The notes beneath the pieces were generated by a model. It had not been told where the DNA came from, made no database searches, and worked only from the letters and a program-made list of their open reading frames with translations. Positions 1 through 64,000 of a DNA stretch of 64,000 bases are shown piece by piece. Numbering within the stretch: the stretch's first letter is position 1; every line of letters starts with the position of its first letter. The position numbers were made by a program, and so were the translations under genes. Where the stretch lies: NCBI GenBank assembly GCA_964526225.1, contig CAZGLL010000006.1, positions 1,328 to 65,327 of the forward strand, read 5' to 3'. Origin of the DNA: an uncultured Desulfurococcales archaeon. Its GTDB lineage: Archaea > Thermoproteota > Thermoprotei_A > EX4484-217-1.

Positions 1-378
1 GAGAAAACTCATTGGCCACAACTTAAAGACCTAATCTACCATAAGAGCTATAAAACAGACAACCTATACGTAGTCATTGTTTCAGGAAGCCTTCTCCCAC
101 CATACTTCGTAGCTAAATTTGCAAGGAAATTATCCGAGAAACTGAAGGGTAAGGTTAGAATTGTTGAAAAAACAAGTAGTCTAAAGAAAATGGCAGCACA
201 ACTACTAATACCAGCGAATGTACTGGGGGTAAATATATTATGGCTTCCAGATGGGTCATGGCAAAGCATAGTGAGAGTTTCCAAGAAAGATACAAGACTC
301 TTACCAGCTAAGAAAGAGGATTTAGAAGAAATACTGACAAAACTTAGCGAAATGGTTGTTAAAATAAGGTTTGAATAA
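1..378 (+). CDS. Crenarchaeal NusA-like/KH-domain protein, 5' truncated by the window edge
   Basis: Frame 1 is open from base 1 (EKTHWPQLKD...KVRIVEK...AAQLLIPANVLGVNILWLPDG). Resembles the NusA-like KH protein found upstream of aspS in crenarchaea. Confidence 0.6.
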   Translation, partial: EKTHWPQLKDLIYHKSYKTDNLYVVIVSGSLLPPYFVAKFARKLSEKLKGKVRIVEKTSSLKKMAAQLLIPANVLGVNILWLPDGSWQSIVRVSKKDTRLLPAKKEDLEEILTKLSEMVVKIRFE

Positions 379-422
379 AAACAAAATTCACTCTCCTCTC
401 CATCTAAATAGAGTGATTAACC

Positions 423-1736
423 ATGGAAACAACATATAAGAAAAACTTTGCAAAAGACGTTAAACCCGAACTTGACGGGAAAAAAGTTATTTTAGCAGGA
501 TGGGTTCACATAAAAAGAGATCTAGGAGGCAAAAAATTCCTAATACTTAGAGACAAAACGGGAACAGCTCAACTCATATTTACAAAAGGAAAAACCTCTG
601 AAGAACTAATAGAAACATTCTACAAGCTAACAAGAGAAAGCGTAATAAGAGTTGTAGGTGTAGTTAGGGCTTCACCTAAAGCGCCGGGTGGAGCAGAAGT
701 TGAACCTTTAGAAATAGAAATTCTAAATCTTGCTAAAACACCTTTACCATTAGATGTTACGGGTAAGGTTCCAGCTGATTTAGATACAAGACTTAACAAC
801 AGAGTTCTCGACTTAAGAAGAAAGGAAAACCAAGCAATATTTAGAATACAAGACACGGTTCTACAAGCAATAAGAGAGAAACTTAGAGAACTAGGATTCA
901 TTGAGGTAATTACCCCAAAGATAATAGCTACTGCGACTGAAGGAGGAGCACAACTATTCCCGGTAATATATTTCGGAAAAGAGGCGTTTTTAGCGCAAAG
1001 TCCACAGCTATATAAAGAATTACTTGCAGGAGCTTTCGAAAGAGTTTTCGAAATAGGACCAGCCTATAGAGCTGAAGAATCTGATACACCATATCACCTA
1101 TCAGAATTCGTATCTGTCGATATAGAAGCTGCATTCATGAACTACCATGACGTTATGAGGGTTCTAGAAGAGGTAGTAGATCATGTTCTAAGAAAAGTTA
1201 TGAAGGAAAACCTTGAAGACCTAAAAATACTGAAGTATGAGGACAGGTTTCCGAAAATAAAAAGACCTGTAAAGAAAATAACGTATGATGAAGCAATAGA
1301 TTTACTTCAAGAACATGGATATCCAATAGAGCGAGGCGAAGACTTAGACACTCCTTCACAGAGAAAGCTAGGAGAGATTATCGGAGAAGACTTTTACTTC
1401 ATAATAGATTGGCCCACGGATTCAAGACCATTCTATACAATGCCTAAAAAGGAGAATCCGGAAAGAACAGAATCGTTCGACTTAGTTTACAGCTGGCTAG
1501 AAATAGCATCGGGAAGCACAAGAATTCACAAAAGAGACCTATTAGAGAAACAACTTAGAAAACAAGGACTAAATCCTGCCAATTTTGAATACTTCCTAAA
1601 ATGGTTTGATTGGGGTATGCCCCCGCATGCAGGATGGGCGATAGGCTTAGGCAGATTTATGCTTATTCTAACAGGCGCCAAAAACATTAGAGAAGTAGTA
1701 CTGTTTCCAAGAGATAAGAAGAGACTAACACCCTAA
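423..1736 (+). CDS. aspS: Aspartyl-tRNA synthetase (archaeal)
   Basis: N-terminal OB fold (GWVH...[10 protein letters not shown]), class II motifs ([34 protein letters not shown]). Confidence 0.97.
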
Positions 1737-3010
1737 ACCACATGTTCATTCTTCATTACCTCTCTAAGAAATACTGTAGCGTACATTCCCTTCTCTAAGC
1801 AGAAATACAGATGTAAGCACTTCTCTGAGCAAGCATAGGATAAGTTATGGATAATCATGGGGGACTTTCTAAACCCGCCTTTAACAGCAATATTTAGCTC
1901 TTTAATTTTAAACATTGATAATTCTACGTTCTTGCTTTCTAAAACACTTCTGAGAATATCGTAAGCCTCGCCCCTTCCCAGCTTCGACATGTAACCAACT
2001 AGTGGGAGCAGTATTTTCTCCTTAAAACCTATTTTTCTTTCTCTTAGCATTCTTTCGAAAAACCCGTTTCTAACTACAATGTCGCCTTCAATAGCAGTAT
2101 TAGGTTTAATACCTTTCTCTAGTCTTAGGTTAACGTATTCGTTAAACAAGTATGCTTGAAAAGCTTCAACATAAAACTTTAAAACATGCTTAGGTAGTGC
2201 AAGTAGTGCTTCAACATAGCTTCTACCTTCAATAAGTTTTTTAAGGACAACACGTTCATAAACGAACTTCCTAGGAAAGAGCCTAAGCGCCCTTTTAGGG
2301 TCAAGTGTTTCGGAAAATACCTTTCTAGCTTCGTAAATTCGAGGATCCTCTTTAGGATAAGGATTTCCGATAAGTTCTAAAACGGCGCCAAACCAGTCTC
2401 TTCTAACTATTTTCTCACCAACCCTATGTGTATTTGGCCTAATAGTTCCAAATCTTTGATGACCAAAGTAGGGGTAAAGCCCACCTATGGAACATATCTC
2501 GCTAAGTATTCCTTCAAAAACACTGTAACATTCATTATCCGTGTTAACATCAACATCTCTTATTTTGATTAGAAAGCAATTACCCCAATTTTCACCTTTA
2601 ACAATACGTTTACTACAGCATTTGAAAAAGTATAGTTTAATAGAATTATCTATGCTTAAAACGCATGGTAAAGTCTTAGGACCTTTTAAACTTATGAACT
2701 GATATGTTAACGCATTAGCGTCCTTAAGTCCTGCGAACCCTATATCATAAGCTTTAATATTTAGTCTTCTACTAATTCTTCTAATGGCTTCTAAGGAATT
2801 TACTCCTTTTTTCTCAAGAACGTAAATGTAATATTTATCGCATGATACGTTTCCCTCACATACTCTTTTAGGGGACGCCTTGAACCCTCGGAGAACTTCT
2901 TCAACAATGAAATCATCATATTTAAGCCTGGTTCTACCTCCTAAACCGCGAGTTTCTGTTTGATAATATTTTAAACCTATAATTTCCTCCGTTTCAGGAG
3001 GCTTGATCAT
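1733..3010 (-). CDS. truD: tRNA pseudouridine(13) synthase TruD/Pus7
   Basis: [20 protein letters not shown] (catalytic Asp), YFGHQRFG and AFQAYLFN motifs. Confidence 0.93.
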
Positions 3011-3021
3011 ACGTAAACAAC

Positions 3022-3384
3022 CTAGAGGAGCTTTAGCTTGCCAGTTACTTTATCTATTTTTGAGGAATAATCTGGTCCTATTCCAACACATGTTATTGTC
3101 CCAGGTTCTAGCTGTGTTAATCCAGCATCTCTTATCAATACAGCGACAAGTCCTTCTCTAAGAGCCTCCTCGTATATTTCAAGTAACTCGTTTAAGCTGA
3201 AAACTTTAAGAACAACCTTCTTTTGCCCTTGACTAAGCCATTTCTTTGCAACTTCAGGTTTCTCATTGAGAACCCTAAAGAAACCTTCAACAGCAGCATG
3301 TGCAACTTGTATTGCAAGTTTCCCCTTACCCATTTTTAAATCTGTTCTCACTACGATGACCTGTTTTACATCAGAAACCTTCAT
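3022..3384 (-). CDS. pth2: Peptidyl-tRNA hydrolase Pth2
   Basis: KQVIVVRTDLKMGKGKLAIQVAHAA, GQKKVVLKV, DAGLTQLEPGTITCVGIGP. Confidence 0.96.
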   Translation of the reverse strand: MKVSDVKQVIVVRTDLKMGKGKLAIQVAHAAVEGFFRVLNEKPEVAKKWLSQGQKKVVLKVFSLNELLEIYEEALREGLVAVLIRDAGLTQLEPGTITCVGIGPDYSSKIDKVTGKLKLL

Positions 3385-3489
3385 TTTCCTTCTTACCTCC
3401 TCAACATTACTTCTCTTCCTAACTTATTCCTTTACACAACGTCAAACTTAAATAATACAGACCGTGTTTAAGCACAAGTAGTAACCGTA

Positions 3490-3708
3490 GTGGTGAAAGA
3501 TTTGGCCTCAACTACAAGGTTGAAAATTAGTGCTGTAGGTATAACAACACCGATATGCTCAAGCTGTAAAAGATCTATCCCACCTACAGAGAAAGCAGTA
3601 AAATTCACATGCCCTAACTGCGGAATGGTGACTATCTGGAGATGCTATAGATGTAGAAAGCTTTCAGTGCCTTACAAATGCGTTAATTGTGGTTTTGAAG
3701 GTCCTTAA
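3490..3708 (+). CDS. Small double zinc-ribbon protein (DUF1610/HVO_2753-like); start may be TTG at 3502
   Basis: CSSC...CPNCG...CYRC...CVNCGFEGP; conserved position upstream of EF-1beta. Confidence 0.85.
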
Positions 3709-3724
3709 GGAGGTTGTTCGGGAA

Positions 3725-3997
3725 ATGGCTAAGTTAGCTGTAGTAGTGAAGGTATTGCCTAAAGATATTAACGTTAACTTAGATGAGCTAATGAGTAAAA
3801 TTAAAGAGAAATTACCTGAAAAATATGAGCTAAAAGACTATAGAAAAGAACCCATAGCTTTCGGGCTTCAAGCATTACTAATAAGTGTGATAATGCCCGA
3901 AAACGTTGAGGGAGGAACGGAAGAGCTGGAAAAAATAATAGCTGAGGTTTCAGGAGTCGGAGAGGTAAGTGTTGAATACGTTAGCAGAATTTCTTAA
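3725..3997 (+). CDS. ef1b: Translation elongation factor 1-beta
   Basis: MAKLAVVVKVLP...EPIAFGLQAL...EGGTEELE; SD GGAGG upstream of the ATG at 3725. Confidence 0.95.
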   Translation: MAKLAVVVKVLPKDINVNLDELMSKIKEKLPEKYELKDYRKEPIAFGLQALLISVIMPENVEGGTEELEKIIAEVSGVGEVSVEYVSRIS

Positions 3998-4137
3998 ACC
4001 TTTTCTACACTTATTACACTCACTATTTAGACAGCTAGAAGCGTGAGACCAATCATTTAAAAACTCCCAATTCTAAGAGACATTAAAAGGGAGCAGTGTA
4101 CATTCTAAATCAGAAAAAAATTAGGTGGTTCTTAAGC

Positions 4138-6348
4138 ATGGCGGTTAACGAGAGAAGAGAGGAAGAGAGAAAAGAAGTAGTTTTGAAGGTCATGGAGGCT
4201 AAACAGAAAGATGTTGGTAGGGGAAAAGTTAGAATTGATATTAATGTTATGAAAAAACTCGGTATTGGTCCTGGGGATATTGTTGAAATTGAAGGTAGAA
4301 GGAAAACCGCTGCTATTGCCTGGCCATCCTACGCCGAAGACCAGGGACTAAACATTATAAGAATGGACGGCCTCATAAGGAAAAACGCCGGAGTAAGCAT
4401 AGGAGACAAAGTAATAGTGAGGAAAGCAAAAGCAAGACCAGCAACAATGGTTAAACTAGCACCTTCCTCGTTCAGCATAACAGCTGACGCGGGATTCGCA
4501 AGCTACGTTAAAAGAAGACTCATAGACTACCCGCTAGTTGAAGGAGACACTATTCTCATACCCGTACTTGGACAAGCAATACCATTTACTGTCGTGGCAA
4601 CGAAACCCTACGGAGTAGTAATAGTAACACCAGACACGAACGTTATAATCTTAGAGAAACCTGCCGAACAAGCAAGAGTCCCTAGAGTGACTTACGAAGA
4701 TATAGGAGGACTGAAGCATGTTATAGAGAAAATAAGAGAACTCGTAGAACTTCCACTTAAGCATCCAGAACTTTTCAGAAGACTCGGAATAGAGCCTCCT
4801 AAGGGTGTTCTTCTCTATGGACCTCCGGGTACAGGTAAAACATTGCTTGCAAAAGCAGTAGCGAACGAAATTGGAGCGTACTTTATCGCTATTAATGGCC
4901 CTGAAATTATGAGTAAATTCTACGGAGAAAGCGAACAAAGACTAAGAGAAATTTTCGAAGAAGCTAAGAAGCACGCACCAGCAATAATATTCATAGATGA
5001 AATAGATGCGATAGCGCCTAAGAGAGACGAAGTAGTAGGTGAGGTTGAGAGAAGAGTTGTTGCACAATTGCTAGCTCTAATGGATGGGTTAGAGTCAAGA
5101 GGGGATGTAATAGTTATTGCAGCAACAAATAGGCCTCAAGCTCTCGACCCAGCGCTTAGGAGGCCAGGAAGATTCGATAGAGAAATAGAGGTTCCATTGC
5201 CCGATAAGCAGGGCAGATACGAAATACTACAAATACACACTAGGAACATGCCGCTAGCCAAAGATGTCGACCTCAAAAAGCTTGCAGAAATGACCCATGG
5301 ATATACAGGAGCAGACTTAGCGGCACTATGTAGGGAAGCAGCAATGAACGCTTTAAGAAGATATTTACCGCAAATAGACTTAACAATGGATCGAATACCT
5401 CCGGAAGTACTTGAGAAAATGGAAGTTAGAATGGAAGATTTCCTAAACGCCTATAAGGAAATTGTTCCCTCAGGTCTAAGAGAAGTTTATGTTGAGGTTC
5501 CAGAAGTAAAATGGGATGATATAGGGGATCTTGAGGAGGTGAAACAACAACTAAGGGAAGCTGTTGAATGGCCTCTAAAATATCCGGAGTCGTTTAGAAG
5601 ACTAGGAATTAAGCCACCTAAAGGAATTCTCCTATTTGGACCACCGGGTTGTGGTAAAACGCTGGTAGCTAAAGCAGTAGCTACTGAAAGCGGTGCAAAC
5701 TTTATCTCAATTAAGGGTCCGGAGGTTCTTAGTAAGTGGGTTGGTGAATCGGAAAGAGCAATACGAGTTACCTTCAGAAGGGCTAGGCAAGCAGCACCAT
5801 GCATAATATTCTTTGACGAAATAGACGCAATAGCGCCCATGAGAGGAATAGGTTTAGGAGATAGTCACGTTACTGAAAGAGTGGTTAGTCAGCTTCTCAC
5901 CGAAATGGACGGTATTGAGAAGTTAGAGAATGTTGTTGTTATCGCTGCTACGAATAGACCTGACATACTAGACCCAGCACTACTAAGACCAGGAAGATTC
6001 GACAAACTAATTTACGTACCCCCACCAGACATTAAGGGCAGATACGAAATTTTCAAGGTTCACACTAGGAATATGCCTTTAGCGGAAGACGTAGACTTAT
6101 GGAGGCTCGCTGAGCTAACTGAGGGATATACTGGAGCAGATATTGAAGCAGTATGTAGAGAAGCAGCTCTAATGGCTCTTAGAGAGGACATAAACGCTAA
6201 AAATGTAAAAATGAAGCACTTCCTTGAAGCATTGAAGATTATTAGACCATCGATAACTGAGGACATGGTTAAAATGTATAAGACTTGGATGGATAGAGCA
6301 AGACAAGTACTTCCACGTGGAAAAGCTCAATTAAGCACATTCGTTTAA
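4138..6348 (+). CDS. cdc48: CDC48/VCP-family AAA+ ATPase, paralog 1
   Basis: N-domain plus two AAA modules ([16 protein letters not shown]; FIDEID, FFDEID); SD AGGTGG before the ATG at 4138. Confidence 0.97.
4792..4950 (+). repeat. 159-bp exact repeat shared by the two cdc48 paralogs (other copy 34951-35109), D1 Walker A region
   Basis: Base-by-base identity from gagcctcctaagggtg to actaagagaa; flanks diverge at synonymous sites. Confidence 0.9.
5695..6004 (+). repeat. 310-bp exact repeat shared by the two cdc48 paralogs (other copy 35857-36166), D2 core
   Basis: Base-by-base identity from gcaaactttatctc to agattcgaca. Confidence 0.9.
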
Positions 6349-6472
6349 AATACGAAAACCTTTTAATACAATTTTCAATAAACATTGTTTAGATGTAAGA
6401 TTTAGTTCTTAGAACATTAGTTGGCTAAACACTGTCTAAACCTTTAATAGTGTTATATGAGATGAATCGGGA

Positions 6473-6706
6473 ATGCCTATATGGAATCCAGAGCCCTTAG
6501 TTAACATAGTCTTAGCGTTATTGAAGGTTTCGAGAGATGGAAAGTTAAGAGAGGACGAAATACTTAGGATGCTAAAATACACTTATTCTGAAATATCTAG
6601 GAAAGAACTCCTTAAAACACTTATGCTATTAGAAATTAGGGGGCTCATTAAGGTTGTGATGGCTAAAGAGGACTTGTTAGTAGCTGAATTAGTAAAGGAA
6701 GATTGA
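6473..6706 (+). CDS. Small winged-helix protein between cdc48 and fen
   Basis: 77 aa with a wHTH-like pattern (EISRKELLKTLMLLEIRGLIKV); the cdc48-small ORF-fen order recalls crenarchaeal synteny. Confidence 0.7.
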   Translation: MPIWNPEPLVNIVLALLKVSRDGKLREDEILRMLKYTYSEISRKELLKTLMLLEIRGLIKVVMAKEDLLVAELVKED

Positions 6707-6772
6707 AACGCCATATTTAGGTAAAGAGATAAAAGAGTGAAAGCTCCCTACAATACCTATGGGAGAGAGGTA

Positions 6773-7819
6773 GTGGGTGTAAATCTTAAAGAACTTATAC
6801 CTGACCAAGCAAGGAAAACTATTGAGCTCATCGAATTAAAAGGTAAAGTCGTAAGCATAGACGGCTACAATGCGTTATACCAATTCTTAACCGCAATAAG
6901 ACAGCCCGATGGAACACCATTGAGAGATAGTAAGGGAAGAATAACTAGCCACTTAAGCGGACTATTTTATAGAACAATAAATCTTTTAGAACATGGTATT
7001 AAACCTGTATATGTTTTCGACGGTAAACCCCCGGAACTTAAAGCTATGGAAATTGCTAGAAGGAAGAAAATCAAGGAGGAGGCGGTTAAAAAGTATGAAG
7101 AAGCATTGGCTAAAGGCGATTTAGAAGCTGCAAAAAGATATGCTCAAATGGCCTCTAAACTAACAGAGGACATGGTAGATGCAGCTAAGAAACTACTTAC
7201 AGCAATGGGCATTCCATGGGTCCAAGCCCCCGCTGAAGGTGAAGCACAAGCTGCACATATGGCTGCTAAGGGAGATGTTTGGGCAACTGGAAGCCAAGAC
7301 TACGACTCACTACTTTTCGGAGCTCCTAGGCTTGTAAGAAACCTAACAATAACTGGTAAGAGGAAGCTTCCAAGAAAAGACGTTTACGTAGAGATAAAGC
7401 CTGAGGTGATAATTTTAGACGAACTATTAAAGACTCTAGGAATAACTAGGGAGCAACTAATAGACATAGCTATCCTCTTAGGTACAGACTATAATCCTGA
7501 AGGAGTTAAGGGTATAGGTCCGAAGACAGCACTAAGATACATTAAAACATATGGTTCCCTTGAAAAAGTGCTTAAAGTAGTTAAAGCCGAGTTCCCAGTA
7601 GACCCATTAAAGATAAAGGAGTATTTCCTTAACCCTCCCGTAACAGACAATTACAAAATAGAATGGAAAGAACCTAACAAAGAAGAGGTAATCAAAATAC
7701 TAGTTTACGAGTACGACTTCTCCGAAACGCGCGTTAAGAACGCGCTCAATAGATTAGAGAAAGCATATAGAGAGCACGTAAAGACGAAGCAGCTAGGATT
7801 AGATATGTGGTTTAGATAG
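6773..7819 (+). CDS. fen: Flap endonuclease 1
   Basis: MGVNL start (GTG 6773), [34 protein letters not shown] and C-terminal PIP box KQLGLDMWF. Confidence 0.97.
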
Positions 7820-7824
7820 CGGAA

Positions 7825-8514
7825 CTATTGGTTTTCGCTCCAACCATACTCGCCAACAAGAGGGACGAAAACGCATGGCGTTACAGTTTCTCTCATAAAT
7901 TCCTTAGGACCCTTCTTTTCAATAACGTACAAGTGCTGTAGATATCTTGAACCAACAGGTATCACTAACTTTCCTCCTACCTTAAGTTGTTCGAGAAGAG
8001 GCTCAGGAGGCTTAGGGGCGGCAGCAGTCACAATTATCCTGTCGTAAGGTGCTTTTTCAGGGTAACCTAATGTGCCATCACCAACTATTACTGTAACTCT
8101 ATCGGAATACCCTGTTTTTTCAAGGTTCTTTTTTGCGAATTCTGCGAGTTCAGGAATTCTCTCTATCGTGTATACATGACCCTTTATTGGAGACTCTTCC
8201 GGAGCAACAACTTCCGCAATTACTGCCGCATGATATCCCGAACCCGTGCCTATCTCTAAAACATTATGACCAATGTCTAAGTCAGCTACTTCGCACATAA
8301 GCGCGACCATGTGAGGAGCACTAATTGTCTGGCCTTTAAGTATTGGAAGAGGCGAATCAACGTATGCATATTTCCTATATTCGGAGAGAACGAATTCTTC
8401 CCTAGGAACCTTAAGCATAGCTTTCTTTACTTTCTCAGAACGTATTACTCCCTCAAGCTCAAGTTGCCTTATAAGCTTCCTTCTCTCGCTAGCGAAATCT
8501 ATTTCGTCAAACAA
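7825..8514 (-). CDS. pcm: Protein-L-isoaspartate O-methyltransferase
   Basis: VPREEF, GQTISAPHMVA, LEIGTGSGY, GDGTLGYPEKAPYDRIIVTAAA. Confidence 0.96.
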   Translation of the reverse strand: MFDEIDFASERRKLIRQLELEGVIRSEKVKKAMLKVPREEFVLSEYRKYAYVDSPLPILKGQTISAPHMVALMCEVADLDIGHNVLEIGTGSGYHAAVIAEVVAPEESPIKGHVYTIERIPELAEFAKKNLEKTGYSDRVTVIVGDGTLGYPEKAPYDRIIVTAAAPKPPEPLLEQLKVGGKLVIPVGSRYLQHLYVIEKKGPKEFMRETVTPCVFVPLVGEYGWSENQ

Positions 8515-8588
8515 AATCTGACTCCCTAAAATACCTTATTACAACATTAACTCTTATATTTATCACGTAACATCCTTAACTTAACACG

Positions 8589-9035
8589 GTGTTTGCAATG
8601 AAGATTGCCATGGAAAGAATAGTTGCTTACGGGCACCCTAACGTTAAAGCAACCCATAGAACAACTTTCGAAATAACCAAGGAGTCATGGCTAACACCTA
8701 GAGGGGACTGTATAATAGGTGTAAATGCCTCGAAATCCCCTAGGGAATTCAGTAAAGAACTAAAGGATCTTCTCAAGAAAGACAACACCTTAGTCATAGT
8801 GGTTTTACTAACAGAAAACAGCTACGACTACGCACTAGGCTATGGTTCATCAAAACTCACATTAACTGATGATACGAGAAGCATTTTTAGAAAAAGCAAC
8901 TTCACTTCACCAAACACTGTAGCTATATTAATGAATAAAGCCGCTAAAGACTTGAGAAAAGACCTTATAGAAGATTTAAAGAGAGGATCAAGACTTGACG
9001 TAATAATTTTAGCATTAAACCCTTACATGATGTAA
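8589..9035 (+). CDS. DUF371 family protein
   Basis: GHPNVKATHRTTFEITK...LTPRGDCIIGV...RKS...NKAAKDL signature. Confidence 0.88.
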   Translation: MFAMKIAMERIVAYGHPNVKATHRTTFEITKESWLTPRGDCIIGVNASKSPREFSKELKDLLKKDNTLVIVVLLTENSYDYALGYGSSKLTLTDDTRSIFRKSNFTSPNTVAILMNKAAKDLRKDLIEDLKRGSRLDVIILALNPYMM

Positions 9036-10078
9036 GCGTCAATAACATAAAGTTTCTTTGTAGGTGAAACTTCAAGAACCCTTCTTACACCTAATATTTT
9101 AACTATTCTCCTACCATACCTTACGACTTCGCTTATAAGCTCATGCAGAGGCTCGGTTGATGTTTGAGAGAAGCGATAATAATGAATTATCCCCCCTTCA
9201 TCACTTATTAGCTTGGCAGCATTTCTAATGAACATATGGGATAAGCCGGGTAAATTCATTATTATTCTATTAAATTTCTTATTAAGAAAACGTTCCGATC
9301 TAGAGGAATCAGCATGAATAGGCATAACTACCCCTTTTAACCTATTTATTTTTAAGCTTTCATTAATTGATTTAACAGCATAGGGATTTATGTCGAGAGC
9401 CACAACCTCCACACTCTTGTGCTTAGCGATAATTATGGAGAACCCTCCTATTCCAGCGAACATATCCAATATTTTTTCACTATCAGATGCAAGTTCGCTA
9501 ATTCTCCTATGTTCATAGCTGAGTGAAGGATTAACGTATACTTTACCTATGTAAACGACAAATTTACAACCATGTTCAACATACAATGTTTTGTTAACAT
9601 GAGCTCCTGCAATAAGTTTTAAAGGGAGAATTCTTTCTGTACCCGATGTTTCACCTACGATAGCGTAGACTGCTTTCTTATTTCTATGGAATTTTAGGAG
9701 GGCATTTCCAATTTCTTCCCAGTATTTTTCGGGAACATTGTTTAGACGTATGAGTATTACATCTCCAACTATATCGTATGAGGAAGGTAGTTTCTCATAC
9801 ACTTTCTGAGGCAATTTATTTACGAGGAAATCTCTGTATGTTCTAATATAGCTTCTCCTTCTCGGGCTACATTCAACAATCGCGGGGTTTATATGTGTAA
9901 GTGAGGGAGGAATTTTAGACTCCGTTAAGGGAATTAGAATATACTCTTTCTCCCTAACTATCTCGTATGAGCTATTAACTAAGCCCAACTTTCTAAGAAT
10001 TTTAAGAACATATTCTCCGCACTCCTTTTTTATCTTTAAACAATACGTCATAGCATTAACCTTCTCTACTCTAAACAA
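9023..10078 (-). CDS. trm5: tRNA (guanine37-N1)-methyltransferase, Trm5/Met-10 family
   Basis: SYDIVGDVILI, EHGCKF, LDMFAGIGGF, DINPYA, RIIMNLP. Confidence 0.9.
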   Translation of the reverse strand: MFRVEKVNAMTYCLKIKKECGEYVLKILRKLGLVNSSYEIVREKEYILIPLTESKIPPSLTHINPAIVECSPRRRSYIRTYRDFLVNKLPQKVYEKLPSSYDIVGDVILIRLNNVPEKYWEEIGNALLKFHRNKKAVYAIVGETSGTERILPLKLIAGAHVNKTLYVEHGCKFVVYIGKVYVNPSLSYEHRRISELASDSEKILDMFAGIGGFSIIIAKHKSVEVVALDINPYAVKSINESLKINRLKGVVMPIHADSSRSERFLNKKFNRIIMNLPGLSHMFIRNAAKLISDEGGIIHYYRFSQTSTEPLHELISEVVRYGRRIVKILGVRRVLEVSPTKKLYVIDAYIM

Positions 10079-10123
10079 ATTTAAGATTCGACATATAATT
10101 GGTTTTGTGAGGTTAAGAAAGAT

Positions 10124-10972
10124 ATGGTGGCTATAGCGCTAACGTCAAGAATAGATAAAGCTGAGGCATTATCTCTAGCTAGAAAGCTAGCTTCAGAAAT
10201 CATCGATGCCATAGATAAGCTATACGTAGATGTATCACTTAAGCCTCACATAGGTTTAAAACATAGTAAAGTAGAGTTCTTCGACATAGAGAATTTTGGA
10301 AGTTTAAAGGTGGATATTGCAGTAGTTATTGGCGGTGACGGTTCAATACTTAGACTACTACATTACTTTGGAGAGAAAAACCCACCATACATTTTCAGCA
10401 TAAACATGGGAAGATACGGTTTCCTCTCCGAAATATCCCCTAAAAACTCAATTAACCTTCTCAAAGAAATTATTAGAGAAAATAGAAGAGTTGAAGTTGT
10501 TTATAAACCTAGAATAGTAGGTTACGTTGGAAACAAAAAGCTACCTCCTGTACTTAACGACTATGTAATTTTAGCTCCGAGATTGAAAATTGTTCATCTA
10601 AAACTTACAAAGGTAAGAACTGGGGAAACAGTGTACGACATATATGCTGATGGAATAATAGTTTCTCCAACATCCGGGTCCACAGGTTACTCCCTAAGCG
10701 CTGGCGGACCTGTTATTGATGAAGATCTTTCAGCAATAGTAACTACACCTATGAATCCTATGCAGTTAAGAGCGAGACCTGTTGTTTTCAGTATTAATGA
10801 GGAGTTAGAAGTGAAGGTACTTGATAGGGAAGTTGAAGTATATTCTGACGGATTTCTATGTTGCAAAATTGCTGAAGGTGAAGGAGTTAAAATAATGTTC
10901 TGGGATAAAGTAGGTTTCTTTAGAGAGAAAAGACAGTACTATGATAAGATAATGCGGAGAGACTATGTGTGA
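10124..10972 (+). CDS. nadK: NAD kinase
   Basis: GGDGSIL, INMGRYGFL, LND, DGIIVSPTSGSTGYSLSAGGP. Confidence 0.93.
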   Translation: MVAIALTSRIDKAEALSLARKLASEIIDAIDKLYVDVSLKPHIGLKHSKVEFFDIENFGSLKVDIAVVIGGDGSILRLLHYFGEKNPPYIFSINMGRYGFLSEISPKNSINLLKEIIRENRRVEVVYKPRIVGYVGNKKLPPVLNDYVILAPRLKIVHLKLTKVRTGETVYDIYADGIIVSPTSGSTGYSLSAGGPVIDEDLSAIVTTPMNPMQLRARPVVFSINEELEVKVLDREVEVYSDGFLCCKIAEGEGVKIMFWDKVGFFREKRQYYDKIMRRDYV

Positions 10973-11468
10973 AAATAAGGTTCCGGTTTTAGATACAGCA
11001 GCGCTTATTACAAAAATTATTCTTCAAATACCTACTAAGCAATATACTGTAGCCGAAGTCTTAGATGAGGTCAGGGATGAGGAAAGTAGGAAAGCATTAA
11101 GAATTGCTTTGGAAGCAGGAAAGCTTTCCATAATGAAACCTAGTGAGGAATCTCTTAGGAAAGTTAGGGAAGTAGCTAGGGAAATAGGGGAATTACCGAA
11201 TCTATCGAATACAGACTTGGCTGTAGCCGCTTTAGCTCTTGATTTTAAAAGTAGGGGATTAGAACCTGTAATTTACACTGACGACTACTCTCTGCAGAAC
11301 CTAGCCAAAAGCTTAGGAATAGAGTTTCATCCCATAAGAACACGTGGCATAGTTGAGAAGAGAAAGTACATGGTTTATTGTCCAGCATGCGGCTATGTCG
11401 CCTCTAGCGAAAACGAGAAATCATGTCCAAGATGTGGGCATAGGCTCTCTAGAAAACCTATTTCTTAA
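10965..11468 (+). CDS. nob1: Nob1 PIN endonuclease (16S rRNA maturation)
   Basis: VLDTAALI, LSNTD, YTDDYSLQN and C-terminal CPAC...CPRCG zinc ribbon. Confidence 0.92.
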   Translation: MCENKVPVLDTAALITKIILQIPTKQYTVAEVLDEVRDEESRKALRIALEAGKLSIMKPSEESLRKVREVAREIGELPNLSNTDLAVAALALDFKSRGLEPVIYTDDYSLQNLAKSLGIEFHPIRTRGIVEKRKYMVYCPACGYVASSENEKSCPRCGHRLSRKPIS

Positions 11469-12627
11469 TAAGCTTCGCAATAAAGTACCCCGTAACATCA
11501 TGTATATGTGGATGGAATCTCATAAAGAAATAACCTTTATCACCTAATCCCTTTGACCCGAGAGAACCATATTTCGCTTCCACAGGTTCAAACCCGTATT
11601 TTTCAACGGTCTCCTCAATTACTTCCTCATTCTCCTCTAAAGTAACAGTGCATGTTGAATAAACCAACACGCCCCCTTTCCTTAAAAGTTCATACGCTGG
11701 CTTAAAGAACTGTATCTGGTAGTTCCTTAAATCAACAATATCTTTATACCTCTTGGAATCATAGAGTTTAGGCCTAACACCCAACGATGAACACGGAGGA
11801 TCAATAAGCACTCTATCCACTTTACCACGTAACGAAGGATAATCGACGTGTAAGTATCTTGAATCCGCTAAGTGAATCTCAATATTAACCTTCATTCTCT
11901 TAAACTCCCTAACCATTTTAGCAATCCTCTTTTTGGAATGGTCGAAAGCTAAAACCCTTGCTTCACCCTTGGTAAGCTGATATATGTGCGAAGCTTTCCC
12001 GCCAGGTGCAGCACACATATCAACAATTAATTCTCTTGGCTGTGGATCTAGAATTTTAGAAACCAACATTGCGGGAAAACTTTGCTCATACAATGCTCCT
12101 TCAGCGAATTCCGGAAACTCCCTAATCTTAGGAGCCCTATACTTGGAAATAACAACTTCAACAACTAATCCTCTCCTAACCTTACCTACATCTCTAGGGT
12201 CGATCCTAAAGTAGCCCCAACCAACGGGTTCTAGGAGGGGAGAAACAACAGTTACAGGAGCGTTTCTTCTAACATGTCCCACAGCCTTCAAAACCCCTGG
12301 AGCGTAAACATGAGAACCTAAATAAACGCTTTCAGCAGTTCTCTTATCAACAATAACGATACCATCCTCAATAGGTACTTTGTAGGGTCCTTCAATGGGG
12401 AAAAATACGGCTTCCTCAACGTTTTCATCGGGAAATACCTTAATTCCTCTGTTTCTTAACGACTCAATAACTTCATATCTATTCCGAATTAAAGCATTAA
12501 CTCTAACATAGAGTCTTTTACCAGGTTCCCTAATGGATTTAAGAAAGGCAAGAAACTTGCTACCGTAAACTCTCTTTAAAGAACTGATTACGTCTTCATC
12601 GTATTTGAAAAATTTAAGCACTTCCAT
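11458..12627 (-). CDS. RsmB/NOL1/NOP2 family RNA m5C methyltransferase with PUA domain
   Basis: VYAPGV (PUA), DMCAAPGGKA, DPPCSSLG, YSTCT. The ORF-track extension to 12774 runs into tRNA-Leu, so the real start is probably ATG 12627. Confidence 0.9.
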   Translation of the reverse strand: MEVLKFFKYDEDVISSLKRVYGSKFLAFLKSIREPGKRLYVRVNALIRNRYEVIESLRNRGIKVFPDENVEEAVFFPIEGPYKVPIEDGIVIVDKRTAESVYLGSHVYAPGVLKAVGHVRRNAPVTVVSPLLEPVGWGYFRIDPRDVGKVRRGLVVEVVISKYRAPKIREFPEFAEGALYEQSFPAMLVSKILDPQPRELIVDMCAAPGGKASHIYQLTKGEARVLAFDHSKKRIAKMVREFKRMKVNIEIHLADSRYLHVDYPSLRGKVDRVLIDPPCSSLGVRPKLYDSKRYKDIVDLRNYQIQFFKPAYELLRKGGVLVYSTCTVTLEENEEVIEETVEKYGFEPVEAKYGSLGSKGLGDKGYFFMRFHPHIHDVTGYFIAKLIKK

Positions 12628-12746
12628 AGTTTCACAACGGAGTAGTTTAGAATTAACGTGCACATAAAGGTTTATGGGGATAATGCAATGCTTAAAATAT
12701 AGTGCATGTTTGCGGGAATGGGTTCTGAAGAACTTATTTGTGTTTT

Positions 12747-12834
12747 TGGTGCGGGGGGTGGGATTTGAACCCACGCAGGCCTACGCCATCGGGGCCTAAG
12801 CCCGACCCCTTTGTCCTAGCTCGGGCACCCCCGC
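12747..12834 (-). tRNA. tRNA-Leu(TAG), long variable arm, CCA encoded
   Basis: GCGGGGG acceptor, TCGGG-CT-TAG-GC-CCCGA anticodon arm, GTGGG-TTCAAAT-CCCAC T arm, ends in ACCA. Confidence 0.96.
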
Positions 12835-12863
12835 ACATTCACAGATAGTGTTTATTTACTCTG

Positions 12864-12878
12864 CTTATAAGTTTTAAC
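12864..12878 (-). promoter_or_regulatory. BRE/TATA promoter of tRNA-Leu
   Basis: Minus strand GTTAAAA-CTTATAAG, about 30 nt upstream of the mature 5' end. Confidence 0.55.
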
Positions 12879-12903
12879 TGATAAGCTATGGTTATTTTGT
12901 TTT

Positions 12904-13012
12904 TGGAGCCGCCGGCGGGATTTGAACCCGCGACCACCAGCTCTCTCGGGGAGGTAGGGAGTTCATGATTACCCTACGAGGCTGGCGCTCTACCGAGCTG
13001 AGCTACGGCGGC
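12904..13012 (-). tRNA. tRNA-Thr(CGT) with 32-nt canonical 37/38 intron (12943-12974), CCA encoded
   Basis: CCAGC-CT-CGT-A|intron|A-GCTGG. BHB: CTCG(32-35) pairs with intron CGAG, bulges TA|G and AG|A. Confidence 0.95.
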
Positions 13013-13055
13013 GCTTCTGCATTTACTGTATTGGATGTTTGGGGGTTTTAAAATT

Positions 13056-14063
13056 ATGGTTAGATTAAGGGATATAGGGGAGAAAGGAGCTATCGAGTGT
13101 ATTGGTAGGTTTCTTGGCAAGGAACTTTTAGGATTAAGTGTTTTGGGGTTTAATGATGATGCGTTAGCTTTTAAGTTGAACAAGAAATACCTCATTTTAA
13201 ATATCGATGGTTTCACATTTCGCTACTCTAAATATTACTGGCTTAGCTACTATGATTTAGGATGGAAAGCTTCAACCCTTGCTATAAGCGATGTTGTTGT
13301 TAAAGGAGGAATCCCTAAAGTAGTTGTTTCATCGGTAGGTTTTAAGAAGTCAGCTTCACTTAAACGCCTTAAGGAATTCGTTTTCGGACTTAGAGATTCG
13401 GCGAGACATCATGGTGCAAAATATTTAGGCGGAGACCTTAATGAAGCAGTTGACGAATGGGTTTCAACAGCATGCATAGGTTTCTCCAAAGTAAAGCCAA
13501 TACCTCGGAAATCGAGGATAAAAGAAAACGATGTAGTATTAACGTACGGTGAATACGGGTTAATGGGCGCTGCTCTCCACGCCCACTACAATAGAATTGA
13601 CATTAAGCCTTGGAGAAAAATTGTTGAGGCAACACGGAAACCCGTATTTCCCATGGAAACTCTAAAGTTCGTAGGCAAGTTAGGTAGGAAATGTGTTTTA
13701 TCATCAATAGACAGCAGTGATGGACTTGCACAATCGCTACTTGAACTTTCGAAAATAAATAAAATAGGCTTCATAGTGGAAAATATACCAGTAGATCCTG
13801 AAGCAGTAGAGTATGCTAAAACATACGGTTTAGATTCGGAAAACATAGCACTCTATGGCGGAGAAGAATTCTACCCAATACTTGTAATTTCCAGGAAATG
13901 CCTAAACAAGCTAAGAGATATTTTAAGGGAATTTGACAGATTCAAAATAATAGGTAAAACTATAGCTTCAGTAAACGTTTATATTCGCAAAAAGGGAAGG
14001 TTAGTGAAAGTAGAAAATAGGGGATGGGAATATTTCAAGAATAAACAAAGTACTCATACTTGA
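13056..14063 (+). CDS. thiL: Thiamine-monophosphate kinase
   Basis: IGEKGAIE, DDAL, LNIDG, ISDVVVKGG, GGDL, DSSDGLAQSL, GGEEF. Confidence 0.88.
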   Translation: MVRLRDIGEKGAIECIGRFLGKELLGLSVLGFNDDALAFKLNKKYLILNIDGFTFRYSKYYWLSYYDLGWKASTLAISDVVVKGGIPKVVVSSVGFKKSASLKRLKEFVFGLRDSARHHGAKYLGGDLNEAVDEWVSTACIGFSKVKPIPRKSRIKENDVVLTYGEYGLMGAALHAHYNRIDIKPWRKIVEATRKPVFPMETLKFVGKLGRKCVLSSIDSSDGLAQSLLELSKINKIGFIVENIPVDPEAVEYAKTYGLDSENIALYGGEEFYPILVISRKCLNKLRDILREFDRFKIIGKTIASVNVYIRKKGRLVKVENRGWEYFKNKQSTHT

Positions 14064-15741
14064 CGGGTACACTGATGAACCAGCGGGACTAGGTGTTCCA
14101 CCATACATAGACGTTTACCCAAGATATGTTGCAGGAGCTATATGGTCTGCGAGAAAAGACGTTAAGGTAAGGTACTTAACGGTTGACGAAGCTAGAAAAA
14201 TGGACTATGAATTCTTCAACGAAGCGAACAAGTACGACCTAGTAATAATGGTAGCGGGAGTTACTGTTCCAGGGAAATATCTTGGAGGAAAACCAATAAC
14301 AATCAATGAGCTAAGCGAGTGGTTTAGAATAATAAGTAAACCCCTGAAAATACTTGTTGGACCGGCAGCTAAATTCGGAATAGGTATTGAAGGAGGAAAG
14401 GTTGCGGAACTACCTACGAAAATAAAGGAGAACTTCGACCTATTAGTTAAGGGAGATCCCGAAGTAGTAATACATGAAGTTATTAAGGAAGACAGCTTGG
14501 AGAAAGCAAACCCCTACGCTACGAGGAGAAGCTATAAGGAGATAGAGGAGTTCATACTTAAAGGAACACATATTGTAACTCAGCATCCGAACTATGGCAA
14601 AAACCTTATTGTAGAAATAGAAACGTACAGAGGCTGCCCAAGAGCAATTACCGGAGGTTGTTCATTCTGCATAGAACCACTATACGGCTTACCAGTATTC
14701 AGAGATCAAAGAGACATTGTGAAAGAAATAGAAGAACTCTATAAACTTGGCGTTAAATTCTTCAGAATAGGGAGGCAACCAGACATATTCGCATATAAAT
14801 CAAAGGAAATCGGAGAGAAAGAATTTCCAAAACCAAATCCTGAGGAAATAGAAAAGCTGTTTAGAGGAATAAGAACTGTAGCTCCTAATTTAAGAACGCT
14901 TCACATAGACAATGTTAATCCAGGAACTGTAGCTCATAACCCTAAGGAATCATTGGAAGCAGCAAAAATAATAATTAAATACCATACACCAGGCGATGTA
15001 GCTGCTTTCGGTGTTGAATCGGTTGATCCGAGAGTTGTTAAGTTAAACAATTTAAAGGTAACTATGGAGGAGGCTTTAGAAGCTGTAAGGATAATAAATA
15101 GAGTTGGCGCTCAGAGAGGATATAATGGATTACCGGAGCTTCTACCGGGAGTAAACTTCCTCTTCGGTCTTAAAGGAGAAACAAAATACACTTATGAAAT
15201 AAATTTCAAATTTCTAAAGAAAATAGTTGAAGAAGGCTTACTTGTTAGAAGAATAAATATTAGGCAGGTAATGGTTTTTCCAGCAACTAAAATGTGGAGT
15301 GTAGGTGATAGAGTAATTAGGAAACATAAAAGATATTTCAAGGCATTTAAAGAAAGAGTTAAGAGAGAAATAGAATTACCGCTAATGAGAAGACTTGTTC
15401 CCACAGGGACTATAGTAAGAGATGTTTACACAGAAAAACACATAGGCTATTTCACTTACGCTAGACCTGTAGGAAGCTACCCCTTAATGGTAAAGATTCC
15501 TGAGAAAATAACTCTCGGAGAGTTCATGAACTTTACAATAGTGGATCATGATCATAGATCGGTCTATGGGATACCTTATCCGTTAAACGTTAATAATGCA
15601 TCTCTTAAACTCATTAGCTTACTACCTGGTATTACCAAGGTGGAAGCTTTAGCTATAGTTAAGAAAAGGCCTTTTAAGAGCATTGATGATTTAAGGAGAA
15701 CCGTTTCAAACGAGAAAGTGTTAAAATATGTTACTATTTAG
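14041..15741 (+). CDS. Radical SAM protein with C-terminal helix-hairpin-helix (COG1031-like); start non-canonical (ATA 14041 or ATT 14032)
   Basis: The conserved KVLILDGYTDEPAGLGVPPYID N-terminus is in frame upstream of the ORF-track ATG at 14200; CX7CX2C (GCPRAITGGCSFC); C-terminal LPGI...RPFKS HhH. Confidence 0.85.
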   Translation: MNKVLILDGYTDEPAGLGVPPYIDVYPRYVAGAIWSARKDVKVRYLTVDEARKMDYEFFNEANKYDLVIMVAGVTVPGKYLGGKPITINELSEWFRIISKPLKILVGPAAKFGIGIEGGKVAELPTKIKENFDLLVKGDPEVVIHEVIKEDSLEKANPYATRRSYKEIEEFILKGTHIVTQHPNYGKNLIVEIETYRGCPRAITGGCSFCIEPLYGLPVFRDQRDIVKEIEELYKLGVKFFRIGRQPDIFAYKSKEIGEKEFPKPNPEEIEKLFRGIRTVAPNLRTLHIDNVNPGTVAHNPKESLEAAKIIIKYHTPGDVAAFGVESVDPRVVKLNNLKVTMEEALEAVRIINRVGAQRGYNGLPELLPGVNFLFGLKGETKYTYEINFKFLKKIVEEGLLVRRINIRQVMVFPATKMWSVGDRVIRKHKRYFKAFKERVKREIELPLMRRLVPTGTIVRDVYTEKHIGYFTYARPVGSYPLMVKIPEKITLGEFMNFTIVDHDHRSVYGIPYPLNVNNASLKLISLLPGITKVEALAIVKKRPFKSIDDLRRTVSNEKVLKYVTI

Positions 15742-18452
15742 CCGAAGAAGCTTTCAAGCTTTGTTACACCGATTATTTCTTTAAAGTCAATGTTAAAAGC
15801 GTCAAGTAGTTGTTCGAAAGTGCTTTTTATTTGGTCAACATATTTGTCAACATCTATTTCATCTATTTTAGCTAATTGCACAGGCTTCACACCATATTTT
15901 GACTTAACTTTAACGTATGCTATAACGTCGCCCTTTTGAACATCAATGCCTAGTTCTTTAAGCATTTTTGCTGCTCTAACATGTTGTGGAATGGTTTTAA
16001 CATAGGATTCGAGAGGTTTAGATAGAGAAACTTTGAAAGCTGCTTCATCCAATGTTAGCTCCTTATTCTTAAGCCTCTTGTAAATGTTTAGGACAATATC
16101 TTTAATTACATGCTTTACCTTTTCAAACTCAGCTTCGTCTTTAACATTTCCTATGGCACTTAATACTTCGTAAAATGCTTTCTTAATGAATTCTGGTGTG
16201 TTTCTCTTCTTGCCAACAAGACCTTTAACGTCAACTGATCCGTCAGGATATATTCCTACATAGTTCTTTTTCCTACCGGAGAACGCAATGTATCTGTATA
16301 CCTTGTCTACTTCGATTTCTAAACCGAGTTCGTCTTCAACAAACTTTATGAGCTCTTCTATTTTGTCTTGAGATGGATTATGTAAGAATAAGCTATCCGT
16401 ATCGCCATAGAGAACTTCTAAGCCTAGTTCTCTCGCTTTCTCTATGGTTTTCTTAATAGCGTATCTTCCTATTGCGGTAACGCTTTCAGCAGCTGGCGGA
16501 CAATATAGTGGGAACGTTGAGGCTCCGAAAACACCGTATGATGCATTTATAAATACCTTCATAGCTTTTTCAACAACACTATACCATGCTCTCTCGGTCT
16601 CAGGTAGGCTCTTGTTTTTAGCTGCCTTCTTGTATATTTTAACCCTGAAGTCTCTAAGCAAACCTGTTATAACAGATGTTATCCCTTTCCTCTTCCTACA
16701 CACCCAATGCTTTGTTTCAGGAATAATGTTGCTTCTACATTCAGGATGAGGGCATCTAACAGTTTCGTAGCTTAAATTCCACTTCTTAATTATGCTTGGA
16801 TATAGTGATGCGAAATCTAAAACTAGAACGTTGAAGAAAACTCCCGCTGGAGGCTGTACAACTATTGCTCCAGCATATTTTTTGCCTTTAATTGTAGCTT
16901 CGGTTACAGCCTCACCCTTCATGTTTAAAATGTCTTCAGACAAAGGTATTAGGTATCCTCTCCTTCTATGTTCCCAGTAAAGCAGATTCTTTATCCAGTG
17001 AGAAACAGCATGCCTTGTTAGCTCATCCATAGATAATTTAGAAATACGCATCATCAATATTATGAGCTTCATAACTAAATTATCATCGAACGTCGTTAAA
17101 TTCAATGTTAACCACGCATCTCTATAGTTGTAAGCTACTAGTTCACTGTACGTTAGTTCACTTACAACCGCTTCAAGAGCTATTTTTGAAACACCAAGTA
17201 ATGCTGAAGCTATAGCATCCAATGTGAATTCCTTATATTTTCCACCAAACGCATATACTTGAATTGCTTTGATGCTGAAGAACCTGTAAAGATCTATATG
17301 GATATTTACTTTATGTCTAACCTCCTCTTCGGTCACTATAAATGGTAAGTATTTTTCAGGGAAACCTAGATTCTTAGCTCTATTTTGTAGATAAGGTAGA
17401 TCGAAGTTATCGCCATTAAATGTTAAAATAACAGGGTAGCTATTTAGAATACGAAAAACTTCGGCTATTAAATGTCTTTCACTATCGAAGATTTCTACTT
17501 CAACATCTTCAGGATAGTTTGGTAGTTTATTACCGAAAACTATGCCTTCTCTTGCTAGTATAAGCACTTTTTTTAAACCATCATTTGAAACTAGTGAAAC
17601 ACTTATGATTTCATTTCTTGCTTTCTTAGGGTCAGGTATTCTATTTCTAGCTTCAGAAAACACTTCAATATCTACCGCTACTCTTTTCAAATCGGGCGGT
17701 GGTAGTTGGAATAGTGGAAGCCATTCCTTAGCGTACTGTTTAATTTCTTCATCAACATCTTTGAAAAGTTCCTCAACTTTCTTCTTTATTTCTTCAGATA
17801 TTGATATTTTAACTGGAACTAATGATCCATTAACTATTTTGTAAAGCATCCCTGGAGTTAATTGTTTATCGTAAATGTAATTGTTATGGTATTTTATGTG
17901 AGCTTCCCAAGCTTTAGGAACGTATTCTCTAACAACACCTACAGATTTAGGATCCTTCATAACTATTTTTGTCATGTAAACTTTCCTATCATAAAGTAAA
18001 TCGTACTTTTCAACTCTTTCCAAATGACTAAATGATGGATGGTTCCTTATCTTATCTATTTCACTTACCTTATCAGGAGTTAAATCAGTTAAGAAGTAAG
18101 GTAAATGACCAGTATTATCATACCATAGAAGTATTTGCTTATTTCCCGGATCATATAGTTTCAACATAGCCCTCTGGTTTTTACCATCATATTGTACTGA
18201 TAAAAGATAGCATGGACCGGTATTTTTAGGAAAAACCATTTTTGGCTCTAATGATAAACGAGTATCTGATTTAGCAATTTTCTCATCACTAATGTTAGCT
18301 TTACTATTATTTTTAATTTCTACAATACTCTTCTCTAGTATTGATTCCTTAGATTTTAGAGGCTCCCTTTTAGCTTCAGCTTCTTTCTTCCTCTTCGTTT
18401 TCCCTTTCTTCTCGATTCTAAAGAAATCGTCAAGCTTTAACTGATGCCCCAT
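15738..18452 (-). CDS. polB1: Family B DNA polymerase PolB1
   Basis: AVDIEV and FNGDNFD (exonuclease), DFASLYPS, KVFINASYG, YGDTDS. Confidence 0.96.
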   Translation of the reverse strand: MGHQLKLDDFFRIEKKGKTKRKKEAEAKREPLKSKESILEKSIVEIKNNSKANISDEKIAKSDTRLSLEPKMVFPKNTGPCYLLSVQYDGKNQRAMLKLYDPGNKQILLWYDNTGHLPYFLTDLTPDKVSEIDKIRNHPSFSHLERVEKYDLLYDRKVYMTKIVMKDPKSVGVVREYVPKAWEAHIKYHNNYIYDKQLTPGMLYKIVNGSLVPVKISISEEIKKKVEELFKDVDEEIKQYAKEWLPLFQLPPPDLKRVAVDIEVFSEARNRIPDPKKARNEIISVSLVSNDGLKKVLILAREGIVFGNKLPNYPEDVEVEIFDSERHLIAEVFRILNSYPVILTFNGDNFDLPYLQNRAKNLGFPEKYLPFIVTEEEVRHKVNIHIDLYRFFSIKAIQVYAFGGKYKEFTLDAIASALLGVSKIALEAVVSELTYSELVAYNYRDAWLTLNLTTFDDNLVMKLIILMMRISKLSMDELTRHAVSHWIKNLLYWEHRRRGYLIPLSEDILNMKGEAVTEATIKGKKYAGAIVVQPPAGVFFNVLVLDFASLYPSIIKKWNLSYETVRCPHPECRSNIIPETKHWVCRKRKGITSVITGLLRDFRVKIYKKAAKNKSLPETERAWYSVVEKAMKVFINASYGVFGASTFPLYCPPAAESVTAIGRYAIKKTIEKARELGLEVLYGDTDSLFLHNPSQDKIEELIKFVEDELGLEIEVDKVYRYIAFSGRKKNYVGIYPDGSVDVKGLVGKKRNTPEFIKKAFYEVLSAIGNVKDEAEFEKVKHVIKDIVLNIYKRLKNKELTLDEAAFKVSLSKPLESYVKTIPQHVRAAKMLKELGIDVQKGDVIAYVKVKSKYGVKPVQLAKIDEIDVDKYVDQIKSTFEQLLDAFNIDFKEIIGVTKLESFFG

Positions 18453-18633
18453 TTAATTATTCCCTCATTGAATCTTAAGGAATACAGTCTGTCTCGAACT
18501 TCTCTACATTCTACTATTAATGCTAAAGCTAACTTAAAAGTGGAACCCCACATAGAAATTAACGAGCACTTAAATATCCTTAAAAACACCTCTGAAAAAC
18601 TAAAAAACCACACGTAACGTTATGAATAATTTG

Positions 18634-18711
18634 GGGCCCGTCGCCTAGCCAGGATAGGGCGCCGGCCTGCGGAGCCGGTGGTCCGGGGTTCAAATCCCCG
18701 CGGGCCCGCCA
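18634..18711 (+). tRNA. tRNA-Arg(GCG), CCA encoded
   Basis: GGGCCCG/CGGGCCC acceptor, CCGGC-CT-GCG-GA-GCCGG anticodon arm, GGTTCAAATCC T loop. Confidence 0.96.
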
Positions 18712-18777
18712 CACTTATAAACCCACAATGCTTCTTAAGGATTACTTCTTCAATGTTTCATGAACCATGTCTATTAA

Positions 18778-19135
18778 ATGAAACTTAGTGATAGCCAGAA
18801 CAGGCTTGAGAAGACCCGCTAGAGAGTCTTGCTGAGGTTCTCAGAGATAGAATCTACCTCTACGATGAAGCACTTAGAAGATACTTAGGTACGTAGCTCT
18901 CCGAGCTTTCTAGGGAACTAAGCCTTGAGTATACCAGGATTCATGTAGTTTGGGAACTAAGAGGTAGGTTTGAGCTCATATATGTATTGGTATTCTTGGT
19001 TTCGCACACATTTCTAGACGGATAATTCCGTTGCTAACCCCAGTAATCACCGTGAACATATGGGAACAGGTTGGTTCCTCGGATAAGATAGGGATCTTTA
19101 CTTCGAAAGGAAGCTTTGATGAAAATAAGGCGTAA
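18778..19135 (+). pseudogene. Possible decayed ORF of unknown family downstream of tRNA-Arg
   Basis: Protein-like segments across a frameshift and an in-frame TAG (MKLSDSQNRLEK / PLESLAEVLRDRIYLYDEALRRYLGT*LSELSRELSLEYTRIHVVWELRGRFEL). Confidence 0.3.
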
Positions 19136-19204
19136 TATGCAAGCGTTTATGGTAATCTATGGGTTTTGAATGCTAAGAATGTTAAGATAAAAAAAGAATT
19201 TTGC

Positions 19205-19342
19205 TTATTTACCTTCTTTTGTCTCTTTTTTAGCTTTTGAGGCTCTCCAAGCTCTATAAATGCCCAGCCCTAGCCCAAGCACATAGAATAGTATGATGCC
19301 TAAGATTAACATACCGATTGCTTCAGCACTTAACCCGGGCAT
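19205..19342 (-). CDS. MetS-family small subunit of an NSS transporter (45 aa; absent from the ORF track)
   Basis: MPGLSAEAIGMLILGIILFYVLGLGLGIYRAWRASKAKKETKEGK: one TM helix plus basic tail, ATG 1 nt after the NSS stop codon. Confidence 0.8.
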   Translation of the reverse strand: MPGLSAEAIGMLILGIILFYVLGLGLGIYRAWRASKAKKETKEGK

Positions 19343-19343
19343 G

Positions 19344-20780
19344 TTACATCACCTTCTTCTCTTTCCACTTAAAACCTGATATTACTGTTGCTGCAACTAT
19401 TATTATTATGACTGTAAGTATCGATATAGGCGATACATGAGTAGTGGTGGAGAGCCCCCAACCTAGTACCGCTAACAATACTATCGGTGTTACGATTTTT
19501 ATAAGCACATCATACCATGATCCAAGCTTCCATTCAGCATCGGGATTGACATGGTCTCTGAGCACCTTTAGGCCGAAGAAGTAGCCAGCTATAATTGCCT
19601 CAAGTAGCACTATCCATACAGCGTTAGTACTTCCAACCATGAAATCTACAGGATCTATAAAATCTGGTCGGAAAGCGAATAAAAGGCTTATTAAGTAGGC
19701 TAGCACAGCGACAGCTGTTACACCCTTCTTTCTCGATATACCAAACTTATCCCCAAAGGCTCTATATGTCGGCTCTATTATTGATATTAAGGATGTATAC
19801 CCAGCAAGCCATAGGATTACAAAGAATATCGTGCCGAATATCGCTGTAGTGATGGGTGCACCTGGGAGGAGAGTTACTGCTGTAGGTATAGTCACAAATG
19901 CTAAACCAGCACCACCTAGTGGTACTGGAAGATCAGCAGGTGATGCAACATTCATTACATGCATTAAGTACCCTATAATACCCCATGTAGCGAATGCGAA
20001 GAAGAAGCTGTATCCACAGTTAGCAAATGATGTTATCCATGCTGAATTAGGTATTTCAGATCTAGGTGATAGGTAGCTTGCATATACGATCATTGTTGTT
20101 CCAAACACACTTAGTGTAAATAGTATCTGTCCCGCAGCATCTATTATAGCACTTCCACTGAAGGCCTGAGCAGATGGTGTTAATAGCCAATTAATACCTA
20201 TGTCGCTACCAGGAAGCGTTACTCCTCTTATAACTAACACCGCTGATAGTATCCATAAGATCGGTATAGCGTATGTGCAAGCCCTCTCGATACCGCTTGC
20301 TATGCCAGCGTAGCAGGTGTACCATGCGATAAGCCAAGTTATTGTAAGTCCTATAATGACAAATGCAGGGTTAGATAGTAGCGCTTCAAATGTTGATTCT
20401 ACACCCTCGACGGTTTTCCAAGCAACTGTTGCTGAGAGCCCTATGTAGTCCATTACCCAGGCTAAGACTACTGAATAATACGTGCAAATGAAGAATGTAT
20501 TTATTATGGCCATCCAGCCTATAGGCTCTAAACTTTCCTTAATCTTCCTAAAGACCTTAGGTGTTGCACCTCTAAAGTAGTATCCTAACATAAACTCTAG
20601 TATCATCAATGGAATACCGAAAACTAGCAGGAATATTATGTAGGGTATTAGGAATGCACCACCGCCATTTCTATAACAGAGCCAGCTAAATCGCCAGATA
20701 TTTCCTAAACCAATAGCTGAACCTATCGCAGCTAGGATGAAGCCCCTTCTCCTTTTCCAGTATTCTGCAGCGGAACTCAG
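19344..20780 (-). CDS. Sodium-dependent NSS/SNF-family amino-acid transporter; probable CTG start at 20780
   Basis: TM1 motif GFILAAIGSAIGLGNIWRF and GGGAFLIPY lie in frame upstream of the ORF-track ATG (20609); SD GAGGTGA 6 nt before the CTG. Confidence 0.92.
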   Translation of the reverse strand: MSSAAEYWKRRRGFILAAIGSAIGLGNIWRFSWLCYRNGGGAFLIPYIIFLLVFGIPLMILEFMLGYYFRGATPKVFRKIKESLEPIGWMAIINTFFICTYYSVVLAWVMDYIGLSATVAWKTVEGVESTFEALLSNPAFVIIGLTITWLIAWYTCYAGIASGIERACTYAIPILWILSAVLVIRGVTLPGSDIGINWLLTPSAQAFSGSAIIDAAGQILFTLSVFGTTMIVYASYLSPRSEIPNSAWITSFANCGYSFFFAFATWGIIGYLMHVMNVASPADLPVPLGGAGLAFVTIPTAVTLLPGAPITTAIFGTIFFVILWLAGYTSLISIIEPTYRAFGDKFGISRKKGVTAVAVLAYLISLLFAFRPDFIDPVDFMVGSTNAVWIVLLEAIIAGYFFGLKVLRDHVNPDAEWKLGSWYDVLIKIVTPIVLLAVLGWGLSTTTHVSPISILTVIIIIVAATVISGFKWKEKKVM

Positions 20781-21183
20781 TTGATATCACCTCATCTCTC
20801 CATACTCCCTTGGAGATAAAAATTTTTCTTATAAATGTTTTTTCATCAATAAAAATTTTACTATTCTCTTTTAAGACCAACCTAGTATTCTATACAAAGT
20901 AGAGAAGAAGCTGTAGGCGAGAAACCGGTTAAGGATATACTAAACATGTTAAGCTCCAAATGCTATATTTCGAGCTTGTTAACCTTCATAATGGTTAAAC
21001 AATGGTAGGTTTGTACAATGGAACCCTATATTCTTGAGCTTTTACATGAATAACCATGTAGCCTCCACAACAAGTTATTTGGTTTTTAAAAATAGGATAA
21101 TAGAGTTATAGTAGAATTGAGAATTCATTGATAACTTAGTTACTAATGTTAAGTTGTATTTGAAAGTTTAGCCATTTATTATT

Positions 21184-21239
21184 GGGTCAGTCGGTCCGTG
21201 AAATCATCACTTAATCAGCGGCGAATCCGCAATCATCCC
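21184..21239 (-). ncRNA. C/D box guide sRNA
   Basis: GGG-ATGATTG(C)-CGGATTCGCCG-CTGA(D')-TTAA-GTGATGA(C')-TTTCACGGACCGA-CTGA(D)-CCC with terminal stem. Confidence 0.8.
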
Positions 21240-21266
21240 TTAAGTTGCATTTATATTACGTGTTAT

Positions 21267-21719
21267 CTATATTTCTTCCTCTAATTCTTCTTCGACTAAT
21301 TCGATAGGTCTTGTACTAATGCCTTTTGTTGTGTCTATTACTAGCTTTTCAAGGTCTTTCTTAACGTTATCGTCAACGTATATTGTTACTAGGTAGACCC
21401 TTCTATCTATGTAGTCACTTTCAACCCATATGCTATCATAGGATATTATGTAAACTGGTATGTTGAATTTAGCATATCCATCAGGGCTTCTTTTTATACC
21501 GAACTTCATGAATCTTTGAACTTGCTCTCTTGTTAGGGGAAGTTTAAGTGCTACTTCATACTTATCCTTTATTATTATGAAATCTGAGAATTCTGGATCC
21601 CAAAGTTCAAGGGCTTTTGAAGCATACTTCTTTACGGCATCGTAAATGTTTTCTTCTTCAATAATGTTTTCCTCCACTATTTTCCCGTATTCCCCTCTAA
21701 GCACAAGTATTTTCTCCAT
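21267..21719 (-). CDS. Conserved crenarchaeal hypothetical protein (DUF2286-like)
   Basis: 150-aa ORF with normal codon usage and an acidic C-tail; resembles recalled crenarchaeal proteins (WDPEFSDFIIIK, LKLPL). Confidence 0.6.
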   Translation of the reverse strand: MEKILVLRGEYGKIVEENIIEEENIYDAVKKYASKALELWDPEFSDFIIIKDKYEVALKLPLTREQVQRFMKFGIKRSPDGYAKFNIPVYIISYDSIWVESDYIDRRVYLVTIYVDDNVKKDLEKLVIDTTKGISTRPIELVEEELEEEI

Positions 21720-21745
21720 AACTTAACCTACCCTTCTCGTTCATG

Positions 21746-22051
21746 TTACTTCTTAATTTTAGCTAATATTTCTTCCTTTGCCTTTTCCAAATCGGGTTTT
21801 AATTTCTCATTTAGAGGTATTTCACTAAGTACAAGTTCAACCTTACCGTCATCGTATTCAACAAAAACTTGAGGTAAAAATGTGAAACCATACTCATCCT
21901 TAGCTCCATAATGTGTTAGAAAAACGTAGTCCTCAAGCTTAATTTCGTAAGGCACTTTAAGTTCTTCTGAAAGTGTTTTGCAAAGTTTTTCAATAAATCT
22001 GTGTAATGGATGTGTTTTACTTGATACAGCAATTACTTTACTTATGCCCAT
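21746..22051 (-). CDS. Conserved crenarchaeal thioredoxin-like-fold hypothetical protein
   Basis: HPLHR...EDYVFLTHYGAKDEYGFTFLPQVFVE; ATG 22051 preceded by GGTG. Confidence 0.65.
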   Translation of the reverse strand: MGISKVIAVSSKTHPLHRFIEKLCKTLSEELKVPYEIKLEDYVFLTHYGAKDEYGFTFLPQVFVEYDDGKVELVLSEIPLNEKLKPDLEKAKEEILAKIKK

Positions 22052-22127
22052 AGCTTGAAACACCACTTACTTAGGGACATGGAATAACATGCTAGTATTA
22101 AAACATTTCCCAAGCATAGAGAAGGAA

Positions 22128-22189
22128 GGGGGTCAGAAACATCCTATTAATCATTGCTCACTCATATCCCGGATTCCTCATCATACCCC
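22128..22189 (-). ncRNA. C/D box guide sRNA
   Basis: GGGGT-ATGATGA(C)-GGAATCCGGGAT-ATGA(D')-GTGAGC-AATGATT(C')-AATAGGATGTTT-CTGA(D)-CCCC with terminal stem. Confidence 0.85.
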
Positions 22190-22266
22190 GCTATTTCTCT
22201 TAGGCACAATCTGTTTTAAACAGTTTTCCAAATATAATTTAAGGCTGGAAATGTGGTGGGGGAGAT

Positions 22267-23121
22267 ATGGTTAGAATACGTTTCGGACCCGCAGGTAAAC
22301 CTGTCACATATAAGGGTTCAACAATAGGGATACCTAGGTTCTTACACGAAATAGGGCTTGACGCGTTCGAATACGAAGCTGTTAGAGGTGTTAGAATAAA
22401 GGAGGATCAAGCGAAAAAGCTAGGTGAGGAAGCTGAAAAATACGATGTAAAACTTTCGCTTCACGCTCCATACTTCATAAACTTATCAGCTTTAAAGGAG
22501 GAAACAATACGTAAAAGCAAACTGAGGTTGATTGAAGCAGCTAAAGCCGCTTCGTGGATGAAAGCATACATAGTTGTTTTCCATCCGGGGTACTATCTTA
22601 AACAAACAGAAAAGGAAGCACTAAAAAAGGCTACTAAAGCGCTTAAAGAAGTTGAAGAAGAACTAAGAAACCAAGGTATAAAAGATGTCCTTTTAGGTGC
22701 TGAAACAACAGGGAAAAAATCTGAACTAGGTAGCTTAGAAGAAGTAGTAAAAATGTCTCAAGAAGTAGATATTGTAGTTCCAGTTATTGACTGGGCACAC
22801 ATACATGCTAGATCGGTAGGGTCTTTTATAACAACTGTAGACGACGTCATCAAGGTTATTGAGTACGTTGAGAAAAATGTTGGAGAAAAAGCTCTTAAAC
22901 CAATGCATATGCATTTTTCAAAAATAATGTTTAAAGAATATGGCGAAAAAGAACATGTTGTTCTCTCAGACAAAAACTACGGACCCGATTTCGAAATAGT
23001 ATGTGAAGGAATACTCGAAGTAGGTATAGACGCAGTAATAATATCAGAAAGCCCCATTCTTGAGCAAGACGCATTACTTATGAAGAAAATATGTAGTGAA
23101 ATCATGAATAGGAGGAAATAG
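22267..23121 (+). CDS. nfo: Endonuclease IV (AP endonuclease family 2)
   Basis: RFGPAG, HAPYFINL, FHPG, ETTGKKSELGSLEE, DWAH, HMHFS. Confidence 0.92.
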   Translation: MVRIRFGPAGKPVTYKGSTIGIPRFLHEIGLDAFEYEAVRGVRIKEDQAKKLGEEAEKYDVKLSLHAPYFINLSALKEETIRKSKLRLIEAAKAASWMKAYIVVFHPGYYLKQTEKEALKKATKALKEVEEELRNQGIKDVLLGAETTGKKSELGSLEEVVKMSQEVDIVVPVIDWAHIHARSVGSFITTVDDVIKVIEYVEKNVGEKALKPMHMHFSKIMFKEYGEKEHVVLSDKNYGPDFEIVCEGILEVGIDAVIISESPILEQDALLMKKICSEIMNRRK

Positions 23122-23122
23122 C

Positions 23123-23704
23123 TTGCTAACTAAACTAAGAGAAGTCGTTGCTGAGAAAATAACCTATCCTATTGCTAGGAAAATAGCTGCACTAAATATT
23201 TCACCAAATACCATAACGGTAGTAGGATTCGTAATATCAACAACATATCTTCCCTTAATAGCATATGGAAAACCATTACTAGCATTGTTTGTCATCGCCC
23301 TTTCAGGAAGCATGGACATCTTAGATGGAGCAGTAGCAAAAATTACGGGTAAAACATCAAAGCTAGGATCGTTTCTTGATTCAACACTTGATAGAATTGA
23401 AGACATCATATTTATTTTCGGGCTGAGATTTCTCAAAATAGATGAGTTGCTCATATACTCTTTCTTAGCATTATCATTAATGATAAGCTATATGCGTGCT
23501 AAAGGGGAATCCTTGGGCTTAAAAGTTGAGGGAAGAGGTATTGTTGAAAGAGCTGAAAGAATTATTCTAATAATGACAATAATACTGTTTTCAATGATAT
23601 CGTTCAATATAGCATTAGCGATAATGTACTTAGCTGTAATTTTAAGTTTAATTTCGTTTATTCAAAGATTTTACTTTATAACTAAGTTTCTAAGACGAGA
23701 ATAA
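23123..23704 (+). CDS. CDP-alcohol phosphatidyltransferase (archaetidylinositol phosphate synthase-like)
   Basis: SPNTIT and D-x2-DG-x2-A-x7-G-x3-D-x3-D (MDILDGAVAKITGKTSKLGSFLDSTLD), SYMRAKGE. Confidence 0.9.
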   Translation: MLTKLREVVAEKITYPIARKIAALNISPNTITVVGFVISTTYLPLIAYGKPLLALFVIALSGSMDILDGAVAKITGKTSKLGSFLDSTLDRIEDIIFIFGLRFLKIDELLIYSFLALSLMISYMRAKGESLGLKVEGRGIVERAERIILIMTIILFSMISFNIALAIMYLAVILSLISFIQRFYFITKFLRRE

Positions 23705-24261
23705 ATGAAATACACAAGAAAAACTATTGTGTGGGAAGCAAGATAGCTTCTCCAACCAACACTTACATTCAAAACATTAGATGCTAAATCAGATATTTCC
23801 TTAAAGAAGTCTTTAGGTACATCACGATGCCCTCCAAAGAGAACTATGATCTTATGTGGCATCTCACGTAACAGTTTGGTTTTATCAACTTTACATATGT
23901 CTACACCGTTCTCCGTTAAGTGAAGCACAAGATTATCTTTAACGTGTTGAAGCACTTCTTCTAAACAGGTCTTGACAAGCCCTTCATGCTTTATAAGATA
24001 AAGTAGAAGGGTGTATTCGTTCCGAACATGTACTTTAGGGATATGCTCAATATTTATTCGAAAAACCTTGTATTCTGCTTTTTCACGAAAGACAACATAA
24101 ACCATGTTGTTTATAATGTCCCCAATAGAAGATTTCTTCAGCCAGATGAGTTCTAGAACGGTTCTAGCTACAATATCGAATCTTCTTGAATCAGATGAGT
24201 ACGATTTAAAAGAGAAGTTTAAATTGTAGCTTTTATCATCAGCAATTATTGGTGTGATCAT
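23671..24261 (-). CDS. Divergent SPOUT methyltransferase, TrmY-like
   Basis: RRFDIVAR, LHLTENG, LFGGHRD, SVGWRSYLASHTI resemble TrmY knot motifs. Confidence 0.65.
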   Translation of the reverse strand: MITPIIADDKSYNLNFSFKSYSSDSRRFDIVARTVLELIWLKKSSIGDIINNMVYVVFREKAEYKVFRINIEHIPKVHVRNEYTLLLYLIKHEGLVKTCLEEVLQHVKDNLVLHLTENGVDICKVDKTKLLREMPHKIIVLFGGHRDVPKDFFKEISDLASNVLNVSVGWRSYLASHTIVFLVYFIYSRLRNLVIK

Positions 24262-24262
24262 T

Positions 24263-24553
24263 TTATATTTGTACAGATGGTTTTTTCTTTCTCTCCTCTT
24301 CAGCTCTTACCTTAACTATACCTAAATATATTGCACATGAAACACAATAATACTTCTTTATAGGGTATCTCATAATTATTGCTCCTTTCTTCTCAAGCTC
24401 TCTAGCTAATTGCGGATCAACAGGACTATACCATCTAGTAACAACTATTGCCTTATCTTCAGGAACCCATCTACCGCATGAATCACACTGTACAAGCTCT
24501 ACTCTCCCTTTAGCTCCCTTAGCTCTACCTCGACTCTTCCTCTTCTTAGGCAT
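24263..24553 (-). CDS. rps26e: 30S ribosomal protein S26e
   Basis: MPKKRKSRGR...CDSCGRWVPEDKA...YCVSCAI. Confidence 0.96.
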   Translation of the reverse strand: MPKKRKSRGRAKGAKGRVELVQCDSCGRWVPEDKAIVVTRWYSPVDPQLARELEKKGAIIMRYPIKKYYCVSCAIYLGIVKVRAEEERKKKPSVQI

Positions 24554-24624
24554 TTTCTACCCCAGAATTCTTGCTAAAGTTTCTACTGCAACAACGCATT
24601 TTTATATTTTATCTACCCGAATAG

Positions 24625-26079
24625 CTAATATGTTTTAGCTAAACGTATTTTCGTTTTTGCCCCTTTTTCACAAACAGGACACTTCGCACCTTCTACATTA
24701 ACTTCTTCTAAGAAGTTCACAGGGGAACCTAGTGTTTTTGCTTCCAACACTTCTTCAAGACGTAAACCGCATTCCTCCATGCCGCACCATGGAAGCTCGA
24801 CTATTCCCTTATTTTCCTTTAAAATGTTCCTTGCTTCATCAATTGTTTCTGCTTCTCTGACTTTATCTTTAAACCAACTCCAAGCTCTCTTCTTAAGCTT
24901 CTCCTCGAAAAGTACCATAGCGTTTAGAATTTCATTTACTAAATGCTCTAACTTAACAATTTTTCTAACTCTATCTATTCTATCAACTAGTGTAACTGTT
25001 TTATCTTTAACTTCTCTTTTCCCTATTTCCAATCGTAAAGGAACACCTCTCATTTCCCAGTCGTAGAATTTGTAGCCAGGAGTTACGTCTTCGCGAGTAT
25101 CCACTTCTACACGTATACCTTCTTTCCTAAGATCTTCAACAATTTTCTCAGCATAGTTTAGAACTTCCCTCTTGATTTCGGGAGTAAATATCGGGATAAC
25201 AATCACTTGTATAGGGGCGAATTTTGGAGGCAAAATAAGTCCTAAGTCGTCACCATGAATTGATATTAGAGCAGCAATAACTCTTTCAGAAATACCGTAA
25301 GATGTTTGCCATCCATAATCAACTGTTTCATCGGCTAACTGTATTCTTACTTCGAAGACTTTGGTGAAGTTTTGCCCTAAATTATGCACTGTACCTATCT
25401 GTAAAACCTTGCCATCAGGCATTACAGTATCAAAGGCTATAGTGTAAAGTGCTCCAGCAAACTTATCCCAATCAGGTCTCTTGGAAACAATGAAAGGTAT
25501 GCCTAGGGTTTCAAAGAATTTCCTATAAATATTTACTGCCTCAATAACCTGTTTCTCAGCTGATTCGAAGGATTCATGAAGAGTATGGGCTTCTTTAAAC
25601 GTAGTTACTTCCCTAACTCTTATCATAGGACGTGTTGCTTTAGTTTCATATCTAAAAATACTCACTACCTGATATAGCTTCTTAGGTAATTGCTTATACG
25701 ATTTAAACCAGTAGCTTTCATAGAGAGAAATTACTGTTTCACTTGTAGGTCTCAATGCAAGTTTTACATCAAGGTCTTCCTGACCACCCTTGGTAACCCA
25801 ATATACTTCACCTCTAAATCCCTTAATATGCTCCTTCTCCTTAGATAAGAGATCTTCAGGTATTAGGAGAGGCATAAGAATTTCTTCATGGCCTGTTTCG
25901 TCCAGAAGCTTTCTCATGGTCTCAATAACATACTTTCTAATTTTGAAACCATACGGTAACCAGACTCCACATCCTTTAACAGGATATCTTCCGTAATCGT
26001 AGATTTCCGCTTGCTCAATAATGTTGTCAAACCATCTCGGAAATGTTTGTCCTTCCTTTTTAACCCTCGTTTTCATCAT
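24625..26079 (-). CDS. proS: Prolyl-tRNA synthetase (archaeal type)
   Basis: [33 protein letters not shown]-terminal zinc site, AKTY terminus. Confidence 0.97.
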
Positions 26080-26137
26080 GTTAAACCCACATCCTCTAAC
26101 GCACTTACATTATAATGTTTCATAAAGTAAAGCGTTT

Positions 26138-26926
26138 TTAATGCTTTAATATTTTTCTTGCATAGACAATGTAGCCTGTATGAACAATAGCCCACGTATT
26201 TGGCCTTACCTCTCCAGGAACAGTTTTGTACTGACGAACCATAGTATCGAATGCTTTAATGCTTACAAAACCCTTATGCTCTCTAAGCTTAGCTATTGTC
26301 TTAGATAGCTGCTCTATTGTAGGTATAAAAATAACTAAAGATCCTGCGGGTTTCAGAGCTTCATAAGCAACATCTATAAGCTCCCAAGGCGTTGGTAAGT
26401 CGTAAAACACTGCATCAACATTCCTTTCATCTATACTGTCTCTAACGTCCTTATTCTTGAATACAACATAGTCTTTTAAACCAGCAAGCTCAACATTTCT
26501 CATAGCTACTTCAAGAAATTCCTTTCTAACTTCGTAAGTGTAAACTTTACCGTTAGGCTTAACGAAATTAGCAAGAGTTGCTGTTAACACGCCACTTCCA
26601 GTTCCTGCCTCAACAACTATAGATCCAGATGATATTCCTGAAATAAAAACTATGAATGAGAGATCCTTAGGGTAAATTATTTGCGTTATTCTTCTAAATT
26701 TCTCAATATAATCTGATAGTAGAGGCTTGAGAATGTACACTTTAAATCCAAGATTTGTTTTAACAAATGAACCGTAAGGCTTCCCTATTACATCGCTGAA
26801 CATTACATAGCCTTTATCACTATCTAGCCTTCCACCACTCCTTACCTTAACAAGGAACTTCCTGTTCTCATCAAAATATAGTAGTACTATGTCGCCCTCC
26901 TTAACGATGTCACACATTTCTTCCAT
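26138..26926 (-). CDS. trmI: tRNA (adenine57/58-N1)-methyltransferase
   Basis: TQIIYPKD, VEAGTGSGVLT, YDLPTPW, HTGYIV. Confidence 0.94.
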   Translation of the reverse strand: MEEMCDIVKEGDIVLLYFDENRKFLVKVRSGGRLDSDKGYVMFSDVIGKPYGSFVKTNLGFKVYILKPLLSDYIEKFRRITQIIYPKDLSFIVFISGISSGSIVVEAGTGSGVLTATLANFVKPNGKVYTYEVRKEFLEVAMRNVELAGLKDYVVFKNKDVRDSIDERNVDAVFYDLPTPWELIDVAYEALKPAGSLVIFIPTIEQLSKTIAKLREHKGFVSIKAFDTMVRQYKTVPGEVRPNTWAIVHTGYIVYARKILKH

Positions 26927-26932
26927 CCTTAC

Positions 26933-26989
26933 GGCTCAGCTCTGGTGTCACACATCACCAACTCAGTATTACCAACCTTCCTCATAGCC
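26933..26989 (-). ncRNA. C/D box guide sRNA immediately upstream of trmI
   Basis: GGCT-ATGAGGA(C)-AGGTTGGTAATA-CTGA(D')-GTTG-GTGATGT(C')-GTGACACCAGAG-CTGA(D)-GCC with terminal stem. Confidence 0.82.
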
Positions 26990-27086
26990 ACTAGTATGAT
27001 TTAGAAATAGTCCTATATAAGTTGAGTTTAAAAACACTTTAATGAGTAAATTATTGGACTAAAGGAAGCAGCAGGGTGAAAAAAGA

Positions 27087-27521
27087 ATGGAATATCTTAT
27101 GTCGATTAAGCCTAAGTTCGCATATCAAATATTTACTGGGAAGAAGAAATTTGAGCTTAGAAGATATGTAGGTGTAGATATCAAGGAAGGATCAAAAATA
27201 ATACTCTACGTTTCAGGAAATGTAAGAGCAATAATGGGAGAATTTACCGTAGGAAGAGTGATTAAGGGTTCAGCACTTTATGTATGGAATAAGGCATTAG
27301 AGTATGGAGATGTAGGCCTAGATGAGGATGATTGGCCATACATTAAGGGGTCAAAAATAGCGTTAGCCATCGAAGTGCGTGAACCTAAAGTGTATAGAAG
27401 ATCTCTTATACTTAGCGAAATAAGGAAAATAATACCTAACTTCATGCCTCCACTAAGCTATAGAGTACTTTACATGAATGAACCATTACATATGATTATA
27501 GAAAAACTTAGAACCCTTTAA
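27087..27521 (+). CDS. ASCH/PUA-like domain protein
   Basis: LMSIKPKFAYQIFTGKKKFELRR...ILYVS...IMGEF. Confidence 0.82.
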   Translation: MEYLMSIKPKFAYQIFTGKKKFELRRYVGVDIKEGSKIILYVSGNVRAIMGEFTVGRVIKGSALYVWNKALEYGDVGLDEDDWPYIKGSKIALAIEVREPKVYRRSLILSEIRKIIPNFMPPLSYRVLYMNEPLHMIIEKLRTL

Positions 27522-27553
27522 ACTCAAGTTTTCAAAAAACCAACCAGATTAAC

Positions 27554-27751
27554 TTAAATAGGTATCTTCGACCTCTTCGCTCTAAACCCTGAGAATAAGT
27601 ATTCTTCTCCTCTAAGCCATAGCTCCTTCCTTAACAAGTCTCTTACAGCTATCCTTATTACTTCACTTCGTGACGAATACCTTCCTATCTTAACTAATTC
27701 ATCAAGTCCTTCAATGTATGTTTCAGGCATTTTAACTGTAACAAGCCTCAC
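27554..27751 (-). CDS. Ribbon-helix-helix (CopG-type) regulator
   Basis: MRLVTVKMP...LDELVKIGRYSSRSEVIRIAVRDLL. Confidence 0.88.
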   Translation of the reverse strand: MRLVTVKMPETYIEGLDELVKIGRYSSRSEVIRIAVRDLLRKELWLRGEEYLFSGFRAKRSKIPI

Positions 27752-27891
27752 AGTAACTCACCGTTAGCTATCCTTGGTATCTATTTGCTTTTAAAACCTA
27801 ACTATCAGTAATACTGAAACGTAATACTGGCAATAATATAGTCTTATATAGCACTGTGAATATTATAACGGAGAGAGGGAGGGAAGAATAG

Positions 27892-28212
27892 ATGGGTGGA
27901 GTTCATAAGAAACCCATTTCAGCTATGGAGAAAAGAACTAGAAGAATGTTAGAGGAGAAGAAGAAAACGCAGTCCAAACCGCTATCTGAAACTGAAAAGA
28001 GAGAACGCTCAGTAATAGTAACTCCTGAATTATATAAGGCTGTTGAAAAGGAAATAAGAAATTACAAAGTAATAACACCATATCTGATAATGTCTAAATT
28101 CGACATAACATATGGGAATGCGAAACGTGTGCTTAGCCAATTAGCCAAAAAAGGTATAATTAGAGAAGTTTCCAGGAACAGAAGAGTAATAGTCTATTTA
28201 CCTGCTGCTTAA
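27892..28212 (+). CDS. rps25e: 30S ribosomal protein S25e
   Basis: MGGVHKKPISAMEK...VITPY...AKRVLSQL winged helix. Confidence 0.9.
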   Translation: MGGVHKKPISAMEKRTRRMLEEKKKTQSKPLSETEKRERSVIVTPELYKAVEKEIRNYKVITPYLIMSKFDITYGNAKRVLSQLAKKGIIREVSRNRRVIVYLPAA

Positions 28213-28262
28213 ATTCCAAAAATAGTTTTAAGAGATAAAGTAATATATTCGGAATTTTAAAC

Positions 28263-28634
28263 CTACACTTCTATGTTTAAGAAGTCAGGAATAGTCTCAA
28301 TATTTAGTATGGGAATAGCTACCCATCCGGGTCTTGTTCCTTCAGAGAGTTCCACTTTCTCCCCTGCTTCATCACTCCTTATTAGGATGTAGTTTTTACC
28401 GCTATGCTTCAATACATCATTGACAACGCAGTAGTATAGTAACGGTAATCCATAGTACTTGTAATAGTCACGAAAGACCGCTAATAACCCATAAACCACT
28501 TTATTTTCTTTCCTAAACCTGATAACGTAAGGTGCTTGTCCTAAACTAGCAAGTGACATTGCAAACCGTGCTATATCGTTTAATGAGGAAACTTTTATGC
28601 CAACAACTTTTTCGATACTGTATTTTTCTTCCAT
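28263..28634 (-). CDS. Conserved crenarchaeal hypothetical protein
   Basis: IKVSSLNDIARFA...FRDYYKYYGLPLLYY...IPILNI; ATG at 28634. Confidence 0.65.
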   Translation of the reverse strand: MEEKYSIEKVVGIKVSSLNDIARFAMSLASLGQAPYVIRFRKENKVVYGLLAVFRDYYKYYGLPLLYYCVVNDVLKHSGKNYILIRSDEAGEKVELSEGTRPGWVAIPILNIETIPDFLNIEV

Positions 28635-28729
28635 TAAGAAACACCTACAAACCATAATTGTTTAGGCTTCTAAGTTGTAGTAGGACTTAAAATAAATTTC
28701 TTTTAAGAAGAATTAAAATATTTGCTTAC

Positions 28730-29578
28730 CTATCTTCCATACTTCATAATTTTTGCTAATTCCCTGTATGCTTCGGCTAAGACATTATTGCTAACGCTAC
28801 TTAAATTAACGACATCCATATCGCTATAGACGTTATTAAGATCCCAATATATTATTTTCTCCTCACTAACTGCTTCCTTCATTATTCCGGCAGGTGAAAC
28901 TATAAGAGATGGTGTGGTATAGAACACTTCCCCATGGTACTCAACGATTCCTCCGCATAAAATAACAGGAGATGATGTTTCTATAGCCCTAGCTAAAGCC
29001 AATGATTTAACAAGTAAGTGAGAATCTCCTTTTCTAAGTCTCCTCTTAAAGAATGCTACAAAAAACTCTGCACCCCACGCTTTTTGTAGCTTAGCATACT
29101 CAGGTGCTAATAGATCAGTATCTATAAGAACACCTACACCATGTTTCTGAACCGTTAAGTCATTATTCTGAACCCTGCCAGGCGAAAGACCTAATGCTGC
29201 TTCCTCTTTAGAAATAGTTACTTTTCTAACCTTGCCCTTAATTCTACCATCTGGAGTTATAAGCAAAGAGGTCATGAAAAGTTTTGGTCCAGCTCTTTCA
29301 AGAATTCCTCCAACCATAATGTATATCGCATGTTCCTCAGCTATTTTAACGAGAGATTCAATAGCGTTTGAAGGTATTCGTCCAGCGTAGCTCCTAACTA
29401 TAGCCTTTATTCTATTGAGTTGATAAATCCCTATTAAATCTGAAATGTTCATTAGCGGAGATATGCAAAGTAATGTAGCATCTCTTCTACGGGCTTCATC
29501 AGCAGCATTGTTCACTTTTACAGTGTTGTACCTTCTAGCTAAAATCTTGTTTCTGTAATGGTAAACAGCTATTTTCAC
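28730..29578 (-). CDS. Carbon-nitrogen hydrolase (nitrilase)-fold protein with a degenerate active site
   Basis: Fold motifs (IYIMVGGILER, GKVRK, GVLIDTDL) are present, but the catalytic Cys position reads Asp and the usual PE Glu is absent. Confidence 0.7.
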   Translation of the reverse strand: MKIAVYHYRNKILARRYNTVKVNNAADEARRRDATLLCISPLMNISDLIGIYQLNRIKAIVRSYAGRIPSNAIESLVKIAEEHAIYIMVGGILERAGPKLFMTSLLITPDGRIKGKVRKVTISKEEAALGLSPGRVQNNDLTVQKHGVGVLIDTDLLAPEYAKLQKAWGAEFFVAFFKRRLRKGDSHLLVKSLALARAIETSSPVILCGGIVEYHGEVFYTTPSLIVSPAGIMKEAVSEEKIIYWDLNNVYSDMDVVNLSSVSNNVLAEAYRELAKIMKYGR

Positions 29579-29595
29579 TTAACACACCCCTTCTC

Positions 29596-32500
29596 TTACG
29601 GAATAGACTTTATTTCTTCATAGAGTTCATCTAACACGTCTACGTAGTTTCTTTTGCCTTCTTCAATTTCGTCCATTATTTTCTCAAGCATTGCTGTCCG
29701 TTCCTCTGAAATTAACTGGAAATAGTTACGTGAAAGATATGTATAAACTTTAACGCCAAGATCAGTAGGTATCAGCTTCTTCGTCTTCTTTGATTCGATA
29801 ACGTAATTTCTTTGAAGTAGCGTTTGTATTATTTTAGCGTAAGTTGAAGGTCTACCTATTCCTCTCTCCTTCATAAGCTTCACTACATCACCTTGAGTGA
29901 AGAGGTGAACCTTGGGTTTCTCGATAATTTCAACTTTACTATAATACTTTCCGGTATCTAATTTCTTCTCTACTTGAATTATAGGGTATATTTCCAGGAA
30001 ACCTGGTTCAACTATTCCAACTATTCTTTCTAACTCTTTTTTCACACCTAGCACATTAACTTCTACTTTCTGCTTAATCACTTTAGCTTCAACCATCTGA
30101 CTTGCTATGAACCGTTTAAATATTAAATCATACAGTTTTATGTGATTCTTAGTTAAAGGCTTAATTGGTGTAATTATTCCTTCATTTATGAGCTTAAGTA
30201 ATCTTTCCGCATCAATAGGTCTAGTCGGCCTTATGCATTCATGAGCTCCTCCAACACCCCAACTTCTAGGTTTATACAGTTTTGAAGATTCAGCGCCGAA
30301 TGTATCTTCTAAATAGGCCTTTGCAACATATTGTCCAAATGTTGAAACTCTTACACTATCTGTTCTATGATACGTTATGAAGCCTTGTTCAAAAAGATCC
30401 TGTGCCAACTGCATTATTTCGTTAGCGCCAAGCCTTAGCTCACGTGATGCTTCAGTTAGCATAGTGTCCGTTGTAAATGGCGGAGGCGGAGAAATAGTTA
30501 CTTCCTCCACTCCCTTATCAACAATTTCTAACGCCACTTTTTCCTCAGGCTTTTCTACTTTAAGCTCTGATAGGGGTATTTCAAGCTTCAAAATGTTATC
30601 GACACTTATGATAGCATATTTTTCCCTCTCCTCTTTCCATTTTTTGTGTTGTTTTATTATCCATCCTAGTACTGGTGTTTGTACTCTTCCTGCTGATAGC
30701 CAGTGTTTTCCGAAAACACTCCAAAGCCTCCTCGAAAGTTCAAAACCAATCCAACGATCCTCAACACGCCTAACAACCTGAGCCTCAACGAGATATCTAT
30801 TGAATTCCCTAGGATTATCTAGGGCCTCAGTTATTGCTCTCTTCGTTACCTCATGAAACTCTATTCTCATAAGTTTTTTCGCATAAGGTCTTAAATGAAC
30901 CGCTATGTCCCAACCTATTTTTTCACCTTCAGTATCCGGATCTGTTCCTATAAGTACAAGGTCTACTTCCTCAGTTAATTCCTTAATGAAATTTATTGTT
31001 TCAAGAGAATCCCTTATATTTCTACTTCCACATTTAGGACAAACTTTGCCTTTTTCTTCAACATATTCTGTGAATTGATATCCGCAGTCTAAACATTTCT
31101 TAATAGTGTCATATACTGGAAGGTATGCGTCAACGTAATGGTCTCTCGGAACATATACTCCATGGAAACCTGGCGTTATGGCTAAATCGAAAACATGACC
31201 TCCAGTAGCGGTTATCATTAGCAAGTACTTGCCTGTAGTTATTTCGTATACTTTAAGATTACCCTTACGTCTAATAGTTGGTTTCCCGAAGAAATTAGCT
31301 ATTGTCCTTGCCTTATTAGGTGATTCAACTACTAAGAGCACTGTTTTGAACCACTCCCTAGCTTTTTCCACCTTAACTTTGCCTTCACGTACGGCTTTAA
31401 CAAGCTCCCTATCTTTATTTATTTCCTCAAGAATCTTCGATAACTCTAAGAAGTTAAAATCTACGAACTCTGCTTCCTCAATAGTCCATTTCAACCTTCT
31501 ACTTAAACCGAAGAATAATCTTTCGTCGTCAACTACAACTACTGATAAACCCTTAGTTATACCTCCAACAAACATTCTCGAAGTTCTTCCGCTAGCTTGA
31601 ATATATGTCATAACATCAGGCACTAAAATGAACATTCTACCTTCTTCTTCTATGACAGCTATTTCTTTAAGCTCCCTTATTTTCTGCTTTATTTCAGGAT
31701 CTTCCATAAGTTTTCTCGCGTACTGCAATGCCTCAGAAAATACTTTTTCAACATCTGTTTCAGGCTTCTTACCTTGGCGTAATTTTTCTGTGAGCTCCGC
31801 TATTGCAGCTTGCGGTGCAACTGCAAGATACTTTCTTATTTTAACTATTAGTCTGTCTATAGTTTCTCTTTCGCTTCTTTCACCGATAACTTCTCGTACT
31901 ATTATAAGAGCCCTTAGAATATTTAGTGGATGAGGATCCTCTAGTTTAGTACTGAACTTGAATCTTGGTATTCCTGCGAAAACAGCGTATCTTACTGCTT
32001 CCGGTAAGTCAAGACCTCTCACCATTACTCCGTAGTATGTTGCAACACCTACTAGAACATCAACTTCTCCTTTGGAAAATTCTTCAAGAGCCTTAATTTC
32101 TTTAGAAGTAAAGACTTTAGCTACAACACCGTTTTCACATAGTTTCTTAGCTAAGTACTCTGCATATTCAACACCTTTATCTACAGGTACGAAAATAAGC
32201 CCTCCTTTACCTAAAAGCTTCACTATTCTTACAACTTCATTTTCGATAGTGTCTTTAGGCCTAACATAAGAATCAATAATTGCTCTTAAGAACTCCGATC
32301 TTGTACCTACTTCGAAACCTAGAAGTTCTCTGAAGAGCTTAACACGTAAGCCTCTAGGTCTACCTGTAGCGCTAGAAACTATCAGTATAGTCTTCGTTTT
32401 CTTAGAAATATTTTCAACTAATTTTTGAAGTTTCCTAATCTCTTTACTAAGTTTAATGTATTCTTCGCTTCCAGCTTTCAAAGTTGAAATTCTACGTTTA

Positions 32501-33261
32501 GCTCTAATAAGTTTAAATGTTAACTCTATATCCTCCTGAGTGAAACCCATTATCATAAGTATCCTATCTACGTTCTTAGAACTCTTCAATATCGCGTCAA
32601 CATCGTCCACAACTATGAACTTAAACTTTTTACCTAAAAGTTTCTCATAATGTGATGTTAGAAATCTTGATGTTGTTACTAATATGTGAAATTCTCCATT
32701 AACTATTTTCTCCAACGCTTCTTTTTTACTTTTAGAACTAAGTTTTGCATGATAAGCTACGACACTTATTTTAGCGTTTAATTTTTCTACAAATTCTTTA
32801 AGCCTATCGTAGACCTGTACTACTAAAGGTGTCGTTGGCAATATTATGTATGATTTTTGGTTTTTTAAGGCAAAGTATATCGACATTACCATTGCGAAAG
32901 CTGTTTTCCCAACACCTGTTGGCGCTACTATTGAGAAGCTTTGCCCCTTAAGAACTCTTTTAGCCCATGTTTCCTGAGCATTCCACATCCTATTTCCTAT
33001 GAGTTTTTCAAATAACTTGTTTATTTCATTAAGTTCGGAAATGAGATTTTTCAGTAAACGTAAATTACGTAGTTTACTAAGTTTCTCAGTTAACTCTATC
33101 ACTTTCTCATGGGTTGGCTCTTTCATCAGCGCTAAAGCGTCAGTAACGTGTAAGGGTAAGCATTTTTCGCATGGTAGCATATGTTGTAGACGTAGGTCCG
33201 AAATTTCGCCTCCGCAGTTAATGCATCCGTACCTGTATATTCCATGAGGAACTTCTATCAA
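29596..33261 (-). CDS. rgy: Reverse gyrase
   Basis: N-terminal Zn finger, APTGVGKT, VDDVD, second Zn finger, VESPNKA Toprim, ITYHRTDS catalytic Tyr, GIGRPSTYA. Confidence 0.97.
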   Translation of the reverse strand: MIEVPHGIYRYGCINCGGEISDLRLQHMLPCEKCLPLHVTDALALMKEPTHEKVIELTEKLSKLRNLRLLKNLISELNEINKLFEKLIGNRMWNAQETWAKRVLKGQSFSIVAPTGVGKTAFAMVMSIYFALKNQKSYIILPTTPLVVQVYDRLKEFVEKLNAKISVVAYHAKLSSKSKKEALEKIVNGEFHILVTTSRFLTSHYEKLLGKKFKFIVVDDVDAILKSSKNVDRILMIMGFTQEDIELTFKLIRAKRRISTLKAGSEEYIKLSKEIRKLQKLVENISKKTKTILIVSSATGRPRGLRVKLFRELLGFEVGTRSEFLRAIIDSYVRPKDTIENEVVRIVKLLGKGGLIFVPVDKGVEYAEYLAKKLCENGVVAKVFTSKEIKALEEFSKGEVDVLVGVATYYGVMVRGLDLPEAVRYAVFAGIPRFKFSTKLEDPHPLNILRALIIVREVIGERSERETIDRLIVKIRKYLAVAPQAAIAELTEKLRQGKKPETDVEKVFSEALQYARKLMEDPEIKQKIRELKEIAVIEEEGRMFILVPDVMTYIQASGRTSRMFVGGITKGLSVVVVDDERLFFGLSRRLKWTIEEAEFVDFNFLELSKILEEINKDRELVKAVREGKVKVEKAREWFKTVLLVVESPNKARTIANFFGKPTIRRKGNLKVYEITTGKYLLMITATGGHVFDLAITPGFHGVYVPRDHYVDAYLPVYDTIKKCLDCGYQFTEYVEEKGKVCPKCGSRNIRDSLETINFIKELTEEVDLVLIGTDPDTEGEKIGWDIAVHLRPYAKKLMRIEFHEVTKRAITEALDNPREFNRYLVEAQVVRRVEDRWIGFELSRRLWSVFGKHWLSAGRVQTPVLGWIIKQHKKWKEEREKYAIISVDNILKLEIPLSELKVEKPEEKVALEIVDKGVEEVTISPPPPFTTDTMLTEASRELRLGANEIMQLAQDLFEQGFITYHRTDSVRVSTFGQYVAKAYLEDTFGAESSKLYKPRSWGVGGAHECIRPTRPIDAERLLKLINEGIITPIKPLTKNHIKLYDLIFKRFIASQMVEAKVIKQKVEVNVLGVKKELERIVGIVEPGFLEIYPIIQVEKKLDTGKYYSKVEIIEKPKVHLFTQGDVVKLMKERGIGRPSTYAKIIQTLLQRNYVIESKKTKKLIPTDLGVKVYTYLSRNYFQLISEERTAMLEKIMDEIEEGKRNYVDVLDELYEEIKSIP

Positions 33262-33391
33262 GCCCTATTTCACCGAGTATTCCATGTTTCTATAATAGTT
33301 TGCCTTCCGCACCTAATATGTAATATGCTTCCTACTTAAAAGTCTAAGTTTAGCAAGAAAACAGTATTGCTAAATTTAAGGAGGGAAAAAT

Positions 33392-34150
33392 TTAAACATG
33401 CTCTTCGAAAACACCTGTCCTTGTAATCTTAAGTACTTTGTTCGGGTACACTATTATGCCTTTATCTGTTATTTCAAATGGATGCCTTCTCATACTGTGA
33501 GATGTTCCACGCATCTTCCATACTATGAGCGACCTCTTTAACTCACCGCCTATTTCGTCTAGATCAAGCCTTATTATACCGTCTGCTGCATGCTCCACAC
33601 CTGGTCCGCCAAATCCTCTTTCAGTAACTGAGACTTGTGAAACAAGTATTGATGTTACTCCTAGGCCGGAGAGCACTCTCTTAAGCTGCATTACAATATT
33701 CCTAGCGACTGCAGGCTTCGTTAAATACAGTGTTGAAACAGAGTCTATCACGCCTCTAACGGCTCCCACATCCCTAATGGCTTCTTTAAGTACGTCTACA
33801 AGGCTCATAACATCTGTTGGATCTCTAACAACGTATCTTTCTCTCTTAGCTGCCTCACCTATGCCACCAGTAAAAGCATCGACCATCGCAAAAAGCCCTT
33901 TTTCCTCATATTTCCTAACATCCCATCCGAACTGCGACATGTTTATTCTTACTTGTACAGGATGCTCCTCTAGTGCCACGAAAACTCCTGGTTCGCCATT
34001 TAATAAACCATAATATAGATACTGTTGCCCGAAAATGCTTTTACCAGTGCCTGGACCTCCCGAGAGAAGTACTACGTTTCTTTTAGGTATTCCACCGTGA
34101 AGTACTTCGTCCATTCCGGGAATTCCTGTTTTAACTCTCTCTATAGGCAT
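33392..34150 (-). CDS. Single-domain KaiC/RecA-like ATPase (Ph0284-like)
   Basis: [37 protein letters not shown]. Confidence 0.9.
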
Positions 34151-34308
34151 GTCTAAGCCACCGAAACTTGTTCTCTTTTTAAAGATAAATAAGTTTATCT
34201 AAAATTTTAGTATCCCAACAATACGTTATAATATGGATGCTTTACTTAAAAGTTTAATAAGAGCATAAATAGTATCTAGTTAAGGACAATTAAGTGAGGT
34301 GAATGTAG

Positions 34309-36498
<2,190 letters not shown>

Positions 36499-36596
36499 TA
36501 ACTTAAACTTTTACCTACTTCAATAATTACTTCAAATAATCACAGCAAAAACCAAAGTTTAAACCGGATATAATGTTCTCCCGAGGAGCAATGGAT

Positions 36597-39062
36597 ATGT
36601 CCAAAACGAGAAAGAATGCATCGTTAACACTAAGCAGGTATGTTCCAGCATCATATGTTAAGCTCCTTAGAAAGCTTAAAAACTCGCTGAATGAAGCTTT
36701 TAGACTTAATCATAGGAGAATGATTGTTCTTTCAGGTTCCGATTTTGAGAAACAAGCGTATGTTCTTGTTAAAACAATTTTAACTTTCTATAAGTTCTGG
36801 AAATCTACGGTGAAAACATATCCGAAAATAGCATATTTCCTACATAAAGACATGCCTAAGGAGAGAAAGAAATCTGAAATAGTTTTAGAAATTCTTAAAG
36901 CGAAAACGAAGAAACTAGGTTTAGAGCTTGTAGATTATAAAGATACGGAAGAGTACTTAGGCACAACATATGACATGCTGATTTTGGATCTAACATCTAA
37001 TCTCAAACCTAATGATATAGGTAGGTTAATCGGCATAGTTAGAGGAGGAGGACTTATAGTTCTCTTAATACCCGAGTGGGATGAGTGGGAAAAAACACTT
37101 ACACTATTTCAAAGGGAACTAGCTACCCCTCAACATCCTGAAAATGAGGTTAGACAAATCTTTAAGAAATGGTTTAAGAGGAAACTTTTAGAACATAACG
37201 GGATATTTGTTTACAATGTTGATAAAAGAAAAACAATTAAAACACTAAAGGAGGAAAGCCATGAGAATTTGCTAAACGAAATTAAAGAGAGAACTTTGAA
37301 AATACCTGAGAAAACAGTTTATCCGAAAGAACTTTATCACCTAGCGTTAACACAGGATCAAGTAAATGTTCTTAAGTTGACGGAGAAGTTTGTGGAAAAA
37401 CCTCGAGGTAAGAAGCTTGTTTTAGTTCTAACAGCTAATAGAGGGCGCGGAAAGTCTTGTGCATTAGGTATTGCTGTTGCAGGATTTATAAATGAACTTA
37501 AAAAAGTTAAAAACCGTGTTAGAGTTTTAGTGACCGCACCTAAGCCAACTAACGTTCAGTCATTTATGATGCTTCTTATGAAGTCTCTGGATAAACTGAA
37601 ATTAAAATATAAAGTTATTGAGAGAAGAAGAAAAATAATTGAAGTGAAGGGTGAAAAATTTAGCGTCGAATATTGGGAACCAATAAATATTCCAAAGATG
37701 AAAGCTGATTTAGTTGTGGTAGATGAAGCAGCAGGATTGCAAGTCCCGATGCTACTGAAAATATGGAAAGCACATAAGAGAACAATGTTTTCAAGTACAA
37801 TACATGGTTACGAAGGGGCTGGAAGAGGATTCTCCATAAGGTTCTTAAAGTATGTTAAGAATGATCCAAAAACAGATCTCATAGAATACGAAATGGTAGA
37901 GCCTATAAGATATTCAGAAAACGATCCTATAGAGAAATGGCAGTTCGATACATTACTGCTTAATGCTGAACCTGAAAAACTAACCCTAGAGGACCTCAAG
38001 CATATTGAAGAAGGCCGTCTAGTATATGTTAAACCCGATCTTGAAGAATGGTTTTCTAAAGAAGGCGAATACTTGTTAAGACAGTTTTTCGGAATATACG
38101 TGCTAGCTCATTACAGGAATGAACCTGACGATCTAGGAATGATGGCTGATGCTCCACATCACACTATAAGGGCTGTAATGCTTCCTTCAGGAAAAATCGT
38201 ATGTTCAATGCAGCTTGCAGAGGAAGGTCCCATACCCGAGGATATGGTCGATGACCTGCTAAGAGGTGGTAGAATACCAGGGAACATTATTCCAGATAGA
38301 GTCCTTAAACATGTTAGAATAAGGGAATTTAGCAAAACAATTGGTTGGAGAATTGTTAGAATAGCTACACACCCTGATGTCATGGGGAAGGGCATAGGTA
38401 GTTTTGCATTAGCTAACATAATTAAAGAAGCGTATGAGAGAGGTTATGACTGGGTTGGTGCTGGCTTTGGCGTTACAGAGCAATTACTTCGATTTTGGCT
38501 TAAAAACGGCTTCATACCTGTTCACATGTCACCCGATAGAAACCCCGTAAGTGGAGAATACACAATTCTCGTCCTTTACCCCCTATCAGATTTAACTAGG
38601 AAAATCGTTAAAATAGCTAATAAATCATTCAAGTTGAAGATAATAGACGCCCTACATGATAGCTATAGAGAGTTAGAAACAAACGTTGCACTCCTAATTC
38701 TTAAAGCAGGCGAAACTATAGATCCCAACTATACTCCAAAAATGGATCCTATAAGATGGGATAGATTGAGAATATATTCTTACGGGCCTATGACATACGA
38801 AGCAGCATGTGATGTAATGTTCGAACTTGCTAGAGCATATTTTATAAGTCATCCAAGGTTTAAAACTAAGCTTTCGAAAATCGAAGAGTACATATTGGTT
38901 TCACGCGTATTACAAGCTAAAAACTGGGAGGCAATAGCTGAGAAGCTAAATAAGAAACAACATTTCATAATGATGAAGCTTAAGGAAATAGCTGGGAAAA
39001 TAGCTAAAGCTTTTTTAGGATCAAAGGAACCTAAAGGAGTTACTCTATTTGATGTTGAATAA
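36597..39062 (+). CDS. tmcA: tRNA/rRNA cytidine acetyltransferase TmcA/Nat10 (start uncertain: 36573, 36591 or 36597)
   Basis: ANRGRGKS helicase P-loop, DEAAGL, STIHGYEGAGRGF, AHYRNEPDDL, RIATHP...GKGIGS GNAT domain. Confidence 0.95.
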   Translation: MSKTRKNASLTLSRYVPASYVKLLRKLKNSLNEAFRLNHRRMIVLSGSDFEKQAYVLVKTILTFYKFWKSTVKTYPKIAYFLHKDMPKERKKSEIVLEILKAKTKKLGLELVDYKDTEEYLGTTYDMLILDLTSNLKPNDIGRLIGIVRGGGLIVLLIPEWDEWEKTLTLFQRELATPQHPENEVRQIFKKWFKRKLLEHNGIFVYNVDKRKTIKTLKEESHENLLNEIKERTLKIPEKTVYPKELYHLALTQDQVNVLKLTEKFVEKPRGKKLVLVLTANRGRGKSCALGIAVAGFINELKKVKNRVRVLVTAPKPTNVQSFMMLLMKSLDKLKLKYKVIERRRKIIEVKGEKFSVEYWEPINIPKMKADLVVVDEAAGLQVPMLLKIWKAHKRTMFSSTIHGYEGAGRGFSIRFLKYVKNDPKTDLIEYEMVEPIRYSENDPIEKWQFDTLLLNAEPEKLTLEDLKHIEEGRLVYVKPDLEEWFSKEGEYLLRQFFGIYVLAHYRNEPDDLGMMADAPHHTIRAVMLPSGKIVCSMQLAEEGPIPEDMVDDLLRGGRIPGNIIPDRVLKHVRIREFSKTIGWRIVRIATHPDVMGKGIGSFALANIIKEAYERGYDWVGAGFGVTEQLLRFWLKNGFIPVHMSPDRNPVSGEYTILVLYPLSDLTRKIVKIANKSFKLKIIDALHDSYRELETNVALLILKAGETIDPNYTPKMDPIRWDRLRIYSYGPMTYEAACDVMFELARAYFISHPRFKTKLSKIEEYILVSRVLQAKNWEAIAEKLNKKQHFIMMKLKEIAGKIAKAFLGSKEPKGVTLFDVE

Positions 39063-39209
39063 TCTTCGAAGTCTTAAATTATAGTCTATGATGCTCTTCT
39101 ATGACATTCTTATTCTTTCCTTAGAGAAAACTAGCTAATAAGATATATAGGAGTTGCTAGGAGAACTACGGGATAGAAGAAATATTCGACCAAAACGAGG
39201 CGCTGAACG

Positions 39210-41726
39210 ATGACAGCATCTGAAGATAAGTCTAAAGCAATAATTCTATGGTTTGAACAGCTAAGAAAAGAGGACGTACCTATAGTTGGAGGCAAAAACG
39301 CGAACCTAGGGGAAATGATAAATGCAGGAATACCTGTTCCACCAGGTTTCGCCGTAACAGCATATGCCTATAAGAAGTTCCTTGAAGAAACAGGTCTTTC
39401 AAATAAAATAGCTCAGACGCTTAAGGAAACCATAGTTAAAGGCGAACCACAGGAATATGAGGAAGCAAGCAAGAAAATACAGAAGCTAATAATCGAATCC
39501 CCTATGCCAAAATATATTGAAGAGAAAATAAGGGAGGCATATAGGGAACTTAATCGTAGACTAGGGTTAGAAAATGTAAGAGTCGCTGTAAGAAGCTCAG
39601 CAACAGCAGAGGATTTACCTGATGCAAGTTTCGCAGGTCAGCAAGAAACTTATCTTAATGTCATAGGCGAAGATGAAGTGGTTAAAAAGGTTAAAGAGTG
39701 CTGGGCTAGCTTATGGACGGCTAGAGCAATTTATTATCGTGAAAGTAAAGGTTTCGATCATTCAAAAGTTCTCATATCCGTAGCCGTTCAAAAAATGGTA
39801 AATTCTAGATCAGCCGGAGTTATGTTTACCCTACACCCAGTGACTGGAGATGAAAACGTAATAGTTATTGAAGGTTCTTGGGGCTTAGGCGAAACCGTTG
39901 TTCAGGGAAGAGTAACACCCGATGAAATAGTTGTTGATAAGAAAACTTTGAAAATAACTGAGAAAACAGTAAACGAAAAAGCTATCGCATTACTTTTCGA
40001 CCCAATAGGAAGGAGGAACGTCGAAGTAGAACTTCCAGCAGACGAAAAAGATCTCGTAAAAATCTCTGAAAAATATCCCGAAATAGCTAAGGTAATTAAG
40101 AAATATGGTATGTTTAGAAATGCGCCATCACTTTCAGATGAAGAAGCTGTTAAGTTAGCAGAGTTAGCTAAGAAAATAGAGGAACACTATGGAAGAGCAA
40201 TGGACATAGAGTGGGCTATAGATCAAGACCTACCTTATCCGCAGAACGTATTCATAGTTCAAGCAAGACCCGAAACAGTATGGAGTACTAAAAAAGCTAA
40301 GGAAGCAAAACTTGAAAAAGAAGCGGCACCAGCTAAAGCACCAGCTGAAAGAAGAATTCTTGTAAGAGGATTACCTGCAAGTCCCGGTGTAGCCATAGGT
40401 GTGGCTAAAGTTGCATTAACTGTTGAGGAAGCAGCTAAGCTAATGAAGAAAGGTGACATACTAGTAACTAAAATGACCGATCCCGACTGGGTACCTTACA
40501 TGAAACTTGCAGCAGCAATAGTTACTGATGAAGGCGGAATGACCGCGCATGCCGCTATAGTTTCGAGAGAACTAGGAATACCTTGTATTGTAGGTACAAA
40601 GAATGCAACTCAAGCACTGAAAACGGGAATGGAAGTAACGGTTGATGCTACTCATGGAATAGTGTATGAAGGTAGAGTTGAGGAATTACTTAAGAAGGAA
40701 GAGGAGAAGGCAGCGGCACCAGGTGTTGCAGCAGTAGGTATACCTAAGGAGGTAATGCACGAAATATTCCCAGTTACAGCAACAAAAATCTACATGAACC
40801 TTGGAGAACCCGATATGATAGATAAATACATTGACCTACCATTTGATGGAATAGGCCTCATGAGAATAGAGTTCATAATTTCAGACTGGATAGCTTACCA
40901 CCCACTGTACTTGATAAAAATAGGTAAGCCAGAGGAGTTCGTAAACAAACTAGCTGACGGAATAGCGAAGGTTGCTCAAGCAATATATCCGAGACCGGTA
41001 GTTGTAAGATTTAGCGATTTCAAAACAAATGAGTATAGAGGATTAAAGGGTGGAGAAGAATTCGAACCTGAAGAAAGAAATCCGATGATAGGATGGCGTG
41101 GCGTTTCAAGATATGTTTCACCAGAGTACGAACCAGGATTCAGACTTGAGCTAAGAGCAATAAGGAAGGTTCGTGAAGAATATGGATTATCAAATGTTTG
41201 GGTTATGCTACCGTTCGTAAGGACAACATGGGAAGTTGAGAAAGCACTTAAAATAATGGAAGAGGAAGGTCTTAAGAGATCGAAAGACTTCAAAGTATGG
41301 ATTATGGCAGAAGTGCCTTCAGTAATATTCTTAGCAGATAAGTTTAGCGAATTAGTTGACGGATTCAGTATTGGAAGTAATGACCTTACACAGTTAATAC
41401 TTGGAGCGGATAGAGACTCAGCAATTCTTGGAAGACTAGGGTACTTCGATGAAAGAGACCCAGCAGTAATGAGAGCAATAGCGCACCTAATAGAGGTAGC
41501 GCATGCCTACGGGAGAACAGTTTCAATATGTGGTCAAGCACCAAGCGTTTATCCTGAATTCACAGAATTCCTTGTAAGACACGGAATAGACAGCATAAGC
41601 GTCAATCCAGACGTAGTCATTAAAACAAGAAGGCTTGTAGCAAGTATTGAAAGAAAGATCATGTTGGAAAGACTTGAAAAACTAACAAAACAAGCAACTA
41701 AGAAACTATGGGAACCTAAGTGGTAA
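39210..41726 (+). CDS. ppsA: Phosphoenolpyruvate synthase (pyruvate, water dikinase)
   Basis: [42 protein letters not shown] (phospho-His), [19 protein letters not shown]. Confidence 0.97.
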
Positions 41727-41727
41727 G

Positions 41728-42531
41728 CTAAGGTAACTCATAATACTTTCTCTCTTCAGACTCAATAACTTTTTCAGTAATGCTCTTGGGTAGAATAGTG
41801 TCTTCCTTCCTATAGATTGTAGGTTTCTTAACACGCATGCCATAACCATTAACTATTTCTATTTCATACATTCTTAAATCATGGTCTGTTTGCCTCATTT
41901 TCTCAACAATAACGTACCTTTTAAGCTCACCTTTAACCACAGCTTTCCTAAACCTAATTATTCCATCACCTATATGTTCTATTCCGAAGCCGAAACCTAG
42001 CGACGTAGTAACAGCGTATTGAGATACAGCAAGTATTGTGAAATCCCATTTGCTAAGAACACGCTTAATAAAGTACGAATACTTTCTAGCCATGGCTGGT
42101 TTATCAAGCCAGAAAGCGGAAAGTGCATCTAAAACAAGCCTTGCTCTACCATAGCCTAAAGCCTTCTTAGCCTCGATAACCTTAGCTACTAGGTCTTCAA
42201 CATTCAATGTCGTAAGAGACCATATATCGCCGGGAGATCCCATTAATGCATCTATTATTATGAGTCTTCCGTCGTCAATGGCTTTTTCAAAGTCCCAGCC
42301 GAAAAGAGAAGCTTGCTTAATTATTGATTCTCTAGACTCCTCAGTTGTCACATAGACGTTTTTATCGCCCTCAATTATCCCCTGATTTATGAATGACATG
42401 CAGAAAATAGTTTTCCCTGTTCCGGGCTCTCCAACAACAGCTACAAAGAAACCTCTGGGAATTCCGCCGCCAATAAGCTTATCGAAACCTTCAACTCCAG
42501 TAGATAGTCTTTCTATTGAGACCTTAACCAC
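41728..42531 (-). CDS. Single-domain KaiC/RecA-like ATPase (PAE1156-like)
   Basis: LSTGVEGFD, GEPGTGKT, DKPAMARKYSY, GFGIEHIGDGII, KMRQTDH. Confidence 0.88.
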   Translation of the reverse strand: MVKVSIERLSTGVEGFDKLIGGGIPRGFFVAVVGEPGTGKTIFCMSFINQGIIEGDKNVYVTTEESRESIIKQASLFGWDFEKAIDDGRLIIIDALMGSPGDIWSLTTLNVEDLVAKVIEAKKALGYGRARLVLDALSAFWLDKPAMARKYSYFIKRVLSKWDFTILAVSQYAVTTSLGFGFGIEHIGDGIIRFRKAVVKGELKRYVIVEKMRQTDHDLRMYEIEIVNGYGMRVKKPTIYRKEDTILPKSITEKVIESEERKYYELP

Positions 42532-42597
42532 TACAGCTCACTTCGAGTTTTCCTCAGAAATATTTATTGGCGGAGGTAGAATATGAAATATTATTAG

Positions 42598-42651
42598 ATG
42601 ATGAAGCTCGAAAGGTCAGAGATAGTCCATGAAGAACCCGCGCAGGACTGA
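42598..42651 (+). ncRNA. C/D box guide sRNA (probable tRNA targets)
   Basis: ATGATGA(C)-AGCTCGAAAGGT-CAGA(D')-GATAGTCC-ATGAAGA(C')-ACCCGCGCAGGA-CTGA(D), with canonical 12-nt guides. Confidence 0.85.
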
Positions 42652-42690
42652 ATAAAAGCATTTAAAAACACACTTCTAAACTTAAATGAA

Positions 42691-42762
42691 TGCAATGATG
42701 ACCTCGGGGCTCGAGGCAATGATCCGCTTATGGAAATGACGGAGTAGTCCCATCGCTGAGCA
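42691..42762 (+). ncRNA. Extended C/D box sRNA with internal hairpins
   Basis: TGC-A-ATGATGA(C)-CCTCGGGGCTCGAGGCA-ATGA(D')-TCCGCTTATGGA-AATGACG(C')-GAGTAGTCCCATCG-CTGA(D)-GCA. Confidence 0.7.
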
Positions 42763-42765
42763 GTT

Positions 42766-43167
42766 TTATTCAATAAGCATATCTTTTCTACCAAACCTTC
42801 TCGTTAGAATATCTTTTACGTCACGGCTAAGTTCTTCTTTTTCAATATCCTCTAGTAAATCTTTAAACTTAATTTCCCTAGCTTCTAAACCGCATGTTCC
42901 ATCAGGTAGCATCGCTCTTTTAACGCAATAAGCATATTGGCAACGATAGCCTATGCATAAGTCTCCAGTCCATCGACACATAGCTATCTTTTTAGGCTTA
43001 CCTCTGTAGAACCTAGTAGCAATAACTAAGGCGTTTTTAGCACATTTAAAATAAGGGCATAGGGGAAAGCATTGCTTCTTAGAAGGCTTCTTCGTTACCT
43101 TCTCTGCTCTTGTTTTTAAGGGAGTTCTTGAGAAAGAGGGGAATCTGTTGTCTTTGTTGTTTTTCAA
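42766..43167 (-). CDS. Cys-rich conserved hypothetical protein downstream of endA
   Basis: Eight Cys (C-x3-C-x4-C...CRWTGDLCIGYRCQYAYC...C); SD GAGGTG before the TTG. Confidence 0.7.
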   Translation of the reverse strand: MKNNKDNRFPSFSRTPLKTRAEKVTKKPSKKQCFPLCPYFKCAKNALVIATRFYRGKPKKIAMCRWTGDLCIGYRCQYAYCVKRAMLPDGTCGLEAREIKFKDLLEDIEKEELSRDVKDILTRRFGRKDMLIE

Positions 43168-43229
43168 AAGAGAACACCTCGTTAGGGCTTAACCCGTTTA
43201 ACGCATAATGGTAATTTTAGATAAAGTGC

Positions 43230-43784
43230 TCATGGCCTATACCATTTAAACATTATTTTCGTTACTTCACTTCCTAGCTCACTTTTAGTAGCTGCTACAA
43301 TAAATTTTTTTCTCACAGAATGTGAGAGCCTACCTGCTCTCACTAGTTCTATAGGACTTGTTTTCTCGTTAAGCGAAAGCACATGTACAAGGTATGGTGC
43401 ATGATCTATTCCCGGACCTTTCTCGTAAACTGCGTAATCAGCTCCAAATTTTAACCCCGAACGAACAACAAAGCCTTTTTCTCTAAATTCTTTATAGACA
43501 TTATACAACATTATACATCTTGGAACATGTTCTTTACATTTCTGCAATAGCTTGTTGAAATCCATTTTCCCTTCGAAGCTGTAAACTTCAATAATCCCCT
43601 TTTCTAGTAAGTATAGTGCTTCAATAAGTGACAGTATTAATGGGGAATTAACGTCCTTGGGCGTTTTAGGCTTCCTTATACCTAAAGGTTTTCCATAAAA
43701 CCCATTGGAAAAGAGATATTTGGAGTCCTCAATATCCCATACGATGACCTTTGATCCTACAAGATGTGCCTTTACTTGTTTCAT
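43230..43784 (-). CDS. endA: tRNA-intron endonuclease, catalytic subunit
   Basis: FYGKPLG, LSLIEALYL, VVRSGLKFGADYAVY...GPGIDHAPY, RLSHSVRK (Tyr/His/Lys triad). Confidence 0.95.
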   Translation of the reverse strand: MKQVKAHLVGSKVIVWDIEDSKYLFSNGFYGKPLGIRKPKTPKDVNSPLILSLIEALYLLEKGIIEVYSFEGKMDFNKLLQKCKEHVPRCIMLYNVYKEFREKGFVVRSGLKFGADYAVYEKGPGIDHAPYLVHVLSLNEKTSPIELVRAGRLSHSVRKKFIVAATKSELGSEVTKIMFKWYRP

Positions 43785-43825
43785 ACAAGAACACGTAATT
43801 TATATTTATTTATTCATGACATAAT

Positions 43826-44509
43826 TTAACTCAGCTTATGCATAGCTAAATACATTAACTCCTCAGCCGCATCTTTAGTTAGATCTGCTGAGTCTTCTAC
43901 TATGTCTATTATTTCTTTAAGCAACAGTACTGCCATAATATTTCCTGATGATTTTTCATAGAGTTTAAACGTGAAGAGCCTATATTGCTCATCAAGTTCT
44001 TCCTCTGTTTTCATAGCGTTTCTAGCTTTCTCCACAGTTATTTGTGGGTTAACGTTTAACATGAATATTCCCTCTCTTAGCTGATCGAATTCTTCAATAA
44101 ATCTCTTAGTAAAGTTTAGGAGACTTTCGGTGAATTCTTTGGGTATTTCAATGCTATTATTAGCTATTATAGCTAATCTATGAGCTAAACCTGCCATAAG
44201 CTGTGCTGTTCGTTCAACATTATAGGCTATGCTTCTAAACAGGTCTTTGTATGTTAGGCTAGGCATTGTTCTAACGAGATATTCGATAATTTTCGATCTA
44301 ACCTCTTCAGTGCTATCTTTATATTTTAGTGCATGTTGATGCTTTACCTTAACTATCTCATACTTCCCTTCATGTAATGCTTCTAATAAGTTATATACCT
44401 CCTTATGGCAATCGGAAGCGTTTCTAGTAAGAGCTTGAAGGAGCTCAATAACTGTCATTTCAGCTATACTTTCTCTAACACCTATTTTGGAGGGATCATA
44501 GTAGGACAT
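43826..44509 (-). CDS. DUF47/PhoU-like helical protein
   Basis: Two helical repeats, EEELDEQYR and IVEDSADLTKDAAE patterns. Confidence 0.7.
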   Translation of the reverse strand: MSYYDPSKIGVRESIAEMTVIELLQALTRNASDCHKEVYNLLEALHEGKYEIVKVKHQHALKYKDSTEEVRSKIIEYLVRTMPSLTYKDLFRSIAYNVERTAQLMAGLAHRLAIIANNSIEIPKEFTESLLNFTKRFIEEFDQLREGIFMLNVNPQITVEKARNAMKTEEELDEQYRLFTFKLYEKSSGNIMAVLLLKEIIDIVEDSADLTKDAAEELMYLAMHKLS

Positions 44510-44661
44510 TTGCTGAAACCCCGGTAGCTGTACTGTTATAGTATTTGTATTCTGCGATGCTAATTTGCTGTTCCGCTTTGTGTTCTAGCAGGTACGAGTA
44601 TTTAAAAGTTAGCTGTGGTGTATTTGCTAACAGAGATAAAAATGTGAAGTAAAGGTAGGAA

Positions 44662-46293
44662 ATGACTAAAGCACTAATTGTTGACTGCTTAGGTAGAGGT
44701 TTAGGGAAGAGACTTAGTACAGTTGACGTTATAGGTGCAGGACCACGTGTAGTAGCCGGCATTTTAGAAAGAAACAAGGTATATACTAGGTTAACAACTT
44801 ACGAAAACTTTGTGAAAACCAAAGTTTTCGTAAAAAACTTCGATATGCTCCTAATTAGCGCTATGAGTACAGACATAGGAGCTGTTGAAAAAGCCATAGC
44901 TTTTTGGAGAAAACATGAAGAAAAAAGAAAACCCATAATAATCGGGGGTCCTCTGGTTTTCGGAATAGACAAAATAAAACACTTAGACTTCGACATAGCT
45001 GTTTATGGTGAAGGAGAGGAAACACTTAACGAATTACTAACTACCGGATTAAAGGATGGAGAATTACCTTCCTCCGATGTTATGAGAAAAATTAAGGGAA
45101 TTGTAATTAAAAATAAAAGTGGAGAAATATTCTTTACGGGTAAGCGAAAATTCCTCTCCAGAACATTACTTGATAAGTACATGCCTTCCACAAGAATTGT
45201 GAAAGATTACCCTATTTATTGGGCTTCTAGAATCTATGTTGAAATACTAAGGGGATGTAGCAACTTTTATAGACCATTAATAGTACTCCCACGTAACGCT
45301 AAATGTTGCAACCTATGCTTTGAAGGTCCATTAGAGTTTAGAACTGAGTGTCCATACAATATACCTCCAGGTTGCGGTTATTGCTCGGTACCAGCCCTCT
45401 ATGGACCTTCAAGATCAAGAAGTATCGGAACAATTTTCGAAGAAATAAAGGGACTCATAAATGTCGGAGTAACAAGAATAACTTTAAGCGCATCGAATAT
45501 ACTTGACTATGGAAGAGACTGGCTTGTAGAACCTAAACCTCTAACTGACCCTAAAAACCCTCCCCCTAATATTGTTGCGTTAAGAAAGCTTTTTAACGAA
45601 ATATTTAACATACCGGAGGTTTCTTCAGGCGAAGTAACTGTTTTATTAGAAAATATTAGGGCTTCATTACTTAATGAGGAGGTAGCCAAACTACTCGCAG
45701 AATACTTTAAGGGAACACCAGTTCACATAGGTTGCGAAACAGGCTCCGAAGTACATGCTAAACTACTAGGTAGAGCTGATACACCAAAGGATGTCATAAG
45801 GGCTGTTAAAATACTGGTAAAATACGGGCTTAAACCGTATGTATATTTCATACATGGCCTTCCGGGTCAAAATGAAAAAACAGTTCTTGAAACAGTTAAT
45901 GTCATGAAAGAGCTTGACAAATTAGGTGTAGAGAAAATAACGACATATCGGTTTACACCGCTACCCGGTACATCCTTTGAAAAATTCCCATCAGGCAAAC
46001 CTATAACGAAAGATCGTTTAAGCAAAGCAATAGTTGATAAAGCTAATAGGATTAACATGAAACGGAAAAGAGAATTTAAGGGAAAAAAGATTGAAGCTAT
46101 TGTTGTAGGCCAGTATCATAAGAATAAGAGATTTAACGTAGCTTACCCGATACCGCATGGTCCCGTAATTCTTTTGGAAAACGCAAATAAGTACTATGGA
46201 TTTAAGGTTAAGGTTGAAATAGTTGATGTTATAAGTGAAAGACTTGTGAAAGGGAAAATACTGCAGATTATTAAAAGAGTTAGGTCTCTCTAG
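44662..46293 (+). CDS. B12-binding-domain radical SAM protein with C-terminal TRAM-like domain
   Basis: LLISAMSTD/IIIGGP B12-like domain, GEGE, VEILRGC...GCGYC, GCETGS, YFIHGLPGQ, FTPLPGT, KVKVEI. Confidence 0.85.
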   Translation: MTKALIVDCLGRGLGKRLSTVDVIGAGPRVVAGILERNKVYTRLTTYENFVKTKVFVKNFDMLLISAMSTDIGAVEKAIAFWRKHEEKRKPIIIGGPLVFGIDKIKHLDFDIAVYGEGEETLNELLTTGLKDGELPSSDVMRKIKGIVIKNKSGEIFFTGKRKFLSRTLLDKYMPSTRIVKDYPIYWASRIYVEILRGCSNFYRPLIVLPRNAKCCNLCFEGPLEFRTECPYNIPPGCGYCSVPALYGPSRSRSIGTIFEEIKGLINVGVTRITLSASNILDYGRDWLVEPKPLTDPKNPPPNIVALRKLFNEIFNIPEVSSGEVTVLLENIRASLLNEEVAKLLAEYFKGTPVHIGCETGSEVHAKLLGRADTPKDVIRAVKILVKYGLKPYVYFIHGLPGQNEKTVLETVNVMKELDKLGVEKITTYRFTPLPGTSFEKFPSGKPITKDRLSKAIVDKANRINMKRKREFKGKKIEAIVVGQYHKNKRFNVAYPIPHGPVILLENANKYYGFKVKVEIVDVISERLVKGKILQIIKRVRSL

Positions 46294-46828
46294 GCTTTTC
46301 AAGTTTAAATGATAGATTTCTAATGTAGTTTTCTACAAACTCCTTATCGTCAACCATTTTTAAACCATCACTAATAATAGTCTTTATGTTTTCGAGAAAA
46401 CAATCTAGCTTAAGCATGTTTTCTTCAACATTTGAAATATCTTTTTCGAAAATCTCTCTATACTCATTAAGTGCTGTTCCTACAGCCTTCTCCATAGCAA
46501 GTACGAATATTTTCCGTTCTTCTTCTAAATCAACAAGTCTATGGTAATCAAGTAATGCATATATGTAATCAAATATTTCTAATGCGTATTTTAGATCATT
46601 TAAATCTATAGTGCTTAAATCTACTCGTGATGCTTCCTCAGCCCTTTTCAGAATGATCTGCCTATCAGTTCTTAAATTATCAATAATTGCCAAAAACCTT
46701 CTGAGGTAGAGTTCATTGCTTGTTTTAAAGTAGTTTTTAAGACTTATTTTCGCTTCATTTATTCTTTTAGCGTGCTTCTCAACAATATTTTCTAAATCAC
46801 TATAGATTTTGAGAATTCTATAATACAT
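46280..46828 (-). CDS. Hypothetical helical protein
   Basis: 182-aa ORF, co-oriented with glyS and the DPBB gene; no motif recognised. Confidence 0.55.
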   Translation of the reverse strand: MYYRILKIYSDLENIVEKHAKRINEAKISLKNYFKTSNELYLRRFLAIIDNLRTDRQIILKRAEEASRVDLSTIDLNDLKYALEIFDYIYALLDYHRLVDLEEERKIFVLAMEKAVGTALNEYREIFEKDISNVEENMLKLDCFLENIKTIISDGLKMVDDKEFVENYIRNLSFKLEKPRET

Positions 46829-46840
46829 GATGACACCGCA

Positions 46841-47194
46841 TTATTGTATAGCAGCTCTTACTGTTGCTATACTATTGTCTGCTATTCCCTCTCTCTTTAA
46901 TTGCTCTAAATTACACCATACCTCATTTATAGGTACATTTTCATCTACTATTACTGAGAGTTTAAGTTTCCTCTTCCTGGCAACAACGATCTCTAAAGCA
47001 TTTGTAATGTTTAATTCCTTAGCTAATGATGGATTTATTTTAGCGAAACCCTCCTTAACATCAGATAGCGCTCTAGTTCTTATTCTTCTTTCGCGTTTCA
47101 CCTTTTCCTTACCTAAACTACCAGCAGGGGGGATAACAGCCACTAAGGCTTTAATGTCAAGCTTTTTCTCCTCTTTTCCCTCATTTTCAATCAT
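46841..47194 (-). CDS. Stand-alone double-psi beta-barrel (Cdc48-N-like) protein
   Basis: GFAKINPSLAKELNI...LEIVV...VDENVP...EVWCN...GIADNSIATVR mirrors Cdc48 Nn-domain spacing. Confidence 0.55.
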   Translation of the reverse strand: MIENEGKEEKKLDIKALVAVIPPAGSLGKEKVKRERRIRTRALSDVKEGFAKINPSLAKELNITNALEIVVARKRKLKLSVIVDENVPINEVWCNLEQLKREGIADNSIATVRAAIQ

Positions 47195-47270
47195 GGCTTA
47201 GAAACACCTACTTTACTAGACTAGCCTCTGAGTTTTTTACTTAAGATAGGGTCTATTTAAAATTTAAAAA

Positions 47271-49022
47271 CTACTTTTCAATAGGAACACCGAGATCTTT
47301 AAACTCTAAACGGTACTTTAGGTACTCGGGTATTTTAACGTAGATTTCTTCTATAGGTGCTCTAACTTGCTCCCATGTGTCTCTGTTCCTAATTGTAACA
47401 GTGTTGTCTTCCATTGTTTGGTAATCAACAGTTATTGCTAATGGAACACCTATTTCGTCCGCTCTCGCATATCTTCTCCCTATATTGCCTGATTCATCAT
47501 AAATAACTCTTAGTCCTTCCTTCTTAAAGTTCTCATAAATTTCTTTGGCTATGGAAACTAACGGTTCTTTACTTACGAGAGGAAACACAGCTAAACTTAT
47601 TGGTGCAATATCTCTTGGAAGTCTTAAAATAACTCTACCATTTTTCACAGTATAGGCGTACTCTAACGTAGCATATAGGAGTCTTTCTGCACCAAACGAT
47701 GGTTCAACAACGTGCGGTATGAATCTTTTGCCTTTAGCAATCTTTTTAACCTTAACTATTTTGAAGCACTCCGGTCCTAAACTTTTACCTGCTAATTCAA
47801 CATAGCCTTTAGCCTTAAGTTCGGCTAACATAACGTTTTTATCTTTTTTTGAGAAAGCATTAACTATTTTCCTACATTCTTCCTTAGAATATTCTTTCTC
47901 TAAAAGCTCCCTATTTATATCTAATTCCTCAACCAATATTTCTCTAGGTTCGTTAAACTGCTTATATACCGTAAGATCATTACCACTAAATCCCATATGT
48001 CTTGAAAGATCATAGTCGCTCCTATAAGAATGCCCAGCTACTTCTATCCAACCCCACCTAGAAACTTTAACTAGTTGGTCAAACGTTTGCGAAGAATAAT
48101 GAGCTCTTTCATGTGGAAGTTTGTCTTCAAACACTTGCTTATTTAAGGGTATTCCGAGTTCGTTAACGAATTTCTGTGCAAGCGCCATGAAGTATGCTAG
48201 CCACTCATTAACAATGTATCTTTTTTCAAGAGCTTCCTTAATGGTAACGGTGATGGGTTCTTTCTTCCCTTTAAGCTTATTTTCAGCTGTAATTAGTCTT
48301 ATTTCATCGTTTTCAACTTCGGAAATAAATGGACATTTAGGCTTTTCAGGGTCAAAGAAGAATTCTACTTCCATAATAGTGAATTCTCTTAGCCTAATAA
48401 CACCTTGTCTAGGCGATATTTCGTTCCTACCTACTCTTCCTATTTGCCCTATACCTAAAGGTATACGTCCTCTCATAGTGTCGTAAACTCTTTTGAAAGC
48501 GACGAACATTCCCTGGGCAGCTTCAGGCCTAATGAACCCTATGTTCTCACTATATGGTCCAATGGTTGTTCTGAAAAGTAAACTAAACGTTCTAACATCA
48601 CTTAATTGACCACCACATGATGGGCATTTGATGTTGTTTTCCTTAATAAGTTCCGTTAATTGCTGTGGCGTAAGTCCTTCAACGGATTTGCCTATTACAT
48701 CCTCAATTAAATGATCAGCTCTAAATTTTCTACCGCATCTTAAACATTCAACTATAGGATCTGTGAAATGCTCCAGATGGCCGCTTGCTTCTAAAACAGC
48801 TTTAGGCATTATCGCGGGTGATTCTATTTCAACAATGAAGTCTTGATGTTTAAGAATGAACCATTGCCTCCACTTATCCTCTATATTCTTCTTAAGAATG
48901 CTTCCTAAAGGGCCTAAATCTACAAATCCTGCAACTCCACCATATATTTCGTATGATTGCCAAAAGAACCCTCGCCTAACAGCTAGTTCTACTATTTTTT
49001 CGTAAAGATCTTTTTCTAACAA
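47271..49022 (-). CDS. glyS: Glycyl-tRNA synthetase (alpha2 type)
   Basis: RRGFFW, SGHLEHFTDP, RPEAAQG, FRNE-like RNEISPRQGVIRLREF, HVVEPSFG, IGRRYARADEIG. Confidence 0.97.
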   Translation of the reverse strand: MLEKDLYEKIVELAVRRGFFWQSYEIYGGVAGFVDLGPLGSILKKNIEDKWRQWFILKHQDFIVEIESPAIMPKAVLEASGHLEHFTDPIVECLRCGRKFRADHLIEDVIGKSVEGLTPQQLTELIKENNIKCPSCGGQLSDVRTFSLLFRTTIGPYSENIGFIRPEAAQGMFVAFKRVYDTMRGRIPLGIGQIGRVGRNEISPRQGVIRLREFTIMEVEFFFDPEKPKCPFISEVENDEIRLITAENKLKGKKEPITVTIKEALEKRYIVNEWLAYFMALAQKFVNELGIPLNKQVFEDKLPHERAHYSSQTFDQLVKVSRWGWIEVAGHSYRSDYDLSRHMGFSGNDLTVYKQFNEPREILVEELDINRELLEKEYSKEECRKIVNAFSKKDKNVMLAELKAKGYVELAGKSLGPECFKIVKVKKIAKGKRFIPHVVEPSFGAERLLYATLEYAYTVKNGRVILRLPRDIAPISLAVFPLVSKEPLVSIAKEIYENFKKEGLRVIYDESGNIGRRYARADEIGVPLAITVDYQTMEDNTVTIRNRDTWEQVRAPIEEIYVKIPEYLKYRLEFKDLGVPIEK

Positions 49023-49120
49023 CTCCTTAGCACCGTGGACAACATTATGTTAATATGGTGCTAACTACTACTAAAAATAACGCTACTAAAAATACTTATG
49101 CTCATAGGGGGTTGATGCAC

Positions 49121-50020
49121 ATGGTTAAAATGGACATTTACATTTCAAATGAGAGAAGGGTTTTCGGCGGTTTCACCGTACCGTATGAGAAAGCAAAGTA
49201 CATTATACTAGGTGTCCCTTTTGAACACTCCCTAACCTATAAGACCGGTACTAGTATTGCTCCATTTCGTGTAAGAGAAGCTTCAGAGGCCATAGAGTCA
49301 TTCTCTCTAAGAGCAAAGTACGACTTTGACAAATGCCCTGTAGCTGATGTTGGGGACGTAGTGGTTGTACCAGGTGATGTTCATCAGACACTTTCGCGTA
49401 TTTCTAATGTAGTAGAAAACCTCGTTAATGATGGAAAAATCCCTGTACTCATTGGCGGAGAACATACAATTACCTACGGTGTTATTAGGGCTCTTAGAAA
49501 GCATAGTCCATGTGTAATAGTGTTCGATGCGCATTTTGATTTGAGAGACAAGTATTTAGGTTACAAATTCTCTCATGCCTCAATTATGAGGAGAATATGT
49601 GAAACATTAGGTACAAGAAAAATGATGTTCATTGGTGTTAGAGGATTTAGTGAGGAAGAATATGTCTATGTTAGGCAGAGAAACATAGCTTATGTTACAA
49701 GCGTTCAATTGTTAAATGAATCTAAAGCAGCATTGAAAATTATAAGGAGCTTCTTAAATAACTGTAGAAAAACATATGTTACCATAGACATGGACGTTTT
49801 CGATCCCTCATATGCTCCAGGTGTTGACAATCCTGAGCCAGAGGGAATTACACCGACAATATTCTTTGACATATTATTTAACATCATAGACAATAGAACT
49901 ATAGGCTTAGATGTTGTAGAAAGTTCACCATTAGTAGATGTTAATGATGTTACGAGCGTTTTAGCTGCTAAAGTTATTAAAGAAGCAATAATTTATCACT
50001 ATGTTAAAACATTTAAATGA
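49121..50020 (+). CDS. speB: Agmatinase (ureohydrolase family)
   Basis: GGEHTIT, DAHFDLRD, SHAS, TIDMDVFDPSYAPGVDNPEPEG. Confidence 0.93.
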   Translation: MVKMDIYISNERRVFGGFTVPYEKAKYIILGVPFEHSLTYKTGTSIAPFRVREASEAIESFSLRAKYDFDKCPVADVGDVVVVPGDVHQTLSRISNVVENLVNDGKIPVLIGGEHTITYGVIRALRKHSPCVIVFDAHFDLRDKYLGYKFSHASIMRRICETLGTRKMMFIGVRGFSEEEYVYVRQRNIAYVTSVQLLNESKAALKIIRSFLNNCRKTYVTIDMDVFDPSYAPGVDNPEPEGITPTIFFDILFNIIDNRTIGLDVVESSPLVDVNDVTSVLAAKVIKEAIIYHYVKTFK

Positions 50021-50176
50021 TTAAATAGCCTTTACCCTTCTAATCTTAGGAGGCCTAACTTTATAAAGAATCTTTGCACCACAGTATGGACATCTTATCC
50101 CCGGCAAAATCTCTAGCTCTTTAGTGTCAATTATTCTTCCACAGTTAGCACACTTATACTTCACAGTCATGGACAT
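50021..50176 (-). CDS. rpo12: RNA polymerase subunit Rpo12/P (51 aa; absent from the ORF track)
   Basis: [13 protein letters not shown]...[25 protein letters not shown]. Confidence 0.93.
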
Positions 50177-50300
50177 TCTAAATATCCTCTTTGTAACTTC
50201 TCCGTTAAAAACGTGTTACATCTACTATAAAAATTTATAAGCTGTTTCATAAACATCTATTTCGTAGAAACTAAAATTTTAGGGTGGATGGTTTAAAAGA

Positions 50301-50618
50301 ATGTTTGAATTCGAAAACCTAGGTATAGGTGGAGGAGGTCTTCCACCAGAATTATTTCAGGAAATAGCTAAGGAAGAATTGCTGATACGTATAAGGGTTG
50401 AGAAGCGCAAATGGGGCCGTGAAGTAACGATAATTGAAGGTCTAAACGACCCATCCATTGATTTAAAGGAAATGGCTGCTAAGCTAAAGTCAAAACTTGC
50501 ATGTGGCGGTACAGCTAAAAATGGGAGAATAGAGTTGCAAGGAAATCATAAGGAACGTGTTAAGGAACTCTTAGTTGAAATGGGGTTTCCCGAGGAAAAC
50601 ATTATAATAGTTGATTAA
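50301..50618 (+). CDS. sui1: Translation initiation factor aIF1 (SUI1)
   Basis: [17 protein letters not shown]...[10 protein letters not shown]...IELQGNH. Confidence 0.95.
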
Positions 50619-50743
50619 GAATAGTTGGTGAGGGATAGTATTTTATCGCGGACAACAAGCAATATGCAGAAAAAGGGTAATTTAGTTATTATGTGTTATG
50701 TGAGCTAATCACACTTTAGCTTATTTTTTCATTTCTAAACTTT

Positions 50744-51694
50744 TCATTGTGGAGGTAATGGTACCTTAAGTTCTCTAACTAATTCTTTATATCTGTTCCT
50801 AACAGTCACTTCAGTTACTCCAGCTACTTGAGCTATTTCTTTTTGAGTTCTCCTTTCATCTTCTAGTAGTGAAGCAATATATATTGCGGCTGCTGCTAAA
50901 CCTGCAGGGTCTTTGCCAGCAGTTATTCCTTTCTCTTCAGCTCTCTTGAGAATTTCAGCAGCTCTTTTCATAACGCTACCGCTTAATCCTAGTAAAGCAC
51001 CTATTCTCGGAACATAGTCTATTGGATCAGCTATTGGAACTCTTAACTCAAGCTCTCTAAGCAATAACCTATAGCATCTAGCTACATCTTTCCTACCAAC
51101 CTTAGTGTACTTCACTATTTCATCAAGTGTTCTAGGAATCTTAAGCCTTCTACATGCAGCATATATTGCTGCTGCAACAACAGACTCTATACTTCTACCT
51201 CTCACTAGACCTTTTTCAACAGCTTTCCTATAAATTACAGCTGCTTCTTCTCTTACATTTCTAGGTAATCCTAGCTGTGAAGCTATTCTATCTAATTCAT
51301 TCATTGCTTGAGCAAGATTACGATCAATACTTGACTGTATCCTAGCTCTTATCTGCCACTTTCTCCAACGTAGGATTTCAAGTCTTCTCCTAGGTTCTAA
51401 ATGTCTTCCGAAAGCATCACGATCACGCCAATCAATAATAGTTGAGAGTCCTTTATCATGAACGGTTTGCGTTAAAGGTGAACCTACACGACTTCTCTTC
51501 TCTCTTTCTTCAGGAGTGAAAGCTCTCCATTCAGGGCCTTGATCAATTGCTTTCTCGCTAATAACGGTTCCACAATCTGCACATACATACTGACCACGTT
51601 CATGATCATAAATTATATTTGTACCTCCACAAACTGGACATTTCGTAATGGCTTCTCCAACATTTTTTTCAGCAGGAAAACCCGGACTAACCAT
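50744..51694 (-). CDS. tfb: Transcription initiation factor IIB
   Basis: CPVCG...CADCG Zn ribbon, [33 protein letters not shown]. Confidence 0.97.
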
Positions 51695-51827
51695 GTTTAA
51701 CCACCTTTAAACCTCATAAGTTAAACTTATATAGAATCCCACTTCTGCCTTAAGTCCTCTTATAAGTTATTTTATTTAAACTTTTCGGTAAAATTTATAA
51801 ATAATGCGTTGTGTAATGTAAACGGCG

Positions 51828-53378
51828 TTAAATATTATTTTCGGTTAGCTTAAGCAGTGTTTCCTTAACTTTAGAAACCCCTATAGCAACAATTAATCTT
51901 CCAAGCCTAGGACCATAGGGTTGACCTAGTAAGGCTTCGTAAAGTACCTTAAAGAGTTCTTTCGGATTAACATTATATTGCCTAGCTACTTCATACACTA
52001 GATTATGTATTTCAATATCCTTCATGTCCTCTCTTAATTTCTCAGCAAAGCTTCTTACAACATTTACGTGCTTACTTATTGGGGTGGGATTAAACTTAAC
52101 CCTATATTCTCTAGGAATAATATCTAATCTCACCCAATTCTCGACATATGTTCTAAGATTATCTATTTCTCTGGGGAAACCTAGTTTTTCTTTAACTACT
52201 TTCCAATCACCATATATTTGATATATAACCAGCACGTCTGTGAAGCTAACATGAAGTGATGCTTTCTCGGATTCTGAAGCAAGCATATAAGCATGTACTT
52301 TCTTAGCTAACCCTGCTTCCTTTACTTCAGCTTTCTTTTCGAAAATTAACCCTACATTTCTAAATTCCTCATAGAGGCTGAGTAAAAATCTTGGATCATC
52401 CTTAAAGTTCTTGTTTTCTTCAAGATCGCCTCTAAATAGGAAGTATTTTAGAACCTCCGGCGGAACTAGTGATAGAATATAGTTTAAGTCTCCTAAGCCC
52501 TTACTTTTACTCATCTTTCTTCCTTTAAGAAGTATGAAGCCATATTTGAATCCTATTGGCGGTTCTTTTCCGAAAAGCTTTCTGTGAATAGCTACCGCAG
52601 TATCCCAGCTCCCCCCTCTAGTGTGGTGATCTACACCTGCCCCTTCAACATCGACACCTAAGAAATCTTGCCTACTGGGCCAGTCTAATCTCCAAGCAAG
52701 CTTCCACATACGATCTCTTATCGCTACTTTACCTTTATACCCACATCCTTTAGCGTATCCTACGTCCTTATCACATACGTACTCTATCGTTCCTTCTAAA
52801 AGATTAAACCCTAGAACCCTTGTTGTTGCTATTTTACCGCATTTTTCACATATTGGAAGAGCAATGTCCTTCCATGACCGAGGAAGTTTTCTTAAGGACG
52901 TTTCTTCGAGAATTCTTTTAACAATATCTAGCCTTTCAGCAAAAAACACAAGGTAATCATCGTAAAATCCTTCGGAGTACAGCTCATTTGATCCTACGAT
53001 TTCATCTGGTTTAACACCGAACTCCTCCATAATCTTTGTTGTTTCCCAAAGAAAATGTTCACCATAGCTTCTATGACATCCATAAGGGTCAGGAACGTGT
53101 ACAAGAGGTTTTCCTAAATGGGGCTTTAACATTTCACTATATTCCCTAAGTGTTGCTGGAATACTGTCAAAAGCATCCATTATGTCGCCTACGAAAACAA
53201 AGTACGCATCAACCCCTCGTCTTCTAAGTTCTTTAACCAGAGCCCATGGATAAAGGAATTCGCAAACAGTACCTAAGTGAGGAGGACCGCTCGTTGTCAT
53301 TCCAGCAGCTACGACGATAGCTTTTCCCTTTTCTTTAACAACCTTGTCCGCTAATTTAACAACCCAATGTTCAACCAT
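51828..53378 (-). CDS. lysS: Class I lysyl-tRNA synthetase
   Basis: SGPPHLG (HIGH), KLAWRLDWP, GVDH, KMSKSKG. Confidence 0.93.
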   Translation of the reverse strand: MVEHWVVKLADKVVKEKGKAIVVAAGMTTSGPPHLGTVCEFLYPWALVKELRRRGVDAYFVFVGDIMDAFDSIPATLREYSEMLKPHLGKPLVHVPDPYGCHRSYGEHFLWETTKIMEEFGVKPDEIVGSNELYSEGFYDDYLVFFAERLDIVKRILEETSLRKLPRSWKDIALPICEKCGKIATTRVLGFNLLEGTIEYVCDKDVGYAKGCGYKGKVAIRDRMWKLAWRLDWPSRQDFLGVDVEGAGVDHHTRGGSWDTAVAIHRKLFGKEPPIGFKYGFILLKGRKMSKSKGLGDLNYILSLVPPEVLKYFLFRGDLEENKNFKDDPRFLLSLYEEFRNVGLIFEKKAEVKEAGLAKKVHAYMLASESEKASLHVSFTDVLVIYQIYGDWKVVKEKLGFPREIDNLRTYVENWVRLDIIPREYRVKFNPTPISKHVNVVRSFAEKLREDMKDIEIHNLVYEVARQYNVNPKELFKVLYEALLGQPYGPRLGRLIVAIGVSKVKETLLKLTENNI

Positions 53379-53483
53379 AAGCGCTTATTCACCTTAATTC
53401 TGGAAGGAATTCATGCGAACTAATAAGACCTCATACCTTATAAGAGTTACACTTAAAACTCACCTATAATTATTCTCTCTCGA

Positions 53484-53607
53484 AGCCGGGTCGTCTAGCG
53501 GTCAAGGATGCGGGGCTTTGGCCCTTACCTGACCGTCTAAAATTCGGGAGCGGTCAGGTAAGGGAAGACCCCCCGTGACCGGGGTTCGAATCCCCGCCCG
53601 GCTACCA
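53484..53607 (+). tRNA. tRNA-Gln(TTG) with 48-nt 37/38 intron (53522-53569), A1-U72 pair, CCA encoded
   Basis: AGCCGGG/CCCGGCT acceptor, CGGGG-CT-TTG-G|intron|C-CCCCG. BHB: CTTT pairs with GAAG. Confidence 0.95.
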
Positions 53608-53641
53608 TAACCAATAACTTTCTTCAAGGCGTAACTAGGCG

Positions 53642-54769
53642 ATGATAGATAATATTTTAGCTAAGATTAGGGCTAAAGACCCGTTCTACGATGATGGCCA
53701 TGTTCTTAGCAGTATGGTTTCTAAGCCCCTAGAAATTGCCGTTAAAGCGTTCTTACAATTCATAGATACTAATGCTGGAGATTATAGCATATTTAGAAAC
53801 TTAGCTAGGATGGAAAGATATGTTATCCGAAAGCTATCCATAATTCTCGGGTGTGAAAGTAAACGCTGTAGCGGATACATTGTGTCAGGCGGTTCGGAAG
53901 CAAACTTTTTATCACTATGGCTAATTAGGAATTTTAGTAAAAATGTCAAGGAGATAAGAAGGCCTGAAATAGTGGTTTCCCCCACAACACACTACTCAGT
54001 GATTAAAGCAGCCGATGCTTTAAATATAAAGGTGAAGTACGCTAGCTTAAATGAGAATTACAAAATGGATGTTTCTTCTGTTCCCGAGAAAATATCGAAA
54101 AACACAATAGCAGTAATAGGCAATGTAGGTTCTACAGAACTAGGCTTCGTAGATGACATACAAGCTCTTTCAAAAATAGCAAGTGAATATAATGTAGCAT
54201 TACATTTAGATGCAGCCTATGGAGGATTCATTCTGCCCTTCATAAATTCCCATATTTTCCCAGGTTTCCGTTGCGAAAACGTATTAACAATAACCTCAGA
54301 TCCCCATAAGACCCTTTTCACACCTATACCTTCGGGAGGGTTTTTCGTAAAAAACAAAGCTTTATTGAAATACATTAGATTTAAACCTAAATATCTTAGC
54401 AAAACACCTTCAGAAACACTTATTGGAACACGTTGCGGAGCCTCTATAGCAGCCATTTATGCTGTAATCCGCTTTGTAGGTCTGAATAAAATAGGTAAGA
54501 TTCATAAGAAATGCTATGAAAACGCATTATACTTTTACAATAAAATCGTTAAGTCAGGCTTATTCAAAACATTCGGTAAACCTGAAACCCCCATAGTATG
54601 TTTTAAACCCTACAGTGTTAATGTAAATGATGTTTTGAAAAAACTTAGAACTAAGGGATGGATTATTTATAGGTGCAACGTGGTTAATGGATTAAGAATT
54701 GTTTTCATGCCTCATGTAAGCAGAGAAGTAATAGATGAGTTCTTTAGTGACCTCCTAGAATCTGTTTAA
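53642..54769 (+). CDS. mfnA: PLP-dependent tyrosine/aspartate decarboxylase (group II)
   Basis: LSSM, SGGSEAN, HYSVIKAA, GSTELG, HLDAAYGG, SDPHK (PLP Lys), GTRCGA. Confidence 0.9.
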   Translation: MIDNILAKIRAKDPFYDDGHVLSSMVSKPLEIAVKAFLQFIDTNAGDYSIFRNLARMERYVIRKLSIILGCESKRCSGYIVSGGSEANFLSLWLIRNFSKNVKEIRRPEIVVSPTTHYSVIKAADALNIKVKYASLNENYKMDVSSVPEKISKNTIAVIGNVGSTELGFVDDIQALSKIASEYNVALHLDAAYGGFILPFINSHIFPGFRCENVLTITSDPHKTLFTPIPSGGFFVKNKALLKYIRFKPKYLSKTPSETLIGTRCGASIAAIYAVIRFVGLNKIGKIHKKCYENALYFYNKIVKSGLFKTFGKPETPIVCFKPYSVNVNDVLKKLRTKGWIIYRCNVVNGLRIVFMPHVSREVIDEFFSDLLESV

Positions 54770-54860
54770 TATGTTTTATTTCCTTCCTAATGACATAGGC
54801 TGATGCTGTTGAAGATGTTATTTCCTCTTCATATCCGCATCTAGGACATTTAGCATAGGT
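54770..54860 (-). repeat. Exact 91-bp copy of an internal part of tfs (58918-59008)
   Basis: tatgttttatttccttcc...tttagcataggt is identical at both loci and encodes TYAKCPRCGYEEEITSSTASAYVIRKEIKH on the minus strand. Confidence 0.95.
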
Positions 54861-55054
54861 TCTCTGTTAGAAAGCCTCATTAATTCGGCGAAAATTATTG
54901 GCATGAAAATATCATTTATTGCGATTTGTAGTTCAGCTATAGTTGCTTGCTCATAACTCCATATATGGCTTAGATCCCGTACAATAATTATTGTTGCAAA
55001 AATAATGGGAACAGTCATTACGGCGATAATTACAATATCATACATTAAGATCAA
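54861..55054 (-). pseudogene. 3'-truncated PsiE-like membrane protein, fused out of frame to the tfs fragment
   Basis: Two TM segments and ...INDIFMPIIFAELM, then an abrupt switch to tfs-derived sequence at 54860. Confidence 0.5.
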
Positions 55055-55102
55055 TAATCTACCGTTTTATGTATGAAAATAGTTATGAAAAATAGCATAG
55101 TT

Positions 55103-56851
55103 TTATTCTTCTACTATGTAGTTTGGTACTATTGGTGGTAGGTTTGTTTTCTTTGCGTAGAGTTCATTTATTACTCTATGTAGAATTATTAGCAATAATA
55201 TTCCTACCGGTAACAGTATTAGTGGTGTTGTTATTCCGATAGCATATAGTAAGTATAGTATTATTCCTACACTTGCTGCTAGGATAGCGTATGGTATTTG
55301 GGTGTTAACGTGGTCTATGTGGTCTGCTCCGCTGTACATTGAGGACATTATAGTCGTATCGCTTATTGGGCTACAGTGGTCTCCGAAAATCCCCCCTGAG
55401 AAAACTGCTGCAATAGATGCGTAAGTTACTAAGTAAGCCATGTCGAGACTTTCCGGGTACTGCTGTAGTGCAAGTTTCCAAGCTAACGGTATAGCTAGTG
55501 GCATCATAATACCGAATGTTCCCCAGCTTGTACCTGTCGTGAAAGAGATGAACATTGATGCTAGAAATATTACTAATGGTGCTACTAAAGCCGATACCCT
55601 AGCCGATACAGCAGCACTTACTACGAAATCCGCAGTTCCAACAGCATCCACAGCGCTCTTAATACACCATGCTAGCACCATTACTGTATTTGCAAAAACC
55701 ATCAAATACATTCCTCTAATAGTATACTCCATGGCCTTCGAAAACGAAAGCGACCTATACATTAGTGTAAAGGCTAAAGCAAGAACATATGCGATGAAGC
55801 TTCCCCACAGCAATGCTGTTGCGGAATCAGCATTCATTAATGCTTCACCGAATGGAATAGTCCACCATTCAGCCACGCCTGCACCAGTATACCACATTCC
55901 AAGCAATGTTACTACGACCAGGGCTAGCACTGATACTGCGAACACCCATGGGGGAGTTATTTTTTCAGACCTAGGTTCGCCCAGTACTGTTTCAGTAGGC
56001 ATTAATGGTTGAGCACCGTCACGTAGAACTTTTCCTTCTTTAACAACTCTATGTTCTGCTTTAAGCATTGGACCGAAATGTCTTCTCGTAAGAACAACTA
56101 GTAGTACTAGGATAATTGCTAGGATAGAGTAAAATCTGAAAGGCACAGAGGATAGCCATGCTGCATATGGACCTATTGTTGGAGCTACCTTTAAGACACC
56201 TTCGCTAACCTCTTCTGTTAGCGAATCAAACGCGTCCTGTATCAGACCAACCTCATAACCTATCCATGTTGACACTATTGCTAACCCAGCTACAGGCGCT
56301 GCTGTTGAATCAACAATGTAGCTTAGTAGTTCACGGCTAACTCTTGACCTATCCGTTAGAGGTTTTGAAGCATTTCCGACAATGATGGTATTAGTATAGT
56401 CATCGAAGAATATTATTACTCCTAGTAACCAAGAAATAAAGCTTGCTCCTTTAGCGCTTCTCACCTTCCTACTAATTGCTTTAGCTAAAGCATGCATTGA
56501 ACCTGAGGCATATAGTAAACCAATAAACGCTCCCACAACGAAGTTGAACACTATTATTGTTGCATTCCATGAGTCCGTAATATTTTCAACAATCCATGCG
56601 AGGCTTTGTCCTGTGGCATTTATTGGGTTATACCCGGTAGCCATTAATGCGCCAATCCATATACCTGCGAAAAGTGCTGGCAGTACTTGTCTTGTAACAA
56701 TAGCCAACACTATAGCTAATATTGGCGGTAGAAGAGGAAATATAACATAAGGTCTTTCTGGCGTTGGCCCACTATACGCCAGTAGACTGATTATTAAAAT
56801 CATAACAACAGTTATGATTTTAACCATATTTGACGGCTTCATAAAATCCAC
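55103..56851 (-). CDS. NhaC-family Na+/H+ antiporter-like (probable amino-acid) transporter
   Basis: IFFDDY, YIVDSTAAPV, SFTTGTSWGT, FGDHCSPISDTTIMSS, DHIDHVNTQIPYA. Confidence 0.92.
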   Translation of the reverse strand: MDFMKPSNMVKIITVVMILIISLLAYSGPTPERPYVIFPLLPPILAIVLAIVTRQVLPALFAGIWIGALMATGYNPINATGQSLAWIVENITDSWNATIIVFNFVVGAFIGLLYASGSMHALAKAISRKVRSAKGASFISWLLGVIIFFDDYTNTIIVGNASKPLTDRSRVSRELLSYIVDSTAAPVAGLAIVSTWIGYEVGLIQDAFDSLTEEVSEGVLKVAPTIGPYAAWLSSVPFRFYSILAIILVLLVVLTRRHFGPMLKAEHRVVKEGKVLRDGAQPLMPTETVLGEPRSEKITPPWVFAVSVLALVVVTLLGMWYTGAGVAEWWTIPFGEALMNADSATALLWGSFIAYVLALAFTLMYRSLSFSKAMEYTIRGMYLMVFANTVMVLAWCIKSAVDAVGTADFVVSAAVSARVSALVAPLVIFLASMFISFTTGTSWGTFGIMMPLAIPLAWKLALQQYPESLDMAYLVTYASIAAVFSGGIFGDHCSPISDTTIMSSMYSGADHIDHVNTQIPYAILAASVGIILYLLYAIGITTPLILLPVGILLLIILHRVINELYAKKTNLPPIVPNYIVEE

Positions 56852-57165
56852 CTATTGATTATACATAATTTTTTGATTTCAATAATATAAAAACCTTGTT
56901 ATATGGTTATTATAAGAGCCTTGTTTGGCTTAACTAATAGAACAAAGCATTAAAACCTATTGTAACATCAGCTATTAGTGCTTAATTCTATTTGAATACA
57001 CCAAGTAATAAAATACCCTATAATTAAATTATTTATGAATACATTTCAGGTTCTGCACCAATTTACATATTCGTAAATCCTCACGTCCTACCTTTATAAG
57101 CTAAAAATGTTTAAACAAAATACATAATATCCGCATGTAACATATTTAGTTAAGGGAATTATGTA

Positions 57166-58245
57166 ATGTCTGGGCACTCTTTTTATTCTAAAAAGGAAGT
57201 TCTCGAAATAGTTTATAAATATACTGAAAACAGAAAGGTACCAGCTCATCCACTTCCCTTATCGTATCTTGATGAGTTAGAAGTTATTTGGGGAAAACGT
57301 TGGGGAGCTCAATCTGAGATAGGGAAGCTAAGGGAGGTTATGGTAATTAGACCAGGCGATGAAGTAGCTCCCCCAGAGGAAGACCTTGTTTTCTACCAAT
57401 TTGAGAAAAGAGTAGATGTTGAAAAAGTTAAGAGAGAATTTGAGGGTTTAATTGAAGCCATGCAGAAAGAAAATATTAAGGTTTACGATATCAGAGAGCT
57501 TTTAAGAACCGAAATGGATATTGATGAATGGATGCTTAAAGAACCATATGGTCTCCCCCATGCTAGGTTTGGTGGTCCAGGGGCTAGAGATGTAGGGTTA
57601 GTGGTTAATGGAGGAGCAATTATAGGTAGAATGTCTCTCCCATATAGACGGGGAGAAGAGTATGTTACGATGAAAGCATTAGCTAAATTGGGGGTACCAA
57701 TTCTATATACAATTAATGGTAACGGTCTATTTGAAGGAGGTAATGTAGTATGGCTTGACCCAAAACATGTTATTATAGGGAAAAGCATCAGAACAAACCA
57801 AGAAGGCATAGACCAAGTTTCATATATTTTGAAACGTTGTGGAGTCGAAGAAATATATGTAGTTCCCATTCCCGGATACCTATATAACACAAAATGGCCT
57901 GCTGGAGGATTTGCCCATCTTGATTGTGTCTTTGGATATGTTGATGACGGTCTAGCCGTTATATATCCTCCCGGTGTACCGTACGAGTTCATCGAGTATT
58001 TAAGAAGCAAAGACATAAATTTAGTTGAAGTACCACCTAATGAAGCGAGATGGTTAGCATGTAATACGTTAGCGTTAGAACCAGGAAAAATTATTCTTCC
58101 GCAGGAGTTTAAAGAAACAATACGTGCTCTTGAAAGAGAAGGAGTTGATATTATCGCAATACCATGGGAAGAGAGCAAATACCTAGGTGGGGGACCGCAC
58201 TGCTCAACCCTACCTTTAATAAGAGATCCAGGTCCCAAGCTCTAA
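57166..58245 (+). CDS. Amidinotransferase / arginine deiminase / DDAH-family enzyme
   Basis: SEIGKLREVMV, RD, FEGGN, HLDC, GGGPHCSTLPL (catalytic Cys). Confidence 0.88.
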   Translation: MSGHSFYSKKEVLEIVYKYTENRKVPAHPLPLSYLDELEVIWGKRWGAQSEIGKLREVMVIRPGDEVAPPEEDLVFYQFEKRVDVEKVKREFEGLIEAMQKENIKVYDIRELLRTEMDIDEWMLKEPYGLPHARFGGPGARDVGLVVNGGAIIGRMSLPYRRGEEYVTMKALAKLGVPILYTINGNGLFEGGNVVWLDPKHVIIGKSIRTNQEGIDQVSYILKRCGVEEIYVVPIPGYLYNTKWPAGGFAHLDCVFGYVDDGLAVIYPPGVPYEFIEYLRSKDINLVEVPPNEARWLACNTLALEPGKIILPQEFKETIRALEREGVDIIAIPWEESKYLGGGPHCSTLPLIRDPGPKL

Positions 58246-58410
58246 ATATTTTTATCTAAACTATGTTCGAGCTTTTATCATTAATTTTCATCAACTAATT
58301 ATTAAAGAAATCTAGAGGTAGTCAAACCCCCTCGTCTCGTATATCTTGTAAGAATACCCCTCATATCGATAAACCCAGTATCAACTAAGTACATTGATTT
58401 ATTTAGTAGG

Positions 58411-58445
58411 CTCTGCGACCGAGGTTGAACCCCGCCCGATTATCA
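58411..58445 (+). repeat. Decayed copy of the tRNA-Gln 3' exon (attR-like)
   Basis: 28 of 37 positions match 53571-53607 (7 transitions, 2 single-base deletions); similarity continues into the 3' flank (cataacc...cttcttc). Confidence 0.8.
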
Positions 58446-58465
58446 TAACCTTAGCTTCTTCTTTA

Positions 58466-58708
58466 ATGACATATAAGCTCTTTCAAAAATACCAAGCAAA
58501 TATAGTGATTTTAGTTGCAACTTCTGAAGAATTTATTTATCCTTCATAAATTCCCGCATTTTCAGACTTCCATTGCAAAAACATATTAGTAATAGCCTCA
58601 GATCCTCATAAAATCCTCTTCACACCTTTACCTTTCGGAGGGTTTTTCGTAAGAGACGAAGTAGAAGATATGTTCCATAGTAACCTCTTAGAAGCCATTG
58701 GTGTTTAA
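58466..58708 (+). pseudogene. Decayed mfnA paralog with large deletions
   Basis: 58591-58652 matches 54289-54350 at 54 of 62 nt (DPHK motif); in-frame TAA; C-terminal EVEDMFHSNLLEA matches EVIDEFFSDLLES. Confidence 0.85.
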
Positions 58709-58717
58709 GGTCTTATT

Positions 58718-59065
58718 TCACTCATACTCTCTCCAAGTATAACCACATTTCGTACATCTGTAAAATCTCGTAGGAGGTTCATCAGCAGCCCTAGTCTGCA
58801 TCATCCACACATATGCTTCCCTATTACCACATTTAGGGCATTCAACACCTTTAGCAATAGATGCTATTCTAGGCATTTTCACATTCTCATCAATAACCAC
58901 TATTTTCTCCTTATCTGTATGTTTTATTTCCTTCCTAATGACATAGGCTGATGCTGTTGAAGATGTTATTTCCTCTTCATATCCGCATCTAGGACATTTA
59001 GCATAGGTCCTTTTATTTTTCCTATGTGGAACCATTATACTACCGCATTTAGGGCAGAATCTCAT
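58718..59065 (-). CDS. tfs: Transcription factor S (transcript cleavage factor)
   Basis: Two Zn ribbons (CPKC..CPRC; CPKC..CTKC) and the acidic QTRAADEPPT hairpin. Confidence 0.95.
   Translation of the reverse strand: MRFCPKCGSIMVPHRKNKRTYAKCPRCGYEEEITSSTASAYVIRKEIKHTDKEKIVVIDENVKMPRIASIAKGVECPKCGNREAYVWMMQTRAADEPPTRFYRCTKCGYTWREYE
58918..59008 (-). repeat. Source copy of the 91-bp repeat, inside tfs
   Basis: Identical to 54770-54860. Confidence 0.95.
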
Positions 59066-59175
59066 AATGCAGTAACACCTCGCTAATGCTTAGTAACTAC
59101 TGAGACTACATTAGTACGTGTTGTTTTACATAAAGTTTATTGTTTACCCGATAGAGGAACAATATAGCGATAGCT

Positions 59176-60444
59176 ATGGAGTCATGCTTCATTAAAGGCT
59201 ATAAGCAAATATACGATGAAGTACATGGCTACATAGAATTTACAGAATCTGAGGAGAAAATAGTCAATAATCCATATTTTCAAAGGTTAAGAAACATAGC
59301 ACAGCTTAGTTTAACGTACTACATATATCCTGGAGCATCTCATACACGCTTTAGCCACTCAATAGGAGTAAAGCATGTTTCGGGAAAAATAGGAGAAATT
59401 CTTTGTAAACAAGGTTTCCTTTCACGTGATGAACTTAAGCTAATAAGGCTAGCTGGACTACTACATGATATAGGCCATTACCCGTTTTCACACATTCTCG
59501 AACACTCCTTTAAGGAACTTGGAGGACTAACCCATGAGGAACTTGGGGAGAAAATAATAACTGAAACTTCTATAAGCGATTCACTAAAGGCTGAAGGATA
59601 CAGTCCTAAAGAAATAGCAGATATTGCGAGAGGCAAACATAAAAATAAACTATACAACATGATTTTATCTTCAGATGTTGACGCCGATAGACTAGATTAC
59701 TTACTTAGAGATTCAATGCATACAGGAGTAGCCTACGGAAACATCGATGTTGAAAGAATAGTTAATACAATAACCGTTGATAATAATGGAAACCTGGCGG
59801 TTCTTAGGAAAGGATTGGAATCCATAGAAAACCTGTATGTTGCTCGCTTACACATGTACAGAAGCGTTTACATGCATAAGTCAGTTGTAAGTTTCGAACT
59901 CATGCTTTCAAGAGCATACACCATTCTTTATCGGAAAATAGGGTCACAGGAGGGAATAATAGGGCCCAAGGAACTTAATGAAATCCTTAATTCTGAAGAA
60001 TTCGTGTTCTTCGATGACCACTATGTACTCAATGTTTTAAGGAAATATAGGAAAGATAGGAGATTAAGTAATGTTGAGAGAAAACTTTTCGAAATGATAT
60101 TGTTTAGAAGACCTTTAAAAACGGTTTTCAATGAAAGTAGTTTTTCAAAAGCAGAAATTAAGCGTAAACATCAACAATTAATGGAGTGTTTCAGAAATAT
60201 AGAAGACTCTGATGCAACTAACTCTACAATGGTATACTATGGTGAAATCGAATTCTTCTCTAAAAAGAACGCTATTTCCGTTGTTGATAAGCCAAGGGAA
60301 AGCGGAATTCCCATTTATAATTTAAAAAAGATCACTCTACTTAGCCTACTTCCGACAGTATATGCGGTACTTAGGGTTTACACGTTTCCCGAGAAATCTA
60401 CCGAAGTGAAGAACATAATTAGTAATTGTTTCGGAAAATCATAG
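59176..60444 (+). CDS. HD-domain phosphohydrolase (SAMHD1/dNTPase-like)
   Basis: IYDEVHG, FQRLRNIAQL, HTRFSHSIG, LLHDIGHYPFSH, DADRLDYLLRDS, VYMHK. Confidence 0.92.
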   Translation: MESCFIKGYKQIYDEVHGYIEFTESEEKIVNNPYFQRLRNIAQLSLTYYIYPGASHTRFSHSIGVKHVSGKIGEILCKQGFLSRDELKLIRLAGLLHDIGHYPFSHILEHSFKELGGLTHEELGEKIITETSISDSLKAEGYSPKEIADIARGKHKNKLYNMILSSDVDADRLDYLLRDSMHTGVAYGNIDVERIVNTITVDNNGNLAVLRKGLESIENLYVARLHMYRSVYMHKSVVSFELMLSRAYTILYRKIGSQEGIIGPKELNEILNSEEFVFFDDHYVLNVLRKYRKDRRLSNVERKLFEMILFRRPLKTVFNESSFSKAEIKRKHQQLMECFRNIEDSDATNSTMVYYGEIEFFSKKNAISVVDKPRESGIPIYNLKKITLLSLLPTVYAVLRVYTFPEKSTEVKNIISNCFGKS

Positions 60445-60527
60445 GTTAAAGAAAAATATTAGCAAGAATAAAGTAATATATTGCCTCCGTAGAAGTGCTC
60501 AATAATATCTATTAGGTGTTAGAAATT

Positions 60528-62060
60528 ATGGAAACTACAGGTATGTTATTAGCTGTTAAAGTTCTCGATGTTGATACCGGAAAAGTTAGAACAGTAATTA
60601 TAAATTCTGATGATGCTTCCTTTAAAACCATTAAACCTTACGATAGAGTTAGGATTTCCTTTGGTGATAAGTCAAGAACGGCTATGGTTTTTACATCGAA
60701 AACCATTGTTAAAAGAGGCTATGTTGCAATACCTAGATCTTTAGCGAATGAGCTAGGGGTTAAGGAGGGAGATAGAGTAGGAGTGAAAGTAATTACGCAA
60801 CCGCTTTCTCTAAGCTACATAATTAAGAAACTTAATGGAGAAAAACTTCTTCCCGAAGAAATACGTGCGATAATAAAGGATGTTGTCGACGGTAACCTAG
60901 GAGATGTAGAAATGGCTGCTTTCCTTTTAGCACAATATTTCCACGGAATGAGCTCTGAAGAACTTGAATCACTAATTAGAGCTATGGTTGATACCGGAGC
61001 TAAAATCGAGTTTGAAGAACCAGTACATGATGAACATAGTATCGGTGGCGTTCCTGGAAATTCAAAAGTAGCCTTACTAACCGTTTCCACAGTAGCCTCG
61101 ACAGGATTACTAATACCTAAGACAAGCAGCAGAGCAATAACAAGCCCTGCCGGAACCGCAGATACAATGGAGATTTTCGCTCCTGTATCGTTCTCTCCAA
61201 CAGAAATAAAGGAAATAGCTACTAAAACTAAAGGCTTAATCGCATGGGGTGGTGCTTTAGATTTAGCTCCAGCCGATGACATATTCATACATGTTGAGCA
61301 TAGGTTAATGATAGATCCGCAAACACAAACGGTCGCTAGTATTTTAGCGAAAAAATTAGCAATGAGCGTATCATACCTCGTAATTGATATTCCTGTAGGT
61401 AAGGGAGCAAAAGTTGAATGTATGGATAAAGCTGAAAAGCTTGCCTCATTATTCCTAGACCAAACAGCTAGACTAGGCATTAAAGCTAAATGCGCTATAA
61501 CATATGGAGGACAGCCAGTAGGTTACTACATAGGGCCAGCGTTGGAAGCTAAAGAAGCCCTAGAATCTATGATCAATAGAAAAGGTCCTGGAAGTCTTAT
61601 TGAAAAAGCACTAGGTATTGCTGGTTTACTTTTCGAATTAACGGGTAAAGCGAAAGCGGGAACGGGGCTGGAATATGCTAAGGAACTGTTCTATAAAGGC
61701 AAAACCTATGAAAAATTTAAGGAAATAGTTGAAGCACAAGGAGGAAATCCAAATGTTAAACCAGACGATTTACCTGTAGGAGATAAAACAATAACTTTCG
61801 ATGCACCAACAGATGCCTATGTAACACATGTTGATAATACAGCAATAACCCTTATAGCTAGAGCAGCAGGAGCACCATTAGATAAGGGAGCTGGTGTTAG
61901 AATTCATGTTAAAGCCGGAGATAAGGTAAAGAAAGGAGACCCACTATATACAATCTACGCTGAATCATCAACAAAACTATCGCAAGCCTATTCTTTGTCG
62001 TTGAAGCTTAAACCTATAACTCTTGAAGGAATGATTTTAAAGGCAATACCAGAGTACTAG
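60528..62060 (+). CDS. AMP phosphorylase (thymidine phosphorylase family)
   Basis: N-terminal DPBB-like domain, HSIGGVPGNSK, PKTSSRAITSPAGTADTME, LAKK, RAAGAPLDKGAG. Confidence 0.93.
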   Translation: METTGMLLAVKVLDVDTGKVRTVIINSDDASFKTIKPYDRVRISFGDKSRTAMVFTSKTIVKRGYVAIPRSLANELGVKEGDRVGVKVITQPLSLSYIIKKLNGEKLLPEEIRAIIKDVVDGNLGDVEMAAFLLAQYFHGMSSEELESLIRAMVDTGAKIEFEEPVHDEHSIGGVPGNSKVALLTVSTVASTGLLIPKTSSRAITSPAGTADTMEIFAPVSFSPTEIKEIATKTKGLIAWGGALDLAPADDIFIHVEHRLMIDPQTQTVASILAKKLAMSVSYLVIDIPVGKGAKVECMDKAEKLASLFLDQTARLGIKAKCAITYGGQPVGYYIGPALEAKEALESMINRKGPGSLIEKALGIAGLLFELTGKAKAGTGLEYAKELFYKGKTYEKFKEIVEAQGGNPNVKPDDLPVGDKTITFDAPTDAYVTHVDNTAITLIARAAGAPLDKGAGVRIHVKAGDKVKKGDPLYTIYAESSTKLSQAYSLSLKLKPITLEGMILKAIPEY

Positions 62061-62614
62061 AGAGACACTTTTTTCAACAAAAATATTTTACCGTCACTTG
62101 CCGCAATAACTTCCACATCACGGTTAACATAAGCCCAACCTACTGTTGCACAAACAATGGCATCTAAAATGTCTTTACTTAGTTTTTCCAAAACAACATC
62201 ACCTAGGTTAATGTATTTTGAAAGAGCATCCTTGACACTATTTAATCCTGTGTTTTTAAGTGCGCTTCTAGGATGTGTTTCTAAGACTTTTATCCCCCTT
62301 TTCTCACAGTAATCCTTAATCTTTAATGCTCTAAAAACAAGCTTTCTCATACCCTTCCAACTTGGAGGAAGCACTTTAAATCCTCTCTTAATCATTTCCC
62401 TATCAACTTCCCTAAACCCCTTGGACATAGAGAGCGGAGCATCTATTACAACAACTTGGGGTTTAAGCTTTCTAACAATGTACTCAATTTCCTCATCACC
62501 GTGGACTATTCCGTATTCTACAAGAACACCGTCTATAACTATAGCGTAACCTGTGGGGTTCTTAGGGGATCCTGAAAGGTCAAGACCTAGAATTCTCCAT
62601 TCCCTAAACATCAT
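62057..62614 (-). CDS. DUF429 family RNase H-like predicted nuclease
   Basis: GLDLSG, IDAPLS, FREVDR, ETHP, DAIVCA. Confidence 0.85.
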   Translation of the reverse strand: MMFREWRILGLDLSGSPKNPTGYAIVIDGVLVEYGIVHGDEEIEYIVRKLKPQVVVIDAPLSMSKGFREVDREMIKRGFKVLPPSWKGMRKLVFRALKIKDYCEKRGIKVLETHPRSALKNTGLNSVKDALSKYINLGDVVLEKLSKDILDAIVCATVGWAYVNRDVEVIAASDGKIFLLKKVSL

Positions 62615-63113
62615 GCTTCCCCAACATTTTTTCTAAGATGTGCTTTAAATCATAAAAGTCTTTGACGTCAACGTTCATTTGGATAAAAACTACATCTCCA
62701 ATTTCCTTAAGCACTTCGTTTAAGTGCGTTTTTCTATCATCAACATAAACTATTTCACATGGTTCAACTGTTAACTTATACTTTTCAAAAGCTTTCTTCA
62801 TCATTTTACCTTTGTGAGGATGGAATTCAATACAATGGCCATCAAAGAGCTCGTATATTCCAAATGCTTTCAATGCTTCATAAGCTATTTCGGGGATGTT
62901 CCAGCTTAAACTGTAAACCTTCAATCCAACGCTCTTAGCCCATTTTAAGAACTCTATAACGCCCGGTTTTAGCTTCACAAGAGAACCTTCACTATCAATT
63001 ATTTCGAAATCACTTACCCTTTTAAATGGTGGTTTATGCAATGAAATATCGTGAGAAGACCATACTGTTCCGTCTAGGTCTAAGAATACCACTTTTGGCG
63101 AACATTTAACCAT
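62604..63113 (-). CDS. Magnesium-dependent phosphatase 1 (HAD family)
   Basis: LDLDGTVW, SLSWN, HPHK, YVDDR. Confidence 0.9.
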   Translation of the reverse strand: MVKCSPKVVFLDLDGTVWSSHDISLHKPPFKRVSDFEIIDSEGSLVKLKPGVIEFLKWAKSVGLKVYSLSWNIPEIAYEALKAFGIYELFDGHCIEFHPHKGKMMKKAFEKYKLTVEPCEIVYVDDRKTHLNEVLKEIGDVVFIQMNVDVKDFYDLKHILEKMLGKHDV

Positions 63114-63672
63114 AAGCTTCCCTCGATTTTGAAATTATTTCATTGACTTCGTCTGCTATTTTGGATAGAGGTTCGTTCTTAATAAGTTCCTTAATTTCCT
63201 TCAGTGTGTTATTGATTATCTCTTCTACTCTAGAATATCCGTTGGCTAAATATCTTTTACCTTGAATATGGGTTGCAAGTATTTCAGCTAACCTCGCAAC
63301 TTTAGCTTCATAAGTTTTTAACTCATTAAATTCCCTAACTAGGCTAGCTATTTCGCCGCCAAAAGCTTCTGTAGAAACTTTTTCCTCAAAATCCCTTGTC
63401 CTAACTATAGCGTCTTTTACATACTTAACAATGTCCCCTGTAATAGCCTCCGGTAAATCATGAAATAACGCAAGCACCGCTGCCTTATTAATATTAATAT
63501 TTACACCCTTATCTCTAAGCTTACTAGCTAAATAAAAAGCTAAAATCGACGCTTCAAAAGAATGCCCAGCTACAGTTTCCCCTATAGATGCCGGGATTCC
63601 GCGAAGCATCCAACCAGTTCTAACAGTGTTCTTTACTGCTTCAAGAGACTTAAGTAGTGTTTCAATACCCAT
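63106..63672 (-). CDS. HD-domain protein (YfbR/HDDC2-like 5'-nucleotidase)
   Basis: RTGWMLRG...ETVAGHSF...ALFHDLPEAITGDI. Confidence 0.88.
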   Translation of the reverse strand: MGIETLLKSLEAVKNTVRTGWMLRGIPASIGETVAGHSFEASILAFYLASKLRDKGVNININKAAVLALFHDLPEAITGDIVKYVKDAIVRTRDFEEKVSTEAFGGEIASLVREFNELKTYEAKVARLAEILATHIQGKRYLANGYSRVEEIINNTLKEIKELIKNEPLSKIADEVNEIISKSREAYG

Positions 63673-63828
63673 TAAATTACCCCCTATTGTACCGTTTACC
63701 TTTTAATAACACTATCTATTAATGATTACGATTTTAATATCTGTAACAATGTTTAGAAATAATTTATATAGTCTAGAAGGTTTCTTAAACAACAACATTA
63801 CACGATAAAGGCATAGGTGATTTCAATT

Positions 63829-64000
63829 TTGAATAAGCGTAAGGCTATATTGCTTGCTTCAGCCCTAGCCTTCTTTTAATACTCGCTTTAGTTCCTTTAA
63901 CAATAGCTTACTTAAGCATACATCCAAATGGCTAAAATACAAGTATGAATTACCAGAGCTCCTAGGAAGTACGGTTAGCTTCTGGGGCAAAGTATTTACA
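63829..64000 (+). pseudogene. Possible disrupted secreted/membrane protein, cut by the window end
   Basis: SD AGGTGA plus TTG; a signal-peptide-like N-terminus is broken by a one-base frameshift and further stops. Confidence 0.35.

Follow-up and report, generated by a model that had tools for sequence, protein, structure and literature searches.

The mechanism by which box C/D sRNAs guide 2′-O-methylation is textbook knowledge, and several described guides resemble the sRNA reported here to different degrees. Two that have been tested experimentally, P. abyssi sR47 (C34 of tRNA-Leu(CAA)) and a Sulfolobus guide for U34 of tRNA-Gln, share with it the mechanism, the +5 rule and action in trans, but differ in their targets and guide sequences. 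In Pyrobaculum, sR51, sR26, sR27, sR45 and sR46 are predicted guides for tRNA position 34, one of them for tRNA-Glu (Lui et al., 2018, PMC6009581), and our sRNA is likewise a C/D guide predicted for position 34, Glu included. The Glu guide of Pca-sR51, however, precedes box D, matches the CUC isoacceptor (C34) and is accompanied by an unrelated second guide. Because our sRNA has neither a Glu(CUC) guide before box D nor the sR51 partner guide, we reject its membership in the sR51 family; Pca-sR51 is a functional analogue from a different family. A P. furiosus guide predicted for G47 of tRNA-Leu(UAA) (snoRNAdb) comes from a different phylum and is likened to ours by target alone, the same nominal tRNA-Leu position; Wolff et al. 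(2020, PMC7668247) report that this methylation was not detected by mass spectrometry.

Two orthologs are already catalogued as expressed sRNAs (Dennis et al., 2015, PMC4644070), namely Sac-sR114 of S. acidocaldarius (24,853 reads) and IHO-sR306 of I. hospitalis (1,500 reads). Both were entered without an rRNA prediction in a study that mapped rRNA targets. The 10-nt cores of both Sac-sR114 guides are identical to those of our sRNA, in the same order and in a single copy, which places the two in one family. IHO-sR306 has the same D guide core, but its D′ guide fits U34 of tRNA-Ser(UGA) rather than that of tRNA-Glu(UUC). Searching the literature by guide sequence returned nothing relevant, and searching for sR114 by name returned nothing beyond PMC4644070. 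The mechanism and the orthologs are known, but we found no tRNA target assigned to Sac-sR114, IHO-sR306 or their family in the papers covered.

The sRNA gene lies in the 64,000-nt stretch of DNA that was analysed as a whole (the window), from an uncultured Desulfurococcales archaeon. Inspection of the sequence identifies a canonical box C/D sRNA on the plus strand at 42598-42651, 54 nt from box C to box D, with boxes and guides where the preliminary description had located them. Boxes C, D′, C′ and D follow one another in order within the usual 50-70 nt, and the guides stand directly before D′ and D. The features discussed below are as follows.

42556-42569, plus strand: AT-rich stretch about 30 nt upstream of the sRNA, a possible archaeal BRE/TATA promoter as judged by eye
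42598-42604, plus strand: box C, RUGAUGA consensus, kept in homologs
42605-42616, plus strand: D′ guide, 12 nt, complementary to positions 30-40 of tRNA-Glu(UUC), with +5 nucleotide A42612 opposite U34
42617-42620, plus strand: box D′, CAGA, one mismatch to consensus (CUGA in about half of the orthologs)
42629-42635, plus strand: box C′, one mismatch to consensus
42636-42647, plus strand: D guide, 12 nt, complementary to the variable-arm end and T-stem 5′ strand of tRNA-Leu, with +5 nucleotide C42643 opposite G47
42648-42651, plus strand: box D, CUGA
42691-42762, plus strand: second C/D-like RNA, a separate gene 39 nt downstream, with its best guide matches in 16S rRNA
12747-12834, minus strand: tRNA-Leu(UAG), with the D-guide site at 12769-12780 and G47 at 12776; one of four tRNA-Leu copies with the site

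The sRNA gene sits between a gene for a KaiC-like ATPase and a Cys-rich ORF, both on the minus strand, and the Cys-rich ORF lies downstream of the tRNA splicing endonuclease gene (endA). The host genome encodes fibrillarin (E = 7e-108), the methyltransferase of C/D RNPs. An uncultured Thermoprotei MAG, AUK086, is the nearest named record with an exact shared 24-mer. The second C/D-like RNA has a long middle with a hairpin and finds its best matches near positions 237 and 317 of the 16S rRNA of G004, a genome of the same family; the DNA search used for the sRNA finds it conserved only within the genus.

A family model built from 15 homologs and searched across 151 genomes of the class recovers members in 145, representing 15 of the 16 families sampled and mostly in single copy. 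The model search found no member in four genomes of family f3, and it returned a few matches in other classes of the phylum. Its matches coincide with the published coordinates of Sac-sR114 and IHO-sR306. The neighbourhood of KaiC-like ATPase, Cys-rich ORF and endA is common to this genome and one from another family (G021), whereas the S. acidocaldarius ortholog has different neighbours. That the locus is a chance or decayed C/D-like sequence, functionless in this genome, is scarcely credible. Such a reading could draw on the failure of any Rfam family to reach its gathering score (the best, sR5, attains 22.3 bits against 40 and is driven by the boxes), but the four boxes and two guides are all intact here, boxes and guides are conserved across the 15 families while the spacers diverge, and the orthologs are highly expressed. 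One genome carries a second family copy (L119, G143:C50:665-770) with A8 in its D guide and a diverged D′ guide. In family f33, an sRNA (L266, genome G254) with a D′ guide fitting C34 of tRNA-Glu(CUC), and a D guide on the tRNA-Leu variable arm in a shifted register, is a possible distant relative.

Low-threshold ARAGORN predictions were too noisy for the tRNAs, and a T-arm search was used instead. The tRNA-Glu(UUC) that the preliminary description had proposed as the partner of the D′ guide is indeed present, on contig C13 of the genome, with U34 at C13:37946 and a 19-nt intron at 37/38. Positions 2-11 of the guide form 10 continuous Watson-Crick pairs with C31-C40, a further G-U pair is available at position 1, and the +5 nucleotide A42612 pairs with wobble U34, as had been anticipated. 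This duplex exceeds the nine continuous Watson-Crick pairs, one of them at +5, that the strict criterion asks for. When genomic tRNAs and both strands of the 1.6 Mb genome are scanned, tRNA-Glu(UUC) is the sole perfect match apart from the antisense of the sRNA itself, and just 4 of 3000 shuffled D′ guides match the tRNA set equally well. tRNA-Glu(CUC) and tRNA-Asp(GUC) pair everywhere but at +5, which suggests that the guide would select its isoacceptor at the modified base itself. U34 of tRNA-Glu(UUC) is very probably the target of the D′ guide.

The first three bases of the tRNA-Glu intron are identical to those of exon 2, and precursor and spliced tRNA hence pair alike with the guide (-19.7 and -19.2 kcal/mol, respectively) and are indistinguishable as substrates. 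This repeat occurs in eight of nine canonical Glu introns seen. We considered it as a special feature and rejected this, since 5 of the 13 canonical introns of the genome, judged by eye, have it likewise. Many relatives have no Glu intron at all, and it is therefore not required. In family f7, tRNA-Glu has A37 with no matching change in the guide, leaving one mismatch there.

In genome G007 (L160 / L033, G007:C31:7690-7740), the tRNA-Glu(UUC) intron has a T-arm-like stretch with complementarity to the core of the D guide, and both guides could therefore bind one and the same precursor. Two genomes of family f18 (L263 in G256 and L265 in G164) have a different sRNA with a Glu(UUC)-type guide in front of its box D; the one in G164 is located about 110 nt downstream of a tRNA-Leu(CAA) gene.

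Some lineages retain D′ positions 2-5 but have changed the remainder of the guide. The I. hospitalis D′ guide forms 12 of 12 pairs (one G-U) with tRNA-Ser(UGA) and has two mismatches to tRNA-Glu(UUC). The guide of G039 pairs at 8 positions with its own tRNA-Ser(UGA), with G-C at position 39 in place of the C-G of I. hospitalis. Those of G090 and G135 fit best to tRNA-Arg(UCG) and tRNA-Arg(UCU), respectively, the latter still pairing with tRNA-Glu through two G-U pairs. In each of these four cases the +5 rule points to wobble U34. Several other divergent D′ guides have no clean target, and that of G060 has no clear one.

The D guide pairs through positions 2-12 with 12769-12780 of the minus-strand tRNA-Leu(UAG), forming the 11 pairs already described, with the single G-U at position 8 (opposite U50). 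Its +5 nucleotide C42643 pairs with G47 (12776 in the window), the nucleotide before C48, again as first proposed. The proposal that the sRNA targets two tRNAs, one of them encoded in the window, is supported, with the refinement that the D guide is not specific to the tRNA-Leu of the window: the site is present in all four tRNA-Leu copies found (UAA, GAG, UAG and one fragment), each with the G-U at U50, and tRNA-Ser(GCU) is an additional candidate with a single mismatch, at position 4. Because the guide acts in trans, the location of one tRNA-Leu gene 30 kb away in the same window means nothing. With 6 Watson-Crick pairs, a G-U and 4 more Watson-Crick pairs, the duplex in this genome falls below the nine continuous Watson-Crick pairs of the strict criterion and fits only a relaxed one; nine or more are formed by the D guides of the orthologs in G142 (with tRNA-Leu) and G098 (with tRNA-Ser(UGA)). 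Shuffled D guides match the tRNA set equally well in 176 of 3000 cases (5.9%), so that the match by itself is weak and the assignment leans on comparative data. No better target than tRNA-Leu is found in the assembly, and G47 of tRNA-Leu is a likely target of the D guide. tRNA-Ser was rejected as the main target, since the invariant A4 mismatches C46 of tRNA-Ser here and in many relatives, and is kept as a secondary one; possibly, some Ser tRNAs with this mismatch are modified as well. In G001 and G004 (L134 and L137), tRNA-Leu(UAA) carries an intron within the variable arm, immediately 5′ of the D-guide site.

A target for one or both guides in rRNA or another stable RNA missing from the assembly is very improbable. 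The 16S and 23S rRNAs are indeed absent from it, and 5S rRNA, SRP RNA and RNase P RNA are covered only as far as assembled. Regardless, in the complete 16S and 23S rRNAs of G004, which carries an ortholog, neither guide finds more than 6-7 contiguous pairs. We accordingly rejected rRNA as a target, and no better rRNA match displaces the tRNA sites; the absence of an rRNA prediction for either published ortholog points the same way.

In the proposed mechanism, the sRNA would bind L7Ae, Nop5 and fibrillarin and methylate tRNAs in trans, with the D′ guide producing Um34 in tRNA-Glu(UUC) and the D guide Gm47 in tRNA-Leu, as well as in tRNA-Ser where the variable arm ends alike. Guidance of both Um34 of tRNA-Glu(UUC) and Gm47 of tRNA-Leu is probable, and we infer both that the ribose carries these methyl groups and that the sRNA is needed for them.

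An unlikely alternative is that the D′ guide alone methylates, at U34 of tRNA-Glu, while the D guide pairs with long-arm tRNAs unproductively (to assist folding, for example) or has an unrecognised target, and a stand-alone enzyme acts at position 47. About 80% of the tRNA-targeting sRNAs of Pyrobaculum use one guide (PMC6009581), which favors such an arrangement. The substitution pattern bears on both readings. Among the 88 members inspected by sequence, which come from related, non-independent genomes and were found with a model that favors similar guides, the +5 nucleotide is invariant in both guides. In the D guide, a change to U is seen at positions 7, 9 and 10 but in none of the 88 at the C of +5, as expected if +5 must be a Watson-Crick pair, which counts against unproductive pairing. 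The 23 substitutions found at D positions 7-10 all preserve the duplex with tRNA-Leu (C to U facing G, or G to A facing U50), a count to be read with the knowledge that transitions such as C to U are common. In the D′ guide, seven A-to-G changes fall at position 6, where they create a G-U pair, and none at position 5.

Position 8 of the D guide cuts both ways. Of the 88 members, 81 retain G8 opposite U50, and this, together with family f35, whose D guide mismatches its own tRNA-Leu with no compensatory change, speaks for a D guide that does not methylate. In the other seven members the nucleotide is A8, which pairs perfectly with U50. Families f6, f9 and f13 contain A8 variants, as does f42 outside the class, and tRNA-Leu has U50 in the genomes checked of all four, so that A8 perfects the Leu duplex in at least three class families; this and the lack of a better target in the assembly count against unproductive pairing. 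G8 is likely retained because it can pair with U50 as well as with C50, the latter being present in complete target sites among the Ser and Leu tRNAs of Sulfolobaceae-like genomes. A compensatory change at D position 2 was considered and rejected: the guide varies there in f7, g2 and G001 while tRNA-Leu stays constant, position 2 is also unpaired in f9, and no covariation is seen at this position.

Published mass spectrometry of S. acidocaldarius tRNAs touches the same nucleotide. In tRNA-Leu(UAA) and tRNA-Ser(UGA), a dimethylated (+28 Da), RNase T1-resistant G47 was assigned as m2,2G, made by an unknown enzyme (Wolff et al., 2020). According to the authors, the spectra cannot place a methyl on the base versus the ribose, and T1 never cleaves at Gm whereas m2,2G can be cleaved (PMC7668247). 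Positions 2-11 of the Sac-sR114 D guide pair with both of these tRNAs, with +5 on the modified G47, and by our mass calculation the T1 fragments of Leu(UAA) and Ser(UGA) carry three and two methyl equivalents, respectively. Gm47 plus m5C48, or m2Gm47, would have the same mass and would fit equally well as m2,2G47. Fragmentation into c and y ions is suppressed 3′ of a 2′-O-methyl residue, and this would blur an assignment between positions 47 and 48. The alternative of a stand-alone enzyme at 47 is favored by the published assignment, a base modification, and by A47 of S. acidocaldarius tRNA-Leu(CAA), which is also methylated (PMC7668247) despite its mismatch to the Sac-sR114 D guide at +5, as would fit a guide-independent enzyme. 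The alignment of Wolff et al., in a garbled machine-read form in which unanalysed regions are indistinguishable, marks neither G47 of Leu(GAG/UAG/CAG) nor U34 of Glu(UUC). We found no evidence for Um34 in tRNA-Glu in published data, and the main text of the OTTR-seq paper does not mention position 47.

The fullest reading, which we regard as plausible and advance tentatively, is that this sRNA is an old, class-wide guide dedicated to tRNAs, with both guides active on different tRNAs. The D guide would write Gm47 on long-arm tRNAs, the orphan 'm2,2G47' being Gm47 plus m5C48 (or m2Gm47), and the D′ guide would always mark wobble U34, with the isoacceptor switched in some lineages from Glu to Ser(UGA) or Arg. 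Archaeal guide repertoires turn over fast, with fewer than two-thirds of predicted targets conserved even within Pyrobaculum. The retention of this guide pair in 15 of 16 families suggests strong selection on these two tRNA methylations. Whereas most tRNA-targeting sRNAs use one guide, here both appear to be used. For an orphan sRNA that is highly expressed in the genetically tractable S. acidocaldarius, the assignment offers a pair of candidate targets, and for a published G47 modification of unknown origin a candidate cause.

Two other tRNA loci were noticed in the genome that carries the sRNA. On the minus strand of contig C4 (L243, G000:C4:41100-42300), about 900 nt separate the two halves of a tRNA-Gln(CUG), whose 17-nt trailer and leader are perfectly complementary, making this a candidate for a recently split tRNA or one with a very long intron. 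On contig C13 (L244, G000:C13:1050-1140), the 3′ part of an initiator-type tRNA-Met has a GC-rich leader and no adjacent 5′ half, and is possibly another split tRNA.

Follow-up and report, generated by a model that had tools for sequence, protein, structure and literature searches.

What kind of event leaves the same host genes on both sides of a foreign insert, with a different part of them still intact on each side? The question is raised by a tRNA-Gln locus in the window, by which we mean the whole 64,000-nt stretch analysed, part of a contig of an uncultured Desulfurococcales archaeon from a hot environment. The order along this locus is an intact, intron-containing tRNA-Gln gene, an intact mfnA, a fragment of tfs, about 3.6 kb of cargo, a ghost of the tRNA-Gln 3' exon, a ghost of mfnA, and an intact tfs. 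That is, the module of tRNA 3' end, mfnA, and tfs occurs twice, as two partial copies of adjoining host genes that enclose foreign cargo, and each copy retains a different working part. The earlier note on this DNA had described both the anatomy and the doubled module, and they were confirmed by profile scores, by colinear alignments in which every ghost piece outscored 2000 shuffles, and by an independent assembly. The island is a relic of a DNA insertion, genuine but fairly ordinary.

The intact tRNA-Gln(UUG) gene (53484 to 53604, plus strand) scored 47.5 bits against Rfam RF00005 (gathering score, 29). It carries a hairpin intron of about 51 nt at the canonical 37/38 position, with a fold z score of -5.4, and was not detected by ARAGORN at 53484 to 53604. 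The exons have the same sequence in all relatives. The tRNA-Gln intron of one relative, L169, is about 670 nt long and contains a 201-aa LAGLIDADG open reading frame (ORF), and another relative, L165, has a remnant. The intact mfnA (53642 to 54769, plus strand) is predicted to encode a PLP decarboxylase of 375 aa; it matches Pfam Pyridoxal_deC and, at 351 bits (cutoff, 299), the MfnA family TIGR03812 (tyrosine/aspartate decarboxylase), and the PLP-lysine motif SDPHKT is kept. In non-methanogens, MfnA is expected to take part in beta-alanine/CoA synthesis. The intact tfs (58718 to 59065, minus strand), convergent with mfnA, encodes transcription factor S of 115 aa (TIGR01384, 112.8 bits, cutoff 64.75; Pfam Zn_ribbon_TFIIS and RPB9).

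On the right of the cargo, an att-like ghost (approximately 58411 to 58450, plus strand) repeats the tRNA-Gln 3' exon together with the next 8 nt (approximately 53570 to 53612 in the left copy). The alignment of 53577 to 53612 with 58417 to 58450 has 30/36 identities and two 1-nt deletions, and the sequence from which the ghost derives shows no variation in any of the relatives. The earlier note had made its reading depend on 58411 to 58708 scoring better than shuffled sequence; the scores of the ghost exon and of the mfnA C-terminal part were reached by 0/2000 shuffles. A direct repeat of the tRNA 3' part bounds the insert, as is expected of a tRNA-targeting element, and archaeal integrase att sites usually lie in the 3' part of tRNA genes (PMC8371274, PMC9897764). 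The ghost begins where the 3' exon starts; the DNA upstream of it is unrelated, and the spacer there (58246 to 58410) showed no similarity to the tRNA introns of relatives and no intron remnant. Since the att-like repeat is short and decayed, the argument for an att site from this boundary is post hoc.

The mfnA ghost (58451 to 58708, plus strand) follows directly. Its centre (58458 to 58661, about codons 165 to 240) is 78% identical to 54145 to 54359 (E=9e-44), and its C-terminal part (58656 to 58708) comprises the final 17 codons and the stop. Compared with the intact copy, it lacks about 520 nt at the 5' end and about 355 nt internally and has one stop codon and four small indels; the catalytic motifs are destroyed and the mutation spectrum is broad. 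The two copies differ at 22/81, 17/84, and 14/83 sites of codon positions 1, 2, and 3, respectively (27, 20, and 17%). Because the differences are spread evenly across codon positions, the ghost decayed neutrally rather than diverging as a coding gene, and the lack of a third-position excess excludes a coding phase of divergence. The earlier note had proposed that the two copies diverged while both were coding, which is contradicted by these even differences, the stop codon, and the ruined catalytic motifs. The different C-termini that it had cited also have another source. The long end, ...LLE(V/A)Ixx*, is found in all relatives (whose MfnA proteins all have 376 to 377 aa and end in ...LLEVISM or similar) and in the ghost, which keeps the ancestral junction with tfs as well. 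In the intact copy, which ends in ...LLESV*, the last 2 codons and the stop come from the junction with the tfs fragment; judged from these alignments, its odd C-terminus is a derived junction artefact.

The tfs fragment (54770 to 54866, minus strand) covers about codons 17 to 49, lacks both gene ends, and directly abuts the mfnA stop codon. It possibly reaches 54760, where the microhomology ATCTGT is followed by TTAAT, a filler of 5 nt and the source of the TAA stop. With this microhomology and filler, the 200-nt deletion through which mfnA became fused to mid-tfs sequence resembles a product of break repair more than one of site-specific recombination. The fragment is identical to tfs at 93/94 positions (54770 to 54863 against 58918 to 59011), carries every one of the 8 differences that set the window's tfs apart from the L165 tfs, and contains a strain SNP at 54773. 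The few differences lie only at its extreme edges, which suggests gene conversion between fragment and tfs. Its right edge keeps the ancestral TTCTC, where tfs itself has changed twice within those 5 nt, so the copy would not be very recent and its interior would have been homogenised. The fragment and the ghost disagree in age, with 30 changes of its own in 248 sites of the ghost versus 0/94 in the fragment (p=6e-5) and with 99% identity to tfs versus 78% to mfnA (p=2e-7). With the fragment at 99% and the ghost at 78%, one event does not account for the whole structure, and the single-event account of the earlier note does not stand. Either gene conversion or a second event has to be assumed, and most likely the 94-nt fragment was kept nearly identical to tfs by gene conversion.

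The cargo starts with orf78 (54818 to 55054, minus strand; 75 aa according to gene callers), a hydrophobic orphan ORF that overlaps the tfs fragment at its 3' end in another reading frame. The ORF had no Pfam, PHROG, or NCBIfam match, its protein cluster has one member, and it contains a 60-nt inverted match to L253:27-86; it may be no real gene. Next come an NhaC-family membrane transporter (55103 to 56851, minus strand; Na_H_antiporter, Pfam PF03553, 2e-62) and an ADI/DDAH-superfamily protein predicted to modify guanidino groups (57166 to 58245, plus strand; Pfam ADI, 3.6e-25). At 83 to 92 bits against NCBIfam cutoffs of 414 to 489 (TIGR01078/NF002381), the latter is assigned by profile to the ADI superfamily only and not to the arginine deiminases; its top PDB match is 2-nitroimidazole nitrohydrolase (1.5e-18).

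Both genes have close counterparts in L084, which belongs to another genus: the transporter is 93% identical at the amino acid and 92.6% at the nucleotide level, with a pS of 0.17 against 0.65 to 0.75 for the backbone, and the deiminase-like protein is 94% identical in amino acids. With the pair at 90 to 93% nucleotide identity to L084 and the L084 backbone at only about 73%, the two genes are clearly horizontally acquired, which bears out the foreign cargo of the earlier note. Ten related loci (L001, L002, L003, L164, L165, and L167 to L171) have the order tRNA-Gln–mfnA–tfs–HD with no cargo, so that the ancestral state is the tRNA-Gln, single mfnA, and tfs that the earlier note had expected in relatives. 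In other organisms, the cassette has debris of mobile elements beside it: a truncated TraG/VirD4-like gene along with ORFans and RHH genes in L252 to L255. In L084, its neighbours are a HicB-like gene and tRNA-Pro. Homology of the window to the L252 type runs 80 nt beyond the deiminase-like gene into the spacer, of which 58246 to 58326 is common to L252-type contexts and 58327 to 58410 is orphan. No integrase (whole or split into int(N)/int(C)) or recombinase domain was found in the island ORFs or in the 165- and 239-nt orphan flanks, which have no homologs and are too short for an integrase gene. The island and flanks also held no excisionase, replication, conjugation, virion, or other mobility gene, and viral contigs searched with the island gave no matches. 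The earlier note invoked an integrative element, but neither the island nor the DNA beside it encodes an integrase or any other mobility function.

The reading we prefer, which we hold to be about evenly balanced between right and wrong, is that the island is the degenerate relic of a duplicative insertion at tRNA-Gln whose integrase is no longer there. A circular DNA would have carried the foreign cassette (orf78, the NhaC-family transporter, and the deiminase-like enzyme) together with a duplicate of the host module that spanned the tRNA-Gln 3' exon, mfnA, and tfs as far as about codon 18. Campbell-fashion recombination of circle and chromosome would then have left two module copies around the cargo, through a crossover either site specific in the tRNA 3' half, by a tyrosine recombinase acting in trans or since lost, or homologous inside the shared module. 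The redundancy would have been resolved reciprocally, the upstream copy retaining the tRNA and mfnA and losing most of its tfs piece, and the downstream copy retaining tfs but losing its tRNA half and mfnA to neutral decay. The arrangement of the locus agrees with the integration of a circle bearing tRNA 3' exon, mfnA, truncated tfs, and cargo. The module would have come from the same lineage or from one very closely related, and for that reason no xenology would be detectable.

The earlier note went further and proposed xenologous displacement, in which an element bearing an mfnA from another lineage integrated at tRNA-Gln and the resident decayed after both copies had been coding. The topology fits, since site-specific integration in the tRNA 3' half makes the upstream, intact copy the incoming one. 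This copy is also about twice as close to clade-A alleles (pS of 0.17 to 0.18) as both flanks are (LysRS, 0.39; tfs, 0.39 to 0.48; HD, 0.54 to 0.63; mfnA versus flanks, p=5e-8 and 3e-4), so mfnA at this locus has been exchanged between lineages in the past. A resident ghost, however, would be expected to diverge from clade A like the flanking genes (pS of about 0.4 to 0.6), and it is as clade-A-like as the intact copy, with 13 to 19 third-position differences in 85, a proportion not above the intact copy's and below the approximately 36% expected for a backbone-diverged copy with decay (p=4e-5 to 0.009). Site patterns make the ghost, the intact copy, and clade A a star, with 2 to 3 shared-derived sites per pairing; the phylogenetic comparison that the earlier note called for thus separates no lineages, and the copies are not one foreign and one matching the flanks. 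Given also that third positions show no excess, that the C-terminal difference was made at the junction, and that the tfs fragment on the supposedly incoming mfnA has the window's own type at all 8 diagnostic sites, we regard displacement as very doubtful. From the earlier interpretation, the doubled module, the cargo-free relatives, the start of the ghost at the 3' exon, and the foreign cargo remain; the integrase, the xenology, the coding-phase divergence, and the single event do not. That assembly of the metagenome fused DNA from different strains or organisms is more improbable still and barely credible. Chimeric contigs do occur at the cassette, as L083 matches the window without a difference as far as about 55500 and then switches within NhaC to 99% identity with a co6_547-type organism. 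Against this, L166, an independent 43.9-kb SPAdes contig from another sample (other assembler; 70x), spans every junction contiguously at 99.992% identity to the window over 50718 to 64000, and the junctions are also seen in two megahit contigs, L082 and L083. L082 independently joins NhaC, the deiminase-like gene, ghost, tfs, and HD; the junction of mfnA with the tfs fragment is impossible by repeat-mediated misjoining; and a ghost at 78% identity cannot be an assembly product.

There are two further histories, and we consider each unlikely. Two unrelated events might have been involved, an old partial duplication or old element leaving the ghost and the NhaC-deiminase cassette later replacing the interior, with about 94 nt of tfs sequence copied in as a patch where the repair joined the ends. 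The age gap (12 to 20% decay in the ghost versus 0 to 1% in the fragment), the truncation of the fragment at both ends within tfs, and the filler and microhomology at its left junction are consistent with this. It requires more events, and the ancestral TTCTC at the right edge of the fragment and the cargo's pS of 0.17 to its nearest known relatives, which gives no sign of very recent arrival, argue against it. About equally plausible is double-strand break repair with no integrase, in which the tRNA-Gln gene was broken where intron and 3' exon meet: foreign DNA joined to one end, and, at the other, the tRNA 3' exon, mfnA, and part of tfs copied from the sister chromosome before a template switch. 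The ATCTGT microhomology and 5-nt filler are typical of break repair, no integrase is present, and the ghost starts at that boundary, although an att site accounts for the boundary equally well. A candidate for the enzyme that cut is the LAGLIDADG homing endonuclease of the tRNA-Gln intron of close relatives, which L169 encodes and L165 has as a remnant, but the window lacks a homing endonuclease gene, and upstream of the ghost there is no trace of an intron. That the island was seeded in just this way, by a LAGLIDADG cut whose repair captured foreign DNA and duplicated host genes, seems to us quite improbable. If true, island hotspots at tRNA genes would have a second source, mobile tRNA introns, in addition to integrases, and such breaks could explain why mfnA was exchanged between lineages more than its flanks.

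Duplicative insertion, our preferred reading, places the locus near several known systems. Partial tRNA copies typically flank integrated archaeal elements, such as PYG1 at tRNA-Gln(TTG) of Pyrococcus yayanosii, and degenerate, immobilised remnants of tRNA-integrated elements are common (PMC8371274, PMC9897764). As in archaeal tRNA islands, foreign DNA absent from relatives is bounded by an intact tRNA gene on one side and, on the other, by a direct repeat of that gene's 3' part. Here, however, no integrase (whole or partitioned) or element gene is left, the repeat is a 1.5-kb host-gene block (mfnA and part of tfs) rather than just an att core, and the roughly 3.6 kb holds two recognisable cargo genes of ordinary metabolic and transport type. 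For capture resembling specialised transduction, through imprecise excision and later re-integration, the Campbell model predicts att, a flanking gene, and a truncated next gene, then element DNA, and after it att, the flanking gene, and the next gene again. The locus has precisely this order, but captured and resident copies are indistinguishable by origin, phage or plasmid functions are absent, and one junction resembles break repair. 'Gene capture' of the SSV/pNOB8 type was reportedly described by She and colleagues in 2001 and 2004. As in reciprocal degeneration of duplicates with gene conversion, each module copy keeps a different working part and the short tfs repeat, still 99% identical, differs at its edges only; here the duplicate comes from an insertion of foreign DNA, not from tandem duplication, and conversion is the probable rather than the observed process.

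As a clean case from nature, the island shows how host neighbours can be duplicated when DNA inserts at a tRNA gene, each copy then losing a different part. It also indicates that a gene seemingly replaced by a mobile element should be tested phylogenetically; here, that test gives two near-identical copies and no foreign takeover. The tRNA-Gln intron with a LAGLIDADG gene in sister lineages is a by-product possibly of more weight than the island. The transporter-deiminase-like cassette, which moves among Desulfurococcales and lands repeatedly beside element remnants, may likewise outweigh the island itself.

The island opens with an intron-containing tRNA-Gln(UUG) gene (53484-53604), missed by ARAGORN and detected by Rfam (47.5 bits), which has the anticodon loop CUUUGGC and a hairpin intron of ~51 nt after position 37. 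It is followed by an intact mfnA gene (53642-54769), encoding a PLP decarboxylase of 375 aa that scores above the MfnA equivalog cutoff, and by a 94-nt tfs fragment (54770-54863) identical in 93/94 positions to the tfs interior (58918-59011). Next come the orphan ORF orf78, an NhaC-family transporter gene on the minus strand (55103-56851), a gene for an arginine-deiminase/DDAH-superfamily protein that falls under all family cutoffs (57166-58245), and a 165-nt spacer. The spacer leads into the ghost, i.e., a decayed tRNA-Gln 3' exon with 8 downstream bases (~58411-58450) and a decayed mfnA in two pieces (58458-58661 and 58656-58708), and then into the intact, convergent tfs (58718-59065). The shuffle check proposed in the earlier note put every ghost piece above 2000/2000 shuffles, and the order of the pieces follows that of the intact copy; this, together with independent assembly, confirmed a duplicated, partly decayed tRNA-mfnA-tfs module around cargo. 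Relative to the intact gene, the ghost mfnA lacks ~520 nt at the 5' end and ~355 nt internally and carries a CAA>TAA stop plus four small indels. In the ghost tRNA piece, 4 bases are substituted and 2 deleted across the firmly aligned 36 nt, a stretch whose source is invariant among all relatives. The composition profile showed nothing distinctive, and the promoter and terminator scans, based on bacterial consensus patterns, were uninformative here.

The structure is present in other assemblies. One contig, L166 (43.9 kb, 70x coverage), assembled by SPAdes from another sample, runs through every island junction and matches window positions 50718-64000 at 99.992% identity; independently, the right junctions are found in the megahit contig L082 and the left ones in L083. 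Since the mfnA/tfs-fragment junction omits 200 nt of tfs, a repeat-induced misjoin is impossible there. L083 (11550-15571; ENA ERZ27248349 k141_267336) follows the window, with 2 SNPs over 11.9 kb, to about position 55500 inside NhaC; from there on its sequence matches the co6_547-type organism (L084) at 99% identity. It is probably a chimera assembled across the cassette that the two have in common. We dropped the idea that it represents a second strain with a longer island, given that identity of its right part, and left its right end out of all inferences.

The arrangement LysRS - tRNA-Gln - single mfnA - convergent tfs - HD protein, without cargo, was found in 10/10 related loci, as the earlier note had predicted. 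These were clade A, comprising L001 (Thermoprotei MAG AUK086), L165, L167, and L169-L171, together with L168, L164, and two Desulfurococcales MAGs at greater distance, L002 and L003. The AUK086 mfnA (L001:10001-11129; proteins P0049 and P0058) has a frame broken by a 1-nt deletion and a 5-nt insertion, and the same frameshifted tail is encoded on an independent JGI contig; it is either a lineage pseudogene or a shared assembly error.

We then compared the two mfnA copies. The MfnA proteins of all relatives are 376-377 aa long and end in LLE(V)ISM or similar; the ghost likewise encodes LLEAIGV and a stop, after which come the ancestral spacer and tfs. LLESV is found at the end of the intact copy alone, whose final codons arise where mfnA is fused to mid-tfs, a join that may have involved microhomology (ATCTGT) and a 5-nt filler (TTAAT) supplying the stop codon. 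The different C termini, previously taken as a sign of divergence, are thus an effect of the junction. Counted by first, second, and third codon positions, differences between ghost and intact copy number 22/81, 17/84, and 14/83 sites, and those between ghost and L165 number 20/83, 17/86, and 13/85. As there is no third-position excess (p=0.25) and the motif DAAYGG is destroyed, the changes in the ghost are neutral decay and not divergence under selection, contrary to the proposal that the copies diverged while both were still coding. We also looked for clustered cytosine deamination and rejected it, the spectrum being broad (29/42 changes are transitions, 21 GC>AT and 12 AT>GC).

Synonymous divergence (pS) from clade A was 0.17-0.18 for the intact mfnA, against 0.38-0.40 for LysRS on the left flank and 0.39-0.48 for tfs and 0.54-0.63 for HD on the right; the mfnA value differs from that of LysRS (p=5e-8) and of tfs (p=3e-4), and the mfnA/tfs pS ratio is ~1 for other lineage pairs. 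This low value relative to the flanks shows that mfnA has been exchanged between lineages, and judging from the sequences, inter-lineage recombination is frequent at the tRNA-Gln-mfnA-tfs locus. The ghost turned out to resemble clade A no less than the intact copy does: at third positions it differs from clade A by 15-22%, its own decay included, which is less (p=4e-5 to 0.009) than the ~36% expected of a backbone-diverged resident. Site patterns are star-like: the ghost has ~30-41 private changes, the intact copy 3 (not counting the junction), and clade A 2, and every one of the three pairings has 1-3 shared-derived sites. The equal likeness to clade A and the star pattern indicate that both copies come from essentially the same allele, and the incoming copy is not distinguishable from the resident by sequence alone. 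The phylogenetic comparison suggested earlier gave a star and no separate origins, and xenologous displacement of a resident mfnA is not supported. Two further observations concern this region: flanking genes on both sides (43829-53378 and 58718-62057) have a pS of 0.35-0.65 versus clade A in every gene, and mosaics of synonymous divergence occur in L168 versus clade A (tfs 0.11, mfnA 0.25) and in L002 versus L003 (mfnA 0.08, tfs 0.28).

How the island formed has to account for its order, att - mfnA - truncated tfs - cargo - att - mfnA - tfs. It is the product that the Campbell model gives for a circle bearing both module and cargo at tRNA-Gln, and the ghost begins where the tRNA 3' exon does. 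In archaea, tyrosine recombinases usually act at the 3' part of tRNA genes (PMC8371274), and partial tRNA copies, tRNA-Gln(TTG) included, are a standard integration footprint (PMC9897764). We infer that the element had picked up flanking host DNA, as the earlier note held; no recombinase is present, and neither the window nor the L084 and L252-L255 contexts of the cassette show an integrase. Pfam, PHROGs, and NCBIfam revealed no integrase or viral signatures in the island ORFs, and a viral contig collection searched with the deiminase-like protein and orf78 gave no relatives. The same ghost boundary would result from an integrase-free route, in which a break at the intron/3'-exon boundary of tRNA-Gln would be mended by capture of DNA and by copy synthesis. 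Break repair is also what the mfnA/tfs junction, with its filler and microhomology, resembles, and a candidate source of such breaks is found in sister lineages: the tRNA-Gln(UUG) of L169 (7319-8062; ENA ERZ27245482 k141_379297) contains an intron of ~670 nt at position 37/38 whose terminal arms are complementary and which holds a 201-aa LAGLIDADG homing-endonuclease ORF, antisense to the tRNA; a remnant persists in L165 (1098-1424). Elsewhere the intron is a ~50-nt hairpin (window, L001, L167) or ~25 nt (L002/L003). Archaeal rRNA introns are known to harbour homing-endonuclease genes; we found no literature report of one within a tRNA intron. Against break repair, however, no homing-endonuclease gene was found in the window and no intron trace lies upstream of the ghost tRNA.

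A single event is not enough for both the ghost and the tfs fragment. The ghost has ~30 private substitutions in 248 sites and the fragment 0 in 94 (p=6e-5); total differences are 53/248 versus 1/94 (p=2e-7). A backbone-diverged resident with little decay would explain such a contrast (99% versus 78%) and is excluded by the codon-position counts. The fragment carries 8/8 window-specific tfs states and is thus of the window's own tfs type. It differs from tfs at its extreme edges only: at the right end there are two differences, where the fragment retains the ancestral TTCTC and tfs has changed, and position 4 is a strain SNP, one of only two in 11.9 kb. Differences confined to the edges in this way are predicted by gene conversion of a short repeat; alternatively, the fragment could stem from a later repair event in which part of tfs was copied as a patch. 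Of the overall interpretation offered earlier, duplication around acquired cargo at a tRNA gene is supported, while xenologous displacement and coding-phase divergence are not, and the island belongs with known decayed islets that are linked to tRNA genes and hold captured flanks.

The cargo itself points further afield. Window positions 55191-58255 are 90-93% identical to the NhaC-deiminase pair of L084/L172, which lies on the same contig as L003, whereas the backbone of that contig is only ~73% identical to the window; NhaC pS is 0.17 versus 0.65-0.75 in backbone genes. By these comparisons, the cargo is foreign to the window's lineage. In the divergent NhaC/deiminase intergenic region (56852-57165 versus L084:9593-10000) the types differ by an ~80-nt indel, and the last 73 nt upstream of the deiminase-like start, being 96% conserved between them, probably form its promoter. 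The orphan flanks (54864-55102 and 58246-58416), blasted against all fetched loci, matched only the window's own strain and, partially, L252 and L253. No contig location was found for protein P0063.

In L084 the pair adjoins a HicB-like gene 2.5 kb from tRNA-Pro(UGG), and in clade A the HicB-like antitoxin gene adjoins a 39-nt tRNA-Pro 3'-half fragment. This fragment (L167:18295-18333; cf. L084:14291-14367) is 97% identical to the tRNA-Pro(UGG) 3' half and lies downstream of an ARMT1-like gene; in the window's strain, conservation of the region is 91% (L082:7316-8954). About 9 kb downstream of tfs, the fragment marks where another integrated element has left a remnant. Three other datasets supply L252-L255, where a truncated TraG/VirD4-like ORF, ORFans, and RHH genes lie after the cassette, an arrangement that looks like a degenerate conjugative or integrated element of another archaeon. 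Homology of the window to this type reaches 80 nt beyond the deiminase-like gene into the spacer, and the orf78 region has a 60-nt inverted match to it. The cassette there (L252:1593-9966, L253, L254, L255) is 82-88% identical at the nucleotide level, accompanied by three intron-containing tRNA genes and compositionally odd ORFans. Its three contexts indicate that the cassette moves between lineages, repeatedly landing beside mobile-element debris.

Follow-up and report, generated by a model that had tools for sequence, protein, structure and literature searches.

The window analysed here is a 64,000-nt stretch of contig CAZGLL010000006.1 from an uncultured Desulfurococcales archaeon, a lineage of the Thermoprotei, and its source is hydrothermal sediment and vent metagenomes. 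On the plus strand, an intron-containing tRNA gene of the short-intron type (53484..53607) is followed by a full-length mfnA gene for a PLP-dependent decarboxylase (53642..54769; TIGR03812, 351 bits with a cutoff of 299). The 3′ end of mfnA runs into what we read as the relic of a second tfs gene (54761..54865), which has its tfs sense on the minus strand. Beyond it lie an orphan hydrophobic open reading frame (ORF) of 78 amino acids (54818..55054, minus), a gene for an NhaC-family antiporter with weak ArcD-like similarity (55103..56851, minus; PF03553, E = 2e-62) and a gene for an enzyme of the arginine deiminase (ADI)/DDAH superfamily (57166..58245, plus), which matches PF02274 and PF19420 and falls below the cutoffs of PRK01388 and arcA. 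These are followed by a displaced 3′ fragment of a tRNA gene with the start of its spacer (58416..58461, plus), a pseudogene remnant of mfnA (58458..58708, plus), an intact tfs gene (58718..59065, minus) and an HD-domain gene (59176..60444, plus), which forms the right flank; all four are native. The intact, resident tfs encodes a transcription factor S (TFS) of 115 amino acids (TIGR01384, 112.8 bits with a cutoff of 64.75), with an Rpb9-type zinc ribbon at residues 1–35 (PF02150) and a TFIIS-type zinc ribbon at residues 75–112 (PF01096). An exact-protein look-up of this TFS returned no match, although the cluster includes a sequence identical to it, P0247.

The two tfs sequences are connected by a direct repeat, in which positions 54770–54860 equal 58918–59008 at 91 of 91 nt; the copies lie 4,148 bp apart, the first base beyond the repeat is mismatched (T versus C) and no shuffled version of the window contained a match. 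The left copy is antisense relative to mfnA and begins at the base directly after the mfnA stop codon (TAA, 54767–54769). The right copy lies on the minus strand within tfs and, as mapped by inspection, spans codons 20–49 and the first base of codon 50. The first-pass annotation, made from the letters alone, had reported this perfect identity, the start of the repeat one nucleotide past the stop codon and the divergence, with indels, of the neighbouring duplicated mfnA and tRNA remnants (78–84% and ~80% identity, respectively), and all of this was borne out. Its remark on recombination between the copies, by which the cargo and C-terminal ribbon of TFS would be lost, is likewise correct in its geometry: the product would be mfnA, the junction, one repeat copy and tfs codons 1–19, without the TFIIS-type ribbon or the cargo. 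Because the native mfnA is destroyed and recombination between the repeats would cut tfs, both parts of the inserted block are now hard to lose.

A repeat in a window derived from metagenome data might be a product of assembly or binning, either collapsed or chimeric, and the first-pass annotation had listed an artefact among its alternatives. This repeat is not resolvable by k = 31 unitigs, and the left and right halves of the cargo meet near 56630, a point that varies between strains. Against this stand independent k = 141 MEGAHIT contigs from another assembly (ENA ERZ27248349). Contig L001, which with L011 represents a sister strain, spans the lysyl-tRNA synthetase (LysRS) gene, tRNA, mfnA, left copy, 78-amino-acid ORF and antiporter gene with unique flanks, and is identical to window positions 43642–55633 except for two single-nucleotide polymorphisms (SNPs). 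Contig L012 runs from the 5′ end of the antiporter gene through the ADI gene, tRNA fragment, mfnA remnant and tfs with the right copy to the HD and PYNP genes, also with unique flanks, at 99.986% identity to window positions 56609–64000. As a k of 141 exceeds the 91 nt of the repeat, the sequence of each copy is determined independently, and both copies read through into unique DNA on both sides. In run X1, Logan k = 31 unitigs are broken at each copy, precisely 30 nt in and 30 nt out; the four arms have similar depths (115, 123, 99 and 129), which is what a single genome with two copies of a repeat would give. The left junction is also present in several runs. An artefact is refuted by the independent contigs that span each copy, and we give it next to no credence.

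Related genomes reveal the layout that preceded the repeat. In at least seven related contigs there is no insert, and the order is tRNA and mfnA (rightward), tfs (leftward) and HD (rightward); in the ancestral locus, LysRS (leftward) precedes the tRNA. mfnA converges directly on tfs in L002 (GTDB metagenome-assembled genome Thermoprotei AUK086), in the JGI contigs L003, L004 and L006, and in L005, L013–L016 and L017; the empty site also occurs in contigs of runs X2, X5 and X6, and the order mfnA–tfs–HD–PYNP is kept in relatives. In the window, ~4.8 kb (53576–58415) are inserted between the tRNA and its displaced 3′ fragment. On the empty-site contig of run X6, 226 nt separate the points equivalent to window positions 54759 and 54772. 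Since mfnA and tfs are convergent in every relative, the antisense piece of tfs behind mfnA corresponds to inherited synteny minus 226 nt.

The tRNA at the left bound of the block was matched by Rfam (53484–53604, 47.5 bits) and missed by ARAGORN; its anticodon, read by inspection, is UUG, and its exons are identical across all relatives. The 3′ part of this gene and the start of the following spacer (53576..53625, plus) recur in diverged form at 58416–58461, on the same strand, with ~80% identity and four small gaps in a local alignment. In the spacer motif CATAACC-TTA(G/A)CT, the displaced fragment (CATAACC-TTAGCT) agrees with the sister lineage L013, unlike the full copy.

The full-length mfnA has a different history from its surroundings. 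The nearest sampled sister lineage, L013/L014, has third-position identities of 80–87% to the window: 84% for TFB, 80% for LysRS, 87% for tfs and 85% for PYNP. The more distant L002, L006 and L003 reach 77%, 74%, 72–79% and 66% for the same four genes, and 61–69% for the HD gene, which is a pseudogene in L013/L014 and not comparable there. For full-length mfnA, these three relatives reach 88–89%, with no value for L013/L014, in which the gene is a pseudogene. Relative to L002, LysRS has 133 third-position mismatches in 517 and mfnA 44 in 376 (Fisher P = 1.7e-7), and the switch in divergence is located at the tRNA. As the full-length gene stands nearer to the distant L002 clade than the genome does to its sister lineage, mfnA is, judged by its third-position divergence, a xenolog that appears to derive from the L002/L003/L006 clade. 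The best donor match in a GTDB scan and a second metagenome scan, L017 and L018 included, was only 92–93% identical at the nucleotide level.

The 3′ end of this gene is also unusual. Homology to orthologues ends at 54760 (..LLE), and where relatives add four residues (…LLEVISM*, …LLEVISR* or …LLEAIGV*) the window has …LLESV*. A breakpoint therefore lies within the 3′ end of mfnA, and the last two codons and stop (54761–54769) are junction sequence, not the natural stop. The remnant on the other side of the block corresponds to 54145–54359 and 54728–54769 of the full copy, with two large deletions. Informative quartet sites favour pairing the remnant with the L013 pseudogene and the full copy with L002 by 6:1:2; the remnant, tfs and the HD gene are native. 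A recent duplication of mfnA within the genome was considered and rejected, as identity between the remnant and the full copy is ~78%, and the remnant is just as far from the L002 clade. In L013, positions 2175–2965 and 3311–4315 hold mfnA and HD pseudogenes in place without an insert, as also in L014 and L007, so this mfnA copy has been lost from the L013 lineage. L007 was at one point a candidate for a second island-bearing lineage, which was dismissed when the longer contigs L013 and L014 showed an empty site.

The inserted block contains part or all of the tRNA, full-length mfnA, the tfs relic, the 78-amino-acid ORF, the NhaC/ArcD-type antiporter gene and the ADI-like gene. The last two suggest an arginine-catabolism module. 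Positions 55054–58288 are 87.7% identical to L008/L009, which belong to a different genus and have housekeeping genes only about 70% identical to those of the window (mfnA 69%, HD/PYNP 73% at the nucleotide level); there, an antiporter–ADI–HicB cluster lies ~8.5 kb beyond tfs. From 55634 rightwards, sister-strain contig L001 carries DNA that is 97.7% identical to L008, HicB included. These identities indicate horizontal and recent exchange of the cargo. The recombination breakpoint at 55634 falls within the antiporter gene, the HicB-like antitoxin gene of L001 is missing from the window, and the ADI allele of the window is only ~90% identical to that of the sister strain. The 78-amino-acid ORF has its last 14 codons and stop inside the repeat, in a frame that differs from that of tfs. 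It matches no Pfam or NCBIfam family, had no relatives in the metagenome scan and may be spurious or newly formed; positions 54861–55053 have no homologue in any fetched locus except the sister-strain contigs L001/L011.

An intact tRNA gene and a displaced 3′ fragment that bracket a foreign block are the signature of a tDNA island (PMC4383910). The window has a tRNA gene with a displaced fragment on the same strand, and its ~4.8 kb fall within the 2–200 kb considered for such islands. The content is foreign to relatives, as indicated by the empty sites, the synonymous history of mfnA and cargo that is 88–98% identical to that of a different genus. Like the tDNA islands defined for the Islander database (PMC4383910) and, for archaea, reviewed under tyrosine recombinases (PMC8371274), the block combines direct-oriented tRNA copies with metabolic cargo that relatives lack. 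Unlike them, it has no integrase: the ORFs from 53642 to 58415 yielded no integrase or recombinase domain, and the gaps are all 320 nt or shorter, which leaves no room for one. In further contrast, the tRNA copies are only ~80% identical, so the island is old and degenerate, and the block also holds the mfnA of the previous host and part of its tfs, and has replaced the native mfnA. GC content does not mark the block. The left limit of foreign DNA falls between ~53460 and 53640; native DNA comprises LysRS, upstream of the tRNA, on the left, and the tRNA 3′ fragment, mfnA remnant, tfs and HD gene on the right. As the tRNA has a short intron like that of L002 and L017, and not the long LAGLIDADG-bearing one of the sister, homologous exchange within the tRNA and integrase action are equally possible routes of entry.

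The tfs relic is a composite of TCTG, a TTTAA insertion, the 91-nt repeat and an edge of 4–5 nt, with ~96 nt of tfs in all. TCTG equals tfs 58914–58917 and is of the resident-type allele; the 5-nt insertion TTTAA follows, then 54770–54860, and the edge (54861–54865) has the allele of a foreign tfs. TTTAA supplies the mfnA stop codon; without it, the mfnA ORF would extend 10 codons into the relic and end ~8 residues longer. In the tfs frame, the relic is by inspection preceded by a stop codon and has no start codon, so no TFS peptide is expected from it. A minus-strand transcript of the antiporter gene and the 78-amino-acid ORF would contain the relic in sense orientation.

The alleles within the relic differ between its interior and its edge. 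Across the 91 nt, the resident tfs differs from L003 at 7 sites, from L013 at 10 sites plus a 3-nt indel, and from L008 at 23. At all 7 sites that distinguish L003, the relic interior has the resident allele, including states shared only with L013 (A at the first position of K23, and TCT at S35), at which L003 and L006 differ. At 54861 and 54864, the relic has A and G in the coding sense (AGA for Arg19, and a final G in codon 18), as do L003, L006 and L008; the resident tfs and L013 have G and A at these sites (AGG, and a final A in codon 18). The N-terminal part of the resident tfs is L013-like, with mismatches at 5 of 57 sites to L013 and ~13 of 57 to L003. A test for chimerism across the N-terminal, repeat and C-terminal parts of tfs, with L003 and L013 as references, was constrained by a C-terminal ribbon that is too conserved and by an L013 linker with many changes of its own. 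The relic itself is known only from two near-clonal strains, 2 SNPs apart in 12 kb, and a scan of viral contigs for the repeat core gave no match.

We propose that the left copy is probably a dead relic of a second tfs that came with the acquired mfnA and was overwritten by the resident tfs through gene conversion. Under this proposal, a foreign block of ~4.8 kb would have entered the ancestral locus at the tRNA gene, bringing an intact mfnA of another clade, part of the convergent tfs of the donor and cargo of the arginine-catabolism type. Its insertion would have pushed aside the 3′ end of the native tRNA together with the native mfnA, which then decayed beside the native tfs. The hitch-hiking tfs fragment would have lost its C-terminal 226 nt in a deletion that also clipped the last mfnA codons, and on its other side it would end at codon 18/19, where the cargo starts. 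Later, non-reciprocal homologous recombination with the resident tfs as template, 4.1 kb away at 58918–59008, may have overwritten the interior of the relic and ended a few bases before homology runs out. We infer the conversion event and its direction, the order of deletion and conversion, and the mode of entry of the block, for which candidates are an integrase that acted in trans or has since been lost and recombination anchored in the tRNA. What was observed comprises the repeat, the empty site of relatives, the foreign mfnA and cargo, the native remnants and tfs, and the allele mosaic of the relic.

The argument for conversion rests on age and on the mosaic. The relic arrived with the foreign mfnA, and the tRNA fragment has drifted by ~20%, so an unconstrained relic should differ from the resident tfs, both through the alleles it arrived with and through drift; for copies with more than 3.3% divergence, the probability of no difference in 91 nt is below 0.05. 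The first-pass annotation had reasoned similarly that a non-coding copy of the same age should have drifted. This holds for the tRNA fragment; for mfnA it needs a caveat, as L013 has an mfnA pseudogene without an insert and part of the decay of the remnant may therefore predate insertion. An identity tract that ends short of the limit of homology, with foreign markers at the edge, is as gene conversion from tfs to the relic predicts, and such a tract, flanked by markers of other ancestry, is seen here, on few sites. Of the two processes that the annotation had offered together, recent duplication or gene conversion, the mosaic pattern thus favours the latter. In the hyperthermophilic crenarchaeon Sulfolobus acidocaldarius, heteroduplex over hundreds of base pairs with mismatch conversion is documented (PMC3367456). 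Its resolution is patchy and tracts are often discontinuous (PMC3367456), so that outcomes other than the clean conversion of every difference across 91 nt are also expected. Other points also count against conversion. The block has no integrase, nor room for one, and its mechanism of entry is unproven; the foreign edge is only 4–5 nt long, and we estimate that it would arise by chance at ~0.1–0.4% per comparison, or perhaps 1–2% over several. A single island-bearing lineage is known, from two near-clonal strains, and with a best mfnA match of 92–93% the donor lineage is unsampled.

Identity could instead reflect recency alone, if the duplication of the tfs segment itself were very young and no later conversion were needed. 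Such a segment could arise by single-crossover (Campbell-type) or homology-facilitated illegitimate insertion with a junction in tfs, the heteroduplex being repaired at insertion, and the tRNA and mfnA remnants would owe their divergence to greater age or to earlier decay. Several observations make this possible: the small distance between the only two strains with the relic means that the junction need not be old, the mfnA pseudogene of L013 means that decay of the remnant need not date the insertion, the interior of the island is being replaced by recombination at present, and no difference in 91 nt is unremarkable below ~2–3% divergence. However, the displaced 3′ fragment of the tRNA is ~20% diverged, although it must have been whole up to the entry of the block; the remnant, tfs and HD gene are native and contiguous, which places the insertion point at the tRNA and not in tfs; a non-resident allele at the right edge of the relic directly adjoins 91 identical bases; and the displaced C-terminal part of the host tfs, expected beside the left copy, is absent. 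On balance we consider recency a serious but rather unlikely explanation. A related scenario, insertion into tfs of an island that carried its own tfs C terminus, was rejected, as the remnants are native and adjoin a native tfs without a break, and the foreign mfnA lies outside the repeats.

The perfect direct repeat also flanks ~4.06 kb that relatives lack, as would the attL and attR sites of an integrative element that targets tfs. Such an element should have a site-specific recombinase and leave the displaced part of its target at the far junction. We found neither an integrase nor a displaced 3′ part of the host tfs by the left copy, and no viral or proviral match. Moreover, the segment between the repeats ends in native DNA, with the tRNA fragment, mfnA remnant and tfs C terminus grouping with the sister, whereas the full-length mfnA outside the repeats is foreign and the true boundary of the block is at the tRNA. 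Duplicated attachment sites are thus largely refuted and very improbable.

The first-pass annotation had also raised the prospect that selection maintains the repeat, with an mfnA 3′ untranslated region carrying 91 nt antisense to the tfs mRNA and regulating TFS in trans. An RNA started nearby could do likewise, and selection, possibly together with conversion, would then keep the match perfect. The geometry permits this, with the relic directly behind the mfnA stop codon, and the perfect match contrasts with decayed neighbours. In archaea, oligo-T tracts serve as terminators. L002 has a T6 tract behind its mfnA stop codon; here this tract was lost with the 226-nt deletion, which makes read-through conceivable, and only TTTT-A-TTT is left at 54774–54782. 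But the orientation is inherited synteny and no new design, pairing works without 100% identity, so that selection does not predict a perfect match, and relatives manage without the relic. The strain comparison suggested in the annotation as a check found no conservation: the relic is absent beyond the two near-clonal strains, and a SNP within it, 54773 G>A, occurs in ERZ27248349 and as a branch in run X2 (two samples), so the match is already imperfect there. In tfs, the same change would replace the nearly invariant His49. An Rfam search of the region placed no RNA family at the relic, and a search of RNA runs returned no RNA-seq run containing the locus. Regulation in trans is therefore without support, and we regard it as improbable. 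Slightly less probable still is that the relic has been co-opted, through read-through RNA from mfnA (plus strand, antisense to tfs over 91 nt) or from the antiporter operon (minus strand, sense), with the repeat stabilizing its own island. If so, the relic would link the level of TFS to the metabolism of CoA or arginine, and pairing would stay perfect through repeated conversion from tfs. Recombination between the repeats to excise the island would destroy the only tfs gene, which would make the island self-stabilizing.

The feature is best read as something that genome evolution ordinarily leaves behind, and nothing points to a role in regulation. It resembles known processes, each with a difference. 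As in gene conversion or concerted evolution between a gene and a nearby paralogous fragment, and in heteroduplex mismatch conversion in S. acidocaldarius (PMC3367456), a perfect tract lies in a fragment of other ancestry, here with a template 4 kb away on the same chromosome and a tract that ends just inside the limit of homology; by contrast, conversion here is deduced from the sequences of one lineage, and the recipient is a 96-nt dead relic instead of a functional paralogue. As in xenologous gene displacement in situ, the acquired mfnA adjoins the decaying native copy and would functionally replace it, although in this case a piece of the adjoining gene came along with the incoming one and gave rise to the repeat. 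As with cis-antisense overlaps of convergent archaeal genes and trans-acting antisense small RNAs, the plus strand behind mfnA is complementary to the tfs mRNA, but the complementarity is fully explained by ancestry, is not conserved beyond near-clonal strains and matches no RNA family.

The locus therefore adds a new example of known processes, one that is clean and datable and comes from an uncultured hydrothermal lineage of the Thermoprotei. It suggests that a housekeeping gene, here mfnA, can be rescued or replaced through a degenerate island at a tRNA gene while its native copy decays, that hitch-hiking fragments of neighbouring genes generate repeats, and that gene conversion can give such a relic a young or selected look. 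A perfect non-coding copy beside diverged remnants need not imply function, and wider consequences would follow only if the relic were transcribed and active.

Further features of the locus vary among relatives. The tRNA intron (window 53522–53565) is polymorphic: the window, L002 and L017 have a short form (~45 nt), whereas in L003, L006 and L018 it is ~650 nt longer and encodes a 201-amino-acid LAGLIDADG protein, and in L013/L014 it is long with a degenerate LAGLIDADG ORF (86–117 amino acids). This pattern resembles that of a mobile tRNA intron carrying a homing endonuclease. Many Logan contigs from runs X1–X4 join both tRNA exons with differing skips of 25–53 nt (window 53516–53570); they represent tRNA genes that belong to other organisms of the community and have a different intron or lack one, and they account for a spike in depth at 53468–53701. 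In L006, positions 4297–4566 hold a tfs with an in-frame internal deletion of 78 bp (residues 39–64, in the linker), and mfnA is split into two ORFs; either these genes are really decaying or the assembly is error-prone.
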